Of a DNA stretch of 64,000 bases, positions 1 through 64,000 are shown piece by piece. The position numbers and the translations under genes are program-made. The notes below the pieces were generated by a model that saw nothing but the letters and a program-made list of their open reading frames with translations, ran no database searches and was not told the DNA's origin. Positions within the stretch are counted from its first letter, which is position 1; the number at the start of each line of letters is the position of its first letter. The stretch is from a virus (lineage: Duplodnaviria > Heunggongvirae > Uroviricota > Caudoviricetes): the IMG/VR virus record IMGVR_UViG_3300029590_000324. The stretch is one strand, 5' to 3'.

Positions 1-224
1 AAAGGCAGATGTTCTATCTGTAAGTCGTCTGTCAAATATATAAAAAGCTGTCCCGAGAATTACAGTTATGAGCTTATGCGGGAGATAGCCGAAGATATCT
101 GCAGGCGAAGAAAAAGAATGCCTCATGGAGATGTACTATCAAGGGAGTGGTAATTTGAGTTTTGTAATTGCAGTTATTGTGCTCATTGTAAATCTTATCG
201 AAACTGAGTAAGGAGGAAGTTATT

Positions 225-626
225 ATGGTAACAAGAGAACAGCAGCTCGCAGAAGCAATCAAGAGAATGAAGGCGCTGAAGCTTCATGAAAACACAATCG
301 AAGATTTAAAACAGGGGAGAGTAAACGTCAGCAAGCAGATGGGTGCTCTCTACTGGGCAAATGAAGAAGAGAAGGAGATAATTGCAAAGTTCGAAGCCAA
401 GCATAATGCCCTTGTCTATCACGCCATTTATACCCCGACACATTTCGGGCGCTGCTTTTCTATGCTGTTTGTCGGACAGTATGAAGATGAGTGGGAACTC
501 GACAGAAAGGACATTAGGAACTACACCCCGATCGCAATGGTCATAAATCTTGACGACGAATGGTGTTCCGATATGGGAAGCATCGGAGTGACCCCAATGT
601 TCGGCGGACTGATAAGAACTGCATAA
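225..626 (+). CDS. hypothetical protein (133 aa)
   Basis: ORF with AAGGAGG RBS 7 nt upstream; no recognisable motif. Confidence 0.5.
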   Translation: MVTREQQLAEAIKRMKALKLHENTIEDLKQGRVNVSKQMGALYWANEEEKEIIAKFEAKHNALVYHAIYTPTHFGRCFSMLFVGQYEDEWELDRKDIRNYTPIAMVINLDDEWCSDMGSIGVTPMFGGLIRTA

Positions 627-640
627 AAGGAGGACTGCAA

Positions 641-751
641 ATGAAGTATCTTGAAATAACGCAGACCGTTCAGCATTTCTGGGATGCGGAAATGAATGTG
701 CATATTGAAAAGGTATGCGTTGATGATGGTAACAGCGTTAACGGATTATGA
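641..751 (+). CDS. small hypothetical protein (36 aa)
   Basis: ATG preceded by AAGGAGG; tightly packed between neighbours. Confidence 0.3.
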   Translation: MKYLEITQTVQHFWDAEMNVHIEKVCVDDGNSVNGL

Positions 752-765
752 AAGGAGAAGTCATA

Positions 766-1011
766 ATGGAATTGATAGGTTATGCTGTAATTATTCGTAG
801 CGCTTACGACGGCATACTTCTTGTTCGGCTCTGCGATGATTATGATGCCGCAGTTAAAGAACTGCAGAAAGAATACTGCCTTGACTTATTGGAATATGAC
901 AACCTTCACATACCCGTAGATGAAACGTACGACGAAATGGAGAATCTGAAAACAATAAGTCTAACCGACGGTAACATCGTTACATATACAGTAGAGGAGG
1001 CTTATAAATGA
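766..1011 (+). CDS. hypothetical protein (81 aa)
   Basis: ATG 766 with GGAGAAG RBS; start overlaps previous stop. Confidence 0.45.
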   Translation: MELIGYAVIIRSAYDGILLVRLCDDYDAAVKELQKEYCLDLLEYDNLHIPVDETYDEMENLKTISLTDGNIVTYTVEEAYK

Positions 1012-1175
1012 AGAAGTACAGTGTAACACTTTTAGTAACTGGATATACAACGCTTCACATCGAAGCTGAAAATAAAGATGCAGCGGTGAAAGCGGCAGAG
1101 AAATCATTTTATAATAACTGTAATCTCTATCTTGACGATGCAGAAACAGATACTTGGGAGGTGGAAGAAGAATAA
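1008..1175 (+). CDS. small hypothetical protein (55 aa, MKKYSVTLLV...)
   Basis: Translated by hand; GAGGAGG RBS 7 nt upstream; ATG overlaps stop of previous ORF; absent from the ORF track because it is under 60 aa. Confidence 0.4.
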   Translation: MKKYSVTLLVTGYTTLHIEAENKDAAVKAAEKSFYNNCNLYLDDAETDTWEVEEE

Positions 1176-1291
1176 CTGTATATGATGACAAGGGGACAAC
1201 ATCATGCCGTCATGGAGATGACTGCGAATGTTATCTGTATGACGATGAACTGATAACTGTAATAAGAATAATCGGAAAGGAGAAGAGATAA

Positions 1292-2671
1292 ATGAAACCG
1301 AATAAACTTGAACGGTTTGTGAACGACCGAGAGCTGCATGAAAGAGCGCTTTCGCACATCGACCGCAAGGGACTCGATATGTGCGTGCTGTCCACGTTTT
1401 CGCAAGATGCAGCGTGGGCTCTTGCAGGCGACCTTATCGCTAATTGCAAAATCGAGTTCAAAGCCCCTGTAGAAATGTACATTGACAAGCTTACAGGCAA
1501 CTGGTTGACATTCGCCGAAGCAGAGAAGCGAAACTTTGAAGAAGTCCGCAAGCTTGCAGTTCTCGAAACGTTTGACCGAGTTCTGTGTAATACATTCTAT
1601 AAGATGTATTACGACGATTTTCACTACCTGATACATCCTAACTGTGTTTCTTACCGCAGGGGACTGTCAGCCGGCAAGACCGTAAAAGCTCTTGTCAGCG
1701 AGATGAACCGTAAGAAATGGTACAAAGGATACAAGCTTGACCTGAGCAAGTTCTTTGATACCGTAAATCGTGAAACGCTTGACAGAACACTCGATATTAT
1801 AACTCCCGATAAGGATTGTATCGATAACATAGTAATTAAACATTATCATGACGATACTATAATCGTAAACGGAAAACCCGAATACCGGTACAAGTCGCTC
1901 AGTCAGGGCAACCCTATTGCCTGTCTGCTGGCTGACCTGTGCCTGAGAGATATTGATGAAGCTGTAAGCAAGATGGATGTTATCTATTATCGCTATTCTG
2001 ACGATATCATAATCCTCGGCAGGGAAGCTGACCACGCCCTCGAAGTTATAAAGCAGATGCTCGAACCAAAGGGTGTAACTCTTAATCCTAAAAAGGTCAA
2101 AGCGTTGCAGGCAGATAAAGACTGGTTCGAGTTTCTGGGCTTTAAGATACGTGGCGACTTGATAACTGTGTCTGCGAAAACTCTCAGAGGTATCGAGCAG
2201 CATATAAAATCTGAAACGATACAGTGGAGCAGAGAACACAAAAGACTGGCTACCGAAGCAGAGACCAAGCGGATATGCAGGCGGCTCCAGAAGTATCTGT
2301 TCCTTGCATATGAAGAGAACAGCAACCAGTTCGGCATGTGTCAGTATCTGTTCGGAACCATTAACTGCAAACACGATATCGACATGATAGACAGGTATTG
2401 CAAAGACTGTTTAAGAGCAGTAATAACAGGTCGCAATAAGGTTTGGGGTCTCGGTTCTACAGATAATAACTCCAATTACACGATCCAGTTCCAGAAAGGA
2501 ATAAACGTTAAAGCTAACAGGGAAAGGACCGTGGCAGACGGAATAGATATGGTAAGGGCTGCCGGTTGGTACAGCCTTAATCATATGTACAAAGTCTATC
2601 ATACCGACCACGAACTCTGGCTGAGCGAGATAAACAAAATAAAAGGAGGTGTTATACATGACGCTGTATGA
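1292..2671 (+). CDS. reverse transcriptase (retron/group-II/UG-like lineage, not DGR type)
   Basis: RT motifs visible: SYRRGLSAGKTV (motif 1), KLDLSKFFDTV (motif 2/A), SQGNPIACLLADL (motif 4, QGxxxSP-like), YRYSDDIIILG (YxDD catalytic motif C), FEFLGF (motif 7); ~180 aa C-terminal extension with a Cys cluster. Confidence 0.85.
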   Translation: MKPNKLERFVNDRELHERALSHIDRKGLDMCVLSTFSQDAAWALAGDLIANCKIEFKAPVEMYIDKLTGNWLTFAEAEKRNFEEVRKLAVLETFDRVLCNTFYKMYYDDFHYLIHPNCVSYRRGLSAGKTVKALVSEMNRKKWYKGYKLDLSKFFDTVNRETLDRTLDIITPDKDCIDNIVIKHYHDDTIIVNGKPEYRYKSLSQGNPIACLLADLCLRDIDEAVSKMDVIYYRYSDDIIILGREADHALEVIKQMLEPKGVTLNPKKVKALQADKDWFEFLGFKIRGDLITVSAKTLRGIEQHIKSETIQWSREHKRLATEAETKRICRRLQKYLFLAYEENSNQFGMCQYLFGTINCKHDIDMIDRYCKDCLRAVITGRNKVWGLGSTDNNSNYTIQFQKGINVKANRERTVADGIDMVRAAGWYSLNHMYKVYHTDHELWLSEINKIKGGVIHDAV

Positions 2672-3101
2672 TGCGTTAATTGCAAAATCAGAATCGGGGC
2701 ATAAGCTCAGGTTCGATCTGGTCAAAAAGAATATCAGAATAGATAAGCGTGTCGTAATGGAAAACGGCAAGCTTGTAGCTGATATGATAGGCGGCGAAGT
2801 TATCGACTCGTTGGGGTCTCCTGTGTCCGGCTATGACGATCTGGTAACTCTTTACGAGAACTTTATTCATTCGTCACCGAGCAGTGAGAACAGCCGCAAG
2901 ACTTACCTGTTTAAACCTCTGTCTGCCGATGAGCTGAGCATGACCGACTTTTACCGTAACAATAGCCGAGACGTAATGCACGCAAAGCTTTGTGCCGCTA
3001 TTATAATCGGAAGTCTTAACGGTACCCTTAAATGGGAAACGCCCGGCTGGTTCCGTAAACTGACCGATAGGTTCATAATCTATCGCAGCTATATCCAGTA
3101 A
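2658..3101 (+). CDS. hypothetical protein translationally coupled to the RT (147 aa)
   Basis: GGAGG RBS lies inside the RT 3' end and the ATG overlaps the RT stop, so likely an RT accessory/effector; no known motif. Confidence 0.5.
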   Translation: MTLYDALIAKSESGHKLRFDLVKKNIRIDKRVVMENGKLVADMIGGEVIDSLGSPVSGYDDLVTLYENFIHSSPSSENSRKTYLFKPLSADELSMTDFYRNNSRDVMHAKLCAAIIIGSLNGTLKWETPGWFRKLTDRFIIYRSYIQ

Positions 3102-3144
3102 CCCGAAAACCATAAACCATACATATTAAAAGGAGAAATTTATT

Positions 3145-3978
3145 ATGACTAATAGCAATATGAACAACGCTAACCTTAACAACAGCAACCTCGATATGAA
3201 TGAGTTCGCAAAACTGGTGGCAAAGTCAATGCTCGATATGGCCAATACTCCAATCCCTACTGCCGACAATGATAACTCAGTTCCTGCACACGGTAAGTAT
3301 TTTGGCAAGACGATCTGCGGCGAAGTCTATAACCCCAGAACAACAAGACGTTGGATCTCCGCTCAGTTCATTAGACTTATGAGACAGGAGTGTGTCACCA
3401 CAAATATCAATCAGGTAATCGCAAATTTCTATACCTATAAGTACAGTATCCTCTATACCTGTAAGGAAGCTAAGCTGCTGGCTCACCTCAAAGATAACGA
3501 CCCCGTTGCATTTGAAGAGCGCAAGCATTTCTTTGATGTGAATAGCATCGCCGATATATTTATAAACTTCGCTAAGGAGTTCCAGCCCAGTCTTCAGAGT
3601 CTTATAAATACCGCTTGGTCATACTCAGACTTCGCTGTAATTGCAGAGGCTATTGAACTGGTAATTGCAAAGAGAGCGTTTGATATCCCCGAAGGCACAG
3701 GCATGAAGGGCGGCAGATACTTCAAGAACCACAAGCTTGCTAATGCGTTTATTCGCAGCTTCAAGAAGGCTGGTGCCTATTATACCTTAAAGAACTACAT
3801 TATGTTCGACAGAAGATTTGTCCTCCATTGGTTCGATGAAGTCTATACCAGAGAAAATGCTCTCAGAAAACTCAGACTTGAGATTCAGGCTCCTGACTAC
3901 TATTTTTATAAGGCACTTAAGGTTTCTATGGCGGAAAACTACATCAGCCTCAGCGATCCTTTTGCGAATATGGAATAA
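3145..3978 (+). CDS. hypothetical protein (277 aa), third gene of the RT operon
   Basis: AAAGGAG RBS; Asn-rich N terminus; no known motif. Confidence 0.5.
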   Translation: MTNSNMNNANLNNSNLDMNEFAKLVAKSMLDMANTPIPTADNDNSVPAHGKYFGKTICGEVYNPRTTRRWISAQFIRLMRQECVTTNINQVIANFYTYKYSILYTCKEAKLLAHLKDNDPVAFEERKHFFDVNSIADIFINFAKEFQPSLQSLINTAWSYSDFAVIAEAIELVIAKRAFDIPEGTGMKGGRYFKNHKLANAFIRSFKKAGAYYTLKNYIMFDRRFVLHWFDEVYTRENALRKLRLEIQAPDYYFYKALKVSMAENYISLSDPFANME

Positions 3979-4079
3979 AAAAATAACTGCAAACTCTCAG
4001 TCGGTAAATCTGTACATCATCCGGATTTCGCAGGTGTAGAAGGCTACTTTCGTCCCCTCAACACCTGCCAAATCACGGA

Positions 4080-5570
4080 TTCTTGATCTAAATGGTTTTA
4101 GTAAATCGCTGCGATTGAGAGTTATACTATTATAATTGTAACGGAGGAATACATGTGGTAACACGAAACAGTAATGGTGAATACGTTGTCAACGGCACAG
4201 TGCTCAGTTCTTACGATGCTTTCGATGTTTATAAATTCGTCAAGAGTGAATACAACGCAGAAGATATGGCGATGACTATCGAAGAAGAGTATGGTGCTCA
4301 GACAGAGGAAGAGGTAATTGCAAATCAAGAACTCTGGCATGACATACTGGATATGTATGAGGACTGCAGAAACAACGATGAGCAGTGGCATTACGACGCC
4401 GAATATGTTGTGTCCGAATTCCGCTCTGAGCTGGACGCTATAGCGGCAAATTACTAACTGCAAACCGACTTGTGAAAACAAAATTCAAGTCTGCAGCAAC
4501 ACGATCTCTCATTCTGGAGACCTCCAGAGTTCGAGATCGTTTATGCTGCCTCTTATCTAAATATCTTTAGTAAACATATGTTTCCACAAGCCGAATAATT
4601 CCTAATTCATAACACAAAATGCAATCAATAATCTCTCCCTCGGCGCTCAGTGATGCGTCACCCATCGCTTCACGCCGCTGTCGTGATTCTTCATATCTAA
4701 ATTACTTTAGCGACAATTTGGTGTTATGATTTCTTAATTCCCAGCGGCAACCTGTAAATTACGCATCTGGTCTGAAGCAAGAGTGTCAGGGATACTCCCT
4801 GAACTCTTCCTCAGACAAGATGGTATTATCTAAATCAATTTAGTGAACAACTGCTGTCGGGAATAGCCAATCTGATTTCTGTCCGTCCTAATGCAAACAT
4901 GTAATCCCTCAGATGAGAACCATCCAGCACACTGCTGGATGTTTCTCATCTCCGTGATACATATTATCTAAATGCTTTTAGCGAAAATTCGGCGGTCAGG
5001 AAATATATATCAATAATTGCAGTGCCTCAAATGCAGCAATGGTCATTGAGGAGCAACCGAAAAGTAGCCCGCTTTGCGGGCTAACTTCTCGGTGCGCCTC
5101 ACGACATTGTATCTAAAATCTTTTAGTGATATAATAGGTACTTCAATTAAATTCAGTAACCGTGATATCCAATATGCACTGCACCTTCGAAAGATGAGTC
5201 GATGACCCTCAATCAACTTCGTTGATTGAAGCGTCGATGACTCTTCTTTCAGAAGGTTCATATCTAAATTCCTTTAGCGATACCATGGATATTCCGGCCG
5301 CATAACCGAGTTTGGCAAACTGCATTTCGGGATCTTACACCGACGGGCACTATTCATACCTGACAAGTGCCCGACGTTTCAGATCCCTCATATCTAAACT
5401 GCTTTAGTAAATCGCCGCCAGGCTCGGTTCTGATAGCTGCAATCAGCATAATAACTTTGTACTATAGGAGGCGATCAGTCCAGTTACACTCCGCTTATCA
5501 GCGGGTGTCACGGACACTCACCTCCAATACATCTAAACCTTTGTAGAAAATATCTTGTTATGCTAATTGC
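4080..5570. repeat. array of 9 conserved palindromic ~25-bp motifs (consensus yATCTAAAtnnyTTTAGyrAa) spaced ~135 bp apart, alternating with unique GC-rich imperfect hairpins
   Basis: Motif copies near 4085, 4556, 4693, 4828, 4963, 5109, 5259, 5390 and 5528. Each unique spacer contains a long inverted repeat, e.g. ACGATCTC..GAGATCGT, AGCCCGCtttGCGGGCT, GGGATCT..AGATCCC. No ORF of 60 aa or more on the + strand between 4460 and 5600. Confidence 0.7.
4155..4457 (+). CDS. acidic hypothetical protein (100 aa, GTG start)
   Basis: GGAGG 7 nt upstream of GTG; lies between the first and second copies of the repeat motif. Confidence 0.4.
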   Translation: MVTRNSNGEYVVNGTVLSSYDAFDVYKFVKSEYNAEDMAMTIEEEYGAQTEEEVIANQELWHDILDMYEDCRNNDEQWHYDAEYVVSEFRSELDAIAANY

Positions 5571-5605
5571 AAAACAAAATAATTGTTTAATGGAGGTTAT
5601 AAATA

Positions 5606-5839
5606 ATGAAAAAGATAATAAAATTCACATTTATTGGAAACGACAGTTACAACAGACCCGTTTATAAAAACGAAAACGGAAAGTTATTTGTTGATGTTGA
5701 TCCTCGCAAAGATCATGAGCCAAAAATATGCACAAAATATCAAAATGCCTTTGATGGCGAACCTGATACACCGATAGACTGTATAACTGCATATTGCAAT
5801 GCAGAAATTGAATTTATACCCAAACGCATTACATGGTAA
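5606..5839 (+). CDS. hypothetical protein (77 aa)
   Basis: GGAGG RBS; first gene after the repeat array. Confidence 0.5.
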   Translation: MKKIIKFTFIGNDSYNRPVYKNENGKLFVDVDPRKDHEPKICTKYQNAFDGEPDTPIDCITAYCNAEIEFIPKRITW

Positions 5840-5956
5840 TTCAACCACTGATAAAAGTTTTTATGATTATCTGCTTAATAACGGTACTTCATTTGGAGTG
5901 GCTGTAAAAACGTATGCAGAGCATCTTCTCGACACGGCTAAAAGGGAGAAATAAAA

Positions 5957-6355
5957 ATGAATTATGATAAAACATATTATGAATACAACGAAAAGGAAAT
6001 CAGAGAGCTCCTGCTTTACAGGAAAGTCGTTGAAGTCAGAGGTAATACACTTGTTCTTGACAACGGAACAGAGCTTACCTTTGAAGGAAATGAAGGCTGC
6101 CCAGGCTGCGGCAACGGATGGTATTCCGTAACTGAACTTAACGAATGTGATAACGTCATTACGAACGTGGAGTTCGTTTGTGACAATGATACGAAAAACA
6201 AGTATGATGACGAAACATCGTACAAGATCTTCGTTTACGCCGAGGATAAGCATATTAAGCTTGCACAGATTGATGGAGACGATGGTAACGGATATTACGG
6301 CACAGGTTATACACTGTATGTAAAGTTTAATCAGTCATCGGATAAGGAGGATTAA
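5957..6355 (+). CDS. hypothetical protein (132 aa)
   Basis: AAGGGAG RBS; CPGCGNG motif. Confidence 0.5.
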   Translation: MNYDKTYYEYNEKEIRELLLYRKVVEVRGNTLVLDNGTELTFEGNEGCPGCGNGWYSVTELNECDNVITNVEFVCDNDTKNKYDDETSYKIFVYAEDKHIKLAQIDGDDGNGYYGTGYTLYVKFNQSSDKED

Positions 6356-6357
6356 AA

Positions 6358-6531
6358 ATGAAGCGAGCTTACATAGAAGACCGGTATGGTAACTGCGTTT
6401 GCGAACTTGAACCATACCTTGACGATGATGGAGAGCTGCTGGGCTGGTCAACGCCCAGCGAATACTTCATGCCCTGCGTAGTCGATGAGGGAGATACCTT
6501 CACAGTTATAGTAAAGGAAGTGGCAACATGA
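6358..6531 (+). CDS. small hypothetical protein (57 aa, MKRAYIEDRYG...)
   Basis: Translated by hand; AAGGAGG RBS; under the 60-aa track threshold. Confidence 0.4.
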   Translation: MKRAYIEDRYGNCVCELEPYLDDDGELLGWSTPSEYFMPCVVDEGDTFTVIVKEVAT

Positions 6532-6812
6532 TAAAAGAGTATCACCTTCATCTTGACAAAGACGGCAAAGACTGTTTTACAACCTATCTTGAGACAGTAA
6601 CAGCTATTGATAACGGTAATTCAGAAACTGTAATTCATTCAACTCAGCCAATATTTCTCACGTTTCGTGACGCTAAAGAATTGTATGTACATCTCAATGG
6701 CGAAATTCATCAGATAACACTGGGCAACTGTGTTGGAACTAATCGAGAAATTCGAGAGGGGCATGCAATAGATAAAATGTTAATTTCCGGAGAGTTTGAA
6801 TGGTTTAAATAA
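6528..6812 (+). CDS. hypothetical protein (94 aa)
   Basis: ATGA start/stop overlap with upstream ORF. Confidence 0.45.
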   Translation: MIKEYHLHLDKDGKDCFTTYLETVTAIDNGNSETVIHSTQPIFLTFRDAKELYVHLNGEIHQITLGNCVGTNREIREGHAIDKMLISGEFEWFK

Positions 6813-6825
6813 AGGGGGAATAATT

Positions 6826-7017
6826 GTGAGAGTAAGATATCTGACAATTCAAAAAGGGGAGACCCATCATATCTCCGAGTATCCAAACTTTCATAAGAGC
6901 GGAAGCGTTGAGGGTATGAAAAAGCTGTACTACGGCAAAGACGCACTTCTTGTACGGTGCGGAAGTTACATCTATAACGTAACGTCAAATCCCCGGATAT
7001 ACCATGATGCCAAATAA
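6826..7017 (+). CDS. hypothetical protein (63 aa, GTG start)
   Basis: AGGGGGAA RBS then GTG. Confidence 0.35.
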   Translation: MRVRYLTIQKGETHHISEYPNFHKSGSVEGMKKLYYGKDALLVRCGSYIYNVTSNPRIYHDAK

Positions 7018-7037
7018 TACATAATGGAGGAATGATT

Positions 7038-7415
7038 ATGGTCTGCGAATGGACAGGCAGTTACCTGTATCAGCCCGACACAGCGAACAAGAACGACTAT
7101 GATGTAGTTTGTGATGCGATAATTGATTATGTGAAAACCTATGGTGGAGAGCATAATCTCAGTATTACAACGTCGGAAGCTGAAGGCTGGGAAGTAAACG
7201 CAAAACCTATAAAGGCAAAGCAGTATAACATCGTGATCGACGGTAAGACTGTACCGATTGAAAAAATTTCCGAGGAAATAATAGCTTATTATGAAAGCTA
7301 TATGGATGACGAGGCTTCTAACTTCGGCAAGAATGCCTATTTTATTGGTGAGCCTTGGAGCGAAGAAGACCTCGAAATTTTCACAAGAGAAAACATGATA
7401 GAATACTGGAGCTAA
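7038..7415 (+). CDS. hypothetical protein (125 aa)
   Basis: GGAGG 7 nt upstream of ATG 7038. Confidence 0.5.
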   Translation: MVCEWTGSYLYQPDTANKNDYDVVCDAIIDYVKTYGGEHNLSITTSEAEGWEVNAKPIKAKQYNIVIDGKTVPIEKISEEIIAYYESYMDDEASNFGKNAYFIGEPWSEEDLEIFTRENMIEYWS

Positions 7416-7445
7416 CAGGATATTTGGAATTTGGAGGTAACAATT

Positions 7446-8045
7446 ATGGCTAACATTTGCTCTACACAGATAAGATTTTTTGGAAATGATGATGCACTTA
7501 CGGATTTTTTCAACAGGATCGAGCACGCTATTTCAGATGAAGCACACCCTGATATGAGCTACTGCGAAAGACGCAGCTTCCGCAACATCGCCAATGAATT
7601 CGGAATCGATCCTGATAAGGTTTCATTAAGAGGAGATATCGAATATGACAGGGATTGCGCAACAATATATACTGAAACCGCATGGACGCCTCGCCTTGGT
7701 ATATGGAGTGCGATAATTGCAAAATGCTATACCAAAGATGACGAGCAGCTCATTTCATTCAGCTGGTGCGCCGAGGAGTTCGGCTGCGATATCTACTGCA
7801 CAAACGACATGAATGAATTTGGCGACATGGCTTATTGTATTGACTATAATATAGGCAGCGATGCAGATTACCTCTACGGCGCCACAGAAGAAGAGGTGCT
7901 CAAAGAGGTTAACAGAGTTTTTGAAAAAGCAGGACTTGAGCCTGTCAAGTCTCTTGCGGAAGCGGAAGTGGCAGTTGAGGTCAATGAAGACTGGTTTATG
8001 TCAGTTCACAAGCTTGAACTGTTTGATACCTGCGATTTTGATTAA
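7446..8045 (+). CDS. hypothetical protein, paralogue family member A (199 aa)
   Basis: Shares CSTxIxFxGN, FxDLTD and ETAW[TR]P motifs with ORF 8592-9245. Confidence 0.55.
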   Translation: MANICSTQIRFFGNDDALTDFFNRIEHAISDEAHPDMSYCERRSFRNIANEFGIDPDKVSLRGDIEYDRDCATIYTETAWTPRLGIWSAIIAKCYTKDDEQLISFSWCAEEFGCDIYCTNDMNEFGDMAYCIDYNIGSDADYLYGATEEEVLKEVNRVFEKAGLEPVKSLAEAEVAVEVNEDWFMSVHKLELFDTCDFD

Positions 8046-8162
8046 GGAGGAGTTTGTAATGGGTAATTGGAAATACATTCTCAGAAGCGGCGGTAAGCTC
8101 AGAGTAAAGATAAACAGCGACGATAAGTTTGGTAAATTGTAATTTGAAAAGGAGATTTTATT

Positions 8163-8396
8163 ATGGATAACGCAAAGCTTAATGGTATGATAAAAGAATT
8201 CTATGACTGCTTTAACAGAGCGCAGGAGTTGAGACGTGCAGTTTTGGAATATATAGAAGAGACGCTCGATATTGATACTAACGAAAACTACGACTACTTT
8301 GAGGATGACAGCGATTTCTGTTTCGGCCTTGACTTAGAGACGATCGACGCTCTGGAAAACGGAGATGAGGATCTGATCAACGAACTTCGCAACTGA
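8163..8396 (+). CDS. acidic hypothetical protein (77 aa)
   Basis: AAGGAGA RBS. Confidence 0.45.
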   Translation: MDNAKLNGMIKEFYDCFNRAQELRRAVLEYIEETLDIDTNENYDYFEDDSDFCFGLDLETIDALENGDEDLINELRN

Positions 8397-8412
8397 AAAA
8401 GGAGATGTAGAT

Positions 8413-8577
8413 ATGAAAGCAGTAAATATTATGTGGGACACTGACGGAGACAAAAAGCTTTTTGAAGAATTGCCCTCAGAAATTGAAATTCCCGACGACG
8501 TTGACGAAGAAGATATCGGGGATTATATCTCAGACCTAATTGGATTTTGCCATTTTGGGTACGACCTCGAAGATTGA
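8413..8577 (+). CDS. small acidic hypothetical protein (54 aa)
   Basis: Translated by hand; AAAGGAGATG RBS. Confidence 0.35.
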   Translation: MKAVNIMWDTDGDKKLFEELPSEIEIPDDVDEEDIGDYISDLIGFCHFGYDLED

Positions 8578-8591
8578 AAGGAGAAAACATT

Positions 8592-9245
8592 ATGCCTAAT
8601 TGGTGTTCTACTAAAATAGAATTTACAGGAAACTTCGCAGACCTTACGGATCTGCACAATAAAATAGTACAGTACACATCGTCAAATGCAGAAACTTCAG
8701 GCTTTGGTGAACCTTGGCTCGGTAATGTGCTCATCGGGTTCGGCTTCGGCGACAGAATCGATAATCCCGAAAACATTATCCGCTGCCGTGGATGGATCGA
8801 CGACATCGGAAATGTAACCGACAGACAGGATAAGTCGAGTTTTAATATCTTTGCCGAAACAGCATGGAGACCAATGATCAAAATGTGGCGTGAGATAATT
8901 GCAAGGCATTATGATAATCGTATTTCCATACATTGGATAGCCGAGGAGGAGGACGGCGGGCTGTATATGACCGATGATATGGATTGGTTCGGCGCTGATT
9001 ATTACCATGTTAAATGGAGTATTGGGGAAGACGAAGATTACGAAGGCGATTATTTTGACGGCCCTGATAAAGTAGCCGAGCATATCAATGGCTTAATTGC
9101 AAAATACGATTTAGGCATTGATCTTATTACCGAAAAGGATATTAATACTGCGGACAATGAAGGCAGAAATATTTATTTAAGAGGAAATAACTGGTATATT
9201 GGTGTCATTATTCTCAAAGAAGCAAACGATAATGATGTTAAATAA
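8592..9245 (+). CDS. hypothetical protein, paralogue family member B (217 aa)
   Basis: AAGGAGAA RBS; homologous to 7446-8045. Confidence 0.55.
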   Translation: MPNWCSTKIEFTGNFADLTDLHNKIVQYTSSNAETSGFGEPWLGNVLIGFGFGDRIDNPENIIRCRGWIDDIGNVTDRQDKSSFNIFAETAWRPMIKMWREIIARHYDNRISIHWIAEEEDGGLYMTDDMDWFGADYYHVKWSIGEDEDYEGDYFDGPDKVAEHINGLIAKYDLGIDLITEKDINTADNEGRNIYLRGNNWYIGVIILKEANDNDVK

Positions 9246-9257
9246 GGGGTGAGGCAT

Positions 9258-9458
9258 ATGAACACATGTAAACTTTGCAATGGAAATTTCGATTTCCGAA
9301 AAATGCAGATCGCTGATTTTTTGTGCGGAACAGAGATTTGCTTCGGCGGAAACCTGAATGATTCTAACAGCAAAAACAGATTTAAATACTTTCCAGAGTG
9401 CGGCAGAAAACTGACTGACAATGATTTTAAGAGGAGTGGTGATAATGACAAAATCTGA
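9258..9458 (+). CDS. Cys-rich small protein (66 aa)
   Basis: CKLCNG..CGTEIC..PECG zinc-ribbon-like spacing. Confidence 0.4.
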   Translation: MNTCKLCNGNFDFRKMQIADFLCGTEICFGGNLNDSNSKNRFKYFPECGRKLTDNDFKRSGDNDKI

Positions 9459-9627
9459 AATGGAAATTAAACTCGCTCAATATCTGGATACGAGATGGAA
9501 AGCAGTTTTTTATGCTGATAATCCATTAGACGAAATAAAATTTTACACAGCTGCGTGTAATACTATTGCCCAGATCGGCGACTGGGAACTCAGAGACGAT
9601 GGTACGCATTGTGTAAAGCTGGATTAA
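9445..9627 (+). CDS. hypothetical protein (60 aa)
   Basis: GAGGAG RBS. Confidence 0.4.
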   Translation: MTKSEMEIKLAQYLDTRWKAVFYADNPLDEIKFYTAACNTIAQIGDWELRDDGTHCVKLD

Positions 9628-9642
9628 ACAAGGAGGAAGCCT

Positions 9643-9906
9643 ATGATAAAACCCGGTGCAAAATGGATAATGAAGGAACTGACAGATGTGTGGAGCCATC
9701 AGCCGAACGGAACTCTTCATAGCTATGACTACTTCGAAGACGAAAGCGGACAGTGGATATATAATATCGACTTCCATTATGACGGATGCTTTGCTCCTGT
9801 TCAGCTTAAAATTCCAAAAAGGATATCTATAACAAGAGCCGTCCAAAAAGCGAGAAGGATTTTTGAAAACACTACATACTACGACCAGCCTGACTGGAAC
9901 GATTGA
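9643..9906 (+). CDS. hypothetical protein (87 aa)
   Basis: AAGGAGGAAG RBS. Confidence 0.5.
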   Translation: MIKPGAKWIMKELTDVWSHQPNGTLHSYDYFEDESGQWIYNIDFHYDGCFAPVQLKIPKRISITRAVQKARRIFENTTYYDQPDWND

Positions 9907-9923
9907 TAATTGGAGGAGTAGAA

Positions 9924-10139
9924 ATGAAACTGGTATATGATTTTAATTTTAGTAAAGCTGCGAAGAAAGCCGAAACTCTTATCAACGAATGTGTAAGAGA
10001 AAAAGAAGGAAGAGCATTTACAAAAATATATGCAAACATCAATGGTCGGTTATTTGAAATCAATAAACCTGTATCTTTACATGTATATCAGGTTCTTCAT
10101 TCGGATGGCACTCCATTCTACGAAGACGAGATACACTAA
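9924..10139 (+). CDS. hypothetical protein (71 aa)
   Basis: TGGAGGAG RBS. Confidence 0.45.
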   Translation: MKLVYDFNFSKAAKKAETLINECVREKEGRAFTKIYANINGRLFEINKPVSLHVYQVLHSDGTPFYEDEIH

Positions 10140-10160
10140 ATGATAATCGGAGGAATAAAA

Positions 10161-10532
10161 ATGAAAACAAGATATAAAGTCAGATGTGTAACCCCTACCG
10201 GAATATATGACCATCGCTGTAACTCGTATAAGGAACTTCGTGAGTATTGCAGGAGCAAGTTTACAAAGGGATATTGGACTGGTTTTGAGTATTACGATTA
10301 TTACGGATATAACAGCAAGAATCAAACGGCATATTATATCAAAAAAGAAGACATTCGTTACAATAATTATATTTACGAAGATGCAGAATCTATCGTAACC
10401 GATCCAAAAGTTTTTACCGTCGGACGGTTCAGTCAGGTACAGATACTCAAAGTCGAAGGTAGGAAGATTACAATAAACAGAGCCGTTGCTGAAAAGTACG
10501 GCATCGTAATTGAAGAAATAAAAGAAGAGTAA
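10161..10532 (+). CDS. hypothetical protein (123 aa)
   Basis: CGGAGGAA RBS; the upstream sequence TAATCGGAGGAATAAAAATG repeats that before 9924. Confidence 0.5.
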   Translation: MKTRYKVRCVTPTGIYDHRCNSYKELREYCRSKFTKGYWTGFEYYDYYGYNSKNQTAYYIKKEDIRYNNYIYEDAESIVTDPKVFTVGRFSQVQILKVEGRKITINRAVAEKYGIVIEEIKEE

Positions 10533-10670
10533 TCATCACGCCAAATTCTGCACAGCCCACCATGGACTGTGGATAACGGCTCGGAACGAGGAACTTTCTC
10601 GATCCGACAACTGTAAAATCGTGAACGAAGCATATTAAAAAATATATGTTTAAATAAGGAGATGTTTTCT

Positions 10671-10898
10671 ATGGATATGAAACTGTGCAGCGAGTGCATG
10701 AATCGGTCCATTATTATGATGAAATCCAAAACAGGCAAGGAGTATCGAGAATACTTTTGCTCAGTTTCGGGTACCCGGTTGAAATTCACTAAAGAGTGCC
10801 CGATGAGTTATGATTTGCAGGAATACGAAAAGCTGATTGCAAAAGGCGAGGCTTATGACCAGCTGAGGTACAGAAAAGAAATGGAGGCAGCAACATGA
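10671..10898 (+). CDS. Cys-containing small protein (75 aa)
   Basis: AAGGAG RBS 9 nt upstream; CSEC...C pattern. Confidence 0.45.
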   Translation: MDMKLCSECMNRSIIMMKSKTGKEYREYFCSVSGTRLKFTKECPMSYDLQEYEKLIAKGEAYDQLRYRKEMEAAT

Positions 10899-11176
10899 AT
10901 AATAAGTTCATAAAGGAAATCGCAAATTACATGATAAAAACAGGAACTGCAAAAACCACATCCGGCAATTACATATTTTACTTTGATGATCTTGCAAAAA
11001 GGTTCAGAACAAGTAAGACAGCTATATCAGCAAATGCCGAGGCTATTCTTGACGAACTGATTCAGCATGAGGAATTCTGTTTTGATGGTCAGGAATTGGA
11101 GCCGGACTGTTTTAGTCTGATGTTCTATCTCAAGTATTGCCCTAATTGGGAAATGTTAATATGGGAGGAAGAGTAA
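10895..11176 (+). CDS. hypothetical protein (93 aa)
   Basis: ATGA overlap with upstream ORF. Confidence 0.45.
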   Translation: MNNKFIKEIANYMIKTGTAKTTSGNYIFYFDDLAKRFRTSKTAISANAEAILDELIQHEEFCFDGQELEPDCFSLMFYLKYCPNWEMLIWEEE

Positions 11177-11358
11177 TGATGAATGAATATGTAATCGTAT
11201 TTGATAGTGGAGCCCCCTCGTTTAAGTGCGGAATCAAAGAAACCATAACTGCAATTTCTCCTGCCGATGCTGTTGTTAAACTCATGCAGTCCGTTAAGGT
11301 AGATTGTATAACCTCAATTCAGAAACTTGATAACACAAAAGAGGAGTGTCGTATATGA
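11176..11358 (+). CDS. hypothetical protein (60 aa)
   Basis: GGGAGG RBS; TAATG stop/start overlap. Confidence 0.4.
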   Translation: MMNEYVIVFDSGAPSFKCGIKETITAISPADAVVKLMQSVKVDCITSIQKLDNTKEECRI

Positions 11359-11675
11359 AAAAGATATCTTATGCTGAACTTGTTAAAAATGAAAATCTTA
11401 TTCTCTGCAATAACATCACGAATCTTGAGCTTGAGCTTTATTGCGGTAATGATTACGATGAAGAAGATGATTATCCTTGCGATATCTATCAGTATTATCT
11501 TATCGACCAGAGTTTTGCCGATTATCTGGCAAGAGCAACCGATGAAATCGTATACTATTGCGACGAACTTGATCTTTATGTATGGGGAGTGACTCACTTT
11601 GGCACTCCTTGGAACGGCGTTTATCTTAATGTCAAAACCTTTGATGAAATGTGCGCCGACGGTACATACGATTAA
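11355..11675 (+). CDS. acidic hypothetical protein (106 aa)
   Basis: AGAGGAG RBS; last gene of the + strand block before the lysogeny module. Confidence 0.5.
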   Translation: MKKISYAELVKNENLILCNNITNLELELYCGNDYDEEDDYPCDIYQYYLIDQSFADYLARATDEIVYYCDELDLYVWGVTHFGTPWNGVYLNVKTFDEMCADGTYD

Positions 11676-12220
11676 CTGCGGTCATGCTTATATTCCCAAA
11701 TGAAATCTGCAAATTGTCCATAGACCCGGCGCTCTAAAGATGACTTAAGAAAAGCATTACGTTGATACAGCACTGCCATTCTCTTTGCCCTTATTTCAGC
11801 TGCCGTTTTGGATATATTGCAAATCTCAGATATTTCATCTGCCGAATGAATATCACAGCCCCAAAGCACACACGCAGGAGCAAGAATGCCAATCGCAAAT
11901 CTTTCTGCCTCATACTCATCGTCGGTGGGGATGATAATATGGCCCAGCTCGTGAGCTATAGTGTATCGTCGTGCTTGGTATATTTCGGTGTCTCTTATAA
12001 TGATATAATATCTGTTGTTCTCGATAACTGTTTTTCCTCTCTGCTCGGCGGCCAAAACATAAGGACTTTCAGTCGGCAGAACAGAATCTTCTATTACTTC
12101 GGAATTGTAATGATTGCAAATCTGAGACAGTTTGACAGGGAGCGCTTTAATGTTGCAGTTGATCAAACATTGCCACGCTGCATTTCTGGCTCGTCTGTAT
12201 TTTTCATACAAAAAAATCAC
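11672..12220 (-). CDS. ImmA/IrrE-family zinc metallopeptidase (anti-repressor protease)
   Basis: HEXXH motif (IAHELGHII); immediately downstream of and co-oriented with the S24 repressor gene. Confidence 0.65.
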   Translation of the reverse strand: MIFLYEKYRRARNAAWQCLINCNIKALPVKLSQICNHYNSEVIEDSVLPTESPYVLAAEQRGKTVIENNRYYIIIRDTEIYQARRYTIAHELGHIIIPTDDEYEAERFAIGILAPACVLWGCDIHSADEISEICNISKTAAEIRAKRMAVLYQRNAFLKSSLERRVYGQFADFIWEYKHDRS

Positions 12221-12269
12221 CTCAGCAGTTATTGTTTGTAACTGCCGGGGTGATTATTAAGGAGGGGCG

Positions 12270-13040
12270 TTAGTAATTGTTAGTAGATTTGGAGATGTTG
12301 CGTAAACTGTAACTGCGAGCAGCGAGCATCTGAGGTTCTTCGTTCATATAGTACCCGATGACTTTGCCAAAAATTTCGATCTTATGGTCTGTAGTTATAA
12401 CCGAATATTTGGAATTATAAGAATGAAGACCATCTTCCTGATAAACTTTAAACAGGGGACAACCATCAACTATGGCAATAACTTCATCTCCATATCGGAT
12501 CTCACAATTACGGTTTACCCAAACAATGCAGCCATTGGGATATTCAGGCTCCATGCTATCTCCGTCAATCGGAATTCCACAATCTGCACCGACAGGGATT
12601 TCGTCAATAGGAAACGACTCTTTTTCAAAAGAATCATCTTCCGTAAAGGGGAAAGAAACACCTGCGCCTGCAGCGATAACCGCAACATCCATTTTGCGCA
12701 TAGAGATTTTTCGTCTTTTGTTTTGAGATTCTACAAGTCTATCGGATATTTCAGAACAGCGACCGATAAAACGCTGTTGTTCATTATCAGGCAGCGAGTG
12801 GAAGACATTTAATAATGCTTTGTCGTTCTCAGATAATGATATTTTATCAAACAATAGGTTGTCAACGGTAACGTTAAGGTATCTTGCGATTTTAACTACA
12901 ATATCAAGAGTTATCTTAGAAGTCGGTTTCTTTTCCCACTGGCTGAATAAGCTCTTGTTACAGCCAATAGCAGCTGCAACGGAAGCTTTAGTCTTTCCGC
13001 TGTTTACTATTTTCTGTATTATGGTTTCACTGTATTCCAT
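12270..13040 (-). CDS. phage CI/LexA-like repressor (N-terminal XRE HTH plus C-terminal S24 peptidase)
   Basis: N terminus KASVAAAIGCNKSLFSQWEK (HTH); C terminus GDSMEP (S24 Ser-Lys dyad signature). Confidence 0.8.
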   Translation of the reverse strand: MEYSETIIQKIVNSGKTKASVAAAIGCNKSLFSQWEKKPTSKITLDIVVKIARYLNVTVDNLLFDKISLSENDKALLNVFHSLPDNEQQRFIGRCSEISDRLVESQNKRRKISMRKMDVAVIAAGAGVSFPFTEDDSFEKESFPIDEIPVGADCGIPIDGDSMEPEYPNGCIVWVNRNCEIRYGDEVIAIVDGCPLFKVYQEDGLHSYNSKYSVITTDHKIEIFGKVIGYYMNEEPQMLAARSYSLRNISKSTNNY

Positions 13041-13322
13041 ATTTCAATATTACCTCGTAAATTGTTGTATAGTTTCTTAATTGTATCTTTGTCGATAATA
13101 AACAAAGATGAATATAATTTGAAAAAACACTTGACTTTACGTTCAAAAGCGTATATAATCATATTATAAGTTGAATATTCTCAACTTTAGTATTATTATA
13201 CCACATTTCGTGATAAAAGTCAAGTAAACTAATTATTTCTTGTCATACACATTTGCTGTCCGATTTTCCGACCAGATCGTGTGCTACAATTAGTATGGCA
13301 AAATATATAAGGAGGTCTAAAG
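13041..13322. promoter_or_regulatory. divergent promoter/operator region of the lysogeny switch
   Basis: TTGACT (13131-13136), 17-nt spacer, TATAAT (13154-13159); perfect inverted repeat ATCTTTGT-N10-ACAAAGAT at 13084-13109 as candidate operator; TGCTACAAT extended -10 near 13280 upstream of the + strand hicA-like gene. Confidence 0.55.
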
Positions 13323-13520
13323 ATGCTTATAAAAGAATATTCTGTGCGAGAAGTGCAGGATATATTATCACGGAATGGGTTTACATATCTTAGAACTCAC
13401 GGCAGTCATCGTATTTATTCAAACGGTAATTGCAGCGTTTCAATTCCGTCTCAGAAAAAGACAGTTAATAAAATGCTGTTTCTGAGAATTATTAAAGAAA
13501 ACAATTTGATATTAAATTAA
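13323..13520 (+). CDS. hicA: HicA-family (YcfA-like) mRNA interferase toxin homologue
   Basis: NGFTYLRTHGSHRIY..VSIP..LRIIKEN aligns with the HicA consensus GW..VRQKGSH....VP.H..L..GTL..ILKQAGL, including the catalytic His; GGAGG RBS. Confidence 0.6.
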   Translation: MLIKEYSVREVQDILSRNGFTYLRTHGSHRIYSNGNCSVSIPSQKKTVNKMLFLRIIKENNLILN

Positions 13521-13536
13521 ATGGAGGATTTTACAA

Positions 13537-13776
13537 ATGGAAAATATGAATAGAATTATGGCACTTTCCCAGATGAATGATGTAGTCGATTTTGCAACGG
13601 TCGTAAGAGAAGCGGCAGACAAAGCACAGGAAAGATTTGATAAGTGGTCCGAAAAAACTCAGGAGAGCGAAACGGGCGAAACAATGCAGGAATATATCGA
13701 TCATCTCAATTCCGCTGCTGACGCTTTCGATGAAGCCTTTTCCGAACTGAATGAAGCTATAGAAATGGACGTGTAA
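13537..13776 (+). CDS. acidic hypothetical protein (79 aa); positional candidate for a non-HicB antitoxin
   Basis: Immediately downstream of hicA where hicB normally sits, but lacks the HicB RNase-H-like or RHH features. Confidence 0.4.
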   Translation: MENMNRIMALSQMNDVVDFATVVREAADKAQERFDKWSEKTQESETGETMQEYIDHLNSAADAFDEAFSELNEAIEMDV

Positions 13777-13788
13777 GAGGGTGTATAT

Positions 13789-13974
13789 ATGGAAGTAATT
13801 ATACTAATTATCATTTTTGCATATCCTTTAATTTTCTTTCTTGTCCAATCAGTTGAAGCCGACGATGAAAGAGAAGCTAAAGCCGCCGAACAGGCTGCTC
13901 GTGAAGACTTGATGAGGAGACTTGCAGAAGCAAGAAAGCGCAATGCAGAATTGCGAAATAAGAAAGGAGAATAA
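13789..13974 (+). CDS. small membrane protein (61 aa)
   Basis: N-terminal hydrophobic helix IILIIIFAYPLIFFLV followed by a charged coiled-coil tail. Confidence 0.45.
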   Translation: MEVIILIIIFAYPLIFFLVQSVEADDEREAKAAEQAAREDLMRRLAEARKRNAELRNKKGE

Positions 13975-13976
13975 TA

Positions 13977-15158
13977 ATGCTTGGATTGGTAAGTACCATT
14001 TTCGCATGGCTTGGCATTGGTGGTGCTGTGGTGCATGAAAAGGTTAAAGAAACATGTGTAGATGCAAAATTAGAAGCCGCTAAAGAATCCAGAATAGCCG
14101 CAGCTGAATATGCCAGAGTCGGTAGCATTGAAGAAAAGATTGCAAATATTAACAAGGCGACAGAGCTGGGGCTTATTTATGATGAAAAATTCCAAATAAG
14201 TATAACATTGACGATTCTTGAGTTTGCGGCACGTCGTGATGAAGATATCTCTTCTTCAGATATTAACAGGTTTAATGGAACCGTTTTTTTTAATGGAGAT
14301 CAATTTCCATCTCCTTTACTCGATAAGGAAAAAATAGATACTGTTCGTCGTTTTTTTGATTATCATGATTTTAGGATCATGGCATATGTTGCAAAGAACA
14401 GTGATGAATCAAAATACATTGAGGGGCTTACATGTAGAATCCTTAACATTCTGGGGTATTATTATGATGAAATTGTGATGGAAAAGCTTACTCATACTTC
14501 GGAATTTAGGCTTATGACTAAATGTATTTATGATCCCTATGATAAAAGTGGTCCTTTTTCACCTCGTCCCGGGTATCTGGAACTGTTTGATAAATATCAT
14601 ATTTTGTATATAAATTATCGTCAATCCGACCTTGACAATCTTTTGCCATTGGGAAAAGCAGAAAAATTAAGAAAAGCAAAAGCCGTTGGGTTATATTACG
14701 ACAGCGATGTTCTGGAAAGAATTACTTACGGAATTGCAAATCGTCGTCCCAATAATGCTCGAAACCTATTTATCGAAACACTCTTTGGACAGCCTCAAAA
14801 GCATTTATTTTACTCAAGGGAAGAAGAAATCATAAATCAAAATTTTAAAAACGTTTGCAAAGTGCTGGAAGTCGTATTGTGTCTTGAAGATCCTATTTAT
14901 TTAAAGAGATTCATGTGCAAGCTGCTGAATTGTCTTGGTTATTATTACGATGAACAATATATGCAAAACTGGCTGGATACAAAAGAGTTTTGCCATGCGG
15001 AATGTTCCAAATATAGAATGGATGAAAAAGCCAATAACCCCAAGTGCCTTCACCCTGACAGCAAAGAAATTCTGGAAAGAAATGCAGATATGCTGGCAGA
15101 AGAACTTCCGCCCGACACATGGAATAGAAATTATCAGAAAGGCAGCGAGCAAGTATGA
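13977..15158 (+). CDS. hypothetical protein (393 aa) with N-terminal TM helix and internal LNxLGYYYDE repeats
   Basis: TAATAATG start/stop overlap with upstream ORF; repeated segments RILNILGYYYDEIVMEKLTHTSEF and KLLNCLGYYYDEQYMQNWLDTKEF. Confidence 0.55.
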   Translation: MLGLVSTIFAWLGIGGAVVHEKVKETCVDAKLEAAKESRIAAAEYARVGSIEEKIANINKATELGLIYDEKFQISITLTILEFAARRDEDISSSDINRFNGTVFFNGDQFPSPLLDKEKIDTVRRFFDYHDFRIMAYVAKNSDESKYIEGLTCRILNILGYYYDEIVMEKLTHTSEFRLMTKCIYDPYDKSGPFSPRPGYLELFDKYHILYINYRQSDLDNLLPLGKAEKLRKAKAVGLYYDSDVLERITYGIANRRPNNARNLFIETLFGQPQKHLFYSREEEIINQNFKNVCKVLEVVLCLEDPIYLKRFMCKLLNCLGYYYDEQYMQNWLDTKEFCHAECSKYRMDEKANNPKCLHPDSKEILERNADMLAEELPPDTWNRNYQKGSEQV

Positions 15159-15550
15159 AATTAATCGATAACTTCAATCTTGAATTCAGCAAGAATATCA
15201 TCACATCAACGAATATTCACAACGGATTTGCAGAAATGAAGCTGGACTGGTTCCAGCTTCCGCTTGCAGTCCGGGAGAGATTGGTAATTGATACCTTAGA
15301 AAAGGAACTTGACTATGATGACCAGTGGTATTACTTTAGCATATTTGTTCCACTGCTTAATGGAATACCAAACTTTGGAGATACATACTATTATATAGAT
15401 GAATATGCTCCCAACGAACAGATGTACGAGGAGTTTGTAAAAACAAATTTTGATTTTCCGGGCTTCGTTAAAGCTTCTGTTGAAATAATAGATGTTGTTA
15501 ATCTTGCTTCGGCTTTATTGCCAAGCAAAAATATGAAAAAGCCCGCCTGA
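15155..15550 (+). CDS. hypothetical protein (131 aa); possible non-canonical antitoxin/partner of the MazF-like gene
   Basis: ATGA overlap with upstream ORF; no MazE/AbrB-like features. Confidence 0.5.
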   Translation: MKLIDNFNLEFSKNIITSTNIHNGFAEMKLDWFQLPLAVRERLVIDTLEKELDYDDQWYYFSIFVPLLNGIPNFGDTYYYIDEYAPNEQMYEEFVKTNFDFPGFVKASVEIIDVVNLASALLPSKNMKKPA

Positions 15551-15573
15551 TTCTATGAAAGGAGAACTTGTCA

Positions 15574-15984
15574 ATGAATGTTAAAACAGGAGATGTAATT
15601 AGAATAACACTGCCAAACGCTATCGGGCATCAGCAGGGCGGAGAAAGATATGCCGTCGTTGTTTCAAACAACATTGGAAATAAAGTTTCTCCTACAGTAG
15701 AGGTTCTTCCGGGAACTACAAAAAGAGATGACAGCACTCTTCCAACTCATGCACACTTTAAAGCCGGAGAAATTCAAGGACTGCCAAGAAATACGACTTT
15801 TGAAGCCGAAAGCCAATGGGTCATTAACAAATTTCAGATAATTGAAATTGTTGGGCATCTGAGCGATAAACAGCTTGAAAGAATTGCGACAGCCATGATA
15901 ATGGCGACTCCTCTTGTCTTAAAAGCTTTTGAGAGCAATGTGCATAAGACTCAGCGCTTTCAGAAAATCCTGAATTTCTCTTGA
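15574..15984 (+). CDS. mazF: MazF/PemK/EndoA-family endoribonuclease toxin
   Basis: VKTGDVIRITLPNAIGHQQGGERYAVVVSNNIGNKVSPT...LPTHAHF aligns closely with B. subtilis EndoA [39 protein letters not shown]...LPTHVEI; AAAGGAG RBS. Confidence 0.8.
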   Translation: MNVKTGDVIRITLPNAIGHQQGGERYAVVVSNNIGNKVSPTVEVLPGTTKRDDSTLPTHAHFKAGEIQGLPRNTTFEAESQWVINKFQIIEIVGHLSDKQLERIATAMIMATPLVLKAFESNVHKTQRFQKILNFS

Positions 15985-16009
15985 CATATTTGAAAACGTG
16001 TGTTATAAT
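15981..16009 (+). promoter_or_regulatory. strong sigma70-type promoter
   Basis: TTGACA (15981-15986), 17-nt spacer, TATAAT (16004-16009). Confidence 0.65.
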
Positions 16010-16061
16010 GAAGCAAATACAAGCATATACTACTTTATCATAATACATGGAGTGTGATAAC

Positions 16062-17300
16062 ATGAATGTGTCAAAAAGAAACGAAGCCATAGCGATATTA
16101 AAAAGACTATTTTCGACAAAGCTTAACGTGTGCCAAGATATTTATTCCGCTGAGCTTATAGATACCGGCAAAATGACATGGGGAGAACTTGGCCCTCTTA
16201 TGTCTAATCTCGACTTAGAAAACGTATCAGATATTGTACTGTGCTGGTTGTATGAAGCTGTGTCGAAACACAGTGCTGCACTGAAAATTCCTGATGTTTC
16301 ACATTTTTTTACCGCCTCGGAAATCACCGAGGCTAATTCTGCTTATATCAAAAGAAGCTATTCTAAATTGCCAATAGCATTTCCGATACTGGCAAGACTT
16401 ACGGACAATGATAATTATCTGACGGCATTATCCATACAGGATATTGCGAATCTGAAATCTGTTGGCATTATACAGTGGAAAGAAGGAATGCAAAGAGAAA
16501 CTGTCATTACCAAGCTTTCCGATAATGACTTTATAAGTCATATCAAATATGATGACAACCGTGCCAGAGCAATCGGAAAGTCTATGAGCGACGGAACGTT
16601 CTTTCCAAATTCTCTTCGTTGGCATATCGTGGCGGACGAATCTGACTATGAGGTAAAAGATGATAGAGTTATATTGAAATCAGGGTATATTGCCGAGATC
16701 GATGGTCAGCATCGAGATAAAGGCAGCGAGTATGCTCTTATGAATAACCCGAATATTATAATGACTATGCCCATTGTTCTGACAATAGGCTCTCGTGCAA
16801 CTGCTCAGAGAATCATCAATCAAGACGAAGAACGTGCCCCCATCAATAAGAGCGTAGTGGCTCAATACAAATATACTATGGGAAACAATGTTCTGAAAAA
16901 GATTATTGGCAGCGGCGAGCTTGACGGCATTTACAAGTTCTGTGATACTCAGCAGGGAATTCAGGTCGGTCAGGGCTTTATTCTTAAATCGGATTTTGCA
17001 GCTGCTATTGATAAGTATTATTCTGCAAGAACGGTCAAGGAACAGAGTAAAGTTGCAGAATGGCTTATTGAATTTTTTAATGAGCTTGCAAGTATCAATT
17101 ATGATGCGTTTGTAGGTTATAAAAAGAGTATCTCTGCCAAAAATTCTGTATTTCCGATCTATGTTTATTTAAGTAGTAAACTTCAGAATCGTTCAGGCTG
17201 GGAAGATGAACTTGCTGCTGTTTTCCCTAAATTGGATTTTTTAAATTCAAAAAAGAGTATAGAAATAATCAATAAAGAAATGGGGGAGAAGAATGTATAA
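16062..17300 (+). CDS. DGQHR-domain protein (DndB-like, ParB/Srx superfamily)
   Basis: Literal IDGQHR motif (YIAEIDGQHRDKG); GGAG RBS 9 nt upstream. Confidence 0.6.
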   Translation: MNVSKRNEAIAILKRLFSTKLNVCQDIYSAELIDTGKMTWGELGPLMSNLDLENVSDIVLCWLYEAVSKHSAALKIPDVSHFFTASEITEANSAYIKRSYSKLPIAFPILARLTDNDNYLTALSIQDIANLKSVGIIQWKEGMQRETVITKLSDNDFISHIKYDDNRARAIGKSMSDGTFFPNSLRWHIVADESDYEVKDDRVILKSGYIAEIDGQHRDKGSEYALMNNPNIIMTMPIVLTIGSRATAQRIINQDEERAPINKSVVAQYKYTMGNNVLKKIIGSGELDGIYKFCDTQQGIQVGQGFILKSDFAAAIDKYYSARTVKEQSKVAEWLIEFFNELASINYDAFVGYKKSISAKNSVFPIYVYLSSKLQNRSGWEDELAAVFPKLDFLNSKKSIEIINKEMGEKNV

Positions 17301-18231
17301 CGAGGAAAAAAAGCTGGAATTCTTGGCAAGCATGAAAGAAGGAAGCTATACGGACATGTCTTGCAATACCTATATGTATAAGTTCGAAAAATTTTCCGAC
17401 ACTGAAGAGCTTCTTAAAAAAGACCTATATGATTTTAATTATAACGATTTTAAACTTTTGTTTGAGAGAAATAAAATCATTAACACCAATACCATGCTTA
17501 ACAGCAAGAGTATTATAAATAGGTATATAGAATGGGCAACCAAGATGGGATACTGTTCAATCGATACCATAAATGAACTTAAAAGAGTTATAAGCGAAGA
17601 CATAAATCCAAGATGGAAAATCATAACTGAAATGTTTGCAGACGAAAATGATTTGTTGGATTGTATCAGCAGTGTTATGATGGAACAGGATTCCTCGATG
17701 ATAATTTGGTATCAGGCTTTTTATGGTTTGTATTGGAATGGATTATGCAATGTAGAAATCTATAATCTGAAAAAATCAGACGTGCAGGGCAATCGTATAA
17801 AAGTTGGAGACGATACTATTATAGTATCAGATCGTTTTGCTGAAATAATTAATGAGTATAAGGACATGGATAGTGTCGTAATAAACGATAGTGTTATGCC
17901 ATTTGCTCAGTCTATTTATCTGATAAGAGCTAAGAATAAAAAGAATTCCCTTGGCCAGATCAACGATAATTTCCATGCTCAGCGCAGAAGAGCATGGGAC
18001 AGAATGGAGGTTGATATTGATAATAAGTATTATGGTAAAGTTCTCGTCCCCACTTGGATAATGAGATCCGGTAATTTTTATCGTGCATATCTCGACGAGC
18101 AGAAGGGAAAGGAAATCACATCAAACAATATATCGGATTATTTTAGAGTGTTTGCTATTTCAAATCAGAAAAAAATTGGTTATAGCACATATCGTGATTA
18201 TCAGAATTGGAAAAACGTTTTCTATAAATGA
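17293..18231 (+). CDS. hypothetical protein (312 aa) overlapping the DGQHR gene end
   Basis: 8-nt overlap with the upstream gene implies coupling; no clear tyrosine-recombinase R..HxxR..Y pattern. Confidence 0.5.
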   Translation: MYNEEKKLEFLASMKEGSYTDMSCNTYMYKFEKFSDTEELLKKDLYDFNYNDFKLLFERNKIINTNTMLNSKSIINRYIEWATKMGYCSIDTINELKRVISEDINPRWKIITEMFADENDLLDCISSVMMEQDSSMIIWYQAFYGLYWNGLCNVEIYNLKKSDVQGNRIKVGDDTIIVSDRFAEIINEYKDMDSVVINDSVMPFAQSIYLIRAKNKKNSLGQINDNFHAQRRRAWDRMEVDIDNKYYGKVLVPTWIMRSGNFYRAYLDEQKGKEITSNNISDYFRVFAISNQKKIGYSTYRDYQNWKNVFYK

Positions 18232-18287
18232 TCCGCTGCCTGTGATATGGCAGTACATAAAAAATTTTTAGCAACATCCACAATCGC

Positions 18288-18316
18288 TTGACAAGTTTAA
18301 ACTCATCTGATATAAT
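18288..18316 (+). promoter_or_regulatory. sigma70-type promoter upstream of tRNA-Lys
   Basis: TTGACA (18288-18293), 17 nt, TATAAT (18311-18316); upstream element CATCCACAATCGCTTGACA shared with the promoter at 41440. Confidence 0.6.
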
Positions 18317-18532
18317 ATAAATACAGTCAAGGGAGAACGGTTCAGAAATGAGCCGTTATTCCAAGAAGCCCAAAACATATTGGATATAATGAACAATCTT
18401 TCCTCAACTCTTGATGGGGCTGCTGGGTGGAATATCGGAGATGTTATTTAACCTGTAACTGTAAGTTACAAAAATGTTCATAATTATATTTTTGTCAGGT
18501 ATAAATTGCAAAATCAAAGTATGAAAAATTAT

Positions 18533-18608
18533 GAGTCATTAGCTCAGTCGGTAGAGCAGTAGTCTTTTAAACTATTGGTCTGGGGTTCAAATCCCCAATG
18601 GCTCACCA
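18533..18608 (+). tRNA. tRNA-Lys (anticodon TTT)
   Basis: Cloverleaf folded by hand: acceptor GAGTCAT/ATGGCTC, D arm GCTC..GAGC, anticodon stem GTAGT/ACTAT with loop CTTTTAA, T arm TGGGGTTCAAATCCCCA, encoded CCA. Confidence 0.75.
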
Positions 18609-18690
18609 AATATATGTTTTTTATACTATTATTCATTGGTGCGAAAACATATTGGATATTTTACAATTTAAAAATTAAGGAGGAGTCATC

Positions 18691-19347
18691 ATGACCAACG
18701 AAAAAATGACAATCACAAAGGCACTTTCCGAGCTGAAGGTGCTCGGTAACAGAATCACAGCAGAGATTCGCAGTGCGACATTCTGTAACGTAAGCAAGCA
18801 TACAATGCGCACGCTAAACGGCAAAAATATCACTGACGTAAAGGCAGAGATGCAGGGCAGCTATGATAAAATAGTCGCTCTCATCAACAGGAATAATGCC
18901 ATCAAGAAAGCAGTGAATAAGGCAAACGCTTCCACAATCGTATCTATCGGTGGAGAGCAAATGACTGTCGCCGAAGCTATTTATATGAAGCAGACGGGTA
19001 TTGATTATATGAAGGCTCTGCTCAATACCATGACAACTCAATATACAAATACACAGAGCCTGCTCCAGAATAATAATGGAGAAAAGTTAACAAGGGCTTG
19101 TGAGGCCTATATCGTTAGCCTTTATGGAACAAACAGCAGCAATAACACTATTTCCAGCGAAATGGTGGAGACCATAAATGCGGCAAGAGCGAAATATATT
19201 GATGAGAATACTTTTGATCTCATCGAAGGTATTGATACAAAAAAAGCAATCGAAGATCTGAAGAATAAGATCGACGCTTTCGAAGCTGAGGTGGATGCAG
19301 CCATTACAGTGGCAAATGCAACCACCGAAATTGAAATCAGTTACTGA
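18691..19347 (+). CDS. hypothetical protein (218 aa)
   Basis: AAGGAGGAG RBS; perfect hairpin TGATTAAgTTAATCA directly at the stop codon. Confidence 0.55.
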   Translation: MTNEKMTITKALSELKVLGNRITAEIRSATFCNVSKHTMRTLNGKNITDVKAEMQGSYDKIVALINRNNAIKKAVNKANASTIVSIGGEQMTVAEAIYMKQTGIDYMKALLNTMTTQYTNTQSLLQNNNGEKLTRACEAYIVSLYGTNSSNNTISSEMVETINAARAKYIDENTFDLIEGIDTKKAIEDLKNKIDAFEAEVDAAITVANATTEIEISY

Positions 19348-19504
19348 TTAAGTTAATCATCCATCGTCAACCGAAAATACTTAACTGGTTTCAACTGAAC
19401 ATCAACAGTCTAAAATGATGAACAAAACAATTTGAAACTGCAAAAGCTTTCAAATGCTAAAGATATTATTCAGATAAGAATATCGAGTATTTATGATGTT
19501 TTCG

Positions 19505-19680
19505 GGCAGAGTTTAAAGTTCGAATAATAGCTGAAAGTTTAAAATTCAAAGCTTAATTGTTTTAAACATTAAAGTTCAGAATTTATGGTAGCAGACGTGC
19601 GTACTTGATGGCAGACTTGCTGCACTTCAAAGTTCAAATTGTAAATTGTAAATCATAAAGTTCATAGAAATCCCCGATAT
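19505..19680. repeat. five direct copies of AAAGTTCA(R)AAT-like motif in a non-coding AT-rich region
   Basis: TTAAAGTTCGAATAAT, GAAAGTTTAAAATTCAAAG, TTAAAGTTCAGAATTTAT, TTCAAAGTTCAAATTG, ATAAAGTTCATAGAAAT; also GCAGAC(G/T)TGC repeated twice. Confidence 0.5.
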
Positions 19681-19819
19681 AGGTTAAAGCGGCGAATCCA
19701 TCGGCTGTGTGTGATCCTCGGGGCTGGTTGATGGTGGATAAACATTTATATACCCCCTACGATGGCAAGCTCCTCTTAGCGTTGAAGATCTCATGTGCAG
19801 TACGTCAAGCTGCACGAAT

Positions 19820-19915
19820 GCAACAATAAGCCTAATTTGGTAAGGCAGGAGGTTGCTAACCTCTGAGTAATCATCGTATGATGGTGTTCGAGTTCGAGTC
19901 TCGGTTGTTGCGCCA
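19820..19915 (+). tRNA. tRNA-Ser (anticodon GCT), class II with long variable arm
   Basis: Acceptor GCAACAA/TTGTTGC perfect; 3-bp D stem; anticodon stem GGAGG/CCTCT with loop TTGCTAA; 23-nt variable arm; T arm TCGAG-TTCGAGT-CTCGG; discriminator G; encoded CCA. Confidence 0.7.
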
Positions 19916-20106
19916 ACGGAATTAGTGTAATTAAAAAAAATAAATAATTGGTAAAATGAAATCTGAAGCGAACCACTGTGCAAGTACCTTTATTCATGAG
20001 ATTGGGGAAAAGTAGTAGCAAAGAGCCAATTACATAACGCCGGTCTTCCACCCCGGAATTGTTGGTTATACTCCAATCACTAAATCCTTTTTTATTTATT
20101 ATTTGA

Positions 20107-20182
20107 TGGGATATCGCCAAGAGGGAAGGCAGTAGATTTTGACTCTACCATTCCGTGTGTTCGAATCACACTATCCCAACCA
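20107..20182 (+). tRNA. tRNA-Gln (anticodon TTG)
   Basis: Acceptor TGGGATA/TATCCCA (U1-A72); anticodon stem GTAGA/TCTAC with loop TTTTGAC; T arm GTGTG-TTCGAAT-CACAC; encoded CCA. Confidence 0.65.
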
Positions 20183-20931
20183 ATATCCATACCCTCTTAG
20201 TCAAGGAGTTAAGACGTCGTTAAAACGAAGGCATTGGGTGCAAATCCCGTAGATGGATATGGATACAACAATAAAGCACCCTACACCTTAACATAATCTC
20301 GGAGCAGTACGCATAATCGAAGGTCGGTCAGGGTGCATATATGAGCCGTTGCTTGGGGTAAGTACCCGAGCGGCTCACCAATGATACCGATAAGCAGATG
20401 CAGACTGAAGCTTGTAGGTGAAAACTCAGTGGCCAAGGTCATCTGTGCTGCATAACAGATGATAGCAAGGGGTAAAACGTGGCGGAGATTATCTTAGTGT
20501 CACCCTTGTAACTGTAAAATCCACATCAGCTTGCGGTATGGCGATATAGCTGTCTGAGTGGTTGAGGTTCGGACATTACCGATTCCGATATAAGACCGCA
20601 CGGGTGCTCCGCTGCCCATTATGATTTAAACGCGGCCTTTAGTTCCTGATAAGATCGACTCCCTGACGAGGGATAGGTCTGGCAAGTTTAAATACAGCTT
20701 CGGCTTATTGGAGACGCCTACGGGTGCAGAAGCCAGAACTCACAAGATAACGTTAAAACAGAAATGTGAAAAACAGGTTTTGCAGGGGTTCCTTAATACC
20801 GCCGTATAGAGGGTGTGATGAGCAAGGATCCAGCTCGTTGCGCAACATAAGAAATGTTGTCACGCCGTAAGACCCGAATCGGCAGATGTCGAAGCTGGAC
20901 ATCGTGGCAGCCCGGAAAGACGGGCACATAA

Positions 20932-21008
20932 CTCCCAGTAGTCCAGAGGCAGGAGACAAGGGACTTAAAATCCCTACAGGATGGGTTCGAATCCCATCTG
21001 GGAGACCA
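20932..21008 (+). tRNA. tRNA with anticodon TAA (Leu by anticodon) but class I architecture with a short variable loop
   Basis: Acceptor CTCCCAG/CTGGGAG; anticodon stem AGGGA/TCCCT with loop CTTAAAA; 5-nt variable loop; T arm ATGGG-TTCGAAT-CCCAT; discriminator A; encoded CCA. Confidence 0.6.
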
Positions 21009-21012
21009 ACAT

Positions 21013-21095
21013 GCGGGTGTGGTGAAATTGGCAGACACGATAGACTTAGGATCTATTGCGCAAGCGTGCAGGTTCAAGTCCTGTCACCCGCACCA
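21013..21095 (+). tRNA. tRNA-Leu (anticodon TAG), long variable arm
   Basis: Acceptor GCGGGTG/CACCCGC; anticodon stem ATAGA/TCTAT with loop CTTAGGA; variable hairpin TGCGCAAGCGTG; T arm GCAGG-TTCAAGT-CCTGT; discriminator A; encoded CCA. Confidence 0.7.
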
Positions 21096-21142
21096 GATGT
21101 TAATAATAGCTAACGTCAGTTGCTATATTATTAACGAAATAT

Positions 21143-21227
21143 GCGAGAGTGCTGGAATAGGCAGACAGAGCAGTCTCAAAAACTGCTGCAAGAATGCGTG
21201 TGGGTTCGAAGCCCATCTCTCGTACCA
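21143..21227 (+). tRNA. tRNA-Leu (anticodon CAA), long variable arm
   Basis: Acceptor GCGAGAG/CTCTCGT; anticodon stem GCAGT/ACTGC with loop CTCAAAA; long variable arm; T arm GTGGG-TTCGAAG-CCCAT; discriminator A; encoded CCA. Confidence 0.7.
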
Positions 21228-21289
21228 AAATAGCGTAGAAATATTGGATATGGAGGTTATTGCAATGTTAAAACTTGAAATAAAATAAA

Positions 21290-22600
21290 CCAGCCGCAAT
21301 CCCATTGGCTTTAGACGATGGGTTAAGCTCGCTGTGATATAACAGTGATGTAGAAAGGCGGTAACAAACCAATGTTTAAATCATTCAAATATAGGCTTTA
21401 TCCAAATAAAACACAAGAAATACAAATTCAGAAAACATTCGGTTGTTGTAGATTTGTTTATAATCAGACGCTTGCTTATAGGAAAAATCTTTATGAAGCA
21501 GAAAAGAAATCTATAAACAAGATAGGTTGTAACAACTATGTTAATCAAGTTCTTAAAAAAGAATATGAATGGCTTAAAGAGGTAGACAAATTTGCTCTTA
21601 CTAATTCTGTTTATAATATGGATAGCGCATATCAGAAATTTTTCAAAGAACATTCTGGTTATCCTAAATTCAAAAGTAAGAAGAATAATCATAAATCTTA
21701 TTCTACTAACAGTACAAACAACAACATAGAGGTTGATTTCGAGAAGAACAGAATTAAGCTTCCAAAACTTAAATGGGTAAAAGCAAAAGTTCATAGAGTA
21801 TTTGTTGGTATAATTAAATCTGCAACTTTATCTCAAACGCCAAGTGGCAAGTATTTTATTTCTATTCTTGTAAATTGTGAGAATTTTCAGATGAAGTCTA
21901 CTGGTGCTATGGTTGGTATTGATTTAGGTATCAAGGATTTAGTCATCACATCTGATGGTGAAAAGTTTGAAAACTCCAAAACTCTTTACAAGTATGAAAA
22001 GAAACTTGTAAAGGAGCAAAGAAAACTTGCTAAAAAGACAAAGGGTAGCAATAATAGGAACAAACAGCGTATTAAAGTCGCAAGACTGTATGAGAAGATA
22101 ACAAATATCCGTGTTGATAATTTGCATAAAATTTCTCACAAACTAATTCAGGAAAACCAACTGATAGTGAGTGAGGACTTAAAAATTAGCAATATGGTTA
22201 AAAATCATAATCTTGCAAAGAGTATTTCTGATTGTAGTTGGTATGAACTTACAAGGCAGTTACAGTACAAGGTTCACTGGAATGGTAGACAGTATATCAA
22301 GATTGATACTTACTTTCCAAGTAGTCAGACTTGTAGTGTATGTGGGTATATTAATAAGGAAACTAAGGATTTATCTGTAAGAGAGTGGACTTGTCCTTGT
22401 TGTAATACACGTCACGACAGAGATATAAACGCTGCTATAAATATTTTGTATGAAGGATTAAGGCTGATTAAATCAGCCTAAATAATAATGTAGTACGGTA
22501 GGAACTATCGGAATTTACGCTTGTGAAGTTAGTAGGTTACGAGGACGATGAAGCAAGAAGCCGACTGGCTTTAGACGGTCGGTAGTTCACAAGCAGTATT
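21290..22600 (+). mobile_element. IS200/IS605-family element carrying only tnpB (IS1341-like), with subterminal hairpins
   Basis: Left hairpin CCCATTGGCTTTAGACGATGGG (21301-21322) and right hairpin CCGACTGGCTTTAGACGGTCGG (22561-22582) share the loop TGGCTTTAGACG and flank the tnpB ORF; boundaries approximate. Confidence 0.5.
21372..22481 (+). CDS. tnpB: TnpB (IS605 OrfB-family RNA-guided nuclease-like transposase accessory protein)
   Basis: N-terminal [16 protein letters not shown] typical of OrfB; C-terminal RuvC-like region with zinc finger CSVCGY..CPCCN; 369 aa. Confidence 0.8.
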
Positions 22601-22822
22601 CAATTCTGTTTGATTGGGTTGGAGATTGTGATGAAGTCAACTGTGCCCAGAGTTCATCGTTCACCCATAGTGGCGATTTACATATACAAATCAAATCATA
22701 AGGAGAGATGGTTGTGAAATCCATCAAGGTAATCTTTTACAGTATTTGCCGTACAGCTGCTTAATTCTTTTGGCTGTGCGGCTAAAATTGACCCCAAAAC
22801 ATATTAGAAAGGATAACTGCAA

Positions 22823-23131
22823 ATGACAAATAATTATAATGCTTCGAATTATGCCAAAGGCTCCGATGGTGCAAAGCTGAATGACGAAAATCTTAAGGAA
22901 ATGAATGCTTCCGGTAAGTGTAATACTTGTAAATATTTTCAGTTCAGAGGTTACAAATGTACGAAGAAGACTGAGGAAGGCAATTTTGTTCGTTCTGCCA
23001 TGATGCCAATTACATATACCGAAACAACTTCAAAGGGCAATTTTATCAACGTGTTAAAGCCCTCTTCTTGCAAGGATTATGAGAGTAAGGGTAAGCGCAA
23101 GATTGAAAAGACAGAGGAGGCGGCCGAATGA
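22823..23131 (+). CDS. Cys-containing hypothetical protein (102 aa)
   Basis: ORF after the IS right end; weak RBS. Confidence 0.4.
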   Translation: MTNNYNASNYAKGSDGAKLNDENLKEMNASGKCNTCKYFQFRGYKCTKKTEEGNFVRSAMMPITYTETTSKGNFINVLKPSSCKDYESKGKRKIEKTEEAAE

Positions 23132-23700
23132 AACTTCTCGTAGTGGTTGATATGCAGAATGACTTTATCGATGGGTCTCTCGGTTCTGATGCAGCACAGG
23201 CAATCGTTCCTAATGTAGTTGAAAAAATCAAATCTGCTGATAAAAACACGGCAATTTTATTCACAAAAGATACTCATTATAACGATTATGCTGAAACTCT
23301 TGAGGGGAGAAAACTTCCTGTTCAGCACTGTCTCGCTCGTTCTTTCGGCTGGATGATAAATGATGATGTCGCTGACGCATGGTATCACTCCAATACATAT
23401 GCAATATTGGAGCCCGAAGTCAGAGAAGGGAACATCGTTCTTAAGAACACATTTGGCAGTACCCAGCTTATGAGTTTACTTATTCGTGAAGGTAAAATGT
23501 TCGACGAAATTGAATTTATCGGGCTGGACACCGATATCTGTGTTGTATCCAATGCCCTCATGGTGAGAGCTGCACTTCCTGATATGCCAATCGTTGTTGA
23601 CGCCTCCTGTTGTGCCGGATCAACACCTGAAAAGCATAAGGCGGCACTCGAAGTTATGAAGAGCTGTCAGATTGATATCATAAACGAGAGCGAGGTATAA
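23128..23700 (+). CDS. pncA: nicotinamidase (isochorismatase family)
   Basis: VVVDMQNDF (catalytic Asp), TKDTH..PVQHCL (metal-binding His pattern as in PncA WPxHCV), GLDTDICV (catalytic Cys). Confidence 0.7.
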   Translation: MKLLVVVDMQNDFIDGSLGSDAAQAIVPNVVEKIKSADKNTAILFTKDTHYNDYAETLEGRKLPVQHCLARSFGWMINDDVADAWYHSNTYAILEPEVREGNIVLKNTFGSTQLMSLLIREGKMFDEIEFIGLDTDICVVSNALMVRAALPDMPIVVDASCCAGSTPEKHKAALEVMKSCQIDIINESEV

Positions 23701-23702
23701 CT

Positions 23703-24527
23703 ATGATTTACATAAATAATGCACCTTTTGGAGATAAAAGTTTTCCTAATGGTGAAACCATTTTTGATATGGGAACTTATTATGTCAAGGATGCAGTAAA
23801 TGAAATCAAGCTTGTATATGAATCGGACGCTGATATCTTTAAGCTCATTGTGGCCAAGAAGTGTCTTGATGAACAGTCAAAGGAAAACAGAGTTGATTAC
23901 GGTTGGGATGAAGCAATCATAACTCTGACCATTGCATATATGCCATATTCAAGAATGGATAGGCAGATGTCTTCAATGGCGTTCAGCCTCAGATATGTTG
24001 CCGATATCATCAATTCTCTTAATTTTGATTCGGTAACAATACTTACACCTCACTCCAATGTAACTCCGGCACTTATTAACAATGTCAGAACCATATACGA
24101 TATCGGCGTTAATGAGGCATATAAATACAGTTCCCCCGATTACGTATTCTATCCCGACAACGGAGCCTGCAAGTCGTTTGGAGAACATCTCAAATATACT
24201 AATTACTTTTACGGTAACAAGAAGCGTGAGCTTTCAACCGGAAAGATTGAAAAGTATGAGCTGGTTAATGCCCCCGATATTAAGGACAAAAACATTCTGA
24301 TAATCGATGACCTTTGTGTTAAGGGCGGCACATTTATTCTTGCAGCTCAGGCTCTTAAAGCGGCAGGTGCAGCCAAGGTAGATTTGTTTGTAACTCATCT
24401 TGAAAAGGCTGTGTATAAAGGAATACTGCTCACGACAGACTGGATTGATCATATCTATACAGTCAATACACTGGAAATCCCCATTGAAAACGACAAAATA
24501 ACAGAAATAAGAGGTAATTTCATATGA
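23703..24527 (+). CDS. ribose-phosphate pyrophosphokinase (Prs)-family protein; candidate ADP-ribose pyrophosphokinase (Adps-like)
   Basis: IAYMPYSRMDRQ resembles Prs IPYFGYARQDRR; PRPP-binding loop IIDDLCVKGGT resembles VLVDDMIDTAGT; stop overlaps the NAMPT-like gene start. Confidence 0.6.
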   Translation: MIYINNAPFGDKSFPNGETIFDMGTYYVKDAVNEIKLVYESDADIFKLIVAKKCLDEQSKENRVDYGWDEAIITLTIAYMPYSRMDRQMSSMAFSLRYVADIINSLNFDSVTILTPHSNVTPALINNVRTIYDIGVNEAYKYSSPDYVFYPDNGACKSFGEHLKYTNYFYGNKKRELSTGKIEKYELVNAPDIKDKNILIIDDLCVKGGTFILAAQALKAAGAAKVDLFVTHLEKAVYKGILLTTDWIDHIYTVNTLEIPIENDKITEIRGNFI

Positions 24528-25990
24528 ATGAAATAATGCCAATGCTTCTTTGTGATTTTTACAAAGAGTGTATGATGGTTCAGCAGAGCCCTAAGCTCAC
24601 TAAGCTCGTATCCTATATGACACCAAGAATGTCCAGAGTACACGATGACAAACTCGTCTTCTTCGGACTTCAGGCGTTTATCGAGAAGTATCTTGTGGAA
24701 TATTTCAATAACGAATTTTTCAATAAGCCTGTCGATGAGGTCTGCGCCGAGTATGAAAGAGTTCTCGGCAGCACTCTCGGCAAGGGTACATATGATACCG
24801 CAAAAATCAGAGCTCTTCACGAGCTGGGCTATTTGCCTGTTAAGATATCGGCACTTCCCGAGGGAACCCGTGTCCCCATGCACGTTCCTATGCTGGAAAT
24901 AAGCAGCACACACCCTGATTTTATATGGGTCGGACAGTTCCTTGAAAGTCTTATGAGTGCTTCACTCTGGCATCCAATGGTGTCTGCAAATGTGGGTTAT
25001 TGGTATCGTCAGATCGTTGATAAGTTCTACGACATCAGCGTTGAAGATGACGTGCCCAGAGCCAAGGCTCTCGGAGACTTTTCATTCAGAGGTCAGCATA
25101 GTCTTGAAAGTGCGACTGCCTCTTCTGCCGGTTGGTGTACTTCGTTTCTGAATACAGCGACAGTACCCGCAATTCCTTGGCTGGAAAAATATTATCACTG
25201 CGATTGTACCAAGGAGCCCGTAGCTTACGGGGCGGTATCAACCGAACATTCAGTGATGACCAGCAACTTCTCTATCGACGGCGATGAGATTACATTTCTC
25301 CGTAAGCTGCTGACTGAGCTTTATCCCAATAACAGTTTCAGTGTAGTATGCGATTCTTATGATTACTGGAATGTAGTCAATAATATTTTGCCTCAGCTAA
25401 AGCCTGAAATTATGGCTCACAACGGCTGTATGCTGATAAGAGGGGACAGCGGAGACCCTGTTGAGATAGTGACCGAAACTGTGTTTGCACTCTGGGAAGA
25501 ATTCGGCGGAACAGTCAACAGCAAGGGTTATAAGGTACTCGACCCTCACGTTAAGGCGATTTACGGGGACAGTATCACCGTTCAGCGCTGTCAGCAGATA
25601 TACCAGAGGCTCATTGACAACGGTTTTGCCTGCAATAATGTAATCCTCGGTGTCGGCAGCTTCTCAATGATGTGCGTTGAAGAGGACAATATGCTCAAGC
25701 CTTTTACCCGTGATACATATTCAATAGCTATTAAGGCGACTTATGGTGAGGTAGATGGTAAGCCCATAATGATTTTTAAGAATCCCAAGACAGATACGGG
25801 ATTCAAGAAGTCCCAGAAGGGTATGTGCTTTATCTATAAAGAGCACGGCGAGATAAAGTATCAGGACGGCTTTACAGCTGAGACAGTTCCTGTCAATGGC
25901 TTGTTCCGCACAGTGTTCGAGGATGGTAAATGCTATAATACTCAGACGCTTGCTGACGTTCGTAATACGCTTTACGAAGGAGGATTCTGA
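24524..25990 (+). CDS. nicotinamide phosphoribosyltransferase (NAMPT/NadV) family enzyme; candidate Namat-like
   Basis: Several blocks align with human NAMPT: ALPEGTRVP~AVPEGFVIP, LGDFSFRGQHSLESA~LHDFGYRGVSSQETA, SVVCDSYDYWN~SVVSDSYDIYN, LIRGDSGDP~IIRPDSGNP, NSKGYKVLDPHVKAIYGDSI~[20 protein letters not shown]. Confidence 0.85.
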   Translation: MNEIMPMLLCDFYKECMMVQQSPKLTKLVSYMTPRMSRVHDDKLVFFGLQAFIEKYLVEYFNNEFFNKPVDEVCAEYERVLGSTLGKGTYDTAKIRALHELGYLPVKISALPEGTRVPMHVPMLEISSTHPDFIWVGQFLESLMSASLWHPMVSANVGYWYRQIVDKFYDISVEDDVPRAKALGDFSFRGQHSLESATASSAGWCTSFLNTATVPAIPWLEKYYHCDCTKEPVAYGAVSTEHSVMTSNFSIDGDEITFLRKLLTELYPNNSFSVVCDSYDYWNVVNNILPQLKPEIMAHNGCMLIRGDSGDPVEIVTETVFALWEEFGGTVNSKGYKVLDPHVKAIYGDSITVQRCQQIYQRLIDNGFACNNVILGVGSFSMMCVEEDNMLKPFTRDTYSIAIKATYGEVDGKPIMIFKNPKTDTGFKKSQKGMCFIYKEHGEIKYQDGFTAETVPVNGLFRTVFEDGKCYNTQTLADVRNTLYEGGF

Positions 25991-26418
25991 TGACACCAAC
26001 AGTAAAAGAAGACGATGCTTTCGTAGATGGTTTTCTGTATAAGCGTCTCAGAGATGCCTACGTGGAGCATGACCGCTTGATAATTGCATATGACCTTGAC
26101 GATACAGTGAGGCCATATAAAAGCGAATGCTGTGATCACACGAAGAACTTGATACGCAAAGCAAAAGCGGTTTTGAACCCCTATTTCATCGTGTTTACAG
26201 CCAATCCTCACAACGAAAAGAATATCCAGTTTCTTCATGATGAGAACCTTCCATTCGATACTATCAACGAGAATATCCCGGAAATTGGCAGATATGGAGA
26301 CGGTTTGAAGATATATTATAACCTATTTCTTGATGATAAGGCCGGACTTTTCGAGGCTTGTAATGCCCTGGCAACACTTTGTTGGCAAGTGGAAATGGGA
26401 TATGTAAATAAGGAGTGA
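25990..26418 (+). CDS. HAD-superfamily phosphatase-like protein (142 aa)
   Basis: Motif I IAYDLDDTV (DxDxT); sits within the NAD module. Confidence 0.45.
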   Translation: MTPTVKEDDAFVDGFLYKRLRDAYVEHDRLIIAYDLDDTVRPYKSECCDHTKNLIRKAKAVLNPYFIVFTANPHNEKNIQFLHDENLPFDTINENIPEIGRYGDGLKIYYNLFLDDKAGLFEACNALATLCWQVEMGYVNKE

Positions 26419-26422
26419 TATT

Positions 26423-26797
26423 ATGGCACAAATTGGAATCAGAAACAGTTGTAAAACAGTCAAATTAAAAAATATACCAGTCGGAAATTTATTTATGAAG
26501 AATGGTTCTTACTATATCAATACTGATATGAGCTTAGCAATGAGAAAGCGTATTCTTGAACTTACTGGTGTTGATATAATGATTGACGGGAAGACATTTA
26601 AGTCAACATACCAGATAATGCTCGAGATAGCTGACAAGTGGTCTGAACTTTCTGACGTCGACAGGACTGCATTGCTTGAAATGAATGGCATTACTAAGCG
26701 TTCTTGTGTTGTCAATCTTCAATCTGGGATAGCTTCCTATATGAGTGATGACGAAATCGTAATAAAAATCAATAATTCTATAACTTTGGACGAATGA
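26423..26797 (+). CDS. hypothetical protein (124 aa)
   Basis: ORF within the NAD module; no known motif. Confidence 0.45.
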   Translation: MAQIGIRNSCKTVKLKNIPVGNLFMKNGSYYINTDMSLAMRKRILELTGVDIMIDGKTFKSTYQIMLEIADKWSELSDVDRTALLEMNGITKRSCVVNLQSGIASYMSDDEIVIKINNSITLDE

Positions 26798-26809
26798 GGA
26801 GAAATTAAG

Positions 26810-27625
26810 ATGAATGATTTTAATGCAAAGAAGATAACTTCCAAGATTATCAACTGGATCCGTTGGTACTTTGACAAGAACGGCGATGAGAACACAACTG
26901 CCGTCGTCGGTGTTTCGGGCGGCAAGGATAGTTCGGTAGTGCTTAAGCTGTGTGTTGAAGCACTTGGTCCCGAGAGAGTAATCGCAGTGCTGCTCCCCAG
27001 AGGCGAACAGAATGATATCAGATATTCTTATACAGCTTATACTGTATGCGGAATTCCTGATACGAATATTTATGAAATTAACATCAATAAAATATGCGAG
27101 GCATTTGATTTCAAACTGTTTAGCTATAGTCGTCTGCCTCAAACATGTGATCAAAGAAACATTGATTGCATGAAAACCAACTATCCTGCAAGAATTCGTA
27201 TGACTGTTCTTTATGGCATAGCTGCTCTTAGGGGCGGCAGAGTAGCCAATACCTGCAATCTCAGTGAAGATTGGGTCGGCTACGCAACCAAGTTCGGTGA
27301 TGGTGCAGGTGATTTCAGTCCTCTCCACGATTTTACAGTACAGGAAGTTAAGGCAATCGGCAGAGAGCTTGGGCTTCCCAGCTGTCTGATCGATAAGGTG
27401 CCTACCGACGGTCTCTGCGGTAAGACTGATGAGGAGAATCTCGGATTTACATATGAGACACTCGATAAGTATATCCGTACAGGCGAATGTGACGAAGACA
27501 CAAAGAAGATTATAGACGGAAAGCATTATGCAAATCTTCATAAGCTGAAGCCTATGCCTAAGTTCAGATACAGACCCGATCTTGACGGAAAGGCGGAGAA
27601 GAACAATGAAGTCACATCAGATTGA
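26810..27625 (+). CDS. nadE: NH3-dependent NAD+ synthetase
   Basis: PP-loop VVGVSGGKDSSVV; 271 aa, typical NadE length; GAGGAG RBS. Confidence 0.7.
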   Translation: MNDFNAKKITSKIINWIRWYFDKNGDENTTAVVGVSGGKDSSVVLKLCVEALGPERVIAVLLPRGEQNDIRYSYTAYTVCGIPDTNIYEININKICEAFDFKLFSYSRLPQTCDQRNIDCMKTNYPARIRMTVLYGIAALRGGRVANTCNLSEDWVGYATKFGDGAGDFSPLHDFTVQEVKAIGRELGLPSCLIDKVPTDGLCGKTDEENLGFTYETLDKYIRTGECDEDTKKIIDGKHYANLHKLKPMPKFRYRPDLDGKAEKNNEVTSD

Positions 27626-27905
27626 AACAGTTGATAACAATATCGCAAAGCTTCAGGCAGTTTATAAGACACAACTGCAGAAGCAGTTTAATATTGGCTT
27701 TTCTTATGGCAGCCAGGCTTTTTGTCAGGTCATTAAGGATAAAATCAACGGATTTACAGGTGATGATAGATCAGCATTGATTGCAGATATATCGAACTTT
27801 GTAGATATAACGCTCAAGAATTCACCACAGGAAATTCAGAAGGCGATAGAAGAAACACAGAAAAGAGCAAACTGTTTGCTCGGAAAGGACAATGCGAATG
27901 AATAA
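27606..27905 (+). CDS. hypothetical protein (99 aa)
   Basis: Start chosen at the internal ATG with a GGAG RBS. Confidence 0.4.
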   Translation: MKSHQIETVDNNIAKLQAVYKTQLQKQFNIGFSYGSQAFCQVIKDKINGFTGDDRSALIADISNFVDITLKNSPQEIQKAIEETQKRANCLLGKDNANE

Positions 27906-29040
27906 TAGATTTAACTTTGTGGGAAACATATCGATTCCCAAGGAAACTTCAAAGAAGCCTTTGCTGTCAACAAAGACAATTGAGTATGTGAGAAATGGTA
28001 AGAAAAACTCTATGGAGCTGACTTCGCTGAACTTTGGTATCAAGGAAAGCGACACCAATATGGCATTTATGGAGGTGTCGGATAGCCCCAGAAGCATTAT
28101 CAAGTCAAAAGACACTGATAATAACGATATTGAAATTGATTGGGACGATCGCAAGGATCCCGATATTGTTGCAACAGTTGCAAATTACAGAAAGTACATT
28201 GTTAATCTGGGCGAAGAGTTTGATGGCCGTCAGGAATTTCTCACGCAGTTTGATATGATTGAATTTCTTGCAGAGAAGCTTCCTGAATACAAGGGCAAGA
28301 TTCTTGCTGTGGGCGATTACCAGAAGACATATTCGAAGGGTAAATGGTATGAAAAGTTCAGACTTCAGAACCTGTACGCTGTCGAAGAGGATAGAAAGAG
28401 CAGACTCGGACTGACGTTTGATTTCTACTATAACAAGGACAGTATTGATAAGACTGATTTCAAGGATGAAAAGAAAATCTATCTTGATGGATATATTAAA
28501 CAGTACATAAACAAGGATGAGGGCAGTAAGTATATTCCCATGCAGCTTGTATTCAACGCAAGCAAGTATGATATGGAAAACGAAAAGCATAAGCAGTTGT
28601 TTGATTATAAGATGTCATATATGGACATTAAGAATAAGAATATGTGTCATCTTGCTTGGGAAGTGGTTCTTCTCAGGGGCGCTGAAGCTGTTGATTTTAC
28701 ATATGATATGCTAACCCCTGCTCAGAAGATGCAGGTTGACCTTGGTGTCAGGGAGCTTGACGATTTTAAGCCCAAGAATGGTGTACTTGGAGATAAAGTA
28801 AACGAGTACAGAGTTTTTGAGCCTGTACTGAAAGACTTCGGCAAGGGCGATGATTTCTCTGATGGACTGGTCGAACTTGATATGAAGATGTCTGAGTTCG
28901 AAGGCGAGATTTATGTGCCTAATGCCGTCGAAGAAAAGCTTGACGAAACCGAGGATGAGCCCAAGAAGTCAGCGAAGAAAGTCGATGATGATGTTCCCAA
29001 GGCTGACGGACAAGATGACGAGGCTTTTGACTTGTTCTAA
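27892..29040 (+). CDS. hypothetical DNA-binding protein with acidic C-terminal tail (DDEAFDLF); possible SSB-like or annealing protein
   Basis: Acidic C-terminal tail resembles SSB-type interaction tails; located just upstream of the recombination/replication genes. Confidence 0.3.
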   Translation: MRMNNRFNFVGNISIPKETSKKPLLSTKTIEYVRNGKKNSMELTSLNFGIKESDTNMAFMEVSDSPRSIIKSKDTDNNDIEIDWDDRKDPDIVATVANYRKYIVNLGEEFDGRQEFLTQFDMIEFLAEKLPEYKGKILAVGDYQKTYSKGKWYEKFRLQNLYAVEEDRKSRLGLTFDFYYNKDSIDKTDFKDEKKIYLDGYIKQYINKDEGSKYIPMQLVFNASKYDMENEKHKQLFDYKMSYMDIKNKNMCHLAWEVVLLRGAEAVDFTYDMLTPAQKMQVDLGVRELDDFKPKNGVLGDKVNEYRVFEPVLKDFGKGDDFSDGLVELDMKMSEFEGEIYVPNAVEEKLDETEDEPKKSAKKVDDDVPKADGQDDEAFDLF

Positions 29041-29744
29041 TGGGCAAGTTTAAGGACTTGACCGGTCAGAAATTTGGTCGTCTGACCGTAATTGAAAGAG
29101 CTGGCTACAAATATGGAAGAACGGCTTGGCTGTGCCGGTGTAGCTGCGGAAATCCCCAACTGGTAATTGTTACTGGACACGATTTAAATATGGAAAGAGT
29201 AAAGTCGTGTGGATGTATTTTAGGAAGTAATAATTTTGACATTTCCGGCAGTCATGGTATTGGATATACAAATAAAAACGAGAAATATATATTTGATCGT
29301 GACGATTTTGAACTGATAAATAATGGATGTTGGTATGTAAATGCAAACGGATATTTAACATCGAAAAGAAATAATCAAGCCGTTCTATTTCATCGTATTG
29401 TGACAAATTGTCCAGACAATATGAAGGTTGATCATATCAACCATAATAAATTAGATAATAGAAAAAGTAATTTGAGAATTTGTACAGATTTGGAAAACAG
29501 CAAAAACAAAGGATTGCGCAAGGATAACAAATCCGGTGTAACTGGAGTTAGATGGGATAAACAAAAAAATAAATGGACAGCATCAATCCGATATAATAAT
29601 AACAAAATTTACCTCGGTGGTTATGATGACTTTGCTGAAGCTGTAAAAATTCGAAAAGAAGCAGAAGAAAAATATTTCGGCGAATGGTCTTACGATAATT
29701 CGCAAAAAATATCAAAGGAGAACGATTATGCCAATCGAATATAA
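29040..29744 (+). CDS. HNH homing endonuclease with AP2 DNA-binding domain
   Basis: HNH region HRIVTNCPDNMKVDHINHNKLDNRKSNLRICT; AP2-like GVTGVRWDKQKNKWTASIRYNNNKIYLGGYDDFAEAVKIRKEAE. Confidence 0.7.
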   Translation: MGKFKDLTGQKFGRLTVIERAGYKYGRTAWLCRCSCGNPQLVIVTGHDLNMERVKSCGCILGSNNFDISGSHGIGYTNKNEKYIFDRDDFELINNGCWYVNANGYLTSKRNNQAVLFHRIVTNCPDNMKVDHINHNKLDNRKSNLRICTDLENSKNKGLRKDNKSGVTGVRWDKQKNKWTASIRYNNNKIYLGGYDDFAEAVKIRKEAEEKYFGEWSYDNSQKISKENDYANRI

Positions 29745-30786
29745 GAAAAATAAAGTAAAATGTGACATTGGAAGCTATATACACCTTATCAGAGGTGTGC
29801 GTAAAAGCGGAAAAACAACTCTATTCAGAGATTTACTTCTTGAGGAATATGGGTCAACCGATTATGGTTGCCAGATTGCGATAGGTAACGAAACCGGAGC
29901 TGATGCACTGGATGAGCTCATTTCTGTCCCCGCAGAAGATTGGGCTACTTTAATGGAGATTAAAGAGGATCTTATTGAGAACCGATCAGAACGTGAGTTT
30001 AAGCTTATTTGCCTTGATACTGTGGATGAATTGGTTAAAATTGCTATTGCCGAGATAATGAGACAGCACAAAAAGATTAAGGGAACAGCTGCCGAATCTC
30101 TGAACGCTGCCTTTGGTGGTTATGGTGCTGGCAGAAAAAAAGTTGAAGATCTCATTGATGGTCTTCTTGCAGATTTAAGACATGCAGGATATGGTATTTT
30201 TCTTATTGGACATACCAAGCTTAAAGATGTTAAGGAGAAAAACGGCGACGAATACCAGCAGCTTACATCAAATCTTAATTCTGATTATGATGGCATATTT
30301 GCAAATAAAGCCGATGTTATTATGACAATTTCTATTGATAAAACAATAGAAAATGGAGTAATAACAGGTACTAAGCGTTATATGCACTTCCGTGATGATG
30401 GATTTGTGGACTGTGGTTCTCGTTTCAAGGGTATGGTTGATAAGTGCGAATATGGTGCGAAAAACTACATAGAAGCCTTTGAAAATGGTGTTAAATCCTC
30501 TATGGTTAAGCCTCTTTCTGACAAGGAAATCAAGAAGCAGAAGGAAGCAGAGGAAACAGCAAGAAATAAGGCAGGTCTTGAATTTGCAAAAAATGCAACC
30601 ACTAACAAAATCGACCTTGACCGCAATGAAGAAATCATTGCCGAAATCAAGTCCCGTTTCACCGATGCAACAGAGAAAATTCAGTCTGCCGTCAAGTCTA
30701 AGATGGCTGAAGTCGGTCTTAAGAACTTCAAGGACACCGAAGTCCCCACTGCATCACTTGAAGCAGTGCTTGCAGTGCTTGGTTAA
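29728..30786 (+). CDS. AAA_24/Sak4-like RecA-fold ATPase
   Basis: Walker A GVRKSGKTT; Walker B-like KLICLDTVDEL; size and position typical of phage Sak4-type proteins. Confidence 0.5.
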   Translation: MPIEYKKNKVKCDIGSYIHLIRGVRKSGKTTLFRDLLLEEYGSTDYGCQIAIGNETGADALDELISVPAEDWATLMEIKEDLIENRSEREFKLICLDTVDELVKIAIAEIMRQHKKIKGTAAESLNAAFGGYGAGRKKVEDLIDGLLADLRHAGYGIFLIGHTKLKDVKEKNGDEYQQLTSNLNSDYDGIFANKADVIMTISIDKTIENGVITGTKRYMHFRDDGFVDCGSRFKGMVDKCEYGAKNYIEAFENGVKSSMVKPLSDKEIKKQKEAEETARNKAGLEFAKNATTNKIDLDRNEEIIAEIKSRFTDATEKIQSAVKSKMAEVGLKNFKDTEVPTASLEAVLAVLG

Positions 30787-30792
30787 TGTCCT

Positions 30793-31296
30793 ATGGGTAG
30801 ACCTTGTAAATGTCATATAACAGGCGTTGAAGGGAATACTGACACATTCGTAAAAATCGGAAGATTTTATTATCAGTCTCAGGCGGTATATGATCAATAC
30901 CGCCACGAGATTGATACCCGCAACGCCATTGTATCAAAGATAGCATATGATTTTCTTGGGTATCAAACAGGGCAAAAGTTCCCATCATATATTCAAAAGA
31001 AGTTAAATGAACTGAGCTTTTATAGTTACGACGTAATCCTCAAGACTATTGAAAAGATGCAAGATAATATCCTGCGCTACACAAACAACAAAGAATTTAA
31101 AAACGAATCGGGTAAGATATCGTACATATTCGCAATTATTAGTAACAATATCAATGATGTAAACAAGTCGTATCAATGGAATAAGAAGTGTGAGCAGCAA
31201 AAACATAATACCGAAATTATAGACATTCCTGAATCGGTTCCTGCATCATCAAATGTCAGAGACATAACGTCATGGTTGGACGGTGATGATATTTGA
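30793..31296 (+). CDS. hypothetical protein (167 aa)
   Basis: ATGA overlap with the helicase gene. Confidence 0.45.
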   Translation: MGRPCKCHITGVEGNTDTFVKIGRFYYQSQAVYDQYRHEIDTRNAIVSKIAYDFLGYQTGQKFPSYIQKKLNELSFYSYDVILKTIEKMQDNILRYTNNKEFKNESGKISYIFAIISNNINDVNKSYQWNKKCEQQKHNTEIIDIPESVPASSNVRDITSWLDGDDI

Positions 31297-32768
31297 GCAA
31301 AGAACTAAATGAGTATCCAAAAGAATTAACCGATGGTCGCAATGCAGTCGAGGCAAGTTTTATCTTCTGCCTTTGGAAACAACCAGACCTATATAGTGAT
31401 TACGGTGCTTTAAACGACAATAATGACGAAACGATCAAGACAGAAGATGGAATTTTCTATTATTCTCTTGGCAAACAGCTTTATAAACAGGGTTTCAAGG
31501 CTTTTGATAATGTTTCGATTTATACTTTTCTTGAAGATAAGCCAACAGTAAAAAAACATTTTGAAAAGCTTGGCGGCTATAAGACAGTTGAAGAACTTCG
31601 CAGTCTTGTAGACGTGGAAAACACCGATGCTTATTTTGACCAGATTGCCAAAATGAATACGCTGATGATGCTCCACGATAAAGGCTTTAATGTGCTTGAT
31701 AATGTCAAAAAGCTTATGAAGATGACTAATCAGGAAGTCTATGACTACTATGACTATCTGCTAAATTCTATCAGCTTAAATACGGGACATGACTCAGTAA
31801 TTGAAGATCTTGTTATTGATCAGGCTTATATAGACAAGTGCGATGCAGGCGAGGAAATGGGTTTGAACTATGGTAAGGTTTGTCATATCCTGAATTATCT
31901 TACTATGGGGCTGCCGCTCGGTGAAATGACAATGATTGGCGGCCATTCAGGCACCGGAAAATCAAGTTTTATATTTGAATGTATTGTTCTTCCTCTTGTT
32001 GAGCAGGGGATTAAAGTAGCAATAATCAGCAACGAACAGAAAATTCACTCGTTTCAACAGCTTTTACTTGTACATATTCTTACTCAAGATCTTGACTATT
32101 GGGAACTGACAAGAAAGAAAATAAAAATGGGACATTTTACAGATTCGCAAAAAGAAATGCTTGAACTTGCTCGTCAGATATCAGCTGAGAAATATCCCAA
32201 TATTAAGTTTGTCAAGCTTTTTGATACCGATATGGCAAAAACCAAAAAGATAATTCGTAAGCTCGCTAAGCTTGGCTATCAGGCGGCAATCTATGACACA
32301 CTAAAAGTCGAAGATACTTTTGACCGCTCAACATGGGAACAGCTTCTTATTCAATCCCGTCAGCTTTTTCAGCTTGGAAGCAAAGAGAATATAGCCGTCA
32401 TTACTACATTTCAGCTGGCTCTAAGCACTTTAAATAAGCGTTGGCTCGATGCGGGCTGTCTTTCTAACGGTAAACAGGTTAAGGAAGTATATTCCGAAAT
32501 GATATATCTCCGTCAGTTGTGGGACGACGAGTACACAGGCGAGAAGCATGATTGTAAGGCATATCGATTAAAGCGTGATGCTAATGGCAAGTTAACTAAA
32601 ATCAAAGAGATGATAACGCTTGACAAGGATAAAAAGTATCTTGTAGCATTTCTTGATAAAACCCGTAACGACGAAGATAAGCAAACTGTTCTATATGAAT
32701 GGAATGGCAGATTCAATAAATGGACCGAATTAGGATATTGTACGATATATAACGATCACGCCGCATAG
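31293..32768 (+). CDS. DnaB-family replicative helicase
   Basis: Walker A GHSGTGKSSFIFE in the C-terminal RecA-like domain; ~490 aa with an N-terminal helical domain. Confidence 0.65.
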   Translation: MSKELNEYPKELTDGRNAVEASFIFCLWKQPDLYSDYGALNDNNDETIKTEDGIFYYSLGKQLYKQGFKAFDNVSIYTFLEDKPTVKKHFEKLGGYKTVEELRSLVDVENTDAYFDQIAKMNTLMMLHDKGFNVLDNVKKLMKMTNQEVYDYYDYLLNSISLNTGHDSVIEDLVIDQAYIDKCDAGEEMGLNYGKVCHILNYLTMGLPLGEMTMIGGHSGTGKSSFIFECIVLPLVEQGIKVAIISNEQKIHSFQQLLLVHILTQDLDYWELTRKKIKMGHFTDSQKEMLELARQISAEKYPNIKFVKLFDTDMAKTKKIIRKLAKLGYQAAIYDTLKVEDTFDRSTWEQLLIQSRQLFQLGSKENIAVITTFQLALSTLNKRWLDAGCLSNGKQVKEVYSEMIYLRQLWDDEYTGEKHDCKAYRLKRDANGKLTKIKEMITLDKDKKYLVAFLDKTRNDEDKQTVLYEWNGRFNKWTELGYCTIYNDHAA

Positions 32769-32776
32769 GAGAAGCT

Positions 32777-33799
32777 ATGAACGTAATTACTATAACAGAA
32801 TTTTTATCCAGCCATCCCGATTCTGTCAGTGAAATCCTTGAAGACATAGGCTTTTCAAATATCAAATTTGACGCCATTAAAAAGCAGTTTCGCTTTGCAA
32901 GGGGAGAGGGCAATAATCCTACATCTATCCTTATGAATTTGGACACGCTGAAATACTTCTGCTTCAGCACCAACAGTAAGGGTAATCTCTATACTCTTGT
33001 AATGGAACGAGAGGGAATGTCGTTTCCCGAATGTCTCAGATACATAGCAAAGAAAATTGGTATTCAAGCAACGAGTGCTGTCAGCAATATTAAACTTCCG
33101 TTTGGAGGTTTCTTTAAAAGTCTCCATAAAGAAGTCGCCGAGCCGGAGAGTGTGGTGCAGACATACTCTCCCTCGGTATTAAATGATTTTGTCAATATTC
33201 CTAATATGCTTTTCTTCAACGATGGCATCAATTTTGAAGTGCAGTCGGAGTTTAATATCGGTTATGACATTGAGACGAATCGGATAACAGTTCCAATCTG
33301 GACATTCAAGGGCGAATTATGTGGAATAATGGGAAGACTTAACGATAAGAACTGCGCTCATGAGGATAGATGGCTACCAATTATTCCGTGTTCGAGAAGT
33401 CTGACGCTCTTTGGATTTCATCGGAATTATCAAACGATACAAGAAAAGAATTTATGTATTATATGCGAGTCAGAAAAGGCTCCCATGCAAGCGGCCTCAT
33501 TTGGGTGTAATTGTGTTCTTGGTTCTTCGGGCTGTCATATCAGTCAAACGCAATCAAAATATATAAAGTCATTGATGACAGATAAAGTGATCGTCGCCTT
33601 CGATGAGGGGCTGGATGAAGAATTTGTGAGAGATGAAGCCAGTAAGCTTGTCTGTGATAATTCCATTTTAAAGAATAAAGTCGGATATATCTGGGATGAT
33701 GATAACGAAATTCTGGAGAAAGACAAAAAGCAATCAATAACAGATTTAGGCAAAGATAAATTTGCTTATGCAATAAATAAGAAAGTGAAGTGGTTGTAA
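32777..33799 (+). CDS. DnaG-like primase (TOPRIM)
   Basis: N-terminal segment resembles the primase zinc-binding fold but lacks the Cys ligands; central ICESEKA and VIVAFDEGLDEE fit the TOPRIM E...DxD pattern. Confidence 0.45.
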   Translation: MNVITITEFLSSHPDSVSEILEDIGFSNIKFDAIKKQFRFARGEGNNPTSILMNLDTLKYFCFSTNSKGNLYTLVMEREGMSFPECLRYIAKKIGIQATSAVSNIKLPFGGFFKSLHKEVAEPESVVQTYSPSVLNDFVNIPNMLFFNDGINFEVQSEFNIGYDIETNRITVPIWTFKGELCGIMGRLNDKNCAHEDRWLPIIPCSRSLTLFGFHRNYQTIQEKNLCIICESEKAPMQAASFGCNCVLGSSGCHISQTQSKYIKSLMTDKVIVAFDEGLDEEFVRDEASKLVCDNSILKNKVGYIWDDDNEILEKDKKQSITDLGKDKFAYAINKKVKWL

Positions 33800-34891
33800 A
33801 TGGGGCAGAGAGAATTAGACCCTCGATTAAAAGCATTGTTCGATGCCAAGAAAAAAGTGTATTCTATTTCAAAGCTTAATACAATCGACCAGTGTGAATA
33901 TCAGGCGTATTTATCATATGTCAAGCATGCAAAACAGAGCAGCAGCTGTTATAGTATCCTTGGTACGAGAATCCACGATTGCCTTGAGGCAATTATGAAC
34001 GGCGAGAGCACTGAAGCAGCTCTACTTCCTGCTCTTAATAAGGAGCTTGAAGATATGGATATGCTTGGAATTGATTTTCCCAACGATAGAAACGGTGGTA
34101 CGAGCATTCGTGACAACTGGATAGCTGATATGAAAGATTTTTGTACAGGCTTCGTAAAGCCAAAAGGAAAGTTTGAGACAGAACAGTTGTTTATATACGA
34201 TTGCGGCGATCAAACCCATTATCTTCAAGGCTATATCGACCTCATTAGGTATAACAATGATGGCACATTGAGTATCTTTGACTGGAAAACGTCATCACAG
34301 TTTACGGCAAAGGATTTGATCCACCATGGCAGACAGCTTGTACTTTATGCAATGGGCAAAGAACAGGAAGGCTATACTGTTAAAAATGTTGCTTGGATAA
34401 TGCTCAAATATGCCGAAGTCAGTTGGAACGGTAAGGCTCGTAAAAATGCTAAAACAGAAACTCGCATTAAGAAGATATTCAATAGAAGCAAAATACTTAA
34501 AGAGCTGAAACCGTATCTCGAATCGGATCTTGAAAATCTTGGCTTTACGGAAATTGATATTGAGATGATACTTGATGATGCTGTAAAACGTAATTCTTGG
34601 GACAAGCTTCCCGAAGAGGTTCGTAAAAAGTACACGATTAAGCCTTATGTCAGATGGTATGAGATAACTGATGAACTTAAGCAGGAGACATTGGATTATA
34701 TAAAAAACCGTATTGAGCAATTTGAAAGTAAGAGCGATAATGAAGTTGACTGGGAACCTGTTGAAATTGATAAATCGTCAGAGTTTTTTTGCAGCGTTTT
34801 ATGTGGATACAAACATATTTGCAAGTATATTGCTGATTATAAGTGCACTAAGGAAGAACTTAAGCAGAACGATGATGACGATTTGTTTTAA
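33800..34891 (+). CDS. PD-(D/E)XK Cas4/RecB-family exonuclease with Fe-S Cys cluster
   Basis: IDLIRYNNDGTLSIFDWKTS (D..DxK), RQLVLYAM (QxxxY), N-terminal Cys plus C-terminal CSVLCGYKHIC. Confidence 0.6.
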   Translation: MGQRELDPRLKALFDAKKKVYSISKLNTIDQCEYQAYLSYVKHAKQSSSCYSILGTRIHDCLEAIMNGESTEAALLPALNKELEDMDMLGIDFPNDRNGGTSIRDNWIADMKDFCTGFVKPKGKFETEQLFIYDCGDQTHYLQGYIDLIRYNNDGTLSIFDWKTSSQFTAKDLIHHGRQLVLYAMGKEQEGYTVKNVAWIMLKYAEVSWNGKARKNAKTETRIKKIFNRSKILKELKPYLESDLENLGFTEIDIEMILDDAVKRNSWDKLPEEVRKKYTIKPYVRWYEITDELKQETLDYIKNRIEQFESKSDNEVDWEPVEIDKSSEFFCSVLCGYKHICKYIADYKCTKEELKQNDDDDLF

Positions 34892-34902
34892 GGAGTGGTT
34901 TG

Positions 34903-37900
34903 ATGCAAAATTATCACAAACACACAAGTTGCTCCAATATTTTCATAGCAGATTCAGCCGCTTCTTTGAAAGAATATGCCAAACGTGCTGTTGAACTTGG
35001 ACATAAAGTTATTTCATCGGTAGAACATTATTGGCAAGGGTATTATTATGAAGCATACGAGCTTGCCAAAGAATATGATTTAAAGTTCATTTTCGGAGCA
35101 GAAGCTGGCTGGGTCAAGGATAGAACATCGAATGATCGTACAAGATGTCATATTATTCTGTTGGCACGAAATGAAAATGGAAGACGAGCAATCAACGACA
35201 TTTTATCTGAAGCCAACTTAACAGGATATTATTATGTTCCACGTATTGACATTGATTTGCTTTTATCTTTACCACCTAAAGATGTGTTTGTTACATCTGC
35301 CTGTATTGCTTTTTGGAAATATGATGATGTCGACGATATTGTTCTGAAGCTTTATAATCATTTTAAGGATAATTTTATGCTTGAAGTTCAATATCATAAT
35401 ACTGAAAAACAAGCACAATTAAATAAACATATTCTCGAATTATCTGAACAATATGGAATAAAAATGATTGCTGGGCTTGACAGTCATTACATACTTGAAA
35501 GCGATGCCTGGAAGCGTGAAGATATATTAACAGCTAAAGGAATTCATTACGAAGATGAAGATGGATGGTATATGGATTATCCTGATGATAAAACCGTTAT
35601 GGACAGGTTTCTTGCTCAGAACGTGCTTACACGAGAGCAAATTCAAGAAGCGATGGATAATACTGATATTCTTCTTACGTTCGACGATATCATTTTGAAT
35701 GATGACATTAAACTGCCGTCGGCTTATCCGGATAAAACTCAAGATGAAAAGAATAAAATCTATAGCAGATTAATAACAAAACAATTCAAAGAATATATGA
35801 AAGCAATTCCTCAATCTGAATACCAGACTTATTTTGAAGGGGTCAAGCATGAGGTTGATGTATATAAGAATACAGGAATGGTCGATTATCCAATGCTCGA
35901 TTATAAAATTGTCCAAAGGGCAATTGAAAAAGGCGGGGTAATCACTGCGACCGGCAGAGGTTCCGGAGTAAGTTTTTTTACAAATACTCTTTGTGGATTT
36001 TCAAAACTTGATAGATTTAAAAGCCCTGTTAAACTTTATCCTGAAAGATTTATGTCCGAAACTCGTATTCTTCAGACCAGATCTCTTCCAGATCTTGATT
36101 TAAACGTATCGGATCCTGAAATATTTGCTGAAGCTCAGAATGAAGTCTTAACTGAAATATATGGAACTCCGGGGCACGCATATCCTATGATTGCCTTTGG
36201 AACAGCCAAAAAGAAATCAGCCTTTAAACTTTATGCACGAGCGCAGAATATGAATTTTGACCTTGCAAATGAAATCTCTAAACAAATAGATGCGTATGAA
36301 GAAGCTTATAAAATAGCTGACGATGATGAAAAGGATGACATAAATATTTATGATTATGTCGATGAGCAGTACCATCAGTATATAACCAATAGCCAAGAAT
36401 ATTGGGGCATTATTATGGATAAGAAAAAAGCTCCTTGCGGATATCTTCTTTATGCTGGCGACATCAGAAAAGAGATTGGACTTATTAAATGTAAGAGCGA
36501 ATCGACTAAGAAAGAGTATATTACCGCTGTAATTGACGGTGCAATAGCTGAGCATTATAAATTTCTCAAAAACGATTTGCTGAAAGTCGATGTTGTTTTA
36601 CTTATTGACAAAATATATAAACGTATCGGGATTAAGCAACATACTGTAAATGAGCTTGATGATATCGTAAGAGATAATCAAAAGGTGTGGGATATCTATG
36701 CGAAAGGCTTAACGATTGGTGTTAATCAAATCGAAAAGGCAAGCACAGCTAAAAAGATGATGAAGTATAAGGCGACTAATGTTTCGGAGCTTTGTGCTTT
36801 TATAGCTGCTATACGCCCCGGTTTCAAATCAATGTATTCTACATTTGAAAGAAGGGAACATTTCGAATATGGCATTGCTGCGATTGACAAACTTATTCAA
36901 ACACCACAGTTTCCAGAGTCTTTTATTTTATATCAAGAAATGCAGATGAGTATTCTGAACTATGCTGGTTTTCCTATGGACGAATGCTATGGTATCATTA
37001 AAGCAATTGCAAAAAAGCATCCAGAAAAAGTCAAGCCTTTGAAGAGTAAATTTGTTGATGGAATAAAAAATCGTATCATTGAAGAAGAACATATGACCGA
37101 AACAGAAGCTGAAGAAAAGAGTTTGCAAATATGGCAGATTATCTCAGATAGTTGTCGCTATAGCTTTAATGCTTCTCATTCGCTCAGTATGGCGTATGAT
37201 TCTTTGTATTGTGCATATTTAAAAGCCTATTATCCTTACGAATTTTATGAAGTGCTCCTTGAAGAATTTTCAGGAAAAGGCAAAAAAGATAAGGTTTCTA
37301 CTTTAAAAGCTGAAATGCTTAAAGGTTTCAATATTCGAGAAGGTGAATATAAATTCGGATTAGACAACAGACGATTCGTTGCAGACCCCGAAAATGGAGT
37401 GATCAATCCTTCGCTTGTTTCAATTAAGAATTTAAGTCAGAATTTAGCAGAGAGCCTATATGATTTTGCTCAAGGCAATACATTCGATAATTATTATTCT
37501 CTATGGAAAGCTTTAAAAGAAGCAAAAATAATAAGTTCTGATCAGCTTGAAATTTTAATTCAATTAGATTATTTTAAAGATTTCGGATCAATCGTAAAGA
37601 TTGAAAAATTTATGAATGCTGTTAAAGAACTCTATGGCAGGGCTTCATTCAAAAAAGCAAACCTTCCGATAGAATATGAAGAGATCATTGCAAAATATTC
37701 TAAAGAAACCGACAAGACATATAGCAAATTCAACTATGATTTAGCGTTAAAAGAAATCTGGAAGACTATTCCCGACAATAAGACGCCGTTATCTACGAGA
37801 ATATCATATGAAAATGTCCGTCTCGGATATATCAAATCAACAATGCCCAAGCTGAGTGATAATTATTATGCAATATCTGATATCAATATGAAATATGCAA

Positions 37901-38115
37901 ACAAGACAATAACAGCATATCGTCTTAATAATGGAGAACTTATTACGATGAAAATCAAAGCCAAAGTATTTGATGCAAATCCACTTAATCAATATGATAT
38001 CATCAAAGCTATTGATATTTCCGAAGAACCCAAGTGGGGTAAAACTCCCGAGGGTGAATGGTATCGTAAGGAAGAAACAGAACTTATTCTCAAAAAATGG
38101 GCGAATGTGAGGTGA
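34903..38115 (+). CDS. dnaE: DNA polymerase III alpha subunit (DnaE-type)
   Basis: N-terminal PHP domain (YHKHTSCSN..EHYWQ); ~1070 aa; AGGAG RBS. Confidence 0.8.
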   Translation: MQNYHKHTSCSNIFIADSAASLKEYAKRAVELGHKVISSVEHYWQGYYYEAYELAKEYDLKFIFGAEAGWVKDRTSNDRTRCHIILLARNENGRRAINDILSEANLTGYYYVPRIDIDLLLSLPPKDVFVTSACIAFWKYDDVDDIVLKLYNHFKDNFMLEVQYHNTEKQAQLNKHILELSEQYGIKMIAGLDSHYILESDAWKREDILTAKGIHYEDEDGWYMDYPDDKTVMDRFLAQNVLTREQIQEAMDNTDILLTFDDIILNDDIKLPSAYPDKTQDEKNKIYSRLITKQFKEYMKAIPQSEYQTYFEGVKHEVDVYKNTGMVDYPMLDYKIVQRAIEKGGVITATGRGSGVSFFTNTLCGFSKLDRFKSPVKLYPERFMSETRILQTRSLPDLDLNVSDPEIFAEAQNEVLTEIYGTPGHAYPMIAFGTAKKKSAFKLYARAQNMNFDLANEISKQIDAYEEAYKIADDDEKDDINIYDYVDEQYHQYITNSQEYWGIIMDKKKAPCGYLLYAGDIRKEIGLIKCKSESTKKEYITAVIDGAIAEHYKFLKNDLLKVDVVLLIDKIYKRIGIKQHTVNELDDIVRDNQKVWDIYAKGLTIGVNQIEKASTAKKMMKYKATNVSELCAFIAAIRPGFKSMYSTFERREHFEYGIAAIDKLIQTPQFPESFILYQEMQMSILNYAGFPMDECYGIIKAIAKKHPEKVKPLKSKFVDGIKNRIIEEEHMTETEAEEKSLQIWQIISDSCRYSFNASHSLSMAYDSLYCAYLKAYYPYEFYEVLLEEFSGKGKKDKVSTLKAEMLKGFNIREGEYKFGLDNRRFVADPENGVINPSLVSIKNLSQNLAESLYDFAQGNTFDNYYSLWKALKEAKIISSDQLEILIQLDYFKDFGSIVKIEKFMNAVKELYGRASFKKANLPIEYEEIIAKYSKETDKTYSKFNYDLALKEIWKTIPDNKTPLSTRISYENVRLGYIKSTMPKLSDNYYAISDINMKYANKTITAYRLNNGELITMKIKAKVFDANPLNQYDIIKAIDISEEPKWGKTPEGEWYRKEETELILKKWANVR

Positions 38116-38119
38116 TAGA

Positions 38120-38650
38120 ATGCTTTCCCATTATAAATATACCGATAAGGAAAAAGAAGAGCTGATGAAGTCTCTGACGATAATAGTCGATTCCCGTGAA
38201 AAAGTCAACAAATCAATTCTTGATTGGTTCGATAAAAATCACATCAATTATGTAGTTAAAGCTCTGAAGAACGGTGATTATAGCTTCTATATTCCCGCCA
38301 ATGAAAAGCTGAATATAGATCGAGATATGTATTTCGACCGCCAGATTATGGTGGAACGCAAAGCGAGTCTCGAAGAAATCAGCGGAAATATAACTCAAAA
38401 CAGAGCGAGATTTGAAGAGGAGCTTGCTACATTCTCCGGCAAAAAATATCTGATGATAGAGAATGCAAACTATGCTGATATCATTCAGAAAAAATATAAG
38501 ACGGATATTTCGCCAAAAGCATTCCTTGCAACGTTGCATACATATAACCACAGATACGGACTTGAATTGATGTTTATGCCCGACGCAGCGTTCAGCGGTG
38601 TTTATATTTATGGCGTATTATCGTATTATCTGAAATCACAATTAAGATAA
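38120..38650 (+). CDS. ERCC4/XPF-Mus81-type nuclease domain protein (possible flap/junction resolvase)
   Basis: IVDSRE ... VERKASLEEISGNI matches the ERCC4 signature VDxRE ... ERKxxxDLxxSI. Confidence 0.45.
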   Translation: MLSHYKYTDKEKEELMKSLTIIVDSREKVNKSILDWFDKNHINYVVKALKNGDYSFYIPANEKLNIDRDMYFDRQIMVERKASLEEISGNITQNRARFEEELATFSGKKYLMIENANYADIIQKKYKTDISPKAFLATLHTYNHRYGLELMFMPDAAFSGVYIYGVLSYYLKSQLR

Positions 38651-38689
38651 CAAGTGCAGCTCTCTGGCTGCATCTGAGAAAGGAAATAG

Positions 38690-39991
38690 ATGGACAAGGT
38701 ATTTGACATATTTAAAAAGCTGCAATCAACTACTAAGCGCAACGAAAAAATTCAGATCCTTAAAGAGAACCAAGATAACACTTTGTTCCAGACGACTCTG
38801 AAATGGCTCCTTAATCCGTTTGAAATCACGGGTATCAGCACAAAAAAACTCAATAAACAAGTTCCATATAACACCTCTCCTATTCAGACTTGGAGAGATA
38901 TGATGGTGTACTTGTCCGAAAACAATACCGGTAAAGACACGGATATTGCTATCGTGCAAGGATTTATTGAAAGCCAGCCCGAGAAATATCGGGATTATTA
39001 TAAGCAGCTTATTACTAAATCACTAAAGCTTGGAATAGATGCGAAAACGGTAAATAGCGTTTATGGGAAAAATTTTGTACCCGTATTTGATTTGCAGCTT
39101 GCAGAAAAGTATTTTGAAAAGCCCCAAAAGATAATGGGTGATTTTACCCTTACCGAAAAACTTGACGGATATAGATTAGCAGCAATTATACATAATGACA
39201 AGGTTGAATTTTATTCTCGTCAAGGACAGCCTGTCGAGGGGCTTATCGAAGTCGAAACAGATTTGTCGCAATTTTGTAAAGAGGAGAAGATACATAATGC
39301 TTTTTTCGATGGTGAGCTTGTCGCTATAAACTGCGAAGAACTTACTTCTGCTGAGAACTACAAGATAGTAACTACTACGGCAAGAAAGAAAGGCATTAAA
39401 ACCGGTCTCAAATATATGGTGTTCGATACACTTAGGTATGAAGATTTCATTAAACAGACCTGCGACATAGAATACTGGAAGCGCAGAGCGTTACTTGAGA
39501 AGATATTTGAGGATAACAAGTTTGCCCATGTGCGTCTCTTGCCCGTTTTGTATCAGGGTTCTGATAAGGAAATGATAACTGAATATCTGAACAAAGCCCG
39601 TGATAAGAGCAAAGAAGGAATTATGATCAACCTTAACGAGGGCAAGTACGATTTTAAAAGAACATATAACTTGCTCAAAGTAAAGGTAATGCAAGATGCT
39701 GATCTCAGAATTATAGATGTTTACGAAGGCATAGGTGAAAACACAGGTAAGCTTGGTGGAGTTGTCGTTGAATTTATATATCAGGACAAGCATTATGTTT
39801 GTGGCTGCGGCAGTGGTTTTAACGAAAAAGAACGTGTGGAATATTGGAAACACCCCGAATTGATAGTAAGCAAGATCGCTACGATATCGTATTTTGAAAT
39901 TACTAAGAACGATGAGGGCGGATATGGTCTGAGGTTCGCCATTTGGACACATCGTATCAGAGACGACAAAACAGAAATAAGTATGAATTAA
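38690..39991 (+). CDS. ATP-dependent DNA ligase
   Basis: Motif I KLDGYR; 433 aa with a C-terminal OB-like region. Confidence 0.75.
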   Translation: MDKVFDIFKKLQSTTKRNEKIQILKENQDNTLFQTTLKWLLNPFEITGISTKKLNKQVPYNTSPIQTWRDMMVYLSENNTGKDTDIAIVQGFIESQPEKYRDYYKQLITKSLKLGIDAKTVNSVYGKNFVPVFDLQLAEKYFEKPQKIMGDFTLTEKLDGYRLAAIIHNDKVEFYSRQGQPVEGLIEVETDLSQFCKEEKIHNAFFDGELVAINCEELTSAENYKIVTTTARKKGIKTGLKYMVFDTLRYEDFIKQTCDIEYWKRRALLEKIFEDNKFAHVRLLPVLYQGSDKEMITEYLNKARDKSKEGIMINLNEGKYDFKRTYNLLKVKVMQDADLRIIDVYEGIGENTGKLGGVVVEFIYQDKHYVCGCGSGFNEKERVEYWKHPELIVSKIATISYFEITKNDEGGYGLRFAIWTHRIRDDKTEISMN

Positions 39992-40012
39992 CACGTTGAA
40001 AGGAAGTCATAT

Positions 40013-40660
40013 ATGAGTAAAGATTGGACAGGCAATAAGAAAACAACATTCGTTACGCTCGGTGCAAGTAATCACACCGACCACGATAGAGCTGAACACG
40101 ATTATTACGCTACTGAACCTAAAGCCGTTGAAGAACTAATGAAAGTAGAAAAATTCAATGGCTCTATCTGGGAAAATTGTTGTGGTGAGGGTCATTTGTC
40201 AGAGTCTATGATTAAAGCTGGCTATGATGTTGTAAGCACGGACTTAGTTGATAGAGGCTATGGAGAAGGTAATATTGATTTCTTCAAATGCAATAAAACT
40301 CTTGCTGACAATATAGTTACTAATCCACCCTATTCAACAGCATTAGAGTGGATGGAACATTCGCTTGACTTGCTTGAAAGCGGTAAAAAACTTGCACTAT
40401 TTCTTCCGATACAATTTCTTGAAAGTGACAAAAGAACAAAATCGTTTAAGACAAGACCGCCTGTAAGAGTGTGGGTAGCTGCTAACAGACTACTTTGTGG
40501 AATGAACGGTGATTTCAGTGCAAAAGATAAAGATGGTAATACTCTTTACAATAAAGATGGAACAGAAAAAAGAATGTCATCTGCAAAGTGTTACGCTTGG
40601 TTTGTCTGGGAAGTAGGCAATTATAGCAACGCACCTGTTATCGGGTGGATAAATACATAA
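40013..40660 (+). CDS. DNA N6-adenine (or N4-cytosine) methyltransferase
   Basis: Catalytic NPPY (IVTNPPYSTA). Confidence 0.6.
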   Translation: MSKDWTGNKKTTFVTLGASNHTDHDRAEHDYYATEPKAVEELMKVEKFNGSIWENCCGEGHLSESMIKAGYDVVSTDLVDRGYGEGNIDFFKCNKTLADNIVTNPPYSTALEWMEHSLDLLESGKKLALFLPIQFLESDKRTKSFKTRPPVRVWVAANRLLCGMNGDFSAKDKDGNTLYNKDGTEKRMSSAKCYAWFVWEVGNYSNAPVIGWINT

Positions 40661-40692
40661 GGTAATTAATATATTAGAAAGGATAGAATACA

Positions 40693-41430
40693 ATGAGTAT
40701 AAAATCAGAAACATTTAGAGCAGAACTCGACACAATTACAAACTCCAACATTCGTCAGTTTTGTATAGATATGCTTGAAGATGCTCCCGATTACTTTTTT
40801 ACAGTAGCAGCTTCGAGCACTGGCAAGTATCATCCATCTTATGCCCTATCCACAGGAGGATTAGTTCGTCACACAAAAGCCCTTGTAGGGATCGCAAACG
40901 ACCTGCTTGCACTTGAGCAGTTTGATTTTGACAACGATACCAAGGATATGATCCGTGTTGCGGGAATACTCCACGATGCAAAGAAGCACGGCGACAACGG
41001 CAGCACTTATACGGTTTTTGACCATCCTGTTATCGCAGCTGAATGGGTTTGTAACAGCAGAAGTGAAGCTATCTCGCAGGCGGATAAAAACAAAATAGCA
41101 AGTATGATCGCTTCACATATGGGTGGTTGGAACACAGATAAGCGTAGCAACATCGTTCTCCCTAAGCCCGTGACTGCCGCACAGCAGTTTGTACATATGT
41201 GTGATTATCTTGCAAGCCGTAAGCATTTAGAGTATGTTTTTGAACAGCCCAACATTAACTCTTATTCGGCACCTGCTGCGGAGAATTCTGACGAGTTCAT
41301 TATGCCCTTTGGAAAGTATAAAGGTCAAAAATTCGTTGATATAAAGTCTGATATTGATTACCTTACATGGCTTCAAGAAAACTGCACTCTTAGAGAGCCG
41401 CTTAAATCCTTTATCGAAAAAGAAATTTGA
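40693..41430 (+). CDS. HD-domain phosphohydrolase with C-terminal DUF3820-like motif
   Basis: HD dyad AGILHDAKKHG; C-terminal FGKYKGQKFVDI...YLTWL. Confidence 0.55.
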   Translation: MSIKSETFRAELDTITNSNIRQFCIDMLEDAPDYFFTVAASSTGKYHPSYALSTGGLVRHTKALVGIANDLLALEQFDFDNDTKDMIRVAGILHDAKKHGDNGSTYTVFDHPVIAAEWVCNSRSEAISQADKNKIASMIASHMGGWNTDKRSNIVLPKPVTAAQQFVHMCDYLASRKHLEYVFEQPNINSYSAPAAENSDEFIMPFGKYKGQKFVDIKSDIDYLTWLQENCTLREPLKSFIEKEI

Positions 41431-41448
41431 TTCCACATCCACAATCCC

Positions 41449-41477
41449 TTGACATATTGGATATAATAATATATAAT
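41449..41477 (+). promoter_or_regulatory. sigma70-type promoter with conserved phage element
   Basis: CCCTTGACATATTGGATATAAT; TTGACA 41449-41454, 17 nt, TATAAT 41472-41477. Confidence 0.6.
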
Positions 41478-41543
41478 AGTAACTGTAACAAAAACAAATC
41501 CCCTCGATAAGGGGGATATAATACTATGAAAGGATGAAAAACA

Positions 41544-42185
41544 TTGAACAGAGACATAATCAGAGCAATTTATGCTCTTATTGCTACAAATATATGCTGC
41601 ACTGCTTGTTTAGGATGCTATTTTAACAGTGCATTAAAGCATATTGGATATGATAAGCAAAACCCTACAATATCCGTTGAAGATTTTTCATCAACTCACG
41701 CTACAGAAAAAGCCACCTTGGTAACAGTTTCGTATGATGAAAAACTTGACTTGGACACTTCTTTCAAAACATATATGGATTACCGCACCATAACCGATAC
41801 ATCGTCCGCTCAGTACAACCTCCAGCAGCACGCATGGACTGATGAAAACGGACTAAGACGTATTGGGGATACATACATGGTGGCACTTGGAACTTACTAT
41901 ACAGAAAATTGCGGAGAACAGTTTCATGTGATCTTAGACAGTGGGTCGGAATTTGATGTCACCGTTGGAGATATTAAAGACGATCGCCATACCGATGTGA
42001 ATAATCAGTATTCTCCAGTGTATGATAACGACGGCAATTTTATCAGTGCGAATATTATCGAATTTATCGTAGATACAGATTTGATGCCCTCTTGTGTGCG
42101 TCGCAGTGGAACAGTGGGAACACTTAACGATTTTGAGGGAAATGTTATTTCAATAGAAAGGCTTTATGACGGTTTAACAGTATGA
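41544..42185 (+). CDS. hypothetical secreted/lipoprotein-like protein (213 aa, TTG start)
   Basis: N-terminal hydrophobic segment ending ACLGC (lipobox-like); start codon uncertain. Confidence 0.35.
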   Translation: MNRDIIRAIYALIATNICCTACLGCYFNSALKHIGYDKQNPTISVEDFSSTHATEKATLVTVSYDEKLDLDTSFKTYMDYRTITDTSSAQYNLQQHAWTDENGLRRIGDTYMVALGTYYTENCGEQFHVILDSGSEFDVTVGDIKDDRHTDVNNQYSPVYDNDGNFISANIIEFIVDTDLMPSCVRRSGTVGTLNDFEGNVISIERLYDGLTV

Positions 42186-42373
42186 CAAGCAAAGAAAAAT
42201 ATACAGATGAAGTTGAACGTATGGTTAAAAGATATGAAGAGATTAACCGAAGGGCAAAAACAGTGATCCGCAAACCCACTCCGGAAGAACTGAAATTTTA
42301 TGAAGAGGTTTTAGCGCAACACAATTCGCCTAAATATTCAGGCGGATTAACATATCAGAAAGGAGAATCATAA
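42182..42373 (+). CDS. hypothetical protein (63 aa)
   Basis: ATGA overlap with upstream ORF. Confidence 0.4.
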   Translation: MTSKEKYTDEVERMVKRYEEINRRAKTVIRKPTPEELKFYEEVLAQHNSPKYSGGLTYQKGES

Positions 42374-42374
42374 T

Positions 42375-42629
42375 ATGATTGAAAATTTTCGAGTTAAATT
42401 AACAACTCCCAGAGATGTTATAGATTTTTCTGCAGCAGCAAGCAGCTTACCTCTCGGAACAGAAATAACAGCTGCTCATGGCAATTTTATAGTAGATGCC
42501 AAGTCCATCATGGGCCTTTATTCTCTTAATCTTAGCGAGCCCATCGCCGTGGAAATTAAGTCAGATGACGTTGATACATATATTAAAGATTTTAATAACT
42601 GGATCGTGAGGGACGAAATATGCGAATAA
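42375..42629 (+). CDS. HPr-like fold protein lacking the phosphorylatable His
   Basis: VDAKSIMGLYSLNL matches the HPr core LKSIMGVMSLGI, but the His15-equivalent region is not conserved. Confidence 0.35.
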   Translation: MIENFRVKLTTPRDVIDFSAAASSLPLGTEITAAHGNFIVDAKSIMGLYSLNLSEPIAVEIKSDDVDTYIKDFNNWIVRDEICE

Positions 42630-43303
42630 TTAACCCCGGTTTTAACTTCGTTTACGAACCAAATGCAGAACAGATGCTTGATACTATCGAAAAAGCATAT
42701 CGCATTTGTTACCAGTCCGAGCCCAAAGGCAATAGAAACTCATTTATCACTAATAAAATAAAGATAGGACATGAGAGCCCACTGGAGCACGCTAATATTT
42801 CTGTTGTCATTGAAACCAATAGGGGAGTTACCCACGAGATAGTCCGCCACAGGATAGCTTCTTTTTCTCAGTCATCTACTCGCTACTGCAATTATTCCAA
42901 GGACAAGTTTGGAAATCAGTTAACCTTTATTCGTCCCGAATGGGTCAGTGAAAATGTTCTTGGCGATTGGGGAAGGCTTGATGGCTGGAAAAAGTGCAAG
43001 GATATTTCAGACGAAGAGATGATGTGGCTGAATAGCTGTCACCAGTGCGAAGAGATTTATCTTTCTTTAATCGCACATGGCTGGACGGCTCAGCAGGCTC
43101 GTGATGTTTTAAATAACTCTATAGCTACCCAGATTGTGGTAACGATGAATGTTCGTGAATGGCGTCACTTTTTTAAGCTGCGTGCGATCGGCACAACAGG
43201 TCAGCCACATCCTGAGATGCTCCAGATTATAATTCCAATGCTGGAAATGTTTAAAGAAAAAATTCCTGTACTCTTTGACGACTTGGAGGTAAAACATGAA
43301 TAA
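42620..43303 (+). CDS. thyX: flavin-dependent thymidylate synthase
   Basis: ThyX motif RHRIASFSQSSTR (RHRxxSxxxxSxR). Confidence 0.8.
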   Translation: MRIINPGFNFVYEPNAEQMLDTIEKAYRICYQSEPKGNRNSFITNKIKIGHESPLEHANISVVIETNRGVTHEIVRHRIASFSQSSTRYCNYSKDKFGNQLTFIRPEWVSENVLGDWGRLDGWKKCKDISDEEMMWLNSCHQCEEIYLSLIAHGWTAQQARDVLNNSIATQIVVTMNVREWRHFFKLRAIGTTGQPHPEMLQIIIPMLEMFKEKIPVLFDDLEVKHE

Positions 43304-43832
43304 TATAGTTTGTATTCTCGGCCCATCCGGTTCAGGCAAGACAACTGTAGAACAGATCCTTAACGAAAAATATGGCTTAAAGCCTATCCGTTCATATACG
43401 ACCAGACCAAGAAGAAATCTGGAAGAAGTTAATCATATCTTTGTCTCGAATGAAGAATTTGATACCATTAAGTTCGAAGATATGGTAGCTTTCACAAATT
43501 ATAACGGCTATCGTTATTGTGCAACAAAGCAACAGGTTGATAAATGTGATACATATGTAATTGATCCTGCTGGTTTAGCAATATTGGATAATTTATATAA
43601 TGGCAATAAGAATATTATATCGGTTTACTTGAAAGTCAATGCCAACATTTGCTTAGAACGTATGCAGGGTAGAGGAGACAGTTTTGACGACGCTTTTGAA
43701 CGTATAAAAAACGATCTTCTGGCGTTTAAGGATGTTCATGCTGATTTGATAATCAATAACGAAGAATATGGTCCGGAAAGAGCAGCCGATATAATCTATT
43801 GCAAATTTTTCGAAATGCCCGATGACTGCTGA
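43296..43832 (+). CDS. P-loop nucleotide/nucleoside-monophosphate kinase (guanylate-kinase-like)
   Basis: Walker A GPSGSGKTT; 178 aa. Confidence 0.5.
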   Translation: MNNIVCILGPSGSGKTTVEQILNEKYGLKPIRSYTTRPRRNLEEVNHIFVSNEEFDTIKFEDMVAFTNYNGYRYCATKQQVDKCDTYVIDPAGLAILDNLYNGNKNIISVYLKVNANICLERMQGRGDSFDDAFERIKNDLLAFKDVHADLIINNEEYGPERAADIIYCKFFEMPDDC

Positions 43833-44196
43833 TAAAATCTATTCAAGTGTATATCAGGATGTCTATCGTATTCATACGGGAGTGATTTTTCTTGTAAATA
43901 AATTTACCCAGGTCTATTACTCCCTAAAAGACGTTCCCAATAAAAGATATTATAATTCAGAATATTTACGTATACTCACCGACAATGCCATAAATGAGGC
44001 AACCGGTGAGATTTATAGAATAGGTACTGTCATTTATGAGGGATTTCCGATTAGACTTGCAGAAAAAAACATGTGGTCGTATGAGCTTAAGTTATGTTCG
44101 GGGGCGTGTGTAGGCGGAGCTAAGGAGTTCAGACAGCTTACAGAAATAATGAACGACATAATAGAAGGAAAATACGACGAAATTACAAACGATTAA
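43822..44196 (+). CDS. hypothetical protein (124 aa)
   Basis: Overlaps the upstream stop. Confidence 0.45.
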   Translation: MTADKIYSSVYQDVYRIHTGVIFLVNKFTQVYYSLKDVPNKRYYNSEYLRILTDNAINEATGEIYRIGTVIYEGFPIRLAEKNMWSYELKLCSGACVGGAKEFRQLTEIMNDIIEGKYDEITND

Positions 44197-44208
44197 AGGA
44201 GAACTATA

Positions 44209-46407
44209 ATGAGAGTATTATTGCTTTTAAGAGGTTCCGCAGGCTGCGGAAAATCAACATGGATCGAGCAGAACGGATTGAAGCCGTATGCGATTTCGCC
44301 TGACGACATCAGACTTATGCACCAGAGCCCCATAATGCAGCCTGATGGTTCTTACGGTATCAGCCAGAGCAACGATAAAGCTGTATGGAATACTTTATTC
44401 AATTTGCTTGAATATCGTATGCAGAAAGGCGAGTTTACGGTGATCGATGCAACAAACTCTAAAACCGTAGAAATGAACAGATACAAAAATATGTGCGACA
44501 CCTACCGTTACAGAATTTATTGTGTCGATTTCACAGATATTCCCATTGAGGAAGTCAAAAGAAGAAACGCAGGCAGACCCGAGGTCAAAAGAGTTTCCGA
44601 TGAGGTCATTGATAAAATGTACTCAAGGTTTGCTACTCAGAAGATTCCTGCAGGCATTAAAGTAATAAAGCCTAATGAATTAGACAAGATCTGGTTCAAG
44701 AGCATTGATTTGTCTGAATATAAGAAAATCCACCATATCGGAGACATTCACGGTTGCTATTCTGCACTTCAGTATTATTTTGACTTCAACGGCGGACTTA
44801 AAGACGACGAGTTCTACATATTCCTCGGTGATTATATCGACAGGGGAATTGAGAACGTCGAGGTGCTTAACTTCCTTATCTCCATCAAAGATAAAAAGAA
44901 CGTCTTTATGCTTGAGGGAAATCATGAGAGATGGCTGTGGCTTTATGCCAACGATGTCCGTGGCAAATCCAAGGAATTTGAACTTGTTACCCGTCCTCAG
45001 CTTGATGCTGCCAAGATCAGCAAAAAAGACCTCAGAATGCTTTACCGCAAATTTGGTCAGTGCGCTTATTATACATATAACGGTAATCAGTTCATTGTAA
45101 CTCACGCCGGCCTCAGCACAATCCCCGACAATCTCACATTTGTTGCAACTGATCAGATGATTCACGGCGTTGGTTCGTATAATGATTTTGAGACTATCTC
45201 TGACACCTTTATAAGAACTACACCCGAAAATACATATCAGATTCACGGACATAGGAACACGAAGTCGCTTCCTGTGCAGGTCAATGACAGAGTATTTAAT
45301 CTCGAAGGAAAGGTTGAATTTGGTGGCTGTCTCCGCTGCGTTCAGATAAGCAATGACGGATATAAGACTATGGAAATGCCCAACTATGTCTTCAAAACAC
45401 CCGAAGCTGTACAGGAACAATCTGTAGTAAACAGTTCTGTTGCCGATGTTATCATGTCTCTCCGTAGCAATCGTTACATTCAGGAAAAGTCTTTCGGCAA
45501 TATCTCGTCTTTCAATTTTACTAAGCAGGCATTTTACGACAAGGTTTGGGATGAGCAGACAACAAAGGCAAGAGGCTTATATATAGACACCGTAAAGGGC
45601 AAGGTCGCAGCGAGAGCTTATAATAAATTTTTCAATGTAAACGAGCGTTCGGAAACTAAATTTGATATGCTCCAGCATAAGCTCCAGTTCCCTGTAACGG
45701 CATACGTCAAGGAAAACGGCTTCCTCGGAATTGTTAGCTACGATGAATATAATGACGACCTTTTCATTGCCAGCAAATCGACTATCGAGGGCGATTTTGC
45801 GGGATATCTCAAAGATATGCTCTATCGCAAGGTTTCTGCCGATAATATCGCCGCTATGAAACAGTATATCAAAGACAATGATGTATCGTTCGTATTTGAG
45901 TGCGTTGATATGAAAAACGACCCTCACGTTATCGATTATCCCGACAGCGAACTGTTCCTGCTGGATATTGTACATAACACAATGGAGTTTTCAAAGTATG
46001 ATTACGAGCAGATGACCAATATAGCGGATAAATTTGGCATGAAGCATAAGGAAAAAGCCTATGAGATTGCCAACTGGCAGGAATTTTTCGACTGGTATTA
46101 TGAGGTGCTTGATCCCGATTATGAGTATCACGACAGAAAAATCGAGGGCTTTGTCATTGAAGATAGTGCGGGATATATGGTTAAGCTCAAGCTGACGTAT
46201 TATAACTTCTGGAAGTTTATGAGAAGCGTAGCTCAGGAGGCTATTCGTAAGGGATATATTCAGAGAACTGCGGCTCTTACAACTCCTTTGGCAAATGAAT
46301 TCTATGCTTGGGTCAAGCAGCTGCACGATGTTGAAGATAGGGATAGCATTCCTCGTGACATATGCACACTGAGAGGACTGTTTTATAAAGAAAAGGAGAA
46401 ATCGTAA
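44209..46407 (+). CDS. polynucleotide kinase-phosphatase-ligase (Pnkp-like trifunctional RNA repair enzyme)
   Basis: N-terminal P-loop LRGSAGCGKST; central calcineurin-type phosphoesterase motifs GDIHGCY, GDYIDRG, GNHE; C-terminal nucleotidyltransferase motif I KENG (KxNG); same domain order as Clostridium thermocellum Pnkp. Confidence 0.7.
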   Translation: MRVLLLLRGSAGCGKSTWIEQNGLKPYAISPDDIRLMHQSPIMQPDGSYGISQSNDKAVWNTLFNLLEYRMQKGEFTVIDATNSKTVEMNRYKNMCDTYRYRIYCVDFTDIPIEEVKRRNAGRPEVKRVSDEVIDKMYSRFATQKIPAGIKVIKPNELDKIWFKSIDLSEYKKIHHIGDIHGCYSALQYYFDFNGGLKDDEFYIFLGDYIDRGIENVEVLNFLISIKDKKNVFMLEGNHERWLWLYANDVRGKSKEFELVTRPQLDAAKISKKDLRMLYRKFGQCAYYTYNGNQFIVTHAGLSTIPDNLTFVATDQMIHGVGSYNDFETISDTFIRTTPENTYQIHGHRNTKSLPVQVNDRVFNLEGKVEFGGCLRCVQISNDGYKTMEMPNYVFKTPEAVQEQSVVNSSVADVIMSLRSNRYIQEKSFGNISSFNFTKQAFYDKVWDEQTTKARGLYIDTVKGKVAARAYNKFFNVNERSETKFDMLQHKLQFPVTAYVKENGFLGIVSYDEYNDDLFIASKSTIEGDFAGYLKDMLYRKVSADNIAAMKQYIKDNDVSFVFECVDMKNDPHVIDYPDSELFLLDIVHNTMEFSKYDYEQMTNIADKFGMKHKEKAYEIANWQEFFDWYYEVLDPDYEYHDRKIEGFVIEDSAGYMVKLKLTYYNFWKFMRSVAQEAIRKGYIQRTAALTTPLANEFYAWVKQLHDVEDRDSIPRDICTLRGLFYKEKEKS

Positions 46408-46649
46408 TGTCGGAGTGGATAAGCGTAAAAGATAAGTTGCCCGAAAAGAGTGACCACAATGACTATTTAATAACCGATGGAGAACATTTCTATGTTGGTC
46501 ATTATAGATACAAGGCAAAAGCTTGGGATCATTCAATATTGGGCTGGATTCAAGGTATGTACGCAGATACGGGTGAAACATATGATATTAATATAACCCA
46601 TTGGATGCCACTACCTAACCCTCCTGAAAAGGTTTCCGAAGATGATTAA
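46407..46649 (+). CDS. hypothetical protein (80 aa)
   Basis: TAATG stop/start overlap with the Pnkp-like gene. Confidence 0.45.
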   Translation: MSEWISVKDKLPEKSDHNDYLITDGEHFYVGHYRYKAKAWDHSILGWIQGMYADTGETYDINITHWMPLPNPPEKVSEDD

Positions 46650-46998
46650 ACACTGCATTATTTTTGCCACGACAAAGGCAAGAGCACATTTTATTTTTTA
46701 TAACCTTCTTGAAGTAATGCTCGATGAGGGTATTCAAATTGTTGAGCTGAAAAGAAATTCGGATGTAGTCCTTTTCTCCAACGGCGAAGAATGGCATACA
46801 TACGTAATAAGCGAAAACTGTTGTGGCAGACGTTGGGACAGGGCGTTTGTTGACAGTAAGATTTCTTTCGTAGAAATAGAAACATATGTTGAGCCTGCGA
46901 AGAATCCCCATGCCGAAGACTATAGGATGCTTTATTTACCGGATGAAAAGAGTTGCCATAGCATTTTTAAGGAGGAATTTATAGATGAAAATAATTAA
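46642..46998 (+). CDS. hypothetical protein (118 aa)
   Basis: Overlapping start. Confidence 0.45.
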   Translation: MIKHCIIFATTKARAHFIFYNLLEVMLDEGIQIVELKRNSDVVLFSNGEEWHTYVISENCCGRRWDRAFVDSKISFVEIETYVEPAKNPHAEDYRMLYLPDEKSCHSIFKEEFIDENN

Positions 46999-47185
46999 AA
47001 GATATTGGCTTGACCTTGTGTCGATTGTACTTTGGATTGGTTGTGGTGTTATGGTTATTGCCAATGGTTCTATATCGGTCGTAGCATACAGTTGTCTGCT
47101 TTTCTGTTATATTACAGAAAAGATTATTTCCATAATGTATAAAGAACTTATTTCCAGATACAAAGAAAGAGAGGAGAAATCATAA
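46985..47185 (+). CDS. small membrane protein (66 aa)
   Basis: Hydrophobic segment LVSIVLWIGCGVMVIANG. Confidence 0.4.
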   Translation: MKIIKRYWLDLVSIVLWIGCGVMVIANGSISVVAYSCLLFCYITEKIISIMYKELISRYKEREEKS

Positions 47186-47397
47186 TGTCCAATAATTCAT
47201 CATCAAACGGTTCATCAAACAAGTCGTCAGGCGGCGTAGGATTTTTCGGGCTGCTCACGATTGTCTTCATTGTTTTAAAGCTTTGTGGAGTTATTCACTG
47301 GGGTTGGCTCTGGGTGCTGGCTCCGCTGTGGATACCCATTGCAATATTTTTTCTTGTGCTGATTATCGGCATTATAATTGAGATTATCAGTGGGTGA
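47185..47397 (+). CDS. small membrane protein with two TM helices (70 aa)
   Basis: Ser/Asn-rich N terminus followed by two hydrophobic helices. Confidence 0.45.
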   Translation: MSNNSSSNGSSNKSSGGVGFFGLLTIVFIVLKLCGVIHWGWLWVLAPLWIPIAIFFLVLIIGIIIEIISG

Positions 47398-47423
47398 GCA
47401 TACACAACAGAAAGGTGAGACTA

Positions 47424-47642
47424 ATGCGTAATCCAAACAGACTGTACGACTTTTACGACAGGCTTCGTGATATTCACATGGAGCATTTTCCTGACTGGCG
47501 CTTCGGTCAGTTCATGACAAACTTCTTGAAAACTTGTCAAAGATGCGCTTACTCAAATCTATTTTACTGGGAAGAAGACAGGTTTCTGGAAGAGGTGAAT
47601 AAATTTGTCGAAAGGATGAAAGGCAATGCCAGGGGTGTATAA
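47424..47642 (+). CDS. hypothetical protein (72 aa)
   Basis: Internal ATG with AAAGGTGAG RBS. Confidence 0.35.
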   Translation: MRNPNRLYDFYDRLRDIHMEHFPDWRFGQFMTNFLKTCQRCAYSNLFYWEEDRFLEEVNKFVERMKGNARGV

Positions 47643-47645
47643 ACA

Positions 47646-47984
47646 ATGAAAAAGGCTGAATTAACGTGGTTCCAAAGGGGCATTTTAAACGAAATACAGA
47701 AATATTGTGTTTTACATACTGGGTACGATATTTATTATCCGTTTGAATTTTTGGGTATTCGCCGACAAGAAATAAGTGTTTGGGATAATCAAATAAATTT
47801 TATTACACAAACGAAAATTAAACCATTGCCGCAAGGTCAAAATGTAGCTATATGGAATGTTTATTTTAATCTTAGGGGTGAATGCAAAATTGAACTCGAA
47901 GAGGTTTACTATAACAAATATGTAGAGTACGTCGAACAAGACGATTACAACTTGTACTATGATTATCAGAATTTTCAAAGATAA
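47646..47984 (+). CDS. hypothetical protein (112 aa)
   Basis: ORF with overlapping stop. Confidence 0.45.
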   Translation: MKKAELTWFQRGILNEIQKYCVLHTGYDIYYPFEFLGIRRQEISVWDNQINFITQTKIKPLPQGQNVAIWNVYFNLRGECKIELEEVYYNKYVEYVEQDDYNLYYDYQNFQR

Positions 47985-48024
47985 GCAGCAATAACCAAAT
48001 TTAAAATAAAAGGAGAAATTACAA

Positions 48025-50067
48025 ATGAGCTTTGTAACAATGAGAGATAATCTGATAGCACATTTTAATCAGATTACCAAGGATGCCAACAATGTCTTCG
48101 TGGTGAATGTTGACAAGGACGAGATGTGGAATCTCTATCTTGACAGTTTCCCCAAGGGCACTAACGAGATCTATCGTAAGCGTAGAGAACACGACTGCTC
48201 CTGTTGCCGTAGCTTCATCAAGGCAATCGGTAACGTTGTAGTCATCAAAAATGGCAAGGTCACAACCGTCTGGGATTTTAATGCCGAAGATCCGGTTTAC
48301 CAGCCCTCCATAGACGCCCTCAACGCTTTTATCAAATCAAAGACAGTAATCGATGTCTTTTTAAGCAAGTTCAATCGAATAGGTTCTCAGCATTCATTTG
48401 AGAAGCTGGAAGACGGCTCCATAAAGACATGGGAACACTTCTACCTTCAGCTGCCCGGCAGATTTGTAAACAACTCTCGCAATTCGATCCCCGACATTCA
48501 GGGTGATTTCAGAGACACAAAGAACGTATTCAAGCGCTCTCTTGACGAGATCACCGAAGATTCTGTGCTGACCGTTCTGGAACTCATTTCTTCCAATTCT
48601 CTTTACAGAGGTGAGGAGTGGAAGCCTGTGCTCGAAAAGTTCCTGCAGTATAAGCGCAAGTATATGACACTTTCTGAAGCAGACAAGGATAACTATGCTT
48701 GGGAAAATTCTGCCGCTGCCGGCAATGTTATTGGCCGTATCAGGAATCACAGTATTGGTACTCTGCTTGTGAATATCAGTGAAGATATGGATCTCGACCT
48801 CGCAGTCCGTAAATACGAACAAATCGTGGCTCCTGCAAACTATAAGCGTCCCAAGGCTATCTTTACAAAGAAGATGCTGGACGACGCTAAGAACACTATT
48901 AAAGAGCTCGGATATATAGACTCTTTGGCAAGAAGATATGCTACTCTGGACGACATTACCGTAAACAATATCCTGTTCTCAAATAAGGACTCTGCAAAGA
49001 GGATTTCCGGCGCAAGCGTATTTGATGAAATGGAGAAGGAAATTGCAGTTAATCCTAAGAAGTTCAACAAGGTCGAGGAAGTTCCTATCGAAAAGTTCAT
49101 CTCTGACGTACTGCCTGCCGCAAGAGAACTCGAAGTTCTGTTTGAAAATAAGCACAGTTCAAATCTGGTTTCACTCATCGCACCTGTTAATAAGGACAGC
49201 AAGACGATGTTTAAGTGGAATAACAATTTCAGTTGGAGTTATGCGGGCAATATTACAGATAGCCAGATAAGAGAGAATGTTAAGTCTGCCGGCGGCAAGG
49301 TTGACGGTGTGCTCAGATTCTCTATTCAGTGGAATGAATGCGGAACTGATAACTGTGACCTCGATGCGCATTGCATTGAACCCAATAATCATGAAATATA
49401 TTTTGGAACCGATAAAAAGCCTGATCGTTCATCGATGGGCGGTCAGCTTGACGTTGATATTATACAGCCTTGGGGTAAGGTTGCTGTGGAAAATATCACA
49501 TGGGGTGATCTGTCAAAGATGAAAAACGGTGTATATCGCTTCATGGTCAACCAGTATTCAGGCGCAGTTAAGAAGGGTTTCAGGGCGGAAATCGAATTCG
49601 ATGGTCAGATTTACTCTTTTGACTACAACAAGCCTATGAGATCAGGAGAAACTGTTCGGGTCGCAGATGTTACGCTGAAGGACGGCGTATTTACCATTAA
49701 GGAATATATTACGTCCAGCATGTCTGCAAAGTCCATCTGGGGCATTACAACGAACCAGTTTGTGCCCGTATCCGTTATGTGTTATTCTCCCAATTACTGG
49801 GACGAGCAGAACGGTATCGGCAATAAGCATTACTTCTTCATGCTGAAGGATTGTATCAATGACGAGGCTCCCAACGGCTTCTTTAATGAATATCTCAAGC
49901 AGGAGCTTGTGCAGCACAAGAGGGTATTTGAAGCCCTCGGTTCCAAGATGAAAGTCGAGCCTTCCGATGACCAGCTTTCAGGTCTTGGTTTCTCATCAAC
50001 GAAGAGAAACGAGTTGATCGTTAAGGTCAAGGGTAATACCGAAAGAGTTATGAAAATTAAATTTTGA
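48025..50067 (+). CDS. large hypothetical protein (680 aa)
   Basis: AAAGGAGAAA RBS; no recognisable catalytic motif. Confidence 0.55.
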   Translation: MSFVTMRDNLIAHFNQITKDANNVFVVNVDKDEMWNLYLDSFPKGTNEIYRKRREHDCSCCRSFIKAIGNVVVIKNGKVTTVWDFNAEDPVYQPSIDALNAFIKSKTVIDVFLSKFNRIGSQHSFEKLEDGSIKTWEHFYLQLPGRFVNNSRNSIPDIQGDFRDTKNVFKRSLDEITEDSVLTVLELISSNSLYRGEEWKPVLEKFLQYKRKYMTLSEADKDNYAWENSAAAGNVIGRIRNHSIGTLLVNISEDMDLDLAVRKYEQIVAPANYKRPKAIFTKKMLDDAKNTIKELGYIDSLARRYATLDDITVNNILFSNKDSAKRISGASVFDEMEKEIAVNPKKFNKVEEVPIEKFISDVLPAARELEVLFENKHSSNLVSLIAPVNKDSKTMFKWNNNFSWSYAGNITDSQIRENVKSAGGKVDGVLRFSIQWNECGTDNCDLDAHCIEPNNHEIYFGTDKKPDRSSMGGQLDVDIIQPWGKVAVENITWGDLSKMKNGVYRFMVNQYSGAVKKGFRAEIEFDGQIYSFDYNKPMRSGETVRVADVTLKDGVFTIKEYITSSMSAKSIWGITTNQFVPVSVMCYSPNYWDEQNGIGNKHYFFMLKDCINDEAPNGFFNEYLKQELVQHKRVFEALGSKMKVEPSDDQLSGLGFSSTKRNELIVKVKGNTERVMKIKF

Positions 50068-50081
50068 TGGAGGAAAAGATT

Positions 50082-50459
50082 ATGGAAAACATGTTTGAAT
50101 ACGCAACCAGAAATAAAGTAAGATTCCCCTTTAAGGGTCAGATATTCGTGGAAGATCTCTGGGATCTGAGAGCTGATGACCTCGATACCGTGTTTAAGAC
50201 ACTTAACAGGCAGGTCAAGCAGTCAAAGGAGGAGAGCCTTCTTACAACAAAGACAGCTGAAGACACAGCGCTTGATATCCAGATTGCTATCGTAAAGCAT
50301 ATCTTTGATATCAAGATGCAGGAAGCAAACGCAAGACTGCTCGATAAGGAGCGTAAGGCTCAGAAGCAGAAGATCATGGCTATTCTTGCTAATAAGCAGG
50401 AACTGGAGCTTCAGAATAAATCTGTTGATGAGCTTCAGAAGATGCTTGAAGAGATCTGA
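50082..50459 (+). CDS. coiled-coil hypothetical protein
   Basis: GGAGG RBS before the internal ATG; stem-loop GTCTCGTG..CACGAGAC just downstream (50478-50506). Confidence 0.45.
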   Translation: MENMFEYATRNKVRFPFKGQIFVEDLWDLRADDLDTVFKTLNRQVKQSKEESLLTTKTAEDTALDIQIAIVKHIFDIKMQEANARLLDKERKAQKQKIMAILANKQELELQNKSVDELQKMLEEI

Positions 50460-50529
50460 GTCAGCTGCGCAGGTGTGGTCTCGTGGATATGTTTCACGAG
50501 ACTAAGCCTGTATCTAAAGGAGGGGTAAT

Positions 50530-50733
50530 ATGACACTTAAAGATGCCGAGTGCATTGAACTGGTAATACAAGATATGCGTAATGCCAAACTTATCGCAAA
50601 TGCTCTGCTGATTGAGAACTATGATGTTCAAATCACACCAACAATATCTGCAACAAGTTTTAATCATGCCCGTTTAACAAAATACCGCGTAACAGTAAGA
50701 CAAGGATTAAATAGAGTTGTTGCAACAACATAA
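50530..50733 (+). CDS. hypothetical protein (67 aa)
   Basis: AAAGGAGGGG RBS. Confidence 0.45.
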   Translation: MTLKDAECIELVIQDMRNAKLIANALLIENYDVQITPTISATSFNHARLTKYRVTVRQGLNRVVATT

Positions 50734-50753
50734 AACAAAAGGAGAGGATAAGT

Positions 50754-51047
50754 ATGAAGCATTCTAAACTTGAGAAATATTTTAACCAAAAGGCTGAAGT
50801 ACAAATTGTCGATGATACAGGTAAAATCTTCTGTTTAGGACACTTTCCTGATCATGATCGTCTTTTCGAAATGGCTGAATACGACTTGACTGATAATGCA
50901 CCAACCGCCAACGTTTCACCCGTAAAGCACGGGCATTGGATTTCAACGAAATACAAATGTTCAGAGTGCGGAGTAATTGTGTGGGGTAATGATTTTAATT
51001 TCTGCCCTAATTGCGGCGCTACTATGCTCAAGGAGGGTGAAACTTAA
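50754..51047 (+). CDS. zinc-ribbon protein (97 aa)
   Basis: C-terminal CSECG...CPNCG. Confidence 0.5.
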   Translation: MKHSKLEKYFNQKAEVQIVDDTGKIFCLGHFPDHDRLFEMAEYDLTDNAPTANVSPVKHGHWISTKYKCSECGVIVWGNDFNFCPNCGATMLKEGET

Positions 51048-51460
51048 TGGAATGGTTTGTATATAACTATAATATCAATAAGCATGAGATTGAAGCGTTC
51101 AATATTTTCAAGCACGGTGGATTTGCTAAATATTTTGGTAAACTTATCAGAACAATAAAGGATAAAGCTGAGTTTGCCGAGGCAGTAAGAAAAGAATTGT
51201 TTTACTATTATGGTAGCAAAACTAAATGGGAACTTGTTGTGAAACTTACTGAAGATAATCGGGTATTTCTCTATCCATGGTGCGGCAGCATTGATCCCGA
51301 GAATGAAAAGGTTGAAGTGACGGATGATCATTGGCGGGATTTCGCTAAACTCCATATTAAACGTCAGCAACATACAAATGAAGCCAAGATTGATATTTAC
51401 AATCAGGTGATGTTCAGGTTTTATGAGTTCGTCAATTACTGTTGGAGCTTTAAGAGATGA
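51047..51460 (+). CDS. hypothetical protein (137 aa)
   Basis: TAATG overlap. Confidence 0.45.
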   Translation: MEWFVYNYNINKHEIEAFNIFKHGGFAKYFGKLIRTIKDKAEFAEAVRKELFYYYGSKTKWELVVKLTEDNRVFLYPWCGSIDPENEKVEVTDDHWRDFAKLHIKRQQHTNEAKIDIYNQVMFRFYEFVNYCWSFKR

Positions 51461-51840
51461 GTAATATAAGTATCAATAACTTCACCATTGAAAAAGTCGT
51501 ATCGGTAAAGGCTATCGATACAGGCATAGGTGTAATTCAAAAGAATATTCCCGATGCAATCGAGGTTTCACACAAGAAATATAAAGCTTTCTGCAGGAAT
51601 AAAGTTTTATCAAGCGAACTGGTAACTTTTGCCGACAGGGTAGTGAGCCGCGATGAATTCGGCAATGCAGTTGCTATGGTGCTTGTAGGATATGATAAAC
51701 CCGATACATACTATATCAATCCTGAACTTTATAAAATGGGGCAGGAACGGCGTCAGCTTATTGAAAATGTTTGCGGACAGGTCAGAGAACCCCGAACAGT
51801 TTTATTTCTTGACGAAGTAAAAGGTTTTGAATTGAAATAA
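51457..51840 (+). CDS. hypothetical protein (127 aa)
   Basis: ATGA overlap. Confidence 0.45.
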   Translation: MSNISINNFTIEKVVSVKAIDTGIGVIQKNIPDAIEVSHKKYKAFCRNKVLSSELVTFADRVVSRDEFGNAVAMVLVGYDKPDTYYINPELYKMGQERRQLIENVCGQVREPRTVLFLDEVKGFELK

Positions 51841-51852
51841 GAGGAGATTGAT

Positions 51853-52161
51853 ATGAAAGAACAAACTATATACACGTTTTCCGATGACGATTTGAAGTTG
51901 TTAAAACAACCAATTCCAATCAATCCGTGTTCGCATTGTCTTGATTCCGGCAGTTGTTGTGGATGCCCGGAAGAACGCAAGTATCAAACTATCATAAAAC
52001 CCTATCGTGACAATAATTTATTGGTTTTTGCCGATACAATTCGCAATATACGAAAGAAGCGTAGCGAATCCGACTGCTTATTGAAGCGTTCAAAAGAGTT
52101 GAACAAAGAAGCTAATGACGCTTTGTTGAGCTTACCAGAGCAGTTGCGAAAAATTGTTTAA
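51853..52161 (+). CDS. Cys-containing hypothetical protein (102 aa)
   Basis: CSHCLDSGSCCGCPEE motif. Confidence 0.45.
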   Translation: MKEQTIYTFSDDDLKLLKQPIPINPCSHCLDSGSCCGCPEERKYQTIIKPYRDNNLLVFADTIRNIRKKRSESDCLLKRSKELNKEANDALLSLPEQLRKIV

Positions 52162-52203
52162 TACAAAGGAGAGCTTTACAAGGTGCAAATAAGGAGGACA
52201 TAT

Positions 52204-52749
52204 ATGGATACAAATTGCTTAGTAGTTAATCTATTCGGTGTTCCCGGCGCAGGCAAAAGCACTGGAGCAGCTTATATTTTCAGCCAACTCAAAATGGCTG
52301 GCGTAAATGCTGAACTAATTACAGAATTTGCCAAAGACAAAGTGTGGGAAGAAAACCCAACAATATTTCAACCCGATAATCAGATTTACATATTTGGCAA
52401 ACAATTTTATAAAATGAACCGCTGTAAAGATAAGGTCGATGTAATTGTAACCGACTCTCCTTTGCTGTTGTCTTCATTTTACAATTCAAGCAAAATTCTT
52501 GGTAAAGAGTTTGACAAAACCGTATATAATTGCTTCTCTTCATTTAATAACAAAATATATCTGTTAAAGAGAGTAAAGCCCTATAATCCTAAAGGCAGGC
52601 TTCAGACCGAGGAAGAAAGCGATGCTCTTGTAGCTCCATTGATGGAAAAATTGAATTCTTGGAATATCCCATACACTGTTCGCAATGGCGATATCAAAGA
52701 TTATGATGATATCGTAAATGAAGTATTGGAATATTTGAGAAATAACTAA
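52204..52749 (+). CDS. P-loop NTPase / deoxynucleotide-kinase-like protein
   Basis: Walker A GVPGAGKSTGAAY; AAGGAGG RBS. Confidence 0.45.
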   Translation: MDTNCLVVNLFGVPGAGKSTGAAYIFSQLKMAGVNAELITEFAKDKVWEENPTIFQPDNQIYIFGKQFYKMNRCKDKVDVIVTDSPLLLSSFYNSSKILGKEFDKTVYNCFSSFNNKIYLLKRVKPYNPKGRLQTEEESDALVAPLMEKLNSWNIPYTVRNGDIKDYDDIVNEVLEYLRNN

Positions 52750-52810
52750 AGAGCAACCGCTTCAAAGATAAATTAAGGAGCAACACATATGACCAATAAG
52801 GAGGAGCACA

Positions 52811-53002
52811 ATGATCGTTAACAAAGGCAAACAAGGTTGTTATAACTGCATAAACCGTGAGTATGACAATACTTTTGGTCTCATATGCCAACATAAAGCC
52901 TCGATTGAGGGTATTGAAGTCATGAAGAATTTTTATACCGCCAACGAGGTGTCAGAATGCGACTATTATGAATACGATGAAAACTCGTCGATTGATAGGT
53001 AA
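52811..53002 (+). CDS. small Cys-rich protein (63 aa)
   Basis: AAGGAGGAGC RBS. Confidence 0.4.
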   Translation: MIVNKGKQGCYNCINREYDNTFGLICQHKASIEGIEVMKNFYTANEVSECDYYEYDENSSIDR

Positions 53003-53013
53003 GGGGGATAAAA

Positions 53014-53379
53014 ATGAATAACATACCAGAAATTCTTAATGCACAGATTAAAAATGTATCAATTTATTACGAAGACCACGGCATTCTTACATTTGGTATT
53101 GCCGTTGATATTTCCGATGGAACAGCATGTGTTATAGGTGGATATGCTTTAGATGAATATAATAAGAATACAAAGAAACGTCAATGTTGTGCTTATAGTA
53201 TGGATTTAATTACACGAATTATGAAAGTTGTTGGTGTAAGTAAGTGGGAAGATTGTAAAGGTAAGTACATAAGAGTAGTTTCAAATGGTTTGGGTAGGTC
53301 TATTACAAAGATAGGAAATCTTATAAAAGACGAATGGCTGGATATACCAGAGTTTTTCAAAGAATATGGAATTGAGTAA
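53014..53379 (+). CDS. hypothetical protein (121 aa)
   Basis: AAGGGGGA RBS. Confidence 0.45.
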   Translation: MNNIPEILNAQIKNVSIYYEDHGILTFGIAVDISDGTACVIGGYALDEYNKNTKKRQCCAYSMDLITRIMKVVGVSKWEDCKGKYIRVVSNGLGRSITKIGNLIKDEWLDIPEFFKEYGIE

Positions 53380-53426
53380 TATGATGAAAAATTGCTTTTA
53401 TTATGAAATCAAAGGAGTGTATAAAA

Positions 53427-53771
53427 ATGACCGAACATAAAAGACTGGCAAATTTACTCCGTATGATACCATATGAATATTTAGATGGGGACATCTGCCC
53501 TGAGAACATCTCTGACTTCTTGCTTGACAAAGGAGTGGTTTTCCCTCATGTTAAAGTAAATCAGTCCATTTGGACAGATGATCAATTTGTTGACGGGATT
53601 CCTCATGAGGGACATGTCACATCTATAAAAATCACTAATGGCTATAATGCTTATTATTGCAGCTTCGATGAGTTCCCTGTGTCCTTCGCTTTCGTCGATG
53701 ATGACATTGGTAAGACTATATTCTTTACCCGAGAAGAAGCCGAGAAAGCTCTTGAAAAAGGAAAGATATAA
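53427..53771 (+). CDS. hypothetical protein (114 aa)
   Basis: AAAGGAG RBS before the internal ATG. Confidence 0.4.
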   Translation: MTEHKRLANLLRMIPYEYLDGDICPENISDFLLDKGVVFPHVKVNQSIWTDDQFVDGIPHEGHVTSIKITNGYNAYYCSFDEFPVSFAFVDDDIGKTIFFTREEAEKALEKGKI

Positions 53772-53786
53772 ATGGAGGGATAATTT

Positions 53787-53999
53787 ATGAAGTGTCCATA
53801 TAGAACAATAACGGAAACTACTGACGGTATTTCCAAGACAGAATTTTGTGATTGCTACGGTTCGGCTTGTCCGTGGTATTGCAATACGATTACTAAGGGA
53901 GACAAGACAATCTCAGAAGAAAGTTGCCAAAGATGCTATACAGAACATCTCAGAGCAAGATATTTTGATGCAAATCGAAAATTTCTATCAAGCAAATAA
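53787..53999 (+). CDS. small Cys-rich protein (70 aa)
   Basis: ATGGAGGGA RBS; CPY..CDCYGSACPWYC. Confidence 0.4.
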   Translation: MKCPYRTITETTDGISKTEFCDCYGSACPWYCNTITKGDKTISEESCQRCYTEHLRARYFDANRKFLSSK

Positions 54000-54022
54000 A
54001 CATTTTATTGAAAGGTGATGCA

Positions 54023-54319
54023 ATGAATAAACGAGATAAATGTCCAATATGCAAAAGCAGTAAATATGCTTATAACGCTTATGATGAAGAATACTGGGGT
54101 TCAATAATAACTGTTGAACAGAATGGGTATTGTCCTCAATGTGGTTATATTATAAAACAAGCATACAGTCCTGTTTTTGAAGCTTTTTGCGATATTAAGA
54201 AAGGTCATAAGTGTTCTAACGGAACATACATACAGAAAAATACTCGTAAACACAAAAGGTATCGTAGGAGAAGCAAGATAAGACTTGAGGTAAATCCCGA
54301 ATGGATTAAATATGTTTGA
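54023..54319 (+). CDS. zinc-ribbon protein (98 aa)
   Basis: CPICKS...CPQCGY. Confidence 0.45.
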   Translation: MNKRDKCPICKSSKYAYNAYDEEYWGSIITVEQNGYCPQCGYIIKQAYSPVFEAFCDIKKGHKCSNGTYIQKNTRKHKRYRRRSKIRLEVNPEWIKYV

Positions 54320-54348
54320 TATAGTTTAAAGAGGAGTGTGATACATAA

Positions 54349-54849
54349 ATGCTTGAACCTGCAATGCTTCATAAGGAAGCAGTTCTTAATGGCTTAAAGA
54401 AACACATATACGATGACGAAATGACTTATTATTCGGGCTGGAACGGTTTTGAACTTCCAGAAATACCCGATAAATTCGATGGCTGGGATTATAGATATGC
54501 TATCCTTGATGATAACGATAATAGCAAAGTCATCGGCTACTTTTGTTATACATACGATATGCACAACAGAAGTATTAGTAACTTTGGTTTATATTCATTT
54601 GATAAAAACAACTCCACTATCGGCAAAGACGTTCTGCGAGAAATGAGACATATTATCAAAGATTATAAACCCCATCGTATTGAATGGCGGATGGTTGGTG
54701 GTAATCCTGTCGAACGTCATTATGACAAGTTTTGTAAAAGGTATAACGGTAAAAAGTTTATTTTTACCGATGCTTACAGAGACAGATATGGGGAATACCA
54801 CAATGATGTGATGTATGAAATTATATTTAAGGACGGTGATAACCAATGA
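54349..54849 (+). CDS. hypothetical protein (166 aa)
   Basis: AGAGGAG RBS. Confidence 0.45.
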   Translation: MLEPAMLHKEAVLNGLKKHIYDDEMTYYSGWNGFELPEIPDKFDGWDYRYAILDDNDNSKVIGYFCYTYDMHNRSISNFGLYSFDKNNSTIGKDVLREMRHIIKDYKPHRIEWRMVGGNPVERHYDKFCKRYNGKKFIFTDAYRDRYGEYHNDVMYEIIFKDGDNQ

Positions 54850-55049
54850 AAACATTAAGCCAGTTCCAGTGCGAAATCTGTAATACAGTTTATAAGTCAG
54901 AAACTGAGTGTAAAGTTTGCGAAGACAGTCATTATCTTCCTGTTACGATAAAGGCGTATAAGTTCAATTCATATAAGAACGATGGCGAATACCCTCAGTA
55001 TATAGATGTAGCCATGGAAAATGGTAAGATAATCAGGTATAAGAGGTAA
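54846..55049 (+). CDS. small zinc-finger protein (67 aa)
   Basis: CEICN...CKVCED. Confidence 0.4.
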   Translation: MKTLSQFQCEICNTVYKSETECKVCEDSHYLPVTIKAYKFNSYKNDGEYPQYIDVAMENGKIIRYKR

Positions 55050-55055
55050 TAGCTA

Positions 55056-55253
55056 ATGAAAGTATATGAAAATGATTGCGTGGACTGCGGACTGCCATGT
55101 TTATATTCCGGCTGTCCTTATTATAGCTCTCCTCATTGGTATTGTGATCGCTGTGAAGAAGAAATGCTTCCAGAAGATCTCAGAGAATTAGATGGAGAAC
55201 AGTTGTGCCAAGATTGTATAATGAAAGTATTGCCTAAAGTAGGGAGAGATTGA
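55056..55253 (+). CDS. small Cys-rich protein (65 aa)
   Basis: CVDCGLPC..GCPYY..CDRC..CQDC. Confidence 0.4.
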   Translation: MKVYENDCVDCGLPCLYSGCPYYSSPHWYCDRCEEEMLPEDLRELDGEQLCQDCIMKVLPKVGRD

Positions 55254-55326
55254 TGAGAGTACATATTCGGGCCCCTTAGATGTTGTTGTTGTTTCGGACT
55301 ATAAACGTATTAGAAAGGGTGATTAA

Positions 55327-57534
55327 ATGATAGTTGTAAAAAGAAACGGGGATAAAGTCCCATTTAATAAGAATAAGATTTACAATGCTGTATTGAAAGC
55401 TTATGAAGAGGTTTATCCTGACTATAAGACGAATCAGACAGATGCTGAAACAATAACTGATTTTGTTTTAAGTAAGATACATTTTATGATTGAGATTACT
55501 GTTGAACAGATACAGGACATTGTTGAAAATGCTCTCATTAAATATGATGGGATAGTTGCAAAGGCATATATTACATATAGATACAGACGAGCTATGGCAA
55601 GAGATGAGTATAAACAGCTTATGTCTGATATTAAAGAAAAGATTACTGCTGAAAACGTACAGAATCAAAATGCTAATGTCGATGAGCATTCTTTTGGTGG
55701 TAGAATAGGTGAAACTGCCGACCTTGTAATGAAACGTTATGCTCTTGATTATTGTATGTCAGATATGGCGAGGAATAATCACCTTAACAATGAAATTTAC
55801 ATACACGACCTTTCCCATTATGCTGTGGGAGACCATAATTGTTTAACCGTTCCTTTTGATGATTTGCTTGCAAATGGCTTTAATACAAGACAGACTGACG
55901 TTAGACCAGCACAGTCAGTAAGTACAGCGTTTCAACTTGTGGCAGTTATATTTCAGTTACAGTCATTACAACAGTTTGGTGGAGTTTCAGCCAGTCATTT
56001 AGATTGGACTATGATACCTTATGTTAGAAAGAGTTTTTATAAGCATTATAAAGATGGGATAATCTATATAGAAGAATTAGGTACAGAAGATTTTGATAAT
56101 GGTTACATTACCAATAATATGTCTATTGAAGATGAACTTTATAAACGTTTTCCTAAAGCTAATAAATATGCAATGGACATGACCATAAAAGAAACATATC
56201 AGGCGGTTGAAGGTATGTACCATAATCTCAATACACTTCAAAGTCGCTCAGGAAATCAACTGCCTTTTACAAGCATCAATTACGGAACTTGCACTCTTCC
56301 AGAGGGTAGACTTGTAATTAAAGCCTTGCTTGACATATCTATCAAAGGCATTGGTAAATTACATAAGACAAGTATTTTTCCCTGCGGTATATTCCAGTGT
56401 ATGAAAGGTGTAAATCGTGAAAAAGGTGATTCGAATTACGATTTATTCCAACTTGCTCTTAAATCTACAGCTCAGAGACTTTATCCCAATTATGCAAATG
56501 TAGATTGGAGCGGAAATGAGGGTTATGACAGAAATGACCCCAAAACGTATTTTAGCACTATGGGCTGTCGAACAGCTAATGGTTGGGATATAAACGGTTT
56601 CGGACAACTCAAAGATGGCCGTGGTAATATATGCCCCGTAACAATTATTATGCCAACTCTTGCTATGGAGTCAAAGAGAGAACTTCAGGGGAGCGACGCA
56701 TATTCTAAAAATAATTTAATTGAAACTTTTTTATACAAGCTTGATTTGAAAATTCATGAAGCCAAAGATATGCTCATTGAACGTTTTGAATGGATTTGTT
56801 CCCAGAATCCCAAGTCAGCAAAGTTTATGTATGAAAACAATGTAATGGCTGGATATGATGGCAAGGATATCCGCAGTGCTTTAAAGCACGGAACACTCGC
56901 CATCGGTCAGCTTGGTCTTGCAGAAACACTTCAAATTCTTATCGGCTGTGATCATACAACCGAAGAGGGTATGAAACTTGCCAAAAGAATAGAAAAGCTG
57001 TTTAAAGACAGATGCTCTGAATTTAAGGAACAATATAAACTTAATTTCGGTGTCTATTTCAGCCCAGCAGAAAATCTTTGTTACACAGCTATGCAGAAAT
57101 TTAAAGCAAGATATGGTGAAATTCCTAATGTTTCAGATAAAGACTTTTTCACAAATTCAATGCACGTTCCTGTATGGAAGAAGATGAGTCCGTTTGAAAA
57201 AATTGATATTGAATCACAGCTCACGGGTTACTCAAGCGCAGGATGTATTGATTATATAGAACTGAATAGCTCCGTGAAACATAATCTTGAAGCTCTTGAA
57301 GAAATCGTTAATTATGCTATGGATAAGGACATTCCATATTTTGCTATCAACGTTCCAAATGATATGTGTACCGATTGTGGTTACACCGATGAAATAAACA
57401 ATGCGTGTCCTATGTGTGGGTGTCCTAATATTCGCAGACTTCGCAGAGTAACTGGGTACCTTACAGGCGATTATACAGAGGCATTTAATAAAGGCAAACA
57501 GCAAGAAGTTAAAATGAGAGTAAAGCATGAATGA
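55327..57534 (+). CDS. nrdD: anaerobic ribonucleoside-triphosphate reductase (class III)
   Basis: N-terminal ATP-cone-like region; C-terminal zinc ribbon CTDCGY..CPMCG followed by glycyl-radical motif RRVTGYLTG; 735 aa. Confidence 0.8.
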   Translation: MIVVKRNGDKVPFNKNKIYNAVLKAYEEVYPDYKTNQTDAETITDFVLSKIHFMIEITVEQIQDIVENALIKYDGIVAKAYITYRYRRAMARDEYKQLMSDIKEKITAENVQNQNANVDEHSFGGRIGETADLVMKRYALDYCMSDMARNNHLNNEIYIHDLSHYAVGDHNCLTVPFDDLLANGFNTRQTDVRPAQSVSTAFQLVAVIFQLQSLQQFGGVSASHLDWTMIPYVRKSFYKHYKDGIIYIEELGTEDFDNGYITNNMSIEDELYKRFPKANKYAMDMTIKETYQAVEGMYHNLNTLQSRSGNQLPFTSINYGTCTLPEGRLVIKALLDISIKGIGKLHKTSIFPCGIFQCMKGVNREKGDSNYDLFQLALKSTAQRLYPNYANVDWSGNEGYDRNDPKTYFSTMGCRTANGWDINGFGQLKDGRGNICPVTIIMPTLAMESKRELQGSDAYSKNNLIETFLYKLDLKIHEAKDMLIERFEWICSQNPKSAKFMYENNVMAGYDGKDIRSALKHGTLAIGQLGLAETLQILIGCDHTTEEGMKLAKRIEKLFKDRCSEFKEQYKLNFGVYFSPAENLCYTAMQKFKARYGEIPNVSDKDFFTNSMHVPVWKKMSPFEKIDIESQLTGYSSAGCIDYIELNSSVKHNLEALEEIVNYAMDKDIPYFAINVPNDMCTDCGYTDEINNACPMCGCPNIRRLRRVTGYLTGDYTEAFNKGKQQEVKMRVKHE

Positions 57535-58067
57535 AATATATAAGTATAGATAAATGTGATACTGCTAACGGCACAGGCATAGGAGTTGTACTCTGGGTAT
57601 CGGGGTGCAACTGCCACTGCCACGGCTGTCATAATCCTCAAACTTGGGATTTCAGTGTAGGACAATCATTTACAGAAGATACGATGCAGGAACTCCTCGA
57701 CGTTCTCAATAAACCATACATCTCTCGATTAACTCTTTCCGGGGGACATCCTCTTGAATCACAAAATCTTGAAACTGTTTATCAAATTGTTAAAACGGTT
57801 AAAGAAAAATTTCCAAACAAAAAAATCTGGCTCTATACAGGTTATACTTGGGAAGAGATTTTAAATAATGACAGAGAAAACAAAAGAGCCAATACGAACA
57901 GCATATCTCCACTTGATATTGTTAGATGCTGTAATATTCTTGTTGACGGTAAATATGAAAAAGATAAAAGAGATATATCGTTAGCATTTGCCGGTTCAAG
58001 CAATCAACGTGTTATTGATATTCAAAAAAGCTTCAAGCAAAACAAAGTAGTCCTTTTCTGTGACTAA
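57531..58067 (+). CDS. nrdG: anaerobic RNR activating enzyme (radical SAM)
   Basis: ATGA-coupled to nrdD; N-terminal Cys cluster GCNCHCHGC. Confidence 0.65.
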   Translation: MKYISIDKCDTANGTGIGVVLWVSGCNCHCHGCHNPQTWDFSVGQSFTEDTMQELLDVLNKPYISRLTLSGGHPLESQNLETVYQIVKTVKEKFPNKKIWLYTGYTWEEILNNDRENKRANTNSISPLDIVRCCNILVDGKYEKDKRDISLAFAGSSNQRVIDIQKSFKQNKVVLFCD

Positions 58068-58085
58068 AATAATTTCCAAATTCCC

Positions 58086-58114
58086 TTGACATATTGGATA
58101 TAATATGCTATTAT
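58086..58114 (+). promoter_or_regulatory. sigma70-type promoter with conserved phage element
   Basis: CCCTTGACATATTGGATATAAT copy; TTGACA 58086-58091 with a -10-like TATTAT 17 nt downstream. Confidence 0.55.
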
Positions 58115-58153
58115 ATAAATAAGTTAAGCAATATTGGAAAGGATTGATGTCAT

Positions 58154-58351
58154 ATGCTCGTAGCTCCCAAAGGAGAAATTATCTGGGCGGTATATATATG
58201 TAATGGCATGCAAACTCATGCCATTACATCTTCTGCCCTTAGAGATGTTTATTTTTTATGTGAAGTTCAAGGTAATAAATTGGTGAAAACAAAAAAGAAA
58301 TCACCAAAACCAATGGAGCTTGAACACTATATTGATTATCTGAAAGGATGA
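58154..58351 (+). CDS. hypothetical protein (65 aa)
   Basis: GGAAAGGA RBS. Confidence 0.4.
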   Translation: MLVAPKGEIIWAVYICNGMQTHAITSSALRDVYFLCEVQGNKLVKTKKKSPKPMELEHYIDYLKG

Positions 58352-58596
58352 ATGAAATGACTTATGTTATTGTTGGTATAGTAACCGTTGCAATATGTAT
58401 CGGCGCTTTCGTTATCGGATTAAGAGAAGGCAGAATTCAAGGGGAAGGCTGCGCAACGATTGTTATAATTTTTAAACTCAAAGATGTTTTTAATCGTGTG
58501 CTGATGCTTGTTCCTGCAGAAAAACATGAGGAACTGTCAACTATCATTAAGGATTTTTACGATGATATACAAGTAACGGTGGATATCGATGATTAA
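58348..58596 (+). CDS. hypothetical protein with N-terminal TM helix (82 aa)
   Basis: ATGA overlap with upstream ORF. Confidence 0.45.
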   Translation: MNEMTYVIVGIVTVAICIGAFVIGLREGRIQGEGCATIVIIFKLKDVFNRVLMLVPAEKHEELSTIIKDFYDDIQVTVDIDD

Positions 58597-58813
58597 ACTA
58601 CCACAGAAATCAGGCGAAGTAGTGATTGGCAGCTTTGACGAATATTTCAGACCGTATGCTAAAATCAAAATAGGGGACTATTTACTTTATAATCCTGCAA
58701 TGGATAAGGTAGTGGTTGTTTCAATTAATGATCGTCCTCAATATGCCCTAAAACATATTAGAAAGAAAGGCTTACTTAAAAAGAGCTGCATTGTAACTAT
58801 TGAAAAATTATGA
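58589..58813 (+). CDS. hypothetical protein (74 aa)
   Basis: Overlapping start. Confidence 0.4.
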   Translation: MIKLPQKSGEVVIGSFDEYFRPYAKIKIGDYLLYNPAMDKVVVVSINDRPQYALKHIRKKGLLKKSCIVTIEKL

Positions 58814-58837
58814 GGCGCTTAACAAAGAGGTGATATA

Positions 58838-59032
58838 GTGGATTACAGTGAAATCATTGATGATATTCTTGATAAAGTCTTCGTGGAAACCTTTAGGAAT
58901 TCACTGAATAATCCACCTCCTTGGTTTAACCAATTCGTCGATTGGCCAGATATAAAGAAGGTAAAAAATAATGAAACAGATAGTACAAACATACTATACC
59001 CTTATTTTAACGATAAGAAAAGAAGAACATGA
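58838..59032 (+). CDS. hypothetical protein (64 aa)
   Basis: AGAGGTG RBS; its 3' end overlaps the next ORF by ~60 nt in another frame. Confidence 0.35.
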   Translation: MDYSEIIDDILDKVFVETFRNSLNNPPPWFNQFVDWPDIKKVKNNETDSTNILYPYFNDKKRRT

Positions 59033-59396
59033 GATCCGACAAAAGCTTGACCAGTATTGTGGTTATGGGGGCAGATGGTACTACACAGAAATGCAGCCTG
59101 CCAAAACAGAGTGTATTACATCATATGACGAATTTATTCAAAGATGTTCATATCCTTGTTTCGACTGCATGTTCCCGTGGGAAAAATCAAAATTTGGCGA
59201 TAAATATTCGGAGTTACCTTTAAAATGGGGTTGGGCGAAGTTTTCCAATAAGAACTTTGTTTCGTGCGAAATAACTACCGAATATCTAAAACATGAAATT
59301 TATACTTTGCAGGATTTAATAAAGCGCCTTCCGGCAAATGAGATGATTGAATATCTCAAGGATAACGGATTGAATGTGTGTCCAATAACAAGATAA
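58971..59396 (+). CDS. hypothetical protein (up to 141 aa; true start probably internal)
   Basis: The long overlap with 58838-59032 suggests either an internal start or a frameshifted single gene. Confidence 0.35.
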   Translation: MKQIVQTYYTLILTIRKEEHEIRQKLDQYCGYGGRWYYTEMQPAKTECITSYDEFIQRCSYPCFDCMFPWEKSKFGDKYSELPLKWGWAKFSNKNFVSCEITTEYLKHEIYTLQDLIKRLPANEMIEYLKDNGLNVCPITR

Positions 59397-59446
59397 TATT
59401 TATGGACTTACTTCCAAGTCTGTGGCAATAAAAAAGGAGAGAAATC

Positions 59447-59947
59447 ATGAAATTTGAAAAAATATCAGCAAGTCAGTTTTTAAAGGATGTTAAGAATTGT
59501 GCTCCCGGTCTTACCGAGGAAGCATACATAGCGCTGTACGACCAGTTGAAGCTGCCAAAGCGTGCCACATCAGGCTCCGCAGGCTATGATTTCTATGCTC
59601 CATATGCGTTTAAGCTTGAGGCCGGTGAATCAATAAAGATTCCCACCGGCATAAGAGTGCTGCTCGATAACGACAAGTTCCTTGCCATTTATCCCAGAAG
59701 CGGACTTGGATTCAAGTACCGCCTGCAGCTTGACAACACTTTAGGCATCATCGACAGTGATTACAGCGGTTCGGATAATGAGGGACATATATTTGCCAAG
59801 ATCACCAACGATACCCACGAAGGTAAAACCGTACTCGTCAAAGCCGGCGAAGCTTTTGCACAGGGTATAATCCAGCAGTATTTTATGATCGAAGACGATG
59901 ACGCCGACGGTATCAGAAATGGCGGCTTCGGTAGCACTACAAAATGA
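59447..59947 (+). CDS. dut: dUTP diphosphatase (trimeric dUTPase)
   Basis: Motifs SAGYDFYAP, RSGLG, GIIDSDYSG and C-terminal GGFGSTT. Confidence 0.8.
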   Translation: MKFEKISASQFLKDVKNCAPGLTEEAYIALYDQLKLPKRATSGSAGYDFYAPYAFKLEAGESIKIPTGIRVLLDNDKFLAIYPRSGLGFKYRLQLDNTLGIIDSDYSGSDNEGHIFAKITNDTHEGKTVLVKAGEAFAQGIIQQYFMIEDDDADGIRNGGFGSTTK

Positions 59948-60097
59948 TGAGACTTCTCATCTTCGTTCTGCTTATATTCATTGTAGCTAATATAATCATT
60001 CTGATTATTGATTACTACAGGAGAAAAAAGCAAGAAAATAGAAACAATAAACCCGATAAAGGGTTCTTTAATTAAAATCAAAAGGAGTAATGTAAAA

Positions 60098-61153
60098 ATG
60101 AATAAGGGAATTATCACAACAGTTGTCCTCGCCATTGTTCTGGTCGTAGGTATCATCGGCTTCGCAGTATGCACCACTAATATTGGTGCAGGCTATGTCG
60201 GCTACAAGTATGACCGCACAATTAAAAACGGGGCACCAAATACCATCGAAGGCACGTCGGTAATAGACGCTCAGCTTACTGGTCTCGTCTGGATCAATCC
60301 TATAACTCAGGAAGTTCTTAAGTATCCCACCACTATCGTTACCCGTAACTGGACAGGTATCGCCGAAAACGACAGTAAGGAAGACTGGTCAATGACCGTT
60401 GGTACCAAGGAGGGTAAGAATATTGAGGCCGACATCTATATTTCAGTGAAGCCCAGAGATATCGGTTCAATTATTAAGAACTTCGGTACCAAGAAGTTCG
60501 ACAGCATTGTCGATGATGACATCTACGGTCTCGCCAAGGGTAAGCTTTCGGTTATCACTCAGAATTATTCTGTATATGATATCCAGTCTTCTCGCTCTCA
60601 GATACAGACCGAAACAGCTGAAATACTCGCCGATACACTTCTTAATACATACGGCGTTGAGCTTGTGCGCTTTGAGATCGGCACACTTTCACTTCCTGCG
60701 GACATTCAGACTAAAATTGACGAGAAGACAAATGCGATGAACGAGGTTGAGCTTGCTAAGCTTGCAAGAGAGAAGCAGGATGAGACCAATCAGATGATCG
60801 TGGATCAGCAGAAGGCAGAATCTGAAAAAGAACTTGTCCGTCGCCAGAATGAAGCTGATGCAGCTGCATATGAGAAGCAGAAGGCAGCCGAGGCTGAGCT
60901 TATCGTTGCTGAAAATAAAATAAAGGTCGCCGAAGCCGACGTTGAGGTTGCAAGACTTCAGAAAGAAGCGGAGCTCGAAAAGCAGAAATCTTTCACTGCT
61001 GAATATTTTGAAGATAAGAAGCTCGATGTCCAGATGAAGGCTGTTGAAAAAATCAATCCCAATGTCAAGACAATTATTACCGATGGCAGCGGCAGTGGAT
61101 ACGCCGGACTTGTTGGTATCAAGGAAGTCCTTGATGATCTTGACGAGGAATAA
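60098..61153 (+). CDS. membrane-anchored SPFH/Band-7 (prohibitin/HflK-like) domain protein
   Basis: N-terminal TM helix; long charged Ala/Glu/Lys-rich coiled-coil C terminus typical of the SPFH family. Confidence 0.5.
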   Translation: MNKGIITTVVLAIVLVVGIIGFAVCTTNIGAGYVGYKYDRTIKNGAPNTIEGTSVIDAQLTGLVWINPITQEVLKYPTTIVTRNWTGIAENDSKEDWSMTVGTKEGKNIEADIYISVKPRDIGSIIKNFGTKKFDSIVDDDIYGLAKGKLSVITQNYSVYDIQSSRSQIQTETAEILADTLLNTYGVELVRFEIGTLSLPADIQTKIDEKTNAMNEVELAKLAREKQDETNQMIVDQQKAESEKELVRRQNEADAAAYEKQKAAEAELIVAENKIKVAEADVEVARLQKEAELEKQKSFTAEYFEDKKLDVQMKAVEKINPNVKTIITDGSGSGYAGLVGIKEVLDDLDEE

Positions 61154-61184
61154 TAGATTGCTACAGTCCAACAAGGCGGCGAAT

Positions 61185-61361
61185 ATGTATAAGCCAAAAG
61201 TAATTACACCAAAACAATTATCAGAATATCTGAATTGTTCAATAAATATAGCATATGATCTGTGTCACAGACGGGATTTCCCATCATTTAAGGTCGGAAG
61301 AAAAATACTTATAATTGAAGATGAGCTCCATTCATGGATGCTTAAACAAACAACAAAATAA
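61185..61361 (+). CDS. excisionase/AlpA-family HTH DNA-binding protein
   Basis: ITPKQLSEYLNCSINIAYDLCHRRDFPSFKVGRKILIIEDELHSWM matches the excisionase-family HTH pattern. Confidence 0.5.
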   Translation: MYKPKVITPKQLSEYLNCSINIAYDLCHRRDFPSFKVGRKILIIEDELHSWMLKQTTK

Positions 61362-61366
61362 TAAGA

Positions 61367-61400
61367 TAAGGGATCACTTCGGTGGTCTCTTATTTTTTTG
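61367..61400 (+). terminator. rho-independent terminator
   Basis: Stem GGGATCAC/GTGGTCTC around loop TTCG, followed by TTATTTTTTTG. Confidence 0.6.
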
Positions 61401-61738
61401 CTTAAAAATATAGATATGCAGATATACCAGAACCAGTGAATGAATCAGTCTCAAGATTTGGTAAGGTGATTTGGCAGGTGTGTCTTATCCCAATTATTAT
61501 TATTGTTCGTGAAACTTCGACACACCTCTGATGGTGTGTTTTTTGTGTGATGGTGTGTTTTTCAGCAACTGTTTCAAAGTGGTGTGTTTTTCAAAAAGCA
61601 TATTTTCCCATAGACACACTTTCGACACACCAAGCAATACTTTATATGCTTGAAAGTGGCTATAATACGCAATAAAATGCGCTGATACCAAATGAGTTGA
61701 AATCTAATAACATGATTTAATTCCTCCAAATAATTATT

Positions 61739-62356
61739 GTCACACCCTCACGGGTGTGTGAGTTGAAATCATTGTTCATTTGACCCTCATAATAATTTGT
61801 AAGAAGTCACACCCTCACGGGTGTGTGAGTTGAAATCCTGCAGCGGTGTCCCTTTCCTCCGATATCGTGTGGTCACACCCTCACGGGTGTGTGAGTTGAA
61901 ATCTTGATAGCACGGACGCATTCGGTCATGCGTTCGTCACACCCTCACGGGTGTGTGAGTTGAAATTCCCCAAGTTACGGAATGTGTCCGTAAATAGTCA
62001 GGTCACACCCTCACGGGTGTGTGAGTTGAAATTCCTGCCGCTTCTGCTCCTGCCGATATTCTTCAAGTCACACCCTCACGGGTGTGTGAGTTGAAATATA
62101 TATTTAGTGATGTACCGTGAGACTTTCTCATGTCACACCCTCACGGGTGTGTGAGTTGAAATATAAAAGAGCGTAAGATTGATGCAGCGTTAGTTAGTCA
62201 CACCCTCACGGGTGTGTGAGTTGAAATAAGGTTGACAGGTATTTCGGACTGGAAAAATATGTCACACCCTCACGGGTGCGTGAGTTGAAATTTCATCAGT
62301 TCACCCGTTTCCTTCGCAAGTGGATGGTCACACCCTCACGGGTATGTACTGAAAAT
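61739..62356 (+). CRISPR. CRISPR array of 10 repeats and 9 spacers with type I-C-like repeat GTCACACCCTCACGGGTGTGTGAGTTGAAAT
   Basis: 31-nt repeats at 61739, 61806, 61872, 61936, 62002, 62067, 62132, 62197, 62261 (variant GTGCG) and a degenerate terminal repeat at 62327. Spacers are unique and 33-36 nt. The AT-rich leader at 61400-61738 contains a partial repeat remnant GAGTTGAAAT at 61693. No cas genes in the window. Confidence 0.9.
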
Positions 62357-62477
62357 TATGACAATTTCCAGATAGCTGATTTGCACCCATTACGCCCAAA
62401 ATACAAAGCTAAAGCCAATCACAATCATATCTTAATAAATAAAAACAGCGCAGAAACTTTCGCTTCTGCGCCGAACA

Positions 62478-63008
62478 TTATTCCCTAAAAATATTAAGCA
62501 AAGCCGAAAACAGCAGATAATAAATACAGTCTGAAAGAACCGTGCAGATAATACCCGCAGCTATCATTTTAGCTGTGCCGAACAGCGGCTCCTTGATGTG
62601 ACTTACCTGCGGAGCCTTGCTCTTGGCGAACAACAGGGCAGTCGCCGCAATATGCGCCGCAATGCCGATAATCAGCAGCCAAACAGCGTCGTATCTGAAA
62701 ATAGAATACAGAAAAATGCAGCCTACCATAAACACAATGTTGATGATAAGATGTATGCCTGCGGAAATGTCACGCCTTGTTATTTTGCTGCAAAGAAGAT
62801 TCGATGGAAAGGTTATGACCGCCGCCAAGACCGCCAGCAGCAGATTGCTTCCTACAAGTGATGCAAAGAAAAGCGAGTAGAATTCCATTGGAAAGATATT
62901 CCACAGTATCAGCCACAGCACTACAGCGGCTGCGGAGCATATTGCGGCGATTTTTTTGCGCTTAGGCGTGAAAAATGGCTCTCGGATTGTTTTGGCTTTT
63001 TCGGACAT
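62478..63008 (-). CDS. integral membrane protein (176 aa)
   Basis: Multiple hydrophobic helices; may be the first host gene. Confidence 0.5.
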   Translation of the reverse strand: MSEKAKTIREPFFTPKRKKIAAICSAAAVVLWLILWNIFPMEFYSLFFASLVGSNLLLAVLAAVITFPSNLLCSKITRRDISAGIHLIINIVFMVGCIFLYSIFRYDAVWLLIIGIAAHIAATALLFAKSKAPQVSHIKEPLFGTAKMIAAGIICTVLSDCIYYLLFSALLNIFRE

Positions 63009-63235
63009 GGCTTTATGTGCGGTCAGACAGACTGACCCACGCTCCTTTCGAATAAAATAGACAACTTTTCATGCGTTTCCCATAAATATGTATTACAATG
63101 ATTATACGATTTTCACGCTCTTTTGTCAAGCGGATAAAATGGCCCTGTACCGTATGAGAACCGTTCCTGCCTTGACATTCGCAGATAAAAGTGGTAAGAT
63201 ATATCCATATTATATATGTATGAAAGGGTGTTCAT

Positions 63236-64000
63236 ATGGATTTTTCAAAGCTGAATTTCGGCGTGGACGGCGACAGCATCACAGCAGGGGAGCAGTGGTC
63301 GTATCACGTATATAAAGAGCTGGGAATGGCTTCCCATCACAATGTTGCCGTAGGCAGCTCCGTTTGGTACAAGCGCACTATCGCGTACAGCGGCGGAAGC
63401 GTTACCACTCAGGATTATACTTCTCCCGATTTTGCTGGCATCAGCGACGGCTGGGAGGAAACTGACGACCCTGTTGAGCTTCAGAAGAGAGCCAACAACT
63501 GCGCTGTCGTTCATACCCAGCGCTTTATTGAAGAGGTAAAGAGCGGAAAGGCTCCCGTGCCCGATGTGTTCGCTTTTGCAATGGGCACAAATGACGCTGA
63601 GGACTGCCTTGGCTGCCCCGATAAGGCTCTGGAGGGCAAGACCCTTGAAGGCAATGAAAGCGTTGACCTTTTCACCGAGGCAGGCGCAGCAAGATGGTGC
63701 ATACAGCGCATTATGGAGGAGTTCCCACTCTGCCGTGTGTTCGTGCTCACACCTATCCAGACCGCAACACCCGAGCATAACAAAAAGATCGAAAAGACTA
63801 TCGAGGTGCTTCGCAAGGTAGCGGGCGGAATGAGCGCACAGGTCATCGACTGCTTCCACAACAGCGGTATCTGCGAGAAGTTCGAGGTGATCGGCGGCAC
63901 GGGAAAATATCTTCGTGACGGACTTCACCCCGATGTTCCCGGTCAGACCCTCGAGGGAATGTATGCCGCCAAGGAGATACGCAACAATATGTTCAACTGA
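63236..64000 (+). CDS. SGNH/GDSL-family hydrolase
   Basis: N-terminal GVDGDSITAGE (GDSx block I); 254 aa ending exactly at the window edge with a stop codon. Confidence 0.55.
   Translation: MDFSKLNFGVDGDSITAGEQWSYHVYKELGMASHHNVAVGSSVWYKRTIAYSGGSVTTQDYTSPDFAGISDGWEETDDPVELQKRANNCAVVHTQRFIEEVKSGKAPVPDVFAFAMGTNDAEDCLGCPDKALEGKTLEGNESVDLFTEAGAARWCIQRIMEEFPLCRVFVLTPIQTATPEHNKKIEKTIEVLRKVAGGMSAQVIDCFHNSGICEKFEVIGGTGKYLRDGLHPDVPGQTLEGMYAAKEIRNNMFN

What the first reader, a model, noticed from the sequence alone, without database searches (positions are those of the whole stretch)
1292..3978. Reverse transcriptase with two translationally coupled downstream genes: candidate uncharacterised RT-based system
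The 459-aa RT has canonical motifs (YSDD, QGNPIA..L.DL, KLDLSKFFD) of the retron/group-II/UG lineage, not the DGR signature (I/LGxxxSQ). No group II ribozyme or maturase/En domain is visible. No TR/VR pair was found by eye. The RT is followed by a 147-aa gene whose start overlaps the RT stop and by a 277-aa gene, neither with known domains. This layout resembles defence-associated RT (DRT/UG) or retron modules where effectors are co-transcribed, but here it sits inside a phage early region. A 1.5-kb structured non-coding array lies 100 bp further downstream.
Basis: partly seen in the sequence, partly recalled or inferred. Interest (0 to 1): 0.75.

Follow-up and report, generated by a model that had tools for sequence, protein, structure and literature searches.

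The report
Gut-phage UG27 reverse transcriptase with hairpin array
This is a real but already catalogued phage reverse-transcriptase system (group UG27: the enzyme, two partner genes and a tandem array of nine hairpin-forming non-coding units), whose biological role is still not established in any paper I could read.

Summary
Three co-oriented genes are present: RT 1292-2671, a 147-aa gene at 2658-3101 that overlaps the RT stop, and a 277-aa gene at 3145-3978. A structured non-coding array follows.

It is not a new system. The RT is a full-length match to the UG27 model (E 2e-84). The two downstream genes match the UG27-associated families RTas346 and RTas337. Mestre et al. 2022 described this trio in more than 1,400 human-gut phage genomes, with a putative ncRNA and no known function.

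The new point here is that the downstream array belongs to the system. It has nine units. Each unit is a long hairpin followed by ATCTAAA-N4-TTTAG. All nine motifs lie on the + strand and occur nowhere else in the 64 kb.

Distant UG27 phages carry related motif-plus-hairpin arrays, usually between the RT and gene 2, often with one further unit after gene 3. In this clade the whole array has moved downstream.

Hairpins keep pairing through compensatory changes. The tips of units 1, 4 and 6 diverge about tenfold faster than the genes.

The likely mechanism is inferred: the RT copies array units into cDNA. DGR, group II intron and retron membership were tested and not met.

A September 2026 preprint that I could not open appears to cover UG27 ncRNA arrays and cDNA products.

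The parts
1292..2671 (+). Reverse transcriptase, group UG27 (Class 2 UG/Abi), 459 aa; catalytic YSDD at residues 235-238
   Evidence: ORF. Pfam RVT_1 E 6.8e-21. PADLOC RT_UG27 E 2.2e-84, residues 79-446 on profile positions 65-416 of 420; next best UG26 1.1e-46 and UG17 3.5e-27. Invariant D150, F155, D156, Q205, G206, Y235, D237 and D238 across 38 homologues.
2658..3101 (+). Accessory gene 2 (cluster 346 / RTas346), 147 aa, basic (pI 8.6); start overlaps the RT stop by 14 nt
   Evidence: PADLOC RTas346 E 1.2e-17. ATG 2658 with an AAGGAGG Shine-Dalgarno sequence. jackhmmer finds a homologue downstream of the RT in 77 sources. It is fused to the C-terminus of the RT in L016, L049, L050, L060 and L073. 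pI.
3145..3978 (+). Accessory gene 3 (cluster 337 / RTas337), 277 aa, basic (pI 8.9), all-alpha; lacks the N-terminal CPxCG zinc-ribbon that most homologues carry
   Evidence: PADLOC RTas337 E 5.1e-19. Family alignment; weak zinc-ribbon Pfam hits in other members. AlphaFold2 model pLDDT 72, pTM 0.72, helical over residues 70-270. No informative fold match.
3979..4109 (+). ncRNA unit 1: hairpin 4020-4079, motif ATCTAAATGGTTTTAG at 4086-4101. Its place, about 110 nt after the gene-3 stop, matches the solitary post-gene-3 unit of most other UG27 loci
   Evidence: (z -4.68). Post-gene-3 unit in the major clade. The distal hairpin is 67-72% identical between relatives whose genes are about 97% identical.
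4155..4457 (+). 100-aa acidic ORF (pI 4.05) inserted between units 1 and 2; found only in this clade; probably not a core part of the system
   Evidence: (homologues only in L001-L004). Starts with ATG in the relatives.
4458..5554 (+). ncRNA units 2-9. Hairpins: 4493-4549, 4641-4677 (plus 4683-4694), 4760-4825, 4899-4962, 5036-5110, 5180-5260, 5329-5387, 5467-5525. Motifs: 4555-4570, 4695-4710, 4828-4843, 4966-4981, 5111-5126, 5262-5277, 5392-5407, 5531-5546. A TGCAA(A/T)C-like word lies 10-20 nt before most hairpins
   Evidence: Motif statistics. Folds and z-scores (-2.5 for unit 3, otherwise -5.6 to -8.1). 16 base pairs changed on both sides among three close relatives, against 6.4 +/- 2.0 in shuffles and 1-4 in slid controls. 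Related motif-plus-hairpin arrays in other UG27 loci.

Best explanation
This is a UG27-type phage reverse-transcriptase system with four parts: the RT, accessory protein 346, accessory protein 337, and a tandem array of nine non-coding units.

**Shown**
- The family assignment of all three proteins.
- Their strict co-occurrence and fixed order in hundreds of gut-phage contigs.
- The array's motif-plus-hairpin anatomy.
- Selection on hairpin pairing.
- Related arrays next to UG27 genes in distantly related phages.

**Inferred mechanism**
1. The array is transcribed rightward with the genes. Everything here is on the + strand, and a + strand ORF lies inside the array.
2. The RT probably acts with protein 346 as a subunit, because the two are fused in some phages.
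3. The RT recognises the conserved single-stranded motif at the 3' foot of each hairpin.
4. It reverse-transcribes the adjacent unit, giving a set of distinct hairpin-containing cDNAs. This is functionally retron-like.
5. Protein 337 (basic, helical, usually with a zinc ribbon) binds or acts on the RNA or cDNA.

The biological role is most likely in phage-host conflict or host takeover rather than classical host defence. It is not established.
For: **Identity**
- RT_UG27 E 2.2e-84, RTas346 E 1.2e-17, RTas337 E 5.1e-19.
- Mestre et al. 2022 (PMC9226505) describe UG27 with clusters 346 and 337. They report a structured intergenic ncRNA in 1,447 dereplicated gut viral genomes and no defence-island enrichment.

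**Linkage**
- Same gene order in 77 of 82 RT-seeded sources (81 fetched loci plus the window) and 69 of 80 gene-3-seeded loci.
- RT-346 fusions in 5 loci.

**The array is part of the system**
- 9 motifs against 0.97 expected, all on the + strand and only in 4086-5546.
- Hairpin z-scores down to -8.1.
- Compensatory changes: 16 pairs against 6.4 in shuffles.
- Arrays with a 140-190 nt period and related motifs lie beside the RT in other clades:
  - L005: ATATCTAAA-N4-TWAAG.
  - L013: CATCGTAAA..TGAAG.
  - Major clade: CATCGAA-N4-TAAAG-NAATGTGCCG.
- L005 (RT 39% identical) has units both between RT and gene 2 and after gene 3.
- A uniform motif-plus-hairpin detector finds 412 hits on the RT strand against 37 on the other strand over 171 sources.

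**Context**
- About 145-kb phage with DnaB, a PolIII-alpha-type polymerase, ligases, NrdD, NAMPT and tRNAs.
- Rare in bacterial genomes: 9 hits, the better-scoring ones from Clostridia MAGs.

**Literature hint**
- An unreadable September 2026 preprint uses 'UG27' 74 times, 'ncRNA array' 10 times and 'cDNA product' 12 times.
Against: - No cDNA, transcript or interaction data exist for this locus. Template use, priming mode and product are inferred by analogy with retrons, DRT2 and DRT9.
- The array sits in a different place here (after gene 3) from most UG27 loci (between RT and gene 2).
- A few clades showed no array with my crude detectors (L053, L060, L063, L090, L110 and others). A separate nhmmer search did find two units after gene 3 in L060.
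- The small CTAAA/TTTAG stem possible in this clade is not conserved in relatives and is broken in two units of L001 and L004. How the motif is recognised is therefore unknown.
- The hint that the cDNA-sense strand folds better is largely compositional. The raw count is 111 of 140 units, but shuffled controls differ by 2.0-2.6 kcal/mol of the 3.9-4.2 observed, and z-score differences are not significant.
- Proteins 346 and 337 gave no functional clue.
Confidence: 0.7

Rival explanations
1. The same molecular system, but serving as a phage-carried defence or superinfection-exclusion module. Like DRT2, DRT9 or retrons, the RT-ncRNA complex would sense a competing phage and trigger growth arrest or block the competitor.
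For: The RT belongs to the UG/Abi family, whose characterised members are antiphage (PMC9226505; PADLOC lists all these models under DRT). Phages do carry defence systems against rivals. A CRISPR array lies in the same window at 61739-62357.
Against: Mestre et al. found no defence-island enrichment for UG27 and predicted a non-defence role. The system sits in large phages with no integrase seen nearby. It is almost absent from 185,579 bacterial species genomes (9 hits). Neither accessory protein has a recognisable toxin or effector domain.
Confidence: 0.15
2. The functional form of the array is RNA only, or an antisense transcript. The hairpin units would act as protein-binding decoys, small RNAs or scaffolds, and the RT would bind them without copying them, or would copy something else.
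For: Selection on pairing is equally compatible with RNA hairpins. Raw folding energies favour the minus-sense strand, which an antisense RNA would also explain. DRT9-type systems use the ncRNA largely as a scaffold (my own knowledge, not tested here).
Against: All flanking genes and the ORF inside the array are on the + strand with short gaps. No excess of promoter-like sites on either strand. The catalytic residues of the RT are invariant across the family, which argues that polymerisation matters. The strand asymmetry largely disappears after composition control.
Confidence: 0.1
3. The array is unrelated to the RT. It would be a run of regulatory hairpins (terminators, promoters or RNA-processing sites) of the phage early region that merely lies next to the RT operon.
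For: It lies outside the three genes, contains a protein-coding ORF, and in this clade no non-coding gap separates the RT from gene 2.
Against: Related motif-plus-hairpin arrays, in the same orientation, accompany UG27 genes in phages whose RTs are only 30-40% identical. The position of unit 1 after gene 3 is conserved. No enrichment of sigma-70 promoter-like or intrinsic-terminator-like sites. Hairpins are not followed by T runs.
Confidence: 0.03
4. A diversity-generating retroelement, a group II intron or a retron.
For: RVT_1 domain. The closest solved structures by sequence are group II intron RTs (E 9e-29), a Cas6-RT-Cas1 fusion, and retron and DRT RTs.
Against: - **DGR:** no TR/VR-like repeat pair anywhere in the 64 kb.
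- **Group II intron:** no ribozyme domains in Rfam at gathering score or at E <= 1.
- **Curated NCBIfam cut-offs all missed**: group II RT/maturase 95.7 bits against 300; retron St85 43 against 235; Drt2 49.5 against 390; Drt3a 58.8 against 200.
- **Best model:** UG27 wins by more than 120 bits.
Confidence: 0.02

Closest known systems
UG27 system of Mestre et al. 2022 (Class 2 UG/Abi RT with clusters 346 and 337 and an intergenic structured ncRNA, in human-gut phages)
   Same: All three proteins match the family models. The gene order is the same. The setting is a large gut-type phage with a likely Firmicutes host. A structured non-coding element with long stem-loops is adjacent.
   Different: - Here there is no non-coding gap between the RT and gene 346. 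The whole nine-unit array lies after gene 337.
- A clade-specific acidic ORF sits inside the array.
- Protein 337 lacks the N-terminal zinc ribbon.
- The motif is ATCTAAA-N4-TTTAG rather than CATCGAA-N4-TAAAG-NAATGTGCCG.
- The 2022 paper describes 'three long stem-loops', not a repeat array.
Retrons (RT, msr-msd ncRNA and effector)
   Same: A small RT co-transcribed with accessory proteins and an ncRNA whose main feature is a long, sequence-variable hairpin kept by compensatory change. The proposed product is a hairpin cDNA.
   Different: - The RT is below the retron model cut-offs.
- The conserved element is 3' of the hairpin, not a 5' msr.
- I did not look systematically for a1/a2 inverted repeats or a branching G.
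- There are nine different units in tandem instead of one.
- The system is phage-encoded, and no recognisable effector domain is present.
DRT2 (UG2), DRT9 (UG28) and DRT3 (UG3+UG8): UG/Abi RTs that work with a dedicated ncRNA
   Same: Same RT superfamily; ncRNA encoded next to the RT and required for function.
   Different: - Scores are far below those families' cut-offs.
- Those ncRNAs are single copies with defined short templates.
- They are host defence systems found in defence islands.
- UG27 has two extra dedicated proteins and a multi-unit array.
CRISPR arrays and phage solitary repeat units
   Same: Short conserved words alternate with variable segments in one orientation. Some variable parts turn over fast between close relatives.
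   Different: - The period is 130-190 nt.
- The variable part is itself a self-complementary hairpin.
- Units are positionally conserved between phages rather than acquired at one end.
- The variable parts match nothing else in the window.
- A true CRISPR array is present elsewhere in the window (61739-62357) and looks quite different.

Membership tests
UG27 (UG/Abi Class 2) system | RT scores best against the UG27 profile, over its full length | tested here: met
   RT_UG27 E 2.2e-84, 281.8 bits, profile positions 65-416 of 420; runner-up UG26 at 157.3 bits.
UG27 (UG/Abi Class 2) system | Adjacent cluster-346 gene | tested here: met
   RTas346 E 1.2e-17, covering profile positions 2-130 of 147. 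Homologues lie next to the RT in 77 sources.
UG27 (UG/Abi Class 2) system | Adjacent cluster-337 gene | tested here: met
   RTas337 E 5.1e-19. jackhmmer links it to 77 sources, E down to 5e-111 within the family. This copy lacks the usual N-terminal zinc ribbon.
UG27 (UG/Abi Class 2) system | No additional known domain fused to the RT (Class 2) | tested here: met
   Only RVT_1 passes the Pfam cut-off.
UG27 (UG/Abi Class 2) system | Structured ncRNA with long stem-loops in the non-coding stretch of the operon | tested here: met
   Nine motif-plus-hairpin units share motif and architecture with the arrays of other UG27 loci. The position differs: after gene 337 instead of between the RT and gene 346. 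I could not compare with the published covariance model because the supplement is not held.
UG27 (UG/Abi Class 2) system | Encoded in gut viral genomes, not in defence islands | tested here: met
   IMG/VR contigs of 111-146 kb are 97-99% identical in the RT. Phage replication genes fill the window. Only 9 hits in 185,579 species genomes.
Diversity-generating retroelement | Template repeat and variable repeat near the RT | tested here: not met
   No such pair in 1-8000. The variable parts of the array match nothing else in the window. Self-BLAST of the 64 kb finds only the CRISPR array.
Group II intron | Ribozyme domains flanking the RT ORF | tested here: not met
   Rfam at gathering score finds only tRNAs. 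At E <= 1 over 600-6000 it finds nothing relevant.
Group II intron | RT/maturase above the curated family score | tested here: not met
   TIGR04416 scores 95.7 bits against a cut-off of 300.
Retron | Retron-type RT above the curated score | tested here: not met
   Retron St85 model scores 43 bits against a cut-off of 235. PADLOC retron RT models are weaker than E 1e-11.
Retron | msr-msd RNA with flanking a1/a2 repeats and a branching G; 2'-5' linked msDNA | not testable with these tools
   No Rfam retron match. Branching and msDNA need experiments.
Defence-associated RT (DRT) | Demonstrated or island-inferred antiphage function | not testable with these tools
   Published analysis found no defence enrichment for UG27.

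The most novel reading that the evidence does not exclude
Each of the nine positionally conserved units templates its own hairpin DNA, so the phage makes a small library of msDNA-like molecules during infection. The distal stems of some hairpins (units 1, 4 and 6) are replaced about ten times faster than the surrounding genes while staying paired. That would mark them as specificity determinants or decoys in an arms race with host immunity. The move of the array to the 3' end of the operon, and the acidic ORF inserted in it, would be clade-specific elaborations. Part of this may already be reported in the 2026 preprint I could not read.
Probability: 0.25. Interest if true: 0.65.

Novelty: new member of a known kind. 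Interest (0 to 1): 0.38.

Why it matters
UG27 is the one large UG/Abi reverse-transcriptase group that lives in phages rather than in bacterial defence islands. It is abundant in human-gut viromes. The only paper I could read gives it no function.

This locus is a compact, well-delimited example: 5.1 kb (751-5877), three genes and nine units. It shows that the non-coding array belongs to the system even when it has moved relative to the genes. That pins down what must be cloned to test the system.

If the units are templates, the system would be a natural multi-template cDNA generator, of interest for retron-style DNA-writing tools. If the fast-changing hairpin tips are targets or decoys, they would point to the host factor involved.

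Tried and rejected
- **The 2026 'Minerva' preprint could not be read.** Three identifier forms failed. Only keyword counts were obtained.
- **Supplement of Mestre et al.** Not held.
- **Structure of gene 2.** AlphaFold2 with 3 sequences failed (pLDDT 35). Deeper alignments from fetched loci cannot be handed to the predictor.
- **Gene 3 model.**
  - Foldseek against BFVD found nothing at E <= 0.001.
  - Profile searches against PDB sequences and Pfam found nothing.
- **RNAalifold on a MAFFT alignment of 60 units.** It returned no pairs because the variable hairpins misalign. I used per-unit folds and a three-genome alignment instead.
- **Idea that the module is a discrete mobile cassette.** Flanks looked unalignable. 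BLAST shows the relatives are collinear with indels, so the idea was rejected.
- **Idea that the CTAAA/TTTAG mini-stem is a snap-back primer.** It is not conserved in L005, L012, L013 or the major clade, and it is broken in two units of close relatives. Rejected.
- **Idea that the post-motif ATGTGCC pairs with the hairpin foot for template jumping.** It was not general across units. Rejected.
- **Strand-asymmetry test.**
  - The raw result favours the cDNA sense: 111 of 140 units, with a tRNA control pointing the opposite way.
  - Composition-matched shuffles explain most of it.
  - It is kept only as a weak hint.
- **Other negative scans.** Promoter and terminator scan showed no enrichment. 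TR/VR search was negative.
Full report
**1. Observation**

- Gene callers and close homologues start the second gene at ATG 2658 (147 aa). That start follows an AAGGAGG site and overlaps the RT stop by 14 nt.
- The third gene has its own ribosome-binding site after a 43-nt gap.
- The quoted RT motifs are present. Pfam sees only RVT_1 (E 6.8e-21) and nothing in genes 2 and 3.

**2. Identity**

Against PADLOC models, the RT is a full-length match to RT_UG27 (E 2.2e-84, 281.8 bits). This is well ahead of UG26 (157.3 bits) and UG17.
- Gene 2 matches RTas346 (E 1.2e-17) and gene 3 matches RTas337 (E 5.1e-19).
- Curated NCBIfam models all fall far below their cut-offs:
  - group II RT/maturase: 95.7 against 300.
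  - Drt3a: 58.8 against 200.
  - Drt2: 49.5 against 390.
  - retron St85: 43 against 235.
- Rfam finds only six tRNAs in the window and nothing in 600-6000 at E <= 1.
- No TR/VR-like repeat exists.
- No UG27 structure is in the PDB. The nearest chains are group II intron RTs.

**3. Literature**

Mestre et al. [quoted passage not shown]
- They found the complete trio in 1,447 dereplicated gut viral genomes, with Bacteroidetes and Firmicutes hosts.
- They saw no defence-island enrichment.
- They predicted a conserved intergenic ncRNA 'with three long stem-loops'.
- They suggested an addiction or anti-defence role without evidence.

A preprint dated 2026-09-24 (10.64898/2026.09.22.753630) could not be opened. 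Full-text counts show 'UG27' 74 times, 'ncRNA array' 10, 'cDNA' 24, 'cDNA product' 12 and 'hairpin' 33. UG27 arrays and their cDNA products have probably been studied there.

**4. Synteny**

IMG/VR holds contigs of 111-146 kb whose RT is 97-99% identical to the window's. A profile scan found at least 386 stretches encoding relatives, of which 80 loci were kept.
- The order RT, gene 2, gene 3 holds in 77 of 82 RT-seeded sources (81 fetched loci plus the window).
- It also holds in 69 of 80 loci seeded with gene 3. Most of the rest are cut contigs or have the RT beyond the 7-kb flank, because extra genes lie between the RT and gene 2.
- In five loci gene 2 is fused to the RT, which argues that the two proteins act together.
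- Most loci have 0.5-1.45 kb of non-coding DNA between the RT and gene 2. The window's clade has none.

**5. The array**

In the window, ATCTAAA-N4-TTTAG (up to 1 mismatch) occurs nine times, against 0.97 expected. All copies are on the + strand, at 4086-5546.
- Each motif lies 1-8 nt downstream of a 55-80-nt imperfect hairpin.
- Eight hairpins have z-scores of -4.7 to -8.1, and unit 3 has -2.5.
- A TGCAA(A/T)C-like word precedes most hairpins.

The non-coding gaps of other UG27 loci are also arrays, with periods of 140-190 nt and related motifs 3' of long hairpins:
- L013: CATCGTAAA..TGAAG, nine units.
- Major clade: CATCGAA-N4-TAAAG-NAATGTGCCG..TGAGAA, five to seven units.
- L010, L012 and L017: ATCGTAAA / ATCTAAA..TAAAG.

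nhmmer found 276 motif copies in 51 loci. Most major-clade loci have one extra unit about 115 nt after the gene-3 stop. This is the same place as the window's unit 1.

L005 is the closest outgroup (RT 39% identical). It carries ATATCTAAA-N4-TWAAG units both between the RT and gene 2 and after gene 3, which bridges the two layouts.

A uniform detector finds 412 units on the RT strand against 37 on the other strand. A few clades gave no clear array with these crude methods.

**6. Evolution of the units**

The window and its relatives are collinear over 751-5877 at about 95-97% identity, with indels outside that block.
- Inside the array, divergence is concentrated in the distal stems of units 1, 4 and 6. 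Identity there is 67-78%, against about 97% in the genes.
- Over the nine hairpins, 16 pairs changed on both sides while staying paired. Column shuffles give 6.4 +/- 2.0 (0 of 500 reach 16), and slid controls give 1-4.
- Units are positionally conserved between phages, unlike CRISPR spacers.

**7. Accessory proteins**

Both are basic.
- Protein 337 gives a moderately confident all-helical model (pLDDT 72, pTM 0.72). It has no informative structural neighbour.
- Most homologues of protein 337 carry an N-terminal CPxCG zinc ribbon that this copy lacks.
- Protein 346 could not be modelled.
- Profile searches against PDB sequences found nothing.

**8. Context**

The window is a phage replication and nucleotide-metabolism region read almost entirely on the + strand.
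- It encodes NAMPT, DnaB-type helicase, a PolIII-alpha-type polymerase, DNA ligase, PNK/RNA ligase, NrdD and six tRNAs. The polymerase is 39% identical to those of Bacillus Tsamsa-like phages.
- Strong Shine-Dalgarno sites and hits in Clostridia MAGs point to a Firmicutes gut host.

**9. Mechanism and its limits**

The best-supported reading is that the array is the RNA partner of the RT. The motif would be the recognition or initiation site, and the adjacent hairpin would be the template or scaffold. The co-occurrence is shown; the rest is inferred.
- I tested whether the selected structure is in the cDNA sense. Raw energies and G-U counts favour the minus sense in 111 of 140 units, and tRNAs behave the opposite way.
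- Composition-matched shuffles account for 2.0-2.6 of the 3.9-4.2 kcal/mol difference. The z-scores no longer differ.
- This is therefore only a weak hint.

**10. Verdict**

The feature is real.
- The useful additions are that the downstream array is an integral, relocated part of the system, and that some hairpin tips evolve unusually fast.
- Function remains unknown in what I could read.

Noticed in passing
window 61739-62357 (+): A CRISPR array: ten copies of the 31-nt repeat GTCACACCCTCACGGGTGTGTGAGTTGAAAT (the last is degenerate) with nine spacers of 33-36 nt. No cas gene was seen in the 1.6 kb left before the window ends. The neighbours are an SPFH/Band7 protein, an HTH_17 protein and a GDSL lipase, and GC rises to 0.45-0.50. 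The spacers match nothing in the window or in the 170 fetched loci.
   Followed up: partly
window 379, 1441, 2677, 3662, 4315, 5564, 7714, 9094 (+): The 10-mer TAATTGCAAA occurs 8 times (0.6 expected), always on the + strand and only in the first 9.1 kb. Most copies lie inside unrelated ORFs, including the RT and genes 2 and 3. The flanks are not conserved. ATTGCAAA occurs 18 times on + and 2 on -. It may be a strand-specific signal of the early region.
   Followed up: partly
window 4155-4457 (+): A 100-aa very acidic protein (pI 4.05; 24 D/E, 5 K/R) is encoded inside the array between units 1 and 2. It is conserved only in the window's own clade. The charge pattern resembles small DNA-mimic or anti-restriction proteins, which I did not test.
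   Followed up: partly
window 18533-21227, 24524-25990, 44209-46407, 55327-57534: The phage also carries six tRNAs, a nicotinamide phosphoribosyltransferase, a polynucleotide kinase/RNA ligase fusion and an anaerobic ribonucleotide reductase. The first three are gene types known from other phages as counter-measures to tRNA-cleaving and NAD-depleting host immunity (that role is from my own knowledge).
   Followed up: no
window 5878-7424: A 1.5-kb stretch with several small ORFs is present in the window but absent from relatives L001, L002 and L004. Those relatives instead have about 1.9 kb extra between window positions 660 and 751. This is a mosaic of small early genes around a conserved UG27 block.
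   Followed up: partly
L016 962-2578; L049 5719-7503; L050 5773-7440; L060 5749-7458; L073 5797-7458: In these phages the RT and the cluster-346 protein are one fused ORF of 538-594 aa. In L060 the array lies after gene 3, as in the window.
   Followed up: partly
L094, L101-L123, L126, L128 (between RT and gene 2): Some UG27 clades have 2.4-5.2 kb with four to seven extra + strand ORFs (about 90-415 aa) inserted between the RT and cluster 346. These may be additional system components or cargo.
   Followed up: no
window 3001-6000: GC skew is slightly negative (-0.03 to -0.07) across gene 3 and the array, while nearly all the rest of the window is positive (+0.05 to +0.23). The array's + strand is therefore relatively C-rich and G-poor.
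   Followed up: partly

What the first reader, a model, noticed from the sequence alone, without database searches (positions are those of the whole stretch)
4080..5570. 1.5-kb non-coding array: 9 conserved palindromic motifs alternating with unique long hairpins
Nine copies of a ~25-bp motif (core ATCTAAA-N4/5-TTTAG, itself a CTAAA/TTTAG palindrome) recur every 131-150 bp. Each intervening unique segment has an AT-rich half and a GC-rich half forming a strong imperfect hairpin of 8-12 bp (ACGATCTC/GAGATCGT, AGCCCGC/GCGGGCT, GGGATCT/AGATCCC, GATGAGAA.CATCCAGCA/TGCTGGATG.TTCTCATC and others). No ORF is supported. The periodic conserved-site plus unique-hairpin architecture fits neither a CRISPR array (spacers too long and structured), nor tRNAs, nor simple iterons. 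Possibilities: (a) an array of small RNAs driven by a repeated promoter/operator; (b) repeated binding sites for a phage DNA-binding protein (partition/centromere-like or origin) with cruciform-prone spacers; (c) template or ncRNA elements serving the adjacent RT.
Basis: seen in the sequence. Interest (0 to 1): 0.8.

Follow-up and report, generated by a model that had tools for sequence, protein, structure and literature searches.

The report
Phage reverse-transcriptase hairpin RNA array
The repeats are real: they are nine "long hairpin plus conserved box" units that always accompany a gut-phage reverse transcriptase (UG27), most likely templates copied into small DNA hairpins, an element predicted in 2022 and, judging from word counts in an unreadable 2026 preprint, probably described there.

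Summary
Eight exact copies and one near-exact copy of ATCTAAA-N4-TTTAG lie on the + strand at 4086-5546 and nowhere else in 64 kb (0.01 expected). Each sits 0-6 nt 3' of a 57-81-nt imperfect hairpin. However, 4155-4457 is a real, conserved 100-aa gene, and the CTAAA/TTTAG palindrome is not conserved in relatives.

The genes just upstream are a complete UG27 reverse-transcriptase system: RT 1292-2671, RTas346 and RTas337. Every full-length relative of this RT, and about half of the more distant ones, carries the same hairpin-plus-box units downstream on the RT strand. This includes the cultured Bacteroides phage BS-TP1. A box model built only from other lineages recovers the window's boxes.

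Orthologous hairpins keep their pairing through 15 compensatory changes. Two hairpins are hypervariable, and units are gained and lost between relatives. The hairpins fold better in the minus sense (45 of 52; 69 against 26 in an independent set), as expected if the selected structure is the cDNA.

Best reading: an array of RT templates, each with a 3' handle, that yields DNA hairpins. Mestre et al. 2022 predicted a UG27 ncRNA with three stem-loops. A 2026 preprint that I could not read contains the terms "UG27 ncRNA", "ncRNA array" and "cDNA hairpin". This is a new member of a known kind.

The parts
1292..2671 (+). Reverse transcriptase, UG27 group (459 aa; catalytic YSDD present)
   Evidence: PADLOC RT_UG27 E=2.2e-84, covering 65-416 of 420 profile positions. 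Pfam RVT_1 6.8e-21. Y235, D237 and D238 are invariant in 39 homologues.
2649..3101 (+). UG27 accessory gene, cluster 346 (150 aa, function unknown)
   Evidence: PADLOC RTas346 1.2e-17. No Pfam, PHROG or PDB match.
3145..3978 (+). UG27 accessory gene, cluster 337 (277 aa, all-helical, function unknown)
3984..3993 (+). TAACTGCAAA, 5' flank motif of unit 0. A second copy at 4455-4464 lies before unit 1; degenerate copies lie before the other hairpins.
4019..4105 (+). Unit 0: hairpin 4019-4080 (hypervariable among close relatives) plus box 4086-4105
4155..4457 (+). ORF100, a very acidic small protein embedded in the array. It is conserved at this position in the lineage; a functional link to the array is not shown.
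4493..4574 (+). Unit 1: hairpin 4493-4549 plus box 4555-4574
4630..4714 (+). Unit 2: hairpin 4630-4688 (weakest) plus box 4695-4714
4760..4847 (+). Unit 3: hairpin 4760-4825 plus box 4828-4847
4899..4985 (+). Unit 4: hairpin 4899-4962 plus box 4966-4985
   Evidence: (I1)
5036..5130 (+). Unit 5: hairpin 5036-5110 (hypervariable, fully compensated) plus box 5111-5130
5180..5281 (+). Unit 6: hairpin 5180-5260 plus box 5262-5281
5329..5411 (+). Unit 7: hairpin 5329-5387 plus box 5392-5411
5467..5550 (+). Unit 8: hairpin 5467-5525 plus box 5531-5550 (box has one mismatch)

Best explanation
The region is the non-coding RNA array of a phage UG27 reverse-transcriptase system. It has nine units. Each unit is a short A/T-rich 5' flank (TAAyTGCA-like), a long imperfect hairpin of unique sequence, and a conserved 3' box of about 20 nt (yAT-ATCTAAA-N4-TTTAG-yrA), followed by a linker of constrained length.

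Proposed mechanism:
1. The array is transcribed on the + strand together with RT-346-337. This is inferred from co-orientation, the embedded + strand ORF100 and the absence of terminators.
2. The box, the only sequence conserved across the RT family, is the handle recognised by the RT or the RT/346/337 complex. DNA synthesis starts there or next to it (inferred).
3. The RT copies the adjacent upstream hairpin into a minus-sense cDNA that folds into a DNA hairpin. This is inferred from the strand asymmetry of the mismatches and agrees with the term 'cDNA hairpin' in the unreadable preprint.
4. Hairpin shape, not sequence, is conserved, and some units diversify quickly. The hairpins are therefore the working products, perhaps acting on host factors. 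The biological role is unknown; counter-defence or a replication-related role is a guess.

Confidence by step: about 0.9 that this is the UG27-associated array, about 0.55 that the hairpins are RT templates giving DNA hairpins primed at the box.
For: Identity. The RT is UG27 and both accessory genes are present.

Association with the RT family:
- All full-length RT relatives carry + strand chains of ATC(N)TAAA, each directly 3' of a long hairpin: L001-L017, L020, L085, L086 and L091-L095.
- More distant RT loci have the same layout with a homologous box, ATATCAAGAGTATAAAGCAATGTG.
- The cultured Bacteroides phage BS-TP1 has it too.
- In 65 non-identical loci there are 142 units in the 4.5 kb downstream of the RT, 12 upstream and 19 on the opposite strand; 36 of the 65 loci have at least 2 units by a strict pattern.
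- A box model built only from other lineages puts 7 window boxes among its 8 best hits in 128 kb.

Structure is selected:
- On 4 sequences, 15 pairs changed on both sides, against 5.2 +/- 1.8 in shuffles (0 of 500) and 1-6 in slid controls; 90% of cells are paired.
- On 7 sequences, RNAalifold gives 106 pairs, 15 of them compensatory.

Unit definition. The hairpin-to-box gap is 0-7 nt in 52 units. Arrays begin with a hairpin right after a stop codon and end with a box. All 9 window hairpins have a 3' box, but h0 and h1 have no box upstream.

Strand:
- The minus-sense sequence is more stable in 45 of 52 hairpins (p=1e-6).
- With DNA parameters it is 43 against 7.
- In distant loci it is 69 against 26 (p=9e-7).
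- Random window segments lean the other way.
- 1x1 mismatches on the + strand are C.T 21 and A.C 15, against A.G 4 and G.T 9. In the minus sense these read as G.A and G.T.
- GC skew turns negative only in the array.

Literature. Mestre et al. 2022 (PMC9226505) predicted a conserved UG27 ncRNA with three long stem-loops next to the RT in gut phages. Preprint 10.64898/2026.09.22.753630 contains 'UG27' 74 times, 'UG27 ncRNA' 11, 'ncRNA array' 10, 'cDNA' 24 and 'cDNA hairpin' 2.
Against: - There is no expression or cDNA data here; transcription strand, RNA ends and priming are all inferred.
- The strand asymmetry fits minus-strand RNA as well as cDNA, and could partly reflect a mutation bias.
- The box also lies a constant 65-75 nt upstream of the next hairpin, or of the start codons of ORF100 and ORF77. 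That would also suit a promoter or leader module.
- Some UG/Abi relatives (AbiK, DRT9; my own knowledge) do not copy their RNA in a simple templated way.
- In this lineage the array is not between the RT and the accessory gene, where Mestre et al. placed the ncRNA.
- The preprint could not be read, so its actual claims are known only from word counts.
- By my strict pattern, 29 of 65 loci show fewer than 2 units. That pattern misses known variants such as L016.
Confidence: 0.6

Rival explanations
1. The hairpins and boxes are structural RNA scaffolds that bind and regulate the RT complex but are not themselves copied. The RT product would be something else: untemplated or protein-primed DNA, or a copy of the linker.
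For: - Related Class 2 UG/Abi RTs use their ncRNA in unusual ways (own knowledge: AbiK, DRT9, DRT2).
- Linker length is constrained: 65-75 nt here, 62-71 in L008, 85-92 in L016.
- Linkers are at least as conserved in sequence as the hairpins.
Against: - Nine different hairpins, rapid compensated turnover and hypervariable units fit products or templates better than a scaffold, which should be uniform.
- The folding preference for the minus sense is not expected for a + sense scaffold.
- The preprint uses the term 'cDNA hairpin'.
Confidence: 0.15
2. The units are transcribed from the minus strand. The box (read as CTAAA-N4-TTTAGAT, or TTTAyGAT in relatives) is a phage-specific promoter or -10-like element directly upstream of each hairpin, giving antisense hairpin RNAs. 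The RT may or may not use them.
For: - The minus-sense sequence folds better.
- The box abuts the hairpin by 0-7 nt.
- TAyGAT in L009 and L016 resembles a -10 hexamer (read from the sequences).
Against: - There is no -35 partner, and no promoter-like or terminator-like excess on either strand.
- The array lies inside a co-directional operon and includes a + strand gene.
- The box is conserved across phages reported to infect both Bacteroidetes and Firmicutes, whose promoter types differ. It tracks the RT, not the host.
- There are no T-runs after the hairpins on the minus strand.
Confidence: 0.12
3. The box plus linker is a repeated + strand promoter or operator module, bound by a phage regulator. 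It drives whatever follows: seven small hairpin RNAs and two ORFs. The function is independent of the RT.
For: - The distance from the box to the next hairpin or start codon is a constant 65-75 nt, and the box precedes ORF100 and ORF77.
- A -10-like TAAT followed by TGCAAA lies just 5' of the hairpins. TAAYTGCAAA is strongly over-represented on the + strand of this genome region.
Against: - Hairpins h0 and h1 have no box upstream, and in relatives the first hairpin follows the RT stop codon directly.
- Box-to-hairpin adjacency on the 5' side is invariant.
- The motif is absent from the rest of the 64 kb and is tied to the RT family.
- No sigma-70-type signal is above chance.
- Eight of the 13 TAAYTGCAAA copies are inside ORFs.
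Confidence: 0.08
4. The region is degenerate coding sequence, a CRISPR-like array, or a chance repeat.
For: Mechanical ORFs of 30-72 aa exist in the region.
Against: - Close relatives differ by 1-2-nt indels.
- Substitutions are paired across stems.
- There are 8 exact motif copies against 0.01 expected.
- The 'spacers' are 115-135 nt and structured, and no Cas protein family was seen among the ORFs scanned.
- No Rfam family matches.
Confidence: 0.02

Closest known systems
UG27 reverse-transcriptase system of human-gut phages with its predicted ncRNA (Mestre et al. 2022, NAR, PMC9226505); apparently the 'UG27 ncRNA arrays / cDNA hairpins' of bioRxiv 10.64898/2026.09.22.753630 (not readable here)
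   Same: - Same RT group and the same two accessory genes (clusters 346 and 337).
- Phage context.
- Long stem-loops next to the RT with covariation.
- In most relatives, 3 or more units lie between the RT and the accessory gene, matching 'three long stem-loops'.
   Different: - Here the array has moved downstream of cluster 337, has nine units, and carries an acidic 100-aa gene after unit 0.
- The 2022 paper described one ncRNA, not a repeated hairpin-plus-box unit.
- What the 2026 preprint shows is known to me only from term counts.
Retron msr-msd ncRNA and msDNA
   Same: An RT with an adjacent ncRNA whose variable long hairpin is (here, presumably) copied into a small, structured, multicopy single-stranded DNA. 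A conserved element next to the hairpin is presumably used for recognition.
   Different: - The RT is not a retron RT; UG27 is the best PADLOC match by a wide margin.
- The conserved element is 3' of the hairpin, not 5'.
- Flanking a1/a2 inverted repeats and a branching G were not looked for.
- There are nine tandem units rather than one.
- It is encoded by a phage, and no effector typical of retron defence was recognised.
DRT2 (UG2) and DRT9 (UG28) ncRNAs of defence-associated Class 2 UG/Abi RTs
   Same: Same RT class (Mestre 2022). The structured ncRNA is encoded next to the RT and is needed as scaffold and/or template.
   Different: - Those ncRNAs are single, lie upstream of the RT and belong to bacterial defence systems.
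- Their products are concatemeric or homopolymeric cDNA (own knowledge), not a set of distinct hairpins.
CRISPR arrays
   Same: A short conserved repeat alternates with unique segments. Units are gained and lost between relatives.
   Different: - The 'spacers' are 115-135 nt, self-complementary and conserved through compensatory change.
- No Cas protein family was seen among the ORFs scanned.
- The repeat is about 20 nt and is tied to an RT.
Integron attC sites / IS200-IS605 subterminal hairpins (single-strand-specific imperfect palindromes)
   Same: Long imperfect hairpins whose folding is selected on one strand, with a short conserved flanking sequence.
   Different: - There is no integrase, no gene cassettes between the hairpins and no GTTRRRY core.
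- The TnpB at 21372-22481 is 16 kb away and unrelated.

Membership tests
UG27 RT system with associated ncRNA (Mestre et al. 2022) | RT of group UG27 | tested here: met
   PADLOC RT_UG27 2.2e-84, near full length; the next best is UG26 at 1.1e-46.
UG27 RT system with associated ncRNA (Mestre et al. 2022) | Accessory genes of clusters 346 and 337 next to the RT | tested here: met
   RTas346 1.2e-17 (2649-3101) and RTas337 5.1e-19 (3145-3978).
UG27 RT system with associated ncRNA (Mestre et al. 2022) | Encoded in a phage genome | tested here: met
   The closest relatives are IMG/VR viral contigs of 111-146 kb. The window carries PolIII alpha, DnaB, ligase, NrdD and 6 tRNAs.
UG27 RT system with associated ncRNA (Mestre et al. 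2022) | Structured ncRNA (long stem-loops with covariation) beside the RT | tested here: met
   Nine hairpins. There are 15 compensatory pairs, with 0 of 500 shuffles as high, and RNAalifold gives 15 of 106 pairs compensatory.
UG27 RT system with associated ncRNA (Mestre et al. 2022) | ncRNA lies in the intergenic region between the RT and the accessory gene | tested here: not met
   Here the RT and 346 overlap, and the array lies after 337. The feature is met in relatives L008, L009, L013, L015, L016, L020 and L030. This is a rearrangement within the family.
UG27 RT system with associated ncRNA (Mestre et al. 2022) | Match to the published covariance model | not testable with these tools
   The model is not in Rfam 15 and no supplement is held. 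As a substitute, box model R1, built from other UG27 lineages, ranks 7 window boxes in the top 8 hits; individual E-values are only 0.011-0.31.
UG27 'ncRNA array' giving 'cDNA hairpins' (bioRxiv 10.64898/2026.09.22.753630) | Whatever the preprint defines: array of ncRNAs, RT-made hairpin cDNA | not testable with these tools
   The paper cannot be opened. Only term counts are available. My strand-asymmetry result agrees with cDNA hairpins.
Retron | Retron-clade RT | tested here: not met
   PADLOC retron RT models score far below UG27, e.g. RT_I-B 3.5e-12.
Retron | msr 5' of msd, flanking a1/a2 inverted repeats, branching G | tested here: not met
   The conserved element is 3' of the hairpin, and the first hairpins lack any upstream conserved element. 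a1/a2 repeats and a branching G were not searched for specifically.
CRISPR array | Repeats of 23-47 bp with unstructured spacers of about 26-72 bp, cas genes nearby | tested here: not met
   Unique segments are 115-135 nt and self-complementary. No Cas protein family appeared in the PADLOC or Pfam scans of the neighbouring ORFs.
tRNA or known Rfam RNA | Match to a curated model | tested here: not met
   ARAGORN finds tRNAs only at 18.5-21.2 kb. Rfam gives nothing at gathering threshold and only chance-level hits at E<=1.
Iterons / origin or partition site | Closely spaced protein-binding repeats next to rep/par genes | tested here: not met
   The period is 130-151 nt, with selected hairpins in between. 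No rep/par family was seen in the ORFs scanned, and the element is tied to the RT across lineages. Protein binding itself cannot be tested here.

The most novel reading that the evidence does not exclude
The array is a fast-evolving library of RT-made DNA hairpins. Individual hairpins are under diversifying selection: h0 and h5 are about 63% identical between phages that are 98% identical elsewhere. This would arise because each hairpin engages a different host factor, for example as a decoy or inhibitor of host defences that sense or cut structured DNA, or as a primer or origin for phage replication. It would be a phage counterpart of retron msDNA used for offence rather than defence. The genome-wide TAAYTGCAAA motif would mark where the unit RNAs (and other early transcripts) start or are cut.
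Probability: 0.15. Interest if true: 0.8.

Novelty: new member of a known kind. Interest (0 to 1): 0.45.

Why it matters
UG27 is the one UG/Abi reverse transcriptase group that lives in phages rather than in bacterial defence islands. It is common in human-gut phages, with 1447 dereplicated genomes in Mestre et al. 2022, and in the only readable paper (Mestre et al. 2022) its role is unknown.

This window gives a clean, expanded example of its non-coding partner. It also supplies points that can be tested directly:
- The working unit is a hairpin with a 3' box.
- Selection acts on the fold of the minus-sense copy, that is, the cDNA.
- Units turn over, and two of the nine diversify very fast.
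- A cultured host-phage pair, BS-TP1 on Bacteroides salyersiae, carries the same element in an unannotated 1.35-kb gap next to an RT mislabelled as a tail protein.

If the products are programmable DNA hairpins made in vivo from an array, that also bears on retron-like ssDNA production tools. The element as such appears to be already described, so the value lies in confirmation and added detail, not in discovery.

Tried and rejected
- DNA similarity of 3900-5900 to 50,697 GenBank phages: no match.
- Rfam at gathering threshold and at E<=1: nothing relevant.
- tRNA scan: none in the region.
- Sigma-70 promoter and intrinsic-terminator scans: not above chance.
- Exact two-motif pattern in IMG/VR: only the three contigs already found through the RT.
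- Hairpin arms against the rest of the window, looking for targets: one 16-nt match (h0 against 61466-61481) with about 0.015 expected by my own estimate; the other hits are 11-15 nt at E 0.05-0.8. This is not enough to claim targeting.
- Reading the 2026 preprint by DOI in two forms failed, so I only counted terms through full-text search. A further probe for functional words did not return it.
- No supplement of Mestre 2022 is held.
- Rejected: the CTAAA/TTTAG mini-palindrome as the essential feature. It is not conserved in L008, L009, L016 or the distant loci.
- Rejected: a retron-like order with the conserved part 5' of its hairpin. Arrays start with a hairpin and end with a box.
- A snap-back self-priming idea for the box hairpin was considered. 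It is left as speculation for the same reason: the palindrome is not conserved.
Full report
1. THE OBSERVATION

The motif ATCTAAA-N4-TTTAG occurs exactly eight times in the 64-kb window. All copies are on the + strand, at 4086, 4555, 4695, 4828, 4966, 5111, 5262 and 5392. A ninth copy with one mismatch is at 5531. Dinucleotide-preserving shuffles give 0.01 exact copies. Spacings are 469 nt, then 130-151 nt.

Each copy is preceded by a long imperfect hairpin of 57-81 nt that ends 0-6 nt before the motif.

Three corrections are needed.
- The first, 469-nt interval contains a real gene, 4155-4457. It encodes 100 aa, has a GGAGG ribosome-binding site and a pI of 4.05. It is kept at the same place in every relative of this lineage and is visibly alignable with the 104-aa protein of the 87%-RT relative.
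- There is a hairpin upstream of the first motif as well (4019-4080). The repeating unit is therefore hairpin then motif.
- The small CTAAA/TTTAG palindrome is a peculiarity of this lineage.

2. CONTEXT

The three genes immediately upstream are a complete UG27 system.
- 1292-2671 matches PADLOC RT_UG27 at 2.2e-84 over almost the whole profile.
- 2649-3101 matches RTas346.
- 3145-3978 matches RTas337.

The RT has the YSDD catalytic box, invariant in 39 homologues. All genes in the region are on the + strand. The window is a large phage genome with PolIII alpha, DnaB, ligase, NrdD, an RNA-repair protein and six tRNAs.

Mestre et al. 2022 (PMC9226505) defined UG27 as a Class 2 UG/Abi RT found mainly in human-gut phages together with clusters 346 and 337. 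They predicted a conserved ncRNA with three long stem-loops in the intergenic region next to the RT, and stated that it needs experimental validation.

3. RELATIVES

I fetched 80 IMG/VR loci through an RT alignment. Further contigs came through exact proteins: L085 (RT 87%), L086 (47%), L091-L095.

Every locus with a full-length RT match has + strand chains of ATC(N)TAAA, each directly 3' of a long hairpin. The usual order is RT, then 3-8 units, then 346, then 337, then more units. Three units after the RT is the commonest case, which matches the published 'three long stem-loops'.

In the window's own lineage the order is RT, 346, 337, one or two units, an acidic ORF, then seven units. This lineage comprises the window, L001, L004, L095, L085 and L091-L094. 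All the loci that are not cut off have nine units.

More distant RT loci (L018, L025, L030) have the same periodic hairpins every 170-190 nt, with a homologous but longer box, ATATCAAGAGTATAAAGCAATGTGyC.

With a generalised pattern plus a hairpin requirement, 65 non-identical loci hold 142 units in the 4.5 kb downstream of the RT. They hold 12 in the 4.5 kb upstream and 19 on the opposite strand of the whole loci. This pattern misses known variants, so the count is a lower bound: 36 of the 65 loci show at least two units.

A sequence model of the box built from seven other lineages, with no window-lineage sequence, ranks seven of the window's boxes among its eight best hits in 128 kb and finds an eighth lower down. 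Individual E-values are weak (0.011-2.2) because the model is short.

The cultured Bacteroides phage BS-TP1 has a homologous RT, annotated as a tail protein. It is followed by a 1.35-kb unannotated gap with about eight boxes every 170 nt or so, each after an inverted repeat.

4. THE HAIRPINS ARE SELECTED STRUCTURES

I aligned orthologous units of the window, L001, L004 and L085 and counted pairs on the window's own predicted stems.
- 90% of cells are paired.
- 15 pairs changed on both sides, against 5.2 +/- 1.8 in shuffles (0 of 500 as high) and 1-6 when the partners are slid.

With seven sequences, RNAalifold predicts 106 pairs, of which 15 carry compensatory changes. Close relatives differ by 1-2-nt indels, which excludes coding.

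Evolution is uneven. Hairpins h0 and h5 are 61-66% identical between phages whose RT and 337 genes are 98% identical at the nucleotide level and whose other hairpins are 84-100% identical. Yet h0 and h5 remain hairpins. Between the two sub-lineages, units are also gained and lost: window units 5 and 6 have no counterpart in L085, and L085 units at 8449 and 9494 have none in the window.

5. WHICH ELEMENT BELONGS TO WHICH

The box follows its hairpin at 0-7 nt in all 52 units measured. Arrays begin with a hairpin right after a stop codon (of the RT in most lineages; of 337 and of ORF100 here) and end with a box. All nine window hairpins have a 3' box, while h0 and h1 have no box upstream. This speaks for a hairpin-plus-3'-box unit and against a retron-like order.

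The distance from a box to the next element is nevertheless constant: 65-75 nt here, whether the next element is a hairpin or a start codon; 62-71 in L008; 85-92 in L016. This is unexplained and keeps a promoter or leader reading alive.

6. WHICH STRAND FOLDS

Folding the same 112-nt segments in both senses gives these results.
- The minus-sense sequence is more stable in 45 of 52 hairpins (mean 3.8 kcal/mol, Wilcoxon 1e-6).
- With DNA parameters it is 43 against 7.
- In the independent distant loci it is 69 against 26 (9e-7).
- Random segments of the window lean the other way, with the plus sense more stable in 144 of 200.

When stems are defined with Watson-Crick pairs only, the 1x1 mismatches on the + strand are C.T 21 and A.C 15, against A.G 4 and G.T 9. 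In the minus sense these are the tolerated G.A and G.T. GC skew is negative only in the array.

The array is co-oriented with the operon and has a + strand gene inside it. The simplest reading is therefore that the selected fold is that of the cDNA made from a + strand RNA. A minus-strand transcript would fit the asymmetry equally well. It would have to be made against the operon, and there is no promoter or terminator signal for it.

7. MECHANISM PROPOSED

Shown:
- The RT family, the unit architecture and their strict association.
- Structural selection on the hairpins.
- The strand asymmetry of the fold.

Inferred:
- The array is transcribed with the RT operon.
- The box is the handle recognised by the RT or its complex and marks where DNA synthesis starts.
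- The adjacent hairpin is copied into a minus-sense DNA hairpin.
- Nine different hairpins are made, some evolving fast.

Unknown:
- The primer.
- How unit RNAs are delimited.
- What 346, 337 and the acidic ORF100 do.
- What the hairpins are for.

8. WHAT IS KNOWN, AND NOVELTY

In the searchable library only two papers mention UG27 in this sense.

Mestre et al. 2022 predicted the ncRNA.

A preprint dated 24 Sept 2026 (10.64898/2026.09.22.753630, 'Coevolutionary mining of prokaryotic non-coding elements with a genome language model') could not be opened. Full-text term counts show:
- 'UG27' 74 times
- 'UG27 ncRNA' 11
- 'ncRNA array' 10
- 'hairpin' 33
- 'cDNA' 24
- 'cDNA hairpin' 2
- 'ssDNA' 5

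'Reverse transcriptase' is among the searched terms found in its abstract.

The element as such, and probably its product, therefore appear to be described. I file the window's array as a new member of a known kind, with a rearranged layout: the array lies after 337, there are nine units, and an acidic gene is embedded. The strand-asymmetry test, the hairpin-plus-3'-box unit definition, the hypervariable units and the BS-TP1 example are my own results. I cannot say whether the preprint already contains them.

9. VERDICT

It is interesting biology but not new as a class. Interest is 0.45.

Noticed in passing
window 379, 1441, 2362, 2677, 3662, 3984, 4315, 4455, 5564, 7714, 9094, 22814 (+ strand); also L001, L004, L085: TAAYTGCAAA has 12 exact copies in the window, all on the + strand and none on the minus strand; 11 of them lie in the first 9.1 kb. 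Eight are inside ORFs, in different frames (twice as N-C-K codons in the RT). With one mismatch allowed there are 42 matches against 20 +/- 4.6 expected. The 9-mer TAAYTGCAA recurs 13-17 times per 13-17 kb in relatives of this lineage. Two copies sit just 5' of hairpins h0 and h1. It could be a promoter, an RNA-processing site or an RT-related site; this is unresolved.
   Followed up: partly
window 4155-4457: ORF100 is embedded in the array. It is a very acidic small protein (pI 4.05; 24 D/E against 5 K/R), conserved at the same position in all nine-unit relatives, with no family match. It has a DNA-mimic-like composition.
   Followed up: partly
window 4019-4080 and 5036-5110: Two of the nine hairpins are hypervariable: 61-66% identity between phages that are 98% identical in the flanking genes. 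Pairing is fully kept. This suggests diversifying selection or allele exchange on single units.
   Followed up: partly
window 4061-4076 against 61466-61481: There is a 16-nt exact reverse-complement match between the 3' arm of hairpin h0 and an intergenic stretch 57 kb away. My own estimate of the chance expectation is about 0.015. It may be chance.
   Followed up: partly
hairpin loops: window about 5495 (CTTATCAG); L001 unit 0 (GTTATCAC); L008 units (TTTATCACA, ATTATCACA, TTCATCAC): Many apical loops contain a TTATCAC-like sequence. Other hairpins have tight 3-4-nt loops. This was not tested statistically.
   Followed up: no
window 21372-22481: A TnpB / IS605 OrfB-type gene (OrfB_IS605, Cas12f1-like TNB and HTH domains) lies directly after the tRNA-Leu cluster at 20932-21227. 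Its guide RNA and element ends were not examined.
   Followed up: no
window 44209-46407, 24524-25990: The phage encodes a kinase-phosphatase-Rnl1-type RNA repair protein and a nicotinate/nicotinamide phosphoribosyltransferase, alongside six tRNAs. Together these suggest countermeasures against tRNA-cleaving and NAD-depleting defences.
   Followed up: no
L096 (Bacteroides phage BS-TP1, PQ571274.1, record 79351-81962): The RT homologue gp79 is annotated as 'tail protein'. The 1.35 kb after it is unannotated and holds about eight hairpin-plus-box units, with box (A)ATATCGAAAnnATTAAAGA.
   Followed up: partly
window 50512: A strong + strand hairpin is followed by ATCTAAAGGAGG. This is probably a terminator and ribosome-binding site that matches the motif start by chance.
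   Followed up: no

Follow-up and report, generated by a model that had tools for sequence, protein, structure and literature searches.

The locus comprises divergently arranged control genes, a tightly packed operon containing a MazF-family endoribonuclease gene, and homologues of SPbeta repressor genes. Its features are given below in order along the window, i.e. the whole 64,000-nucleotide stretch of DNA that was analysed.

11672..12220, minus strand, ImmA/IrrE-like metallopeptidase gene, 3' of the repressor gene (Pfam Peptidase_M78 E 3.3e-4, slightly below the gathering score)
12270..13040, minus strand, LexA/CI-like repressor gene (HTH and S24 peptidase, with a GDSMEP motif), transcribed divergently to the toxin operon
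13131..13223, both strands, face-to-face pair of predicted promoters (consensus scan, 11/12 matches each)
13323..13520, plus strand, HicA-family toxin-like gene opening the operon, with a GSH motif (Pfam HicA_toxin E 2e-8, exceeding the gathering score)
13537..13776, plus strand, orf79, very acidic small protein (PHROG 4068; pI 4.05, net charge -14)
13789..13974, plus strand, orf61, small N-terminally anchored membrane protein with a charged helical tail, variable accessory gene
13977..15158, plus strand, orf393, N-terminally anchored protein with two repeats of ~125 aa, each with GL(I/Y)YD and LNxLGYYYDE, variable accessory gene
15155..15550, plus strand, orf131 (the 'partner'), acidic alpha/beta protein, putative MazF inhibitor and member of a small new family
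15574..15984, plus strand, MazF/PemK-family endoribonuclease gene, product with a conserved ~25-aa C-terminal extension
15981..16009, plus strand, predicted extended sigma-70-type promoter TTGACA-17-TG-TATAAT (perfect, 12/12 in the consensus scan)
16047..17300, plus strand, SroE/YopQ homologue (DGQHR/DndB-like), the second repressor-operon protein of SPbeta-family phages
17293..18231, plus strand, SroF/YopR (MrpR) homologue with a tyrosine-recombinase fold, the master repressor in SPbeta-family phages

The repressor product matched Pfam Peptidase_S24 (E 8.9e-14) and HTH_3 (E 6e-6) together with the transcriptional repressor family PHROG 4 (E 3e-33), and the metallopeptidase product matched PHROG 1914 (E 4e-33) and the metallo-protease family PHROG 87 (E 1.7e-12). 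Comparisons were made across ten different locus versions from related phages, referred to here as architectures, and the S24 repressor gene holds the same position in L001, L026 and L032. The predicted promoters of the facing pair both read TTGACT-17-TATAAT, one at 13131-13159 on the plus strand directed towards the HicA gene and the other at 13223-13195 on the minus strand directed towards the S24 repressor gene, with their mirrored -35 regions forming a 10-nt perfect inverted repeat. A preliminary description of this DNA had treated orf61, orf393, orf131 and the MazF gene as a four-gene operon, but the HicA gene and orf79 are packed tightly upstream behind the near-consensus promoter at 13131-13159, and transcription of the operon most likely starts at 13131 and takes in both. 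The four ORFs themselves are present, conserved and under purifying selection (dN/dS 0.04-0.29), and many related contigs have gene calls for them. The element is found in human-gut assemblies, on contigs of up to 583 kb. Their proposed linkage by overlapping start and stop codons was borne out for orf393 and orf131, which overlap by ATGA at 15155-15158, but not for orf61 and orf393, which are separated by a 2-nt gap, or for orf131 and the MazF gene, between which lies a 23-nt spacer carrying its own GGAG. The predicted promoter at 15981..16009 overlaps the MazF stop codon and points into the sroE-like gene. Both the HicA gene upstream and the SroE/SroF (YopQ/YopR) homologues downstream had been missed previously.

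The HicA product (pI 10.0) matched PHROG 353, annotated 'toxin', and its gene is present in 8/10 architectures. No HicB gene was detected next to it, and orf79 returned neither a HicB match nor an RNase H-like fold or HTH/RHH match. The placement of orf79 shifts among related loci, from behind HicA in the window to directly before the partner in L026 and behind MazF in L011, and it was not detected in L009, L020, L022 or L032, with two HicA-containing architectures among those lacking it. Searches of the PADLOC defence models gave no match at E <= 0.1 for the eight proteins from HicA through the SroF-like protein.

The 15574..15984 product had been called a strong EndoA/MazF homologue, and this identification was confirmed by PF02452 (56.3 bits, the cut-off being 23.1; E 4.4e-15; match to profile positions 1-105 of 109), PHROG 1936 (E 3.5e-17) and the Bacillus subtilis EndoA structure 4me7 (E 4.7e-13, approximately one-third identity), with 4mdx at ~5e-13. 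Arg25 and Thr48 in EndoA numbering, which we take from the literature on 4MDX to be the catalytic residues, are invariant in the alignment of 17/17 MazF sequences of the subclade. A catalytically dead MazF had been entertained in the preliminary description; with both residues retained, the phage-borne enzyme looks, from its sequence, catalytically competent. Purifying selection on its gene is very strong (dN/dS 0.04). EndoA recognizes UACAU, but the equivalent of EndoA E78-Q79 reads E-S in the phage MazF, so that this specificity cannot be assumed for it. A scan of 185,579 species genomes found no MazF relative above 36% identity, and tblastn against 50,697 phage records returned ordinary MazF genes only, at <=39% identity. 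An apparent 'full-length' match in Enterocloster phages was rejected, as it consisted of a canonical 118-aa MazF and an unrelated zinc-ribbon neighbour. The family carries the PHROG label 'moron'.

The 131-aa partner had no match in Pfam, PHROG, NCBIfam or PADLOC, and no HTH, RHH or AbrB match in profile searches. Its family consists of 15 true clusters at 50% identity (16 matches, one of them false) among 1.84 billion proteins, with all members about 110-144 aa in length, and orf131 itself has a dN/dS of 0.09-0.16. An AlphaFold prediction from a 4-sequence alignment was unusable (pLDDT 49.7), and a 16-sequence alignment was used instead, giving a model at pLDDT 83 with 4-5 strands, three helices and a disordered C-terminus, for which fold searches returned no match. 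One partner helix spans residues 88-96 (Y-x-E-hydrophobic), and the C-terminal tail is conserved. The earlier observation that no upstream protein is of the MazE, AbrB or RHH type holds at the level of sequence similarity and, for orf131, also at the level of the predicted fold. A DNA-binding domain for autoregulation is common, albeit not universal, in type II antitoxins, and orf131 differs from most of them in being a folded alpha/beta protein without a recognizable domain of this kind. The charges of the pair are complementary (pI 4.4 for the partner versus 9.4 for MazF), and between distant pairs the partners share 17-38% identity versus 45-73% for MazF, indicating a much higher rate of divergence in the partner, the usual pattern for antitoxins relative to their toxins. 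The species-genome scan contained no orf131 relatives, tblastn of orf131 and orf393 and megablast of the region against the 50,697 phage records found no match, and the use of distant partner members as queries against viral and metagenome contigs added little. Judged by these searches, orf131 is a new family so far confined to one phage lineage. The protein also contains a YYY(I)DE(Y) string.

Across the ten architectures, the only invariant unit is an orf131-family protein next to MazF. The two adjoin in 10/10, with the partner upstream in nine and downstream in one (L020/L021), where the order is inverted to MazF then partner, and the spacers between them are short (~10-70 nt in the related loci). 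No MazF of the subclade was seen without a partner in the loci compared. One partner copy in L020 (1448-1867) has no adjacent MazF, and its divergent C-terminus looks more like a junction formed by recombination than like decay. The surrounding genes are far less stable, as the interval between HicA and MazF is highly mosaic, with unrelated genes and also an integrase block inserted into it, and the locus ranges down to HicA-orf79-partner-MazF in L014-16 and to a minimal form in L032, in which the S24 repressor gene diverges from partner-MazF-sroE-sroF. The order sroE-like then sroF-like is kept in 8/10 architectures, the sroE-like gene being missing in two. The adjacency of partner and MazF is partly inherited synteny, since all loci share one phage lineage and one genomic slot, and the pairwise-identity correlations of the partner with MazF, SroE, SroF and HicA are all high, with partner-MazF not separated from partner-SroF. 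We infer that orf131 binds MazF and keeps it inactive, i.e. that it is a non-MazE type II antitoxin. The preliminary description had set against its own model the possibility that the 131-aa protein is a conventional partner for which the upstream genes are not required, and the conserved adjacency essentially points to that outcome, with the partner role remaining putative.

The family profile of the sroE-like protein matched phi3T_96 (E 3.3e-20) and SPbeta YopQ (E 4.1e-19), with a BLASTP E-value of 2.9e-12 over 334 aa. The SroF-like protein matched Pfam MrpR_N_CB (E 8.8e-14), phi3T_97 by profile (E 1.6e-15) and, over its full length, PDB 9rd5 (E 4e-8) and YopR 8bjv (E 2.8e-4), and its tblastn matches are almost all SPbeta-family Bacillus phages. 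HicA, orf79, orf61, orf393 and the partner showed no similarity to SroA-D, YopM-P or AimX, and no arbitrium gene for AimR or AimP was noticed near the locus. A repeat linked to promoters, CATCCACAATCSCTTGACA, is found at 18275 and at 41436 and is a candidate operator only. The presence of SroE/SroF homologues directly downstream shifts the likely biology from abortive infection or exclusion, as first suggested, towards lysis-lysogeny control. In phi3T and SPbeta, the phage is driven towards lysogeny by the activity of host MazF, upstream proteins of the sro operon bind MazE and thereby free host MazF, and the phage MazE mimics AimX and YosL block MazF, which permits lysis (PMC10769878, bioRxiv 10.1101/2023.04.27.537455, PMC10516654, bioRxiv 10.1101/2025.11.27.690993).

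Exploratory site counts were made on the assumption of EndoA's specificity, with a codon-shuffle null and with the related loci included. UACAU occurs 90 times versus 74 expected on the window's coding strand, a slight enrichment as reported for phi3T/SPbeta. Under the same assumption, it is under-represented in sroE and sroF across the ten gut-phage loci (10 versus ~21 expected) and over-represented in the partner genes of the related loci (14 versus 5.8 expected). The TACAT-free stretch over sroE-sroF is not significant in the window alone, and the search for UACAU or ACA avoidance in the phage was negative, the depleted words being palindromic, restriction-like sites.

On balance, the partner and MazF probably form a two-gene toxin/inhibitor pair built into an SPbeta-type lysogeny operon, in which the partner would bind a toxic MazF and the pair would have a regulatory role. 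The pair lies in the putative lysis-lysogeny control region of a ~140-kb temperate Firmicute phage, and the gut-phage lineage may have taken the MazF arm of an SPbeta-type circuit into its own genome. The operon would thus supply its own MazF, with the partner as a brake setting when MazF is active, and MazF activity would bias the decision towards lysogeny or stabilize lysogeny.

A possible but rather unlikely alternative is that the pair, perhaps together with HicA and orf79, is generic prophage toxin-antitoxin cargo, i.e. an addiction or anti-phage module in a variable hotspot beside the immunity genes that does not contribute to the choice between lysis and lysogeny. Mosaicism of the kind seen between HicA and MazF is a usual mark of moron or defence hotspots, PHROG's 'moron' label for the MazF family agrees with such a reading, and the same phage bears further cargo for defence and counter-defence, namely a UG27 DRT system, genes for NAD salvage, a ligase for RNA repair and a CRISPR-like array. 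However, the pair stays directly upstream of the repressor genes in every architecture (with the sroE-like gene missing in two) while its surroundings vary, the MazF subclade was found nowhere else in the genome scan, and a role for MazF in the decision circuit of phages with SroE/SroF repressors is documented (PMC10769878).

It is improbable that orf131 is instead a Sar-like antirepressor of the SroF-like repressor, switched on after cleavage of the S24 repressor, with MazF and HicA as unneutralized RNases made only at induction or early infection and shutting off host or lysogeny transcripts. In L032, the promoter that faces the S24 repressor gene is followed first by the partner gene, an arrangement mirroring the LexA-controlled sar near sroF in phi3T (bioRxiv 10.1101/2025.11.27.690993), the acidic partner with its predicted strands, helices and disordered C-terminus loosely recalls the published description of Sar, and partner and SroF are both fast-evolving. 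However, no sequence similarity between partner and Sar was detected (profile E 0.39; E > 1 when all ORFs of the window were searched with Sar by phmmer), and two PDB fold searches did not return the Sar chain 9rgl_F, which is among the PDB sequences but of unconfirmed presence in the fold libraries. Such a role would also give no reason for the strict adjacency of partner and MazF, including the inverted order in L020/L021, and would leave a MazF with a dN/dS of 0.04 in an operon that contains no other candidate antitoxin.

The membrane genes upstream of the pair were found to be as first described, with hydrophobic N-termini in orf61 (residues 1-19, Kyte-Doolittle 2.76) and orf393 (1.96) and with two motif copies in the latter, LNILGYYYDE and LNCLGYYYDE, lying within an internal duplication (self-alignment local score 92 versus 30 +/- 4.7 in shuffles). 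The dN/dS values are 0.29 for orf61 and 0.26 for orf393. In searches of Pfam, PHROG, NCBIfam and PADLOC, orf61 gave sub-threshold matches only and orf393 gave none; homologues of orf393 are at least 81% identical, in addition to a single-repeat form of 236-238 aa. Across the ten architectures, orf61 occurs only alongside the orf393 family, which is itself present in two. In another six, other proteins with an N- or C-terminal anchor, none of them significantly similar to orf393, take its place, and the remaining two (L014-16 and L032) lack membrane proteins entirely. Searched as a profile, the orf393 repeat unit matched the other membrane proteins only at E > 0.1, and orf131 likewise gave no significant match. 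An MLG...HE(K/N) anchor and an LGY(Y/V)(Y/V/W)D motif are common to orf393 and the membrane proteins of L026 and L030. It is proposed that orf61 and orf393 are accessory genes specific to their lineage, lying within a variable cassette that separates HicA from the pair and dispensable for MazF neutralization. Some functional link of the upstream membrane proteins to the pair may nevertheless exist, since anchored proteins precede it in 8/10 architectures. That the four genes form one sensor-effector system for superinfection exclusion or abortive infection, with a membrane event releasing MazF, is very unlikely: tight gene packing, the possible translational coupling suggested by the ATGA overlap, the recurrent anchored proteins, the motif shared with L026 and L030 and the YYY(I)DE(Y) string of the partner would all fit, but partner and MazF persist intact in both architectures without a membrane protein, the orf393 family is restricted to two architectures and has no significant profile similarity to its replacements, and none of the four proteins matches a PADLOC defence model.

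A more elaborate extension of the lysogeny-operon reading is decidedly doubtful. An SOS-controlled operon would make MazF together with a new-fold inhibitor, the swappable membrane proteins, including the LGYYYDE-repeat protein, would tune the release of MazF, for example by sensing superinfection or the state of the envelope, and the released MazF would spare the UACAU-poor sroE-sroF transcripts while cutting lytic ones.

If the toxin/inhibitor reading is confirmed, MazF could be controlled by a protein unrelated in both sequence and predicted fold to known antitoxins, which would constitute a new antitoxin family. To our knowledge, the link between MazF and the lysis-lysogeny decision has so far been known only for Bacillus arbitrium phages that exploit host MazEF. 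Confirmation would suggest that the link is wider than thought, as phages of anaerobic gut Firmicutes that share the SroE/SroF repressors carry MazF themselves, beside the repressor genes. The locus would then provide a compact, self-contained system for asking how MazF activity promotes lysogeny, a step left uncharacterized in the phi3T papers, with the unit of study corrected from a four-gene set to a two-gene pair plus sroE-sroF.

Several known systems resemble parts of this locus. As in HicAB systems, a HicA-family gene with a GSH motif is followed by a small acidic protein, but HicB is lacking and orf79 does not regularly keep its place beside HicA in the related loci. The pair shares with B. 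subtilis MazEF (EndoA/EndoAI, YdcE/YdcD) a homologous toxin with Arg25 and Thr48, a small acidic gene normally upstream and a short spacer, whereas the partner is not MazE, resembling RHH, AbrB or SpoVT proteins neither in sequence nor in predicted fold, and the phage MazF differs from EndoA in its conserved C-terminal extension. Type II toxin-antitoxin systems are known to 'mix and match', with toxin families paired with non-cognate antitoxin families, and a conserved toxin fold with an unrelated, here putative, neutralizing partner would follow the same pattern, although this partner fits none of the antitoxin families or folds described so far and is extremely narrowly distributed. A further likeness is to the sro operon (sroA-F = yopM-R), which has the same terminal pair of SroE/YopQ then SroF/YopR in a phage of similar size, upstream genes that deal with MazF activity, and induction tied to an SOS-type (LexA-like) repressor. 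The SOS sensor differs, being a phage-borne HTH-S24 repressor with ImmA in the gut phage and host LexA acting at LexA boxes in the Bacillus phages. [quoted passage not shown]

All four open reading frames of the preliminary description were found where it had placed them. They were also called as genes in many related contigs and are under purifying selection, with dN/dS values from codon-level comparison to diverged relatives of 0.29 (orf61), 0.26 (orf393), 0.09-0.16 (orf131, the partner) and 0.04 (MazF), indicating that they are not chance reading frames. The overlapping start and stop codons said to link them occur only between orf393 and orf131 (ATGA); orf61 and orf393 are separated by 2 nt, and a 23-nt spacer with its own Shine-Dalgarno sequence precedes MazF. 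Nor is the operon limited to these four genes, as the transcription unit is larger, with a HicA gene and orf79 closely packed upstream.

Features of the locus (coordinates, strand, description)
13131-13159, +, putative near-consensus promoter ahead of the HicA gene (sequence match)
13323-13520, +, HicA-family gene (Pfam E 2e-8)
13537-13776, +, orf79, very acidic 79-aa protein (PHROG 4068, pI 4.05)
13789-13974, +, orf61
13977-15158, +, orf393
15155-15550, +, orf131, the partner
15574-15984, +, MazF
16047-17300, +, SroE-like protein, 417 aa
17293-18231, +, SroF-like protein, 312 aa

The HicA-side promoter faces the one that serves an HTH-S24 (LexA/CI-like) repressor, encoded divergently, and its ImmA-like peptidase. 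In the gap separating HicA from the S24 repressor gene, these two near-consensus promoters stand face to face across approximately 90 bp (13131-13223); the -35 region of one mirrors that of the other as a perfect inverted repeat of 10 nt, in an arrangement that suggests a switch by transcriptional interference. The HicA-family toxin-like gene is without HicB; orf79 changes position among related loci (after HicA, before the partner, after MazF, or not detected) and is thus not a fixed HicA antitoxin; a role as DNA mimic or antirepressor is conceivable.

The product of 15574-15984 is a MazF/PemK protein (Pfam, 56 bits, E 4.4e-15), for which the closest solved structures are those of B. subtilis EndoA (4me7, 4mdx and 1ne8, E ~5e-13). 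The equivalents of EndoA Arg25 and Thr48 are kept and are invariant in 17 members of its subclade. The homologue is real, as first described, and nothing indicates a dead enzyme. Unlike EndoA, the subclade proteins carry ~25 further conserved residues at the C-terminus. EndoA residues E78-Q79, which reportedly contact RNA in the 4MDX structure, align with E-S in the window MazF, the cleavage specificity of which is not predictable. Separately, in the isolated Enterocloster phage CB473P1 (OP172755.1; region 3509-4342), the gene for a canonical MazF of 118 aa lies among hypothetical genes and has a 148-aa zinc-ribbon protein, not MazE, encoded upstream, which may be a further case of non-canonical pairing of a phage MazF.

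The statement that no upstream protein resembles MazE, AbrB or RHH antitoxins stands, since orf393 and orf131 had zero matches in Pfam, PHROGs, NCBIfam and PADLOC and orf61 only sub-threshold, unrelated ones; for orf131 the predicted structure also agrees. An orf131 profile, run exhaustively with HMMER against 1.84 billion representative proteins, returned 16 clusters, one of which was a false match to cohesin-like repeats, the remainder being proteins of 110-144 aa. Related loci were then collected via three routes (orf393 homologues, orf131 homologues and the MazF subclade) and all were scored with family profiles, giving ten distinct architectures.

Gene order in the ten architectures, by locus label
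Window, L001-4 and others: HicA, orf79, orf61, orf393, partner, MazF
L005, L007: window order, with orf393 in a single-repeat form of 236-238 aa
L014-16: HicA, orf79, partner, MazF; membrane protein absent
L011-13: HicA, 62 aa, 172 aa (N-terminal anchor), partner, MazF, orf79-like
L020/21: orphan partner copy (seen in L020), inserted integrase block, MazF, then MazF's own partner downstream
L022: HicA, 309 aa (C-terminal anchor), partner, MazF
L026: HicA, two membrane proteins, orf79, partner, MazF
L030: HicA, orf79, 140 aa, partner, MazF
L032/33: divergent S24 repressor, then partner, MazF and nothing more
L009: 125 aa (N-terminal anchor), partner, MazF

The orf131 family adjoins MazF in all ten architectures, an adjacency that is in part inherited because the loci all belong to a single phage lineage and share a genomic slot, whereas the orf393 family is present in two; the proposal that the four genes form one system is therefore not supported. 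Pairwise-identity correlations do not separate partner-MazF coupling from coupling to neighbouring genes. The partner is acidic and MazF basic (pI 4.4 versus 9.4), and the partner diverges much faster, with 17-38% identity between distant pairs versus 45-73% for MazF. No subclade MazF was found without a partner among the loci recovered, while a partner copy without an adjoining MazF exists in L020. This charge, divergence and occurrence fit the pattern expected for a toxin and its cognate inhibitor, a pattern that the preliminary description had itself named as one that would refute its four-gene model. The finding is a MazF toxin with a partner of a new family. The partner helix spanning residues 88-96 has a Y-x-E-hydrophobic motif, conserved in the family, which resembles, as a lead and not as evidence, the Y-x-E-M of the MazF-binding helix common to MazE, AimX and YosL (PMC10769878). 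The L020 orphan (1448-1867) shares 100% identity with the L011 partner (4571-4963) over the first 99 residues, but 11 of the final 30 differ, and it seems to carry a recombination junction inside the gene, where the downstream MazF was replaced.

The two genes directly 3' of MazF, initially annotated as 'DndB-like' and 'MrpR-like recombinase', proved to be homologues of SPbeta-family SroE/YopQ and SroF/YopR (MrpR). The 312-aa protein matches the phi3T SroF structure 9rd5 (E 4e-8) and the SPbeta YopR/MrpR structures 8bjv and 8a0a over its full length, and its tblastn matches are almost exclusively to SPbeta-family Bacillus phages; the family profile of the 417-aa protein matches phi3T_96/SroE (E 3e-20) and SPbeta YopQ (E 4e-19). 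SroF/MrpR is the SPbeta-family master repressor, a protein of recombinase fold but no longer active as a recombinase (PMC10516654), and SroE is a second protein needed for lysogeny (bioRxiv 10.1101/2025.11.27.690993). Host MazF (EndoA) takes part in the lysis-lysogeny decision of these phages: its activity promotes lysogeny, and AimX and YosL bind and block it, allowing lysis (PMC10769878; bioRxiv 10.1101/2023.04.27.537455; PMC10516654). The viral contigs related to the window (111-146 kb) are similar in size to SPbeta-family phages, and the window encodes a DNA polymerase III alpha subunit, a DnaB-like helicase and a DNA ligase. No homology was found between the upstream operon genes and SroA-D, YopM-P, AimX or Sar. 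A promoter-linked repeat, CATCCACAATCSCTTGACA with a consensus -10 behind it, occurs directly after the SroF-like gene (18259-18317) and twice further along (41420-41478 and 58075-58115), and by analogy with SPBRE of SPbeta it may serve the SroF-like repressor as operator.

Given the homologies, invariant adjacency, intact active site and variability of the remaining cassette, we think it most likely that partner and MazF form a type II-like toxin-inhibitor module used in this phage lineage's own lysis-lysogeny control. The facing LexA-like S24 repressor would probably control the operon promoter, the partner would bind MazF and keep its toxicity in check, and MazF activity would act in the direction of lysogeny, biasing towards or stabilising it. 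An ordinary addiction or defence toxin-antitoxin module merely located in a hotspot is unlikely: it would suit the mosaic cassette and the other defence cargo of the phage, but leaves unexplained the fixed place of the pair beside sroE-sroF and its absence elsewhere in a species-genome search. Sar is an SOS-controlled antirepressor that triggers induction (bioRxiv 10.1101/2025.11.27.690993), and the acidity of the partner and its position behind an SOS-type promoter in L032 would accord with a Sar-like role, MazF being an unneutralised induction-phase RNase; we regard this as improbable, as the partner and Sar are not similar in sequence, Sar chain 9rgl_F (present in the PDB sequence copy) did not come up in the fold searches, and strict MazF adjacency is given no reason. 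The four-gene sensor-effector interpretation, drawn from a largely correct observation, is very improbable and was not supported, for although membrane-anchored proteins lie upstream of the pair in 8/10 architectures and those of L026 and L030 have in common with orf393 both the N-terminal anchor and the motif LGY(Y/V)(Y/V/W)D, such that some functional link to the pair may exist, none of these proteins is significantly similar to the orf393 repeat unit, and membrane proteins are missing altogether from two architectures.

The anchors claimed for orf61 and orf393 were borne out by strongly hydrophobic start segments, and the LNILGYYYDE and LNCLGYYYDE motifs of orf393 lie inside a genuine internal duplication of ~125 aa, which scored 92 in local alignment versus 30 +/- 4.7 after shuffling. 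In the L005 versions a clearly basic charged segment follows the anchor, suggesting an N-out, C-in topology; together with the many cysteines of orf393, this suggests that its bulk is cytoplasmic. The simplest reading of such a variable accessory protein, tethered to the membrane and encoded in a prophage immunity region, is that it acts in superinfection exclusion or is some similar factor expressed in lysogens.

Elsewhere, the phage carries a three-gene defence-associated reverse transcriptase (DRT) system at 1292-3978, comprising a class UG27 enzyme (PADLOC RT_UG27 E 2e-84; Pfam RVT_1) and matches to RTas346 (2649-3101) and RTas337 (3145-3978). Just downstream, an ORF-poor stretch (4086-5418) holds about nine copies of the small palindromic motif TATCTAAAnnnnTTTAG with conserved flanks, which could be iterons, a protein-binding array or linked to a DRT non-coding RNA. 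A CRISPR-like array of ten copies of GTCACACCCTCACGGGTGTGTGAGTTGAAAT with a period of 64-67 nt lies at the GC-richer window end (61721-62358), which may be phage DNA or host flank. An NAD-salvage-type cluster (23128-25990; isochorismatase/nicotinamidase, PRPP-synthetase-like phosphoribosyltransferase and NAMPT) is reminiscent of phage NAD-reconstitution counter-defence pathways, and a 732-aa fusion of P-loop kinase, calcineurin-like phosphatase and T4 Rnl1-type RNA ligase (44209-46407) is a Pnkp-like RNA repair enzyme, noteworthy beside two RNase toxins in the same phage. A TnpB (IS605 OrfB/Cas12f-like) gene (21372-22481) varies in position in related loci (L011, L015), and an anaerobic ribonucleotide reductase, NrdD (55327-57534), points to a strictly anaerobic host. 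The most depleted k-mers of the window are palindromes (CCWGG, GGWCC, GANTC, CAATTG, ATGCAT, ATTAAT and GTATAC), which suggests restriction-site avoidance.

UACAU, the EndoA site, was slightly enriched on the window coding strand in an exploratory count (90 versus 74 expected), as reported likewise for phi3T and SPbeta. Across ten gut-phage loci, which are mutually related, it was rarer than expected in sroE and sroF (10 versus ~21) and commoner in partner genes (14 versus 5.8); the UACAU-free stretch over sroE-sroF in this window alone was not significant. These counts, which assume EndoA specificity of the phage MazF, loosely match the lysogeny picture. Recognition of the SroE/SroF context raises the interest of the partner-MazF finding, which is an SPbeta-type lysogeny module bearing its own MazF; no description of a phage-borne MazF in such a setting was found in the literature searched. 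In phi3T, phi3T_93 binds MazE and so releases MazF, as does YopM in SPbeta; both are products of genes in the upstream part of that sro operon (PMC10769878; bioRxiv 10.1101/2023.04.27.537455; PMC10516654). The slot just upstream of sroE-sroF is occupied in the window phage by a MazF gene and its partner, and the operon would provide MazF itself instead of freeing that of the host.
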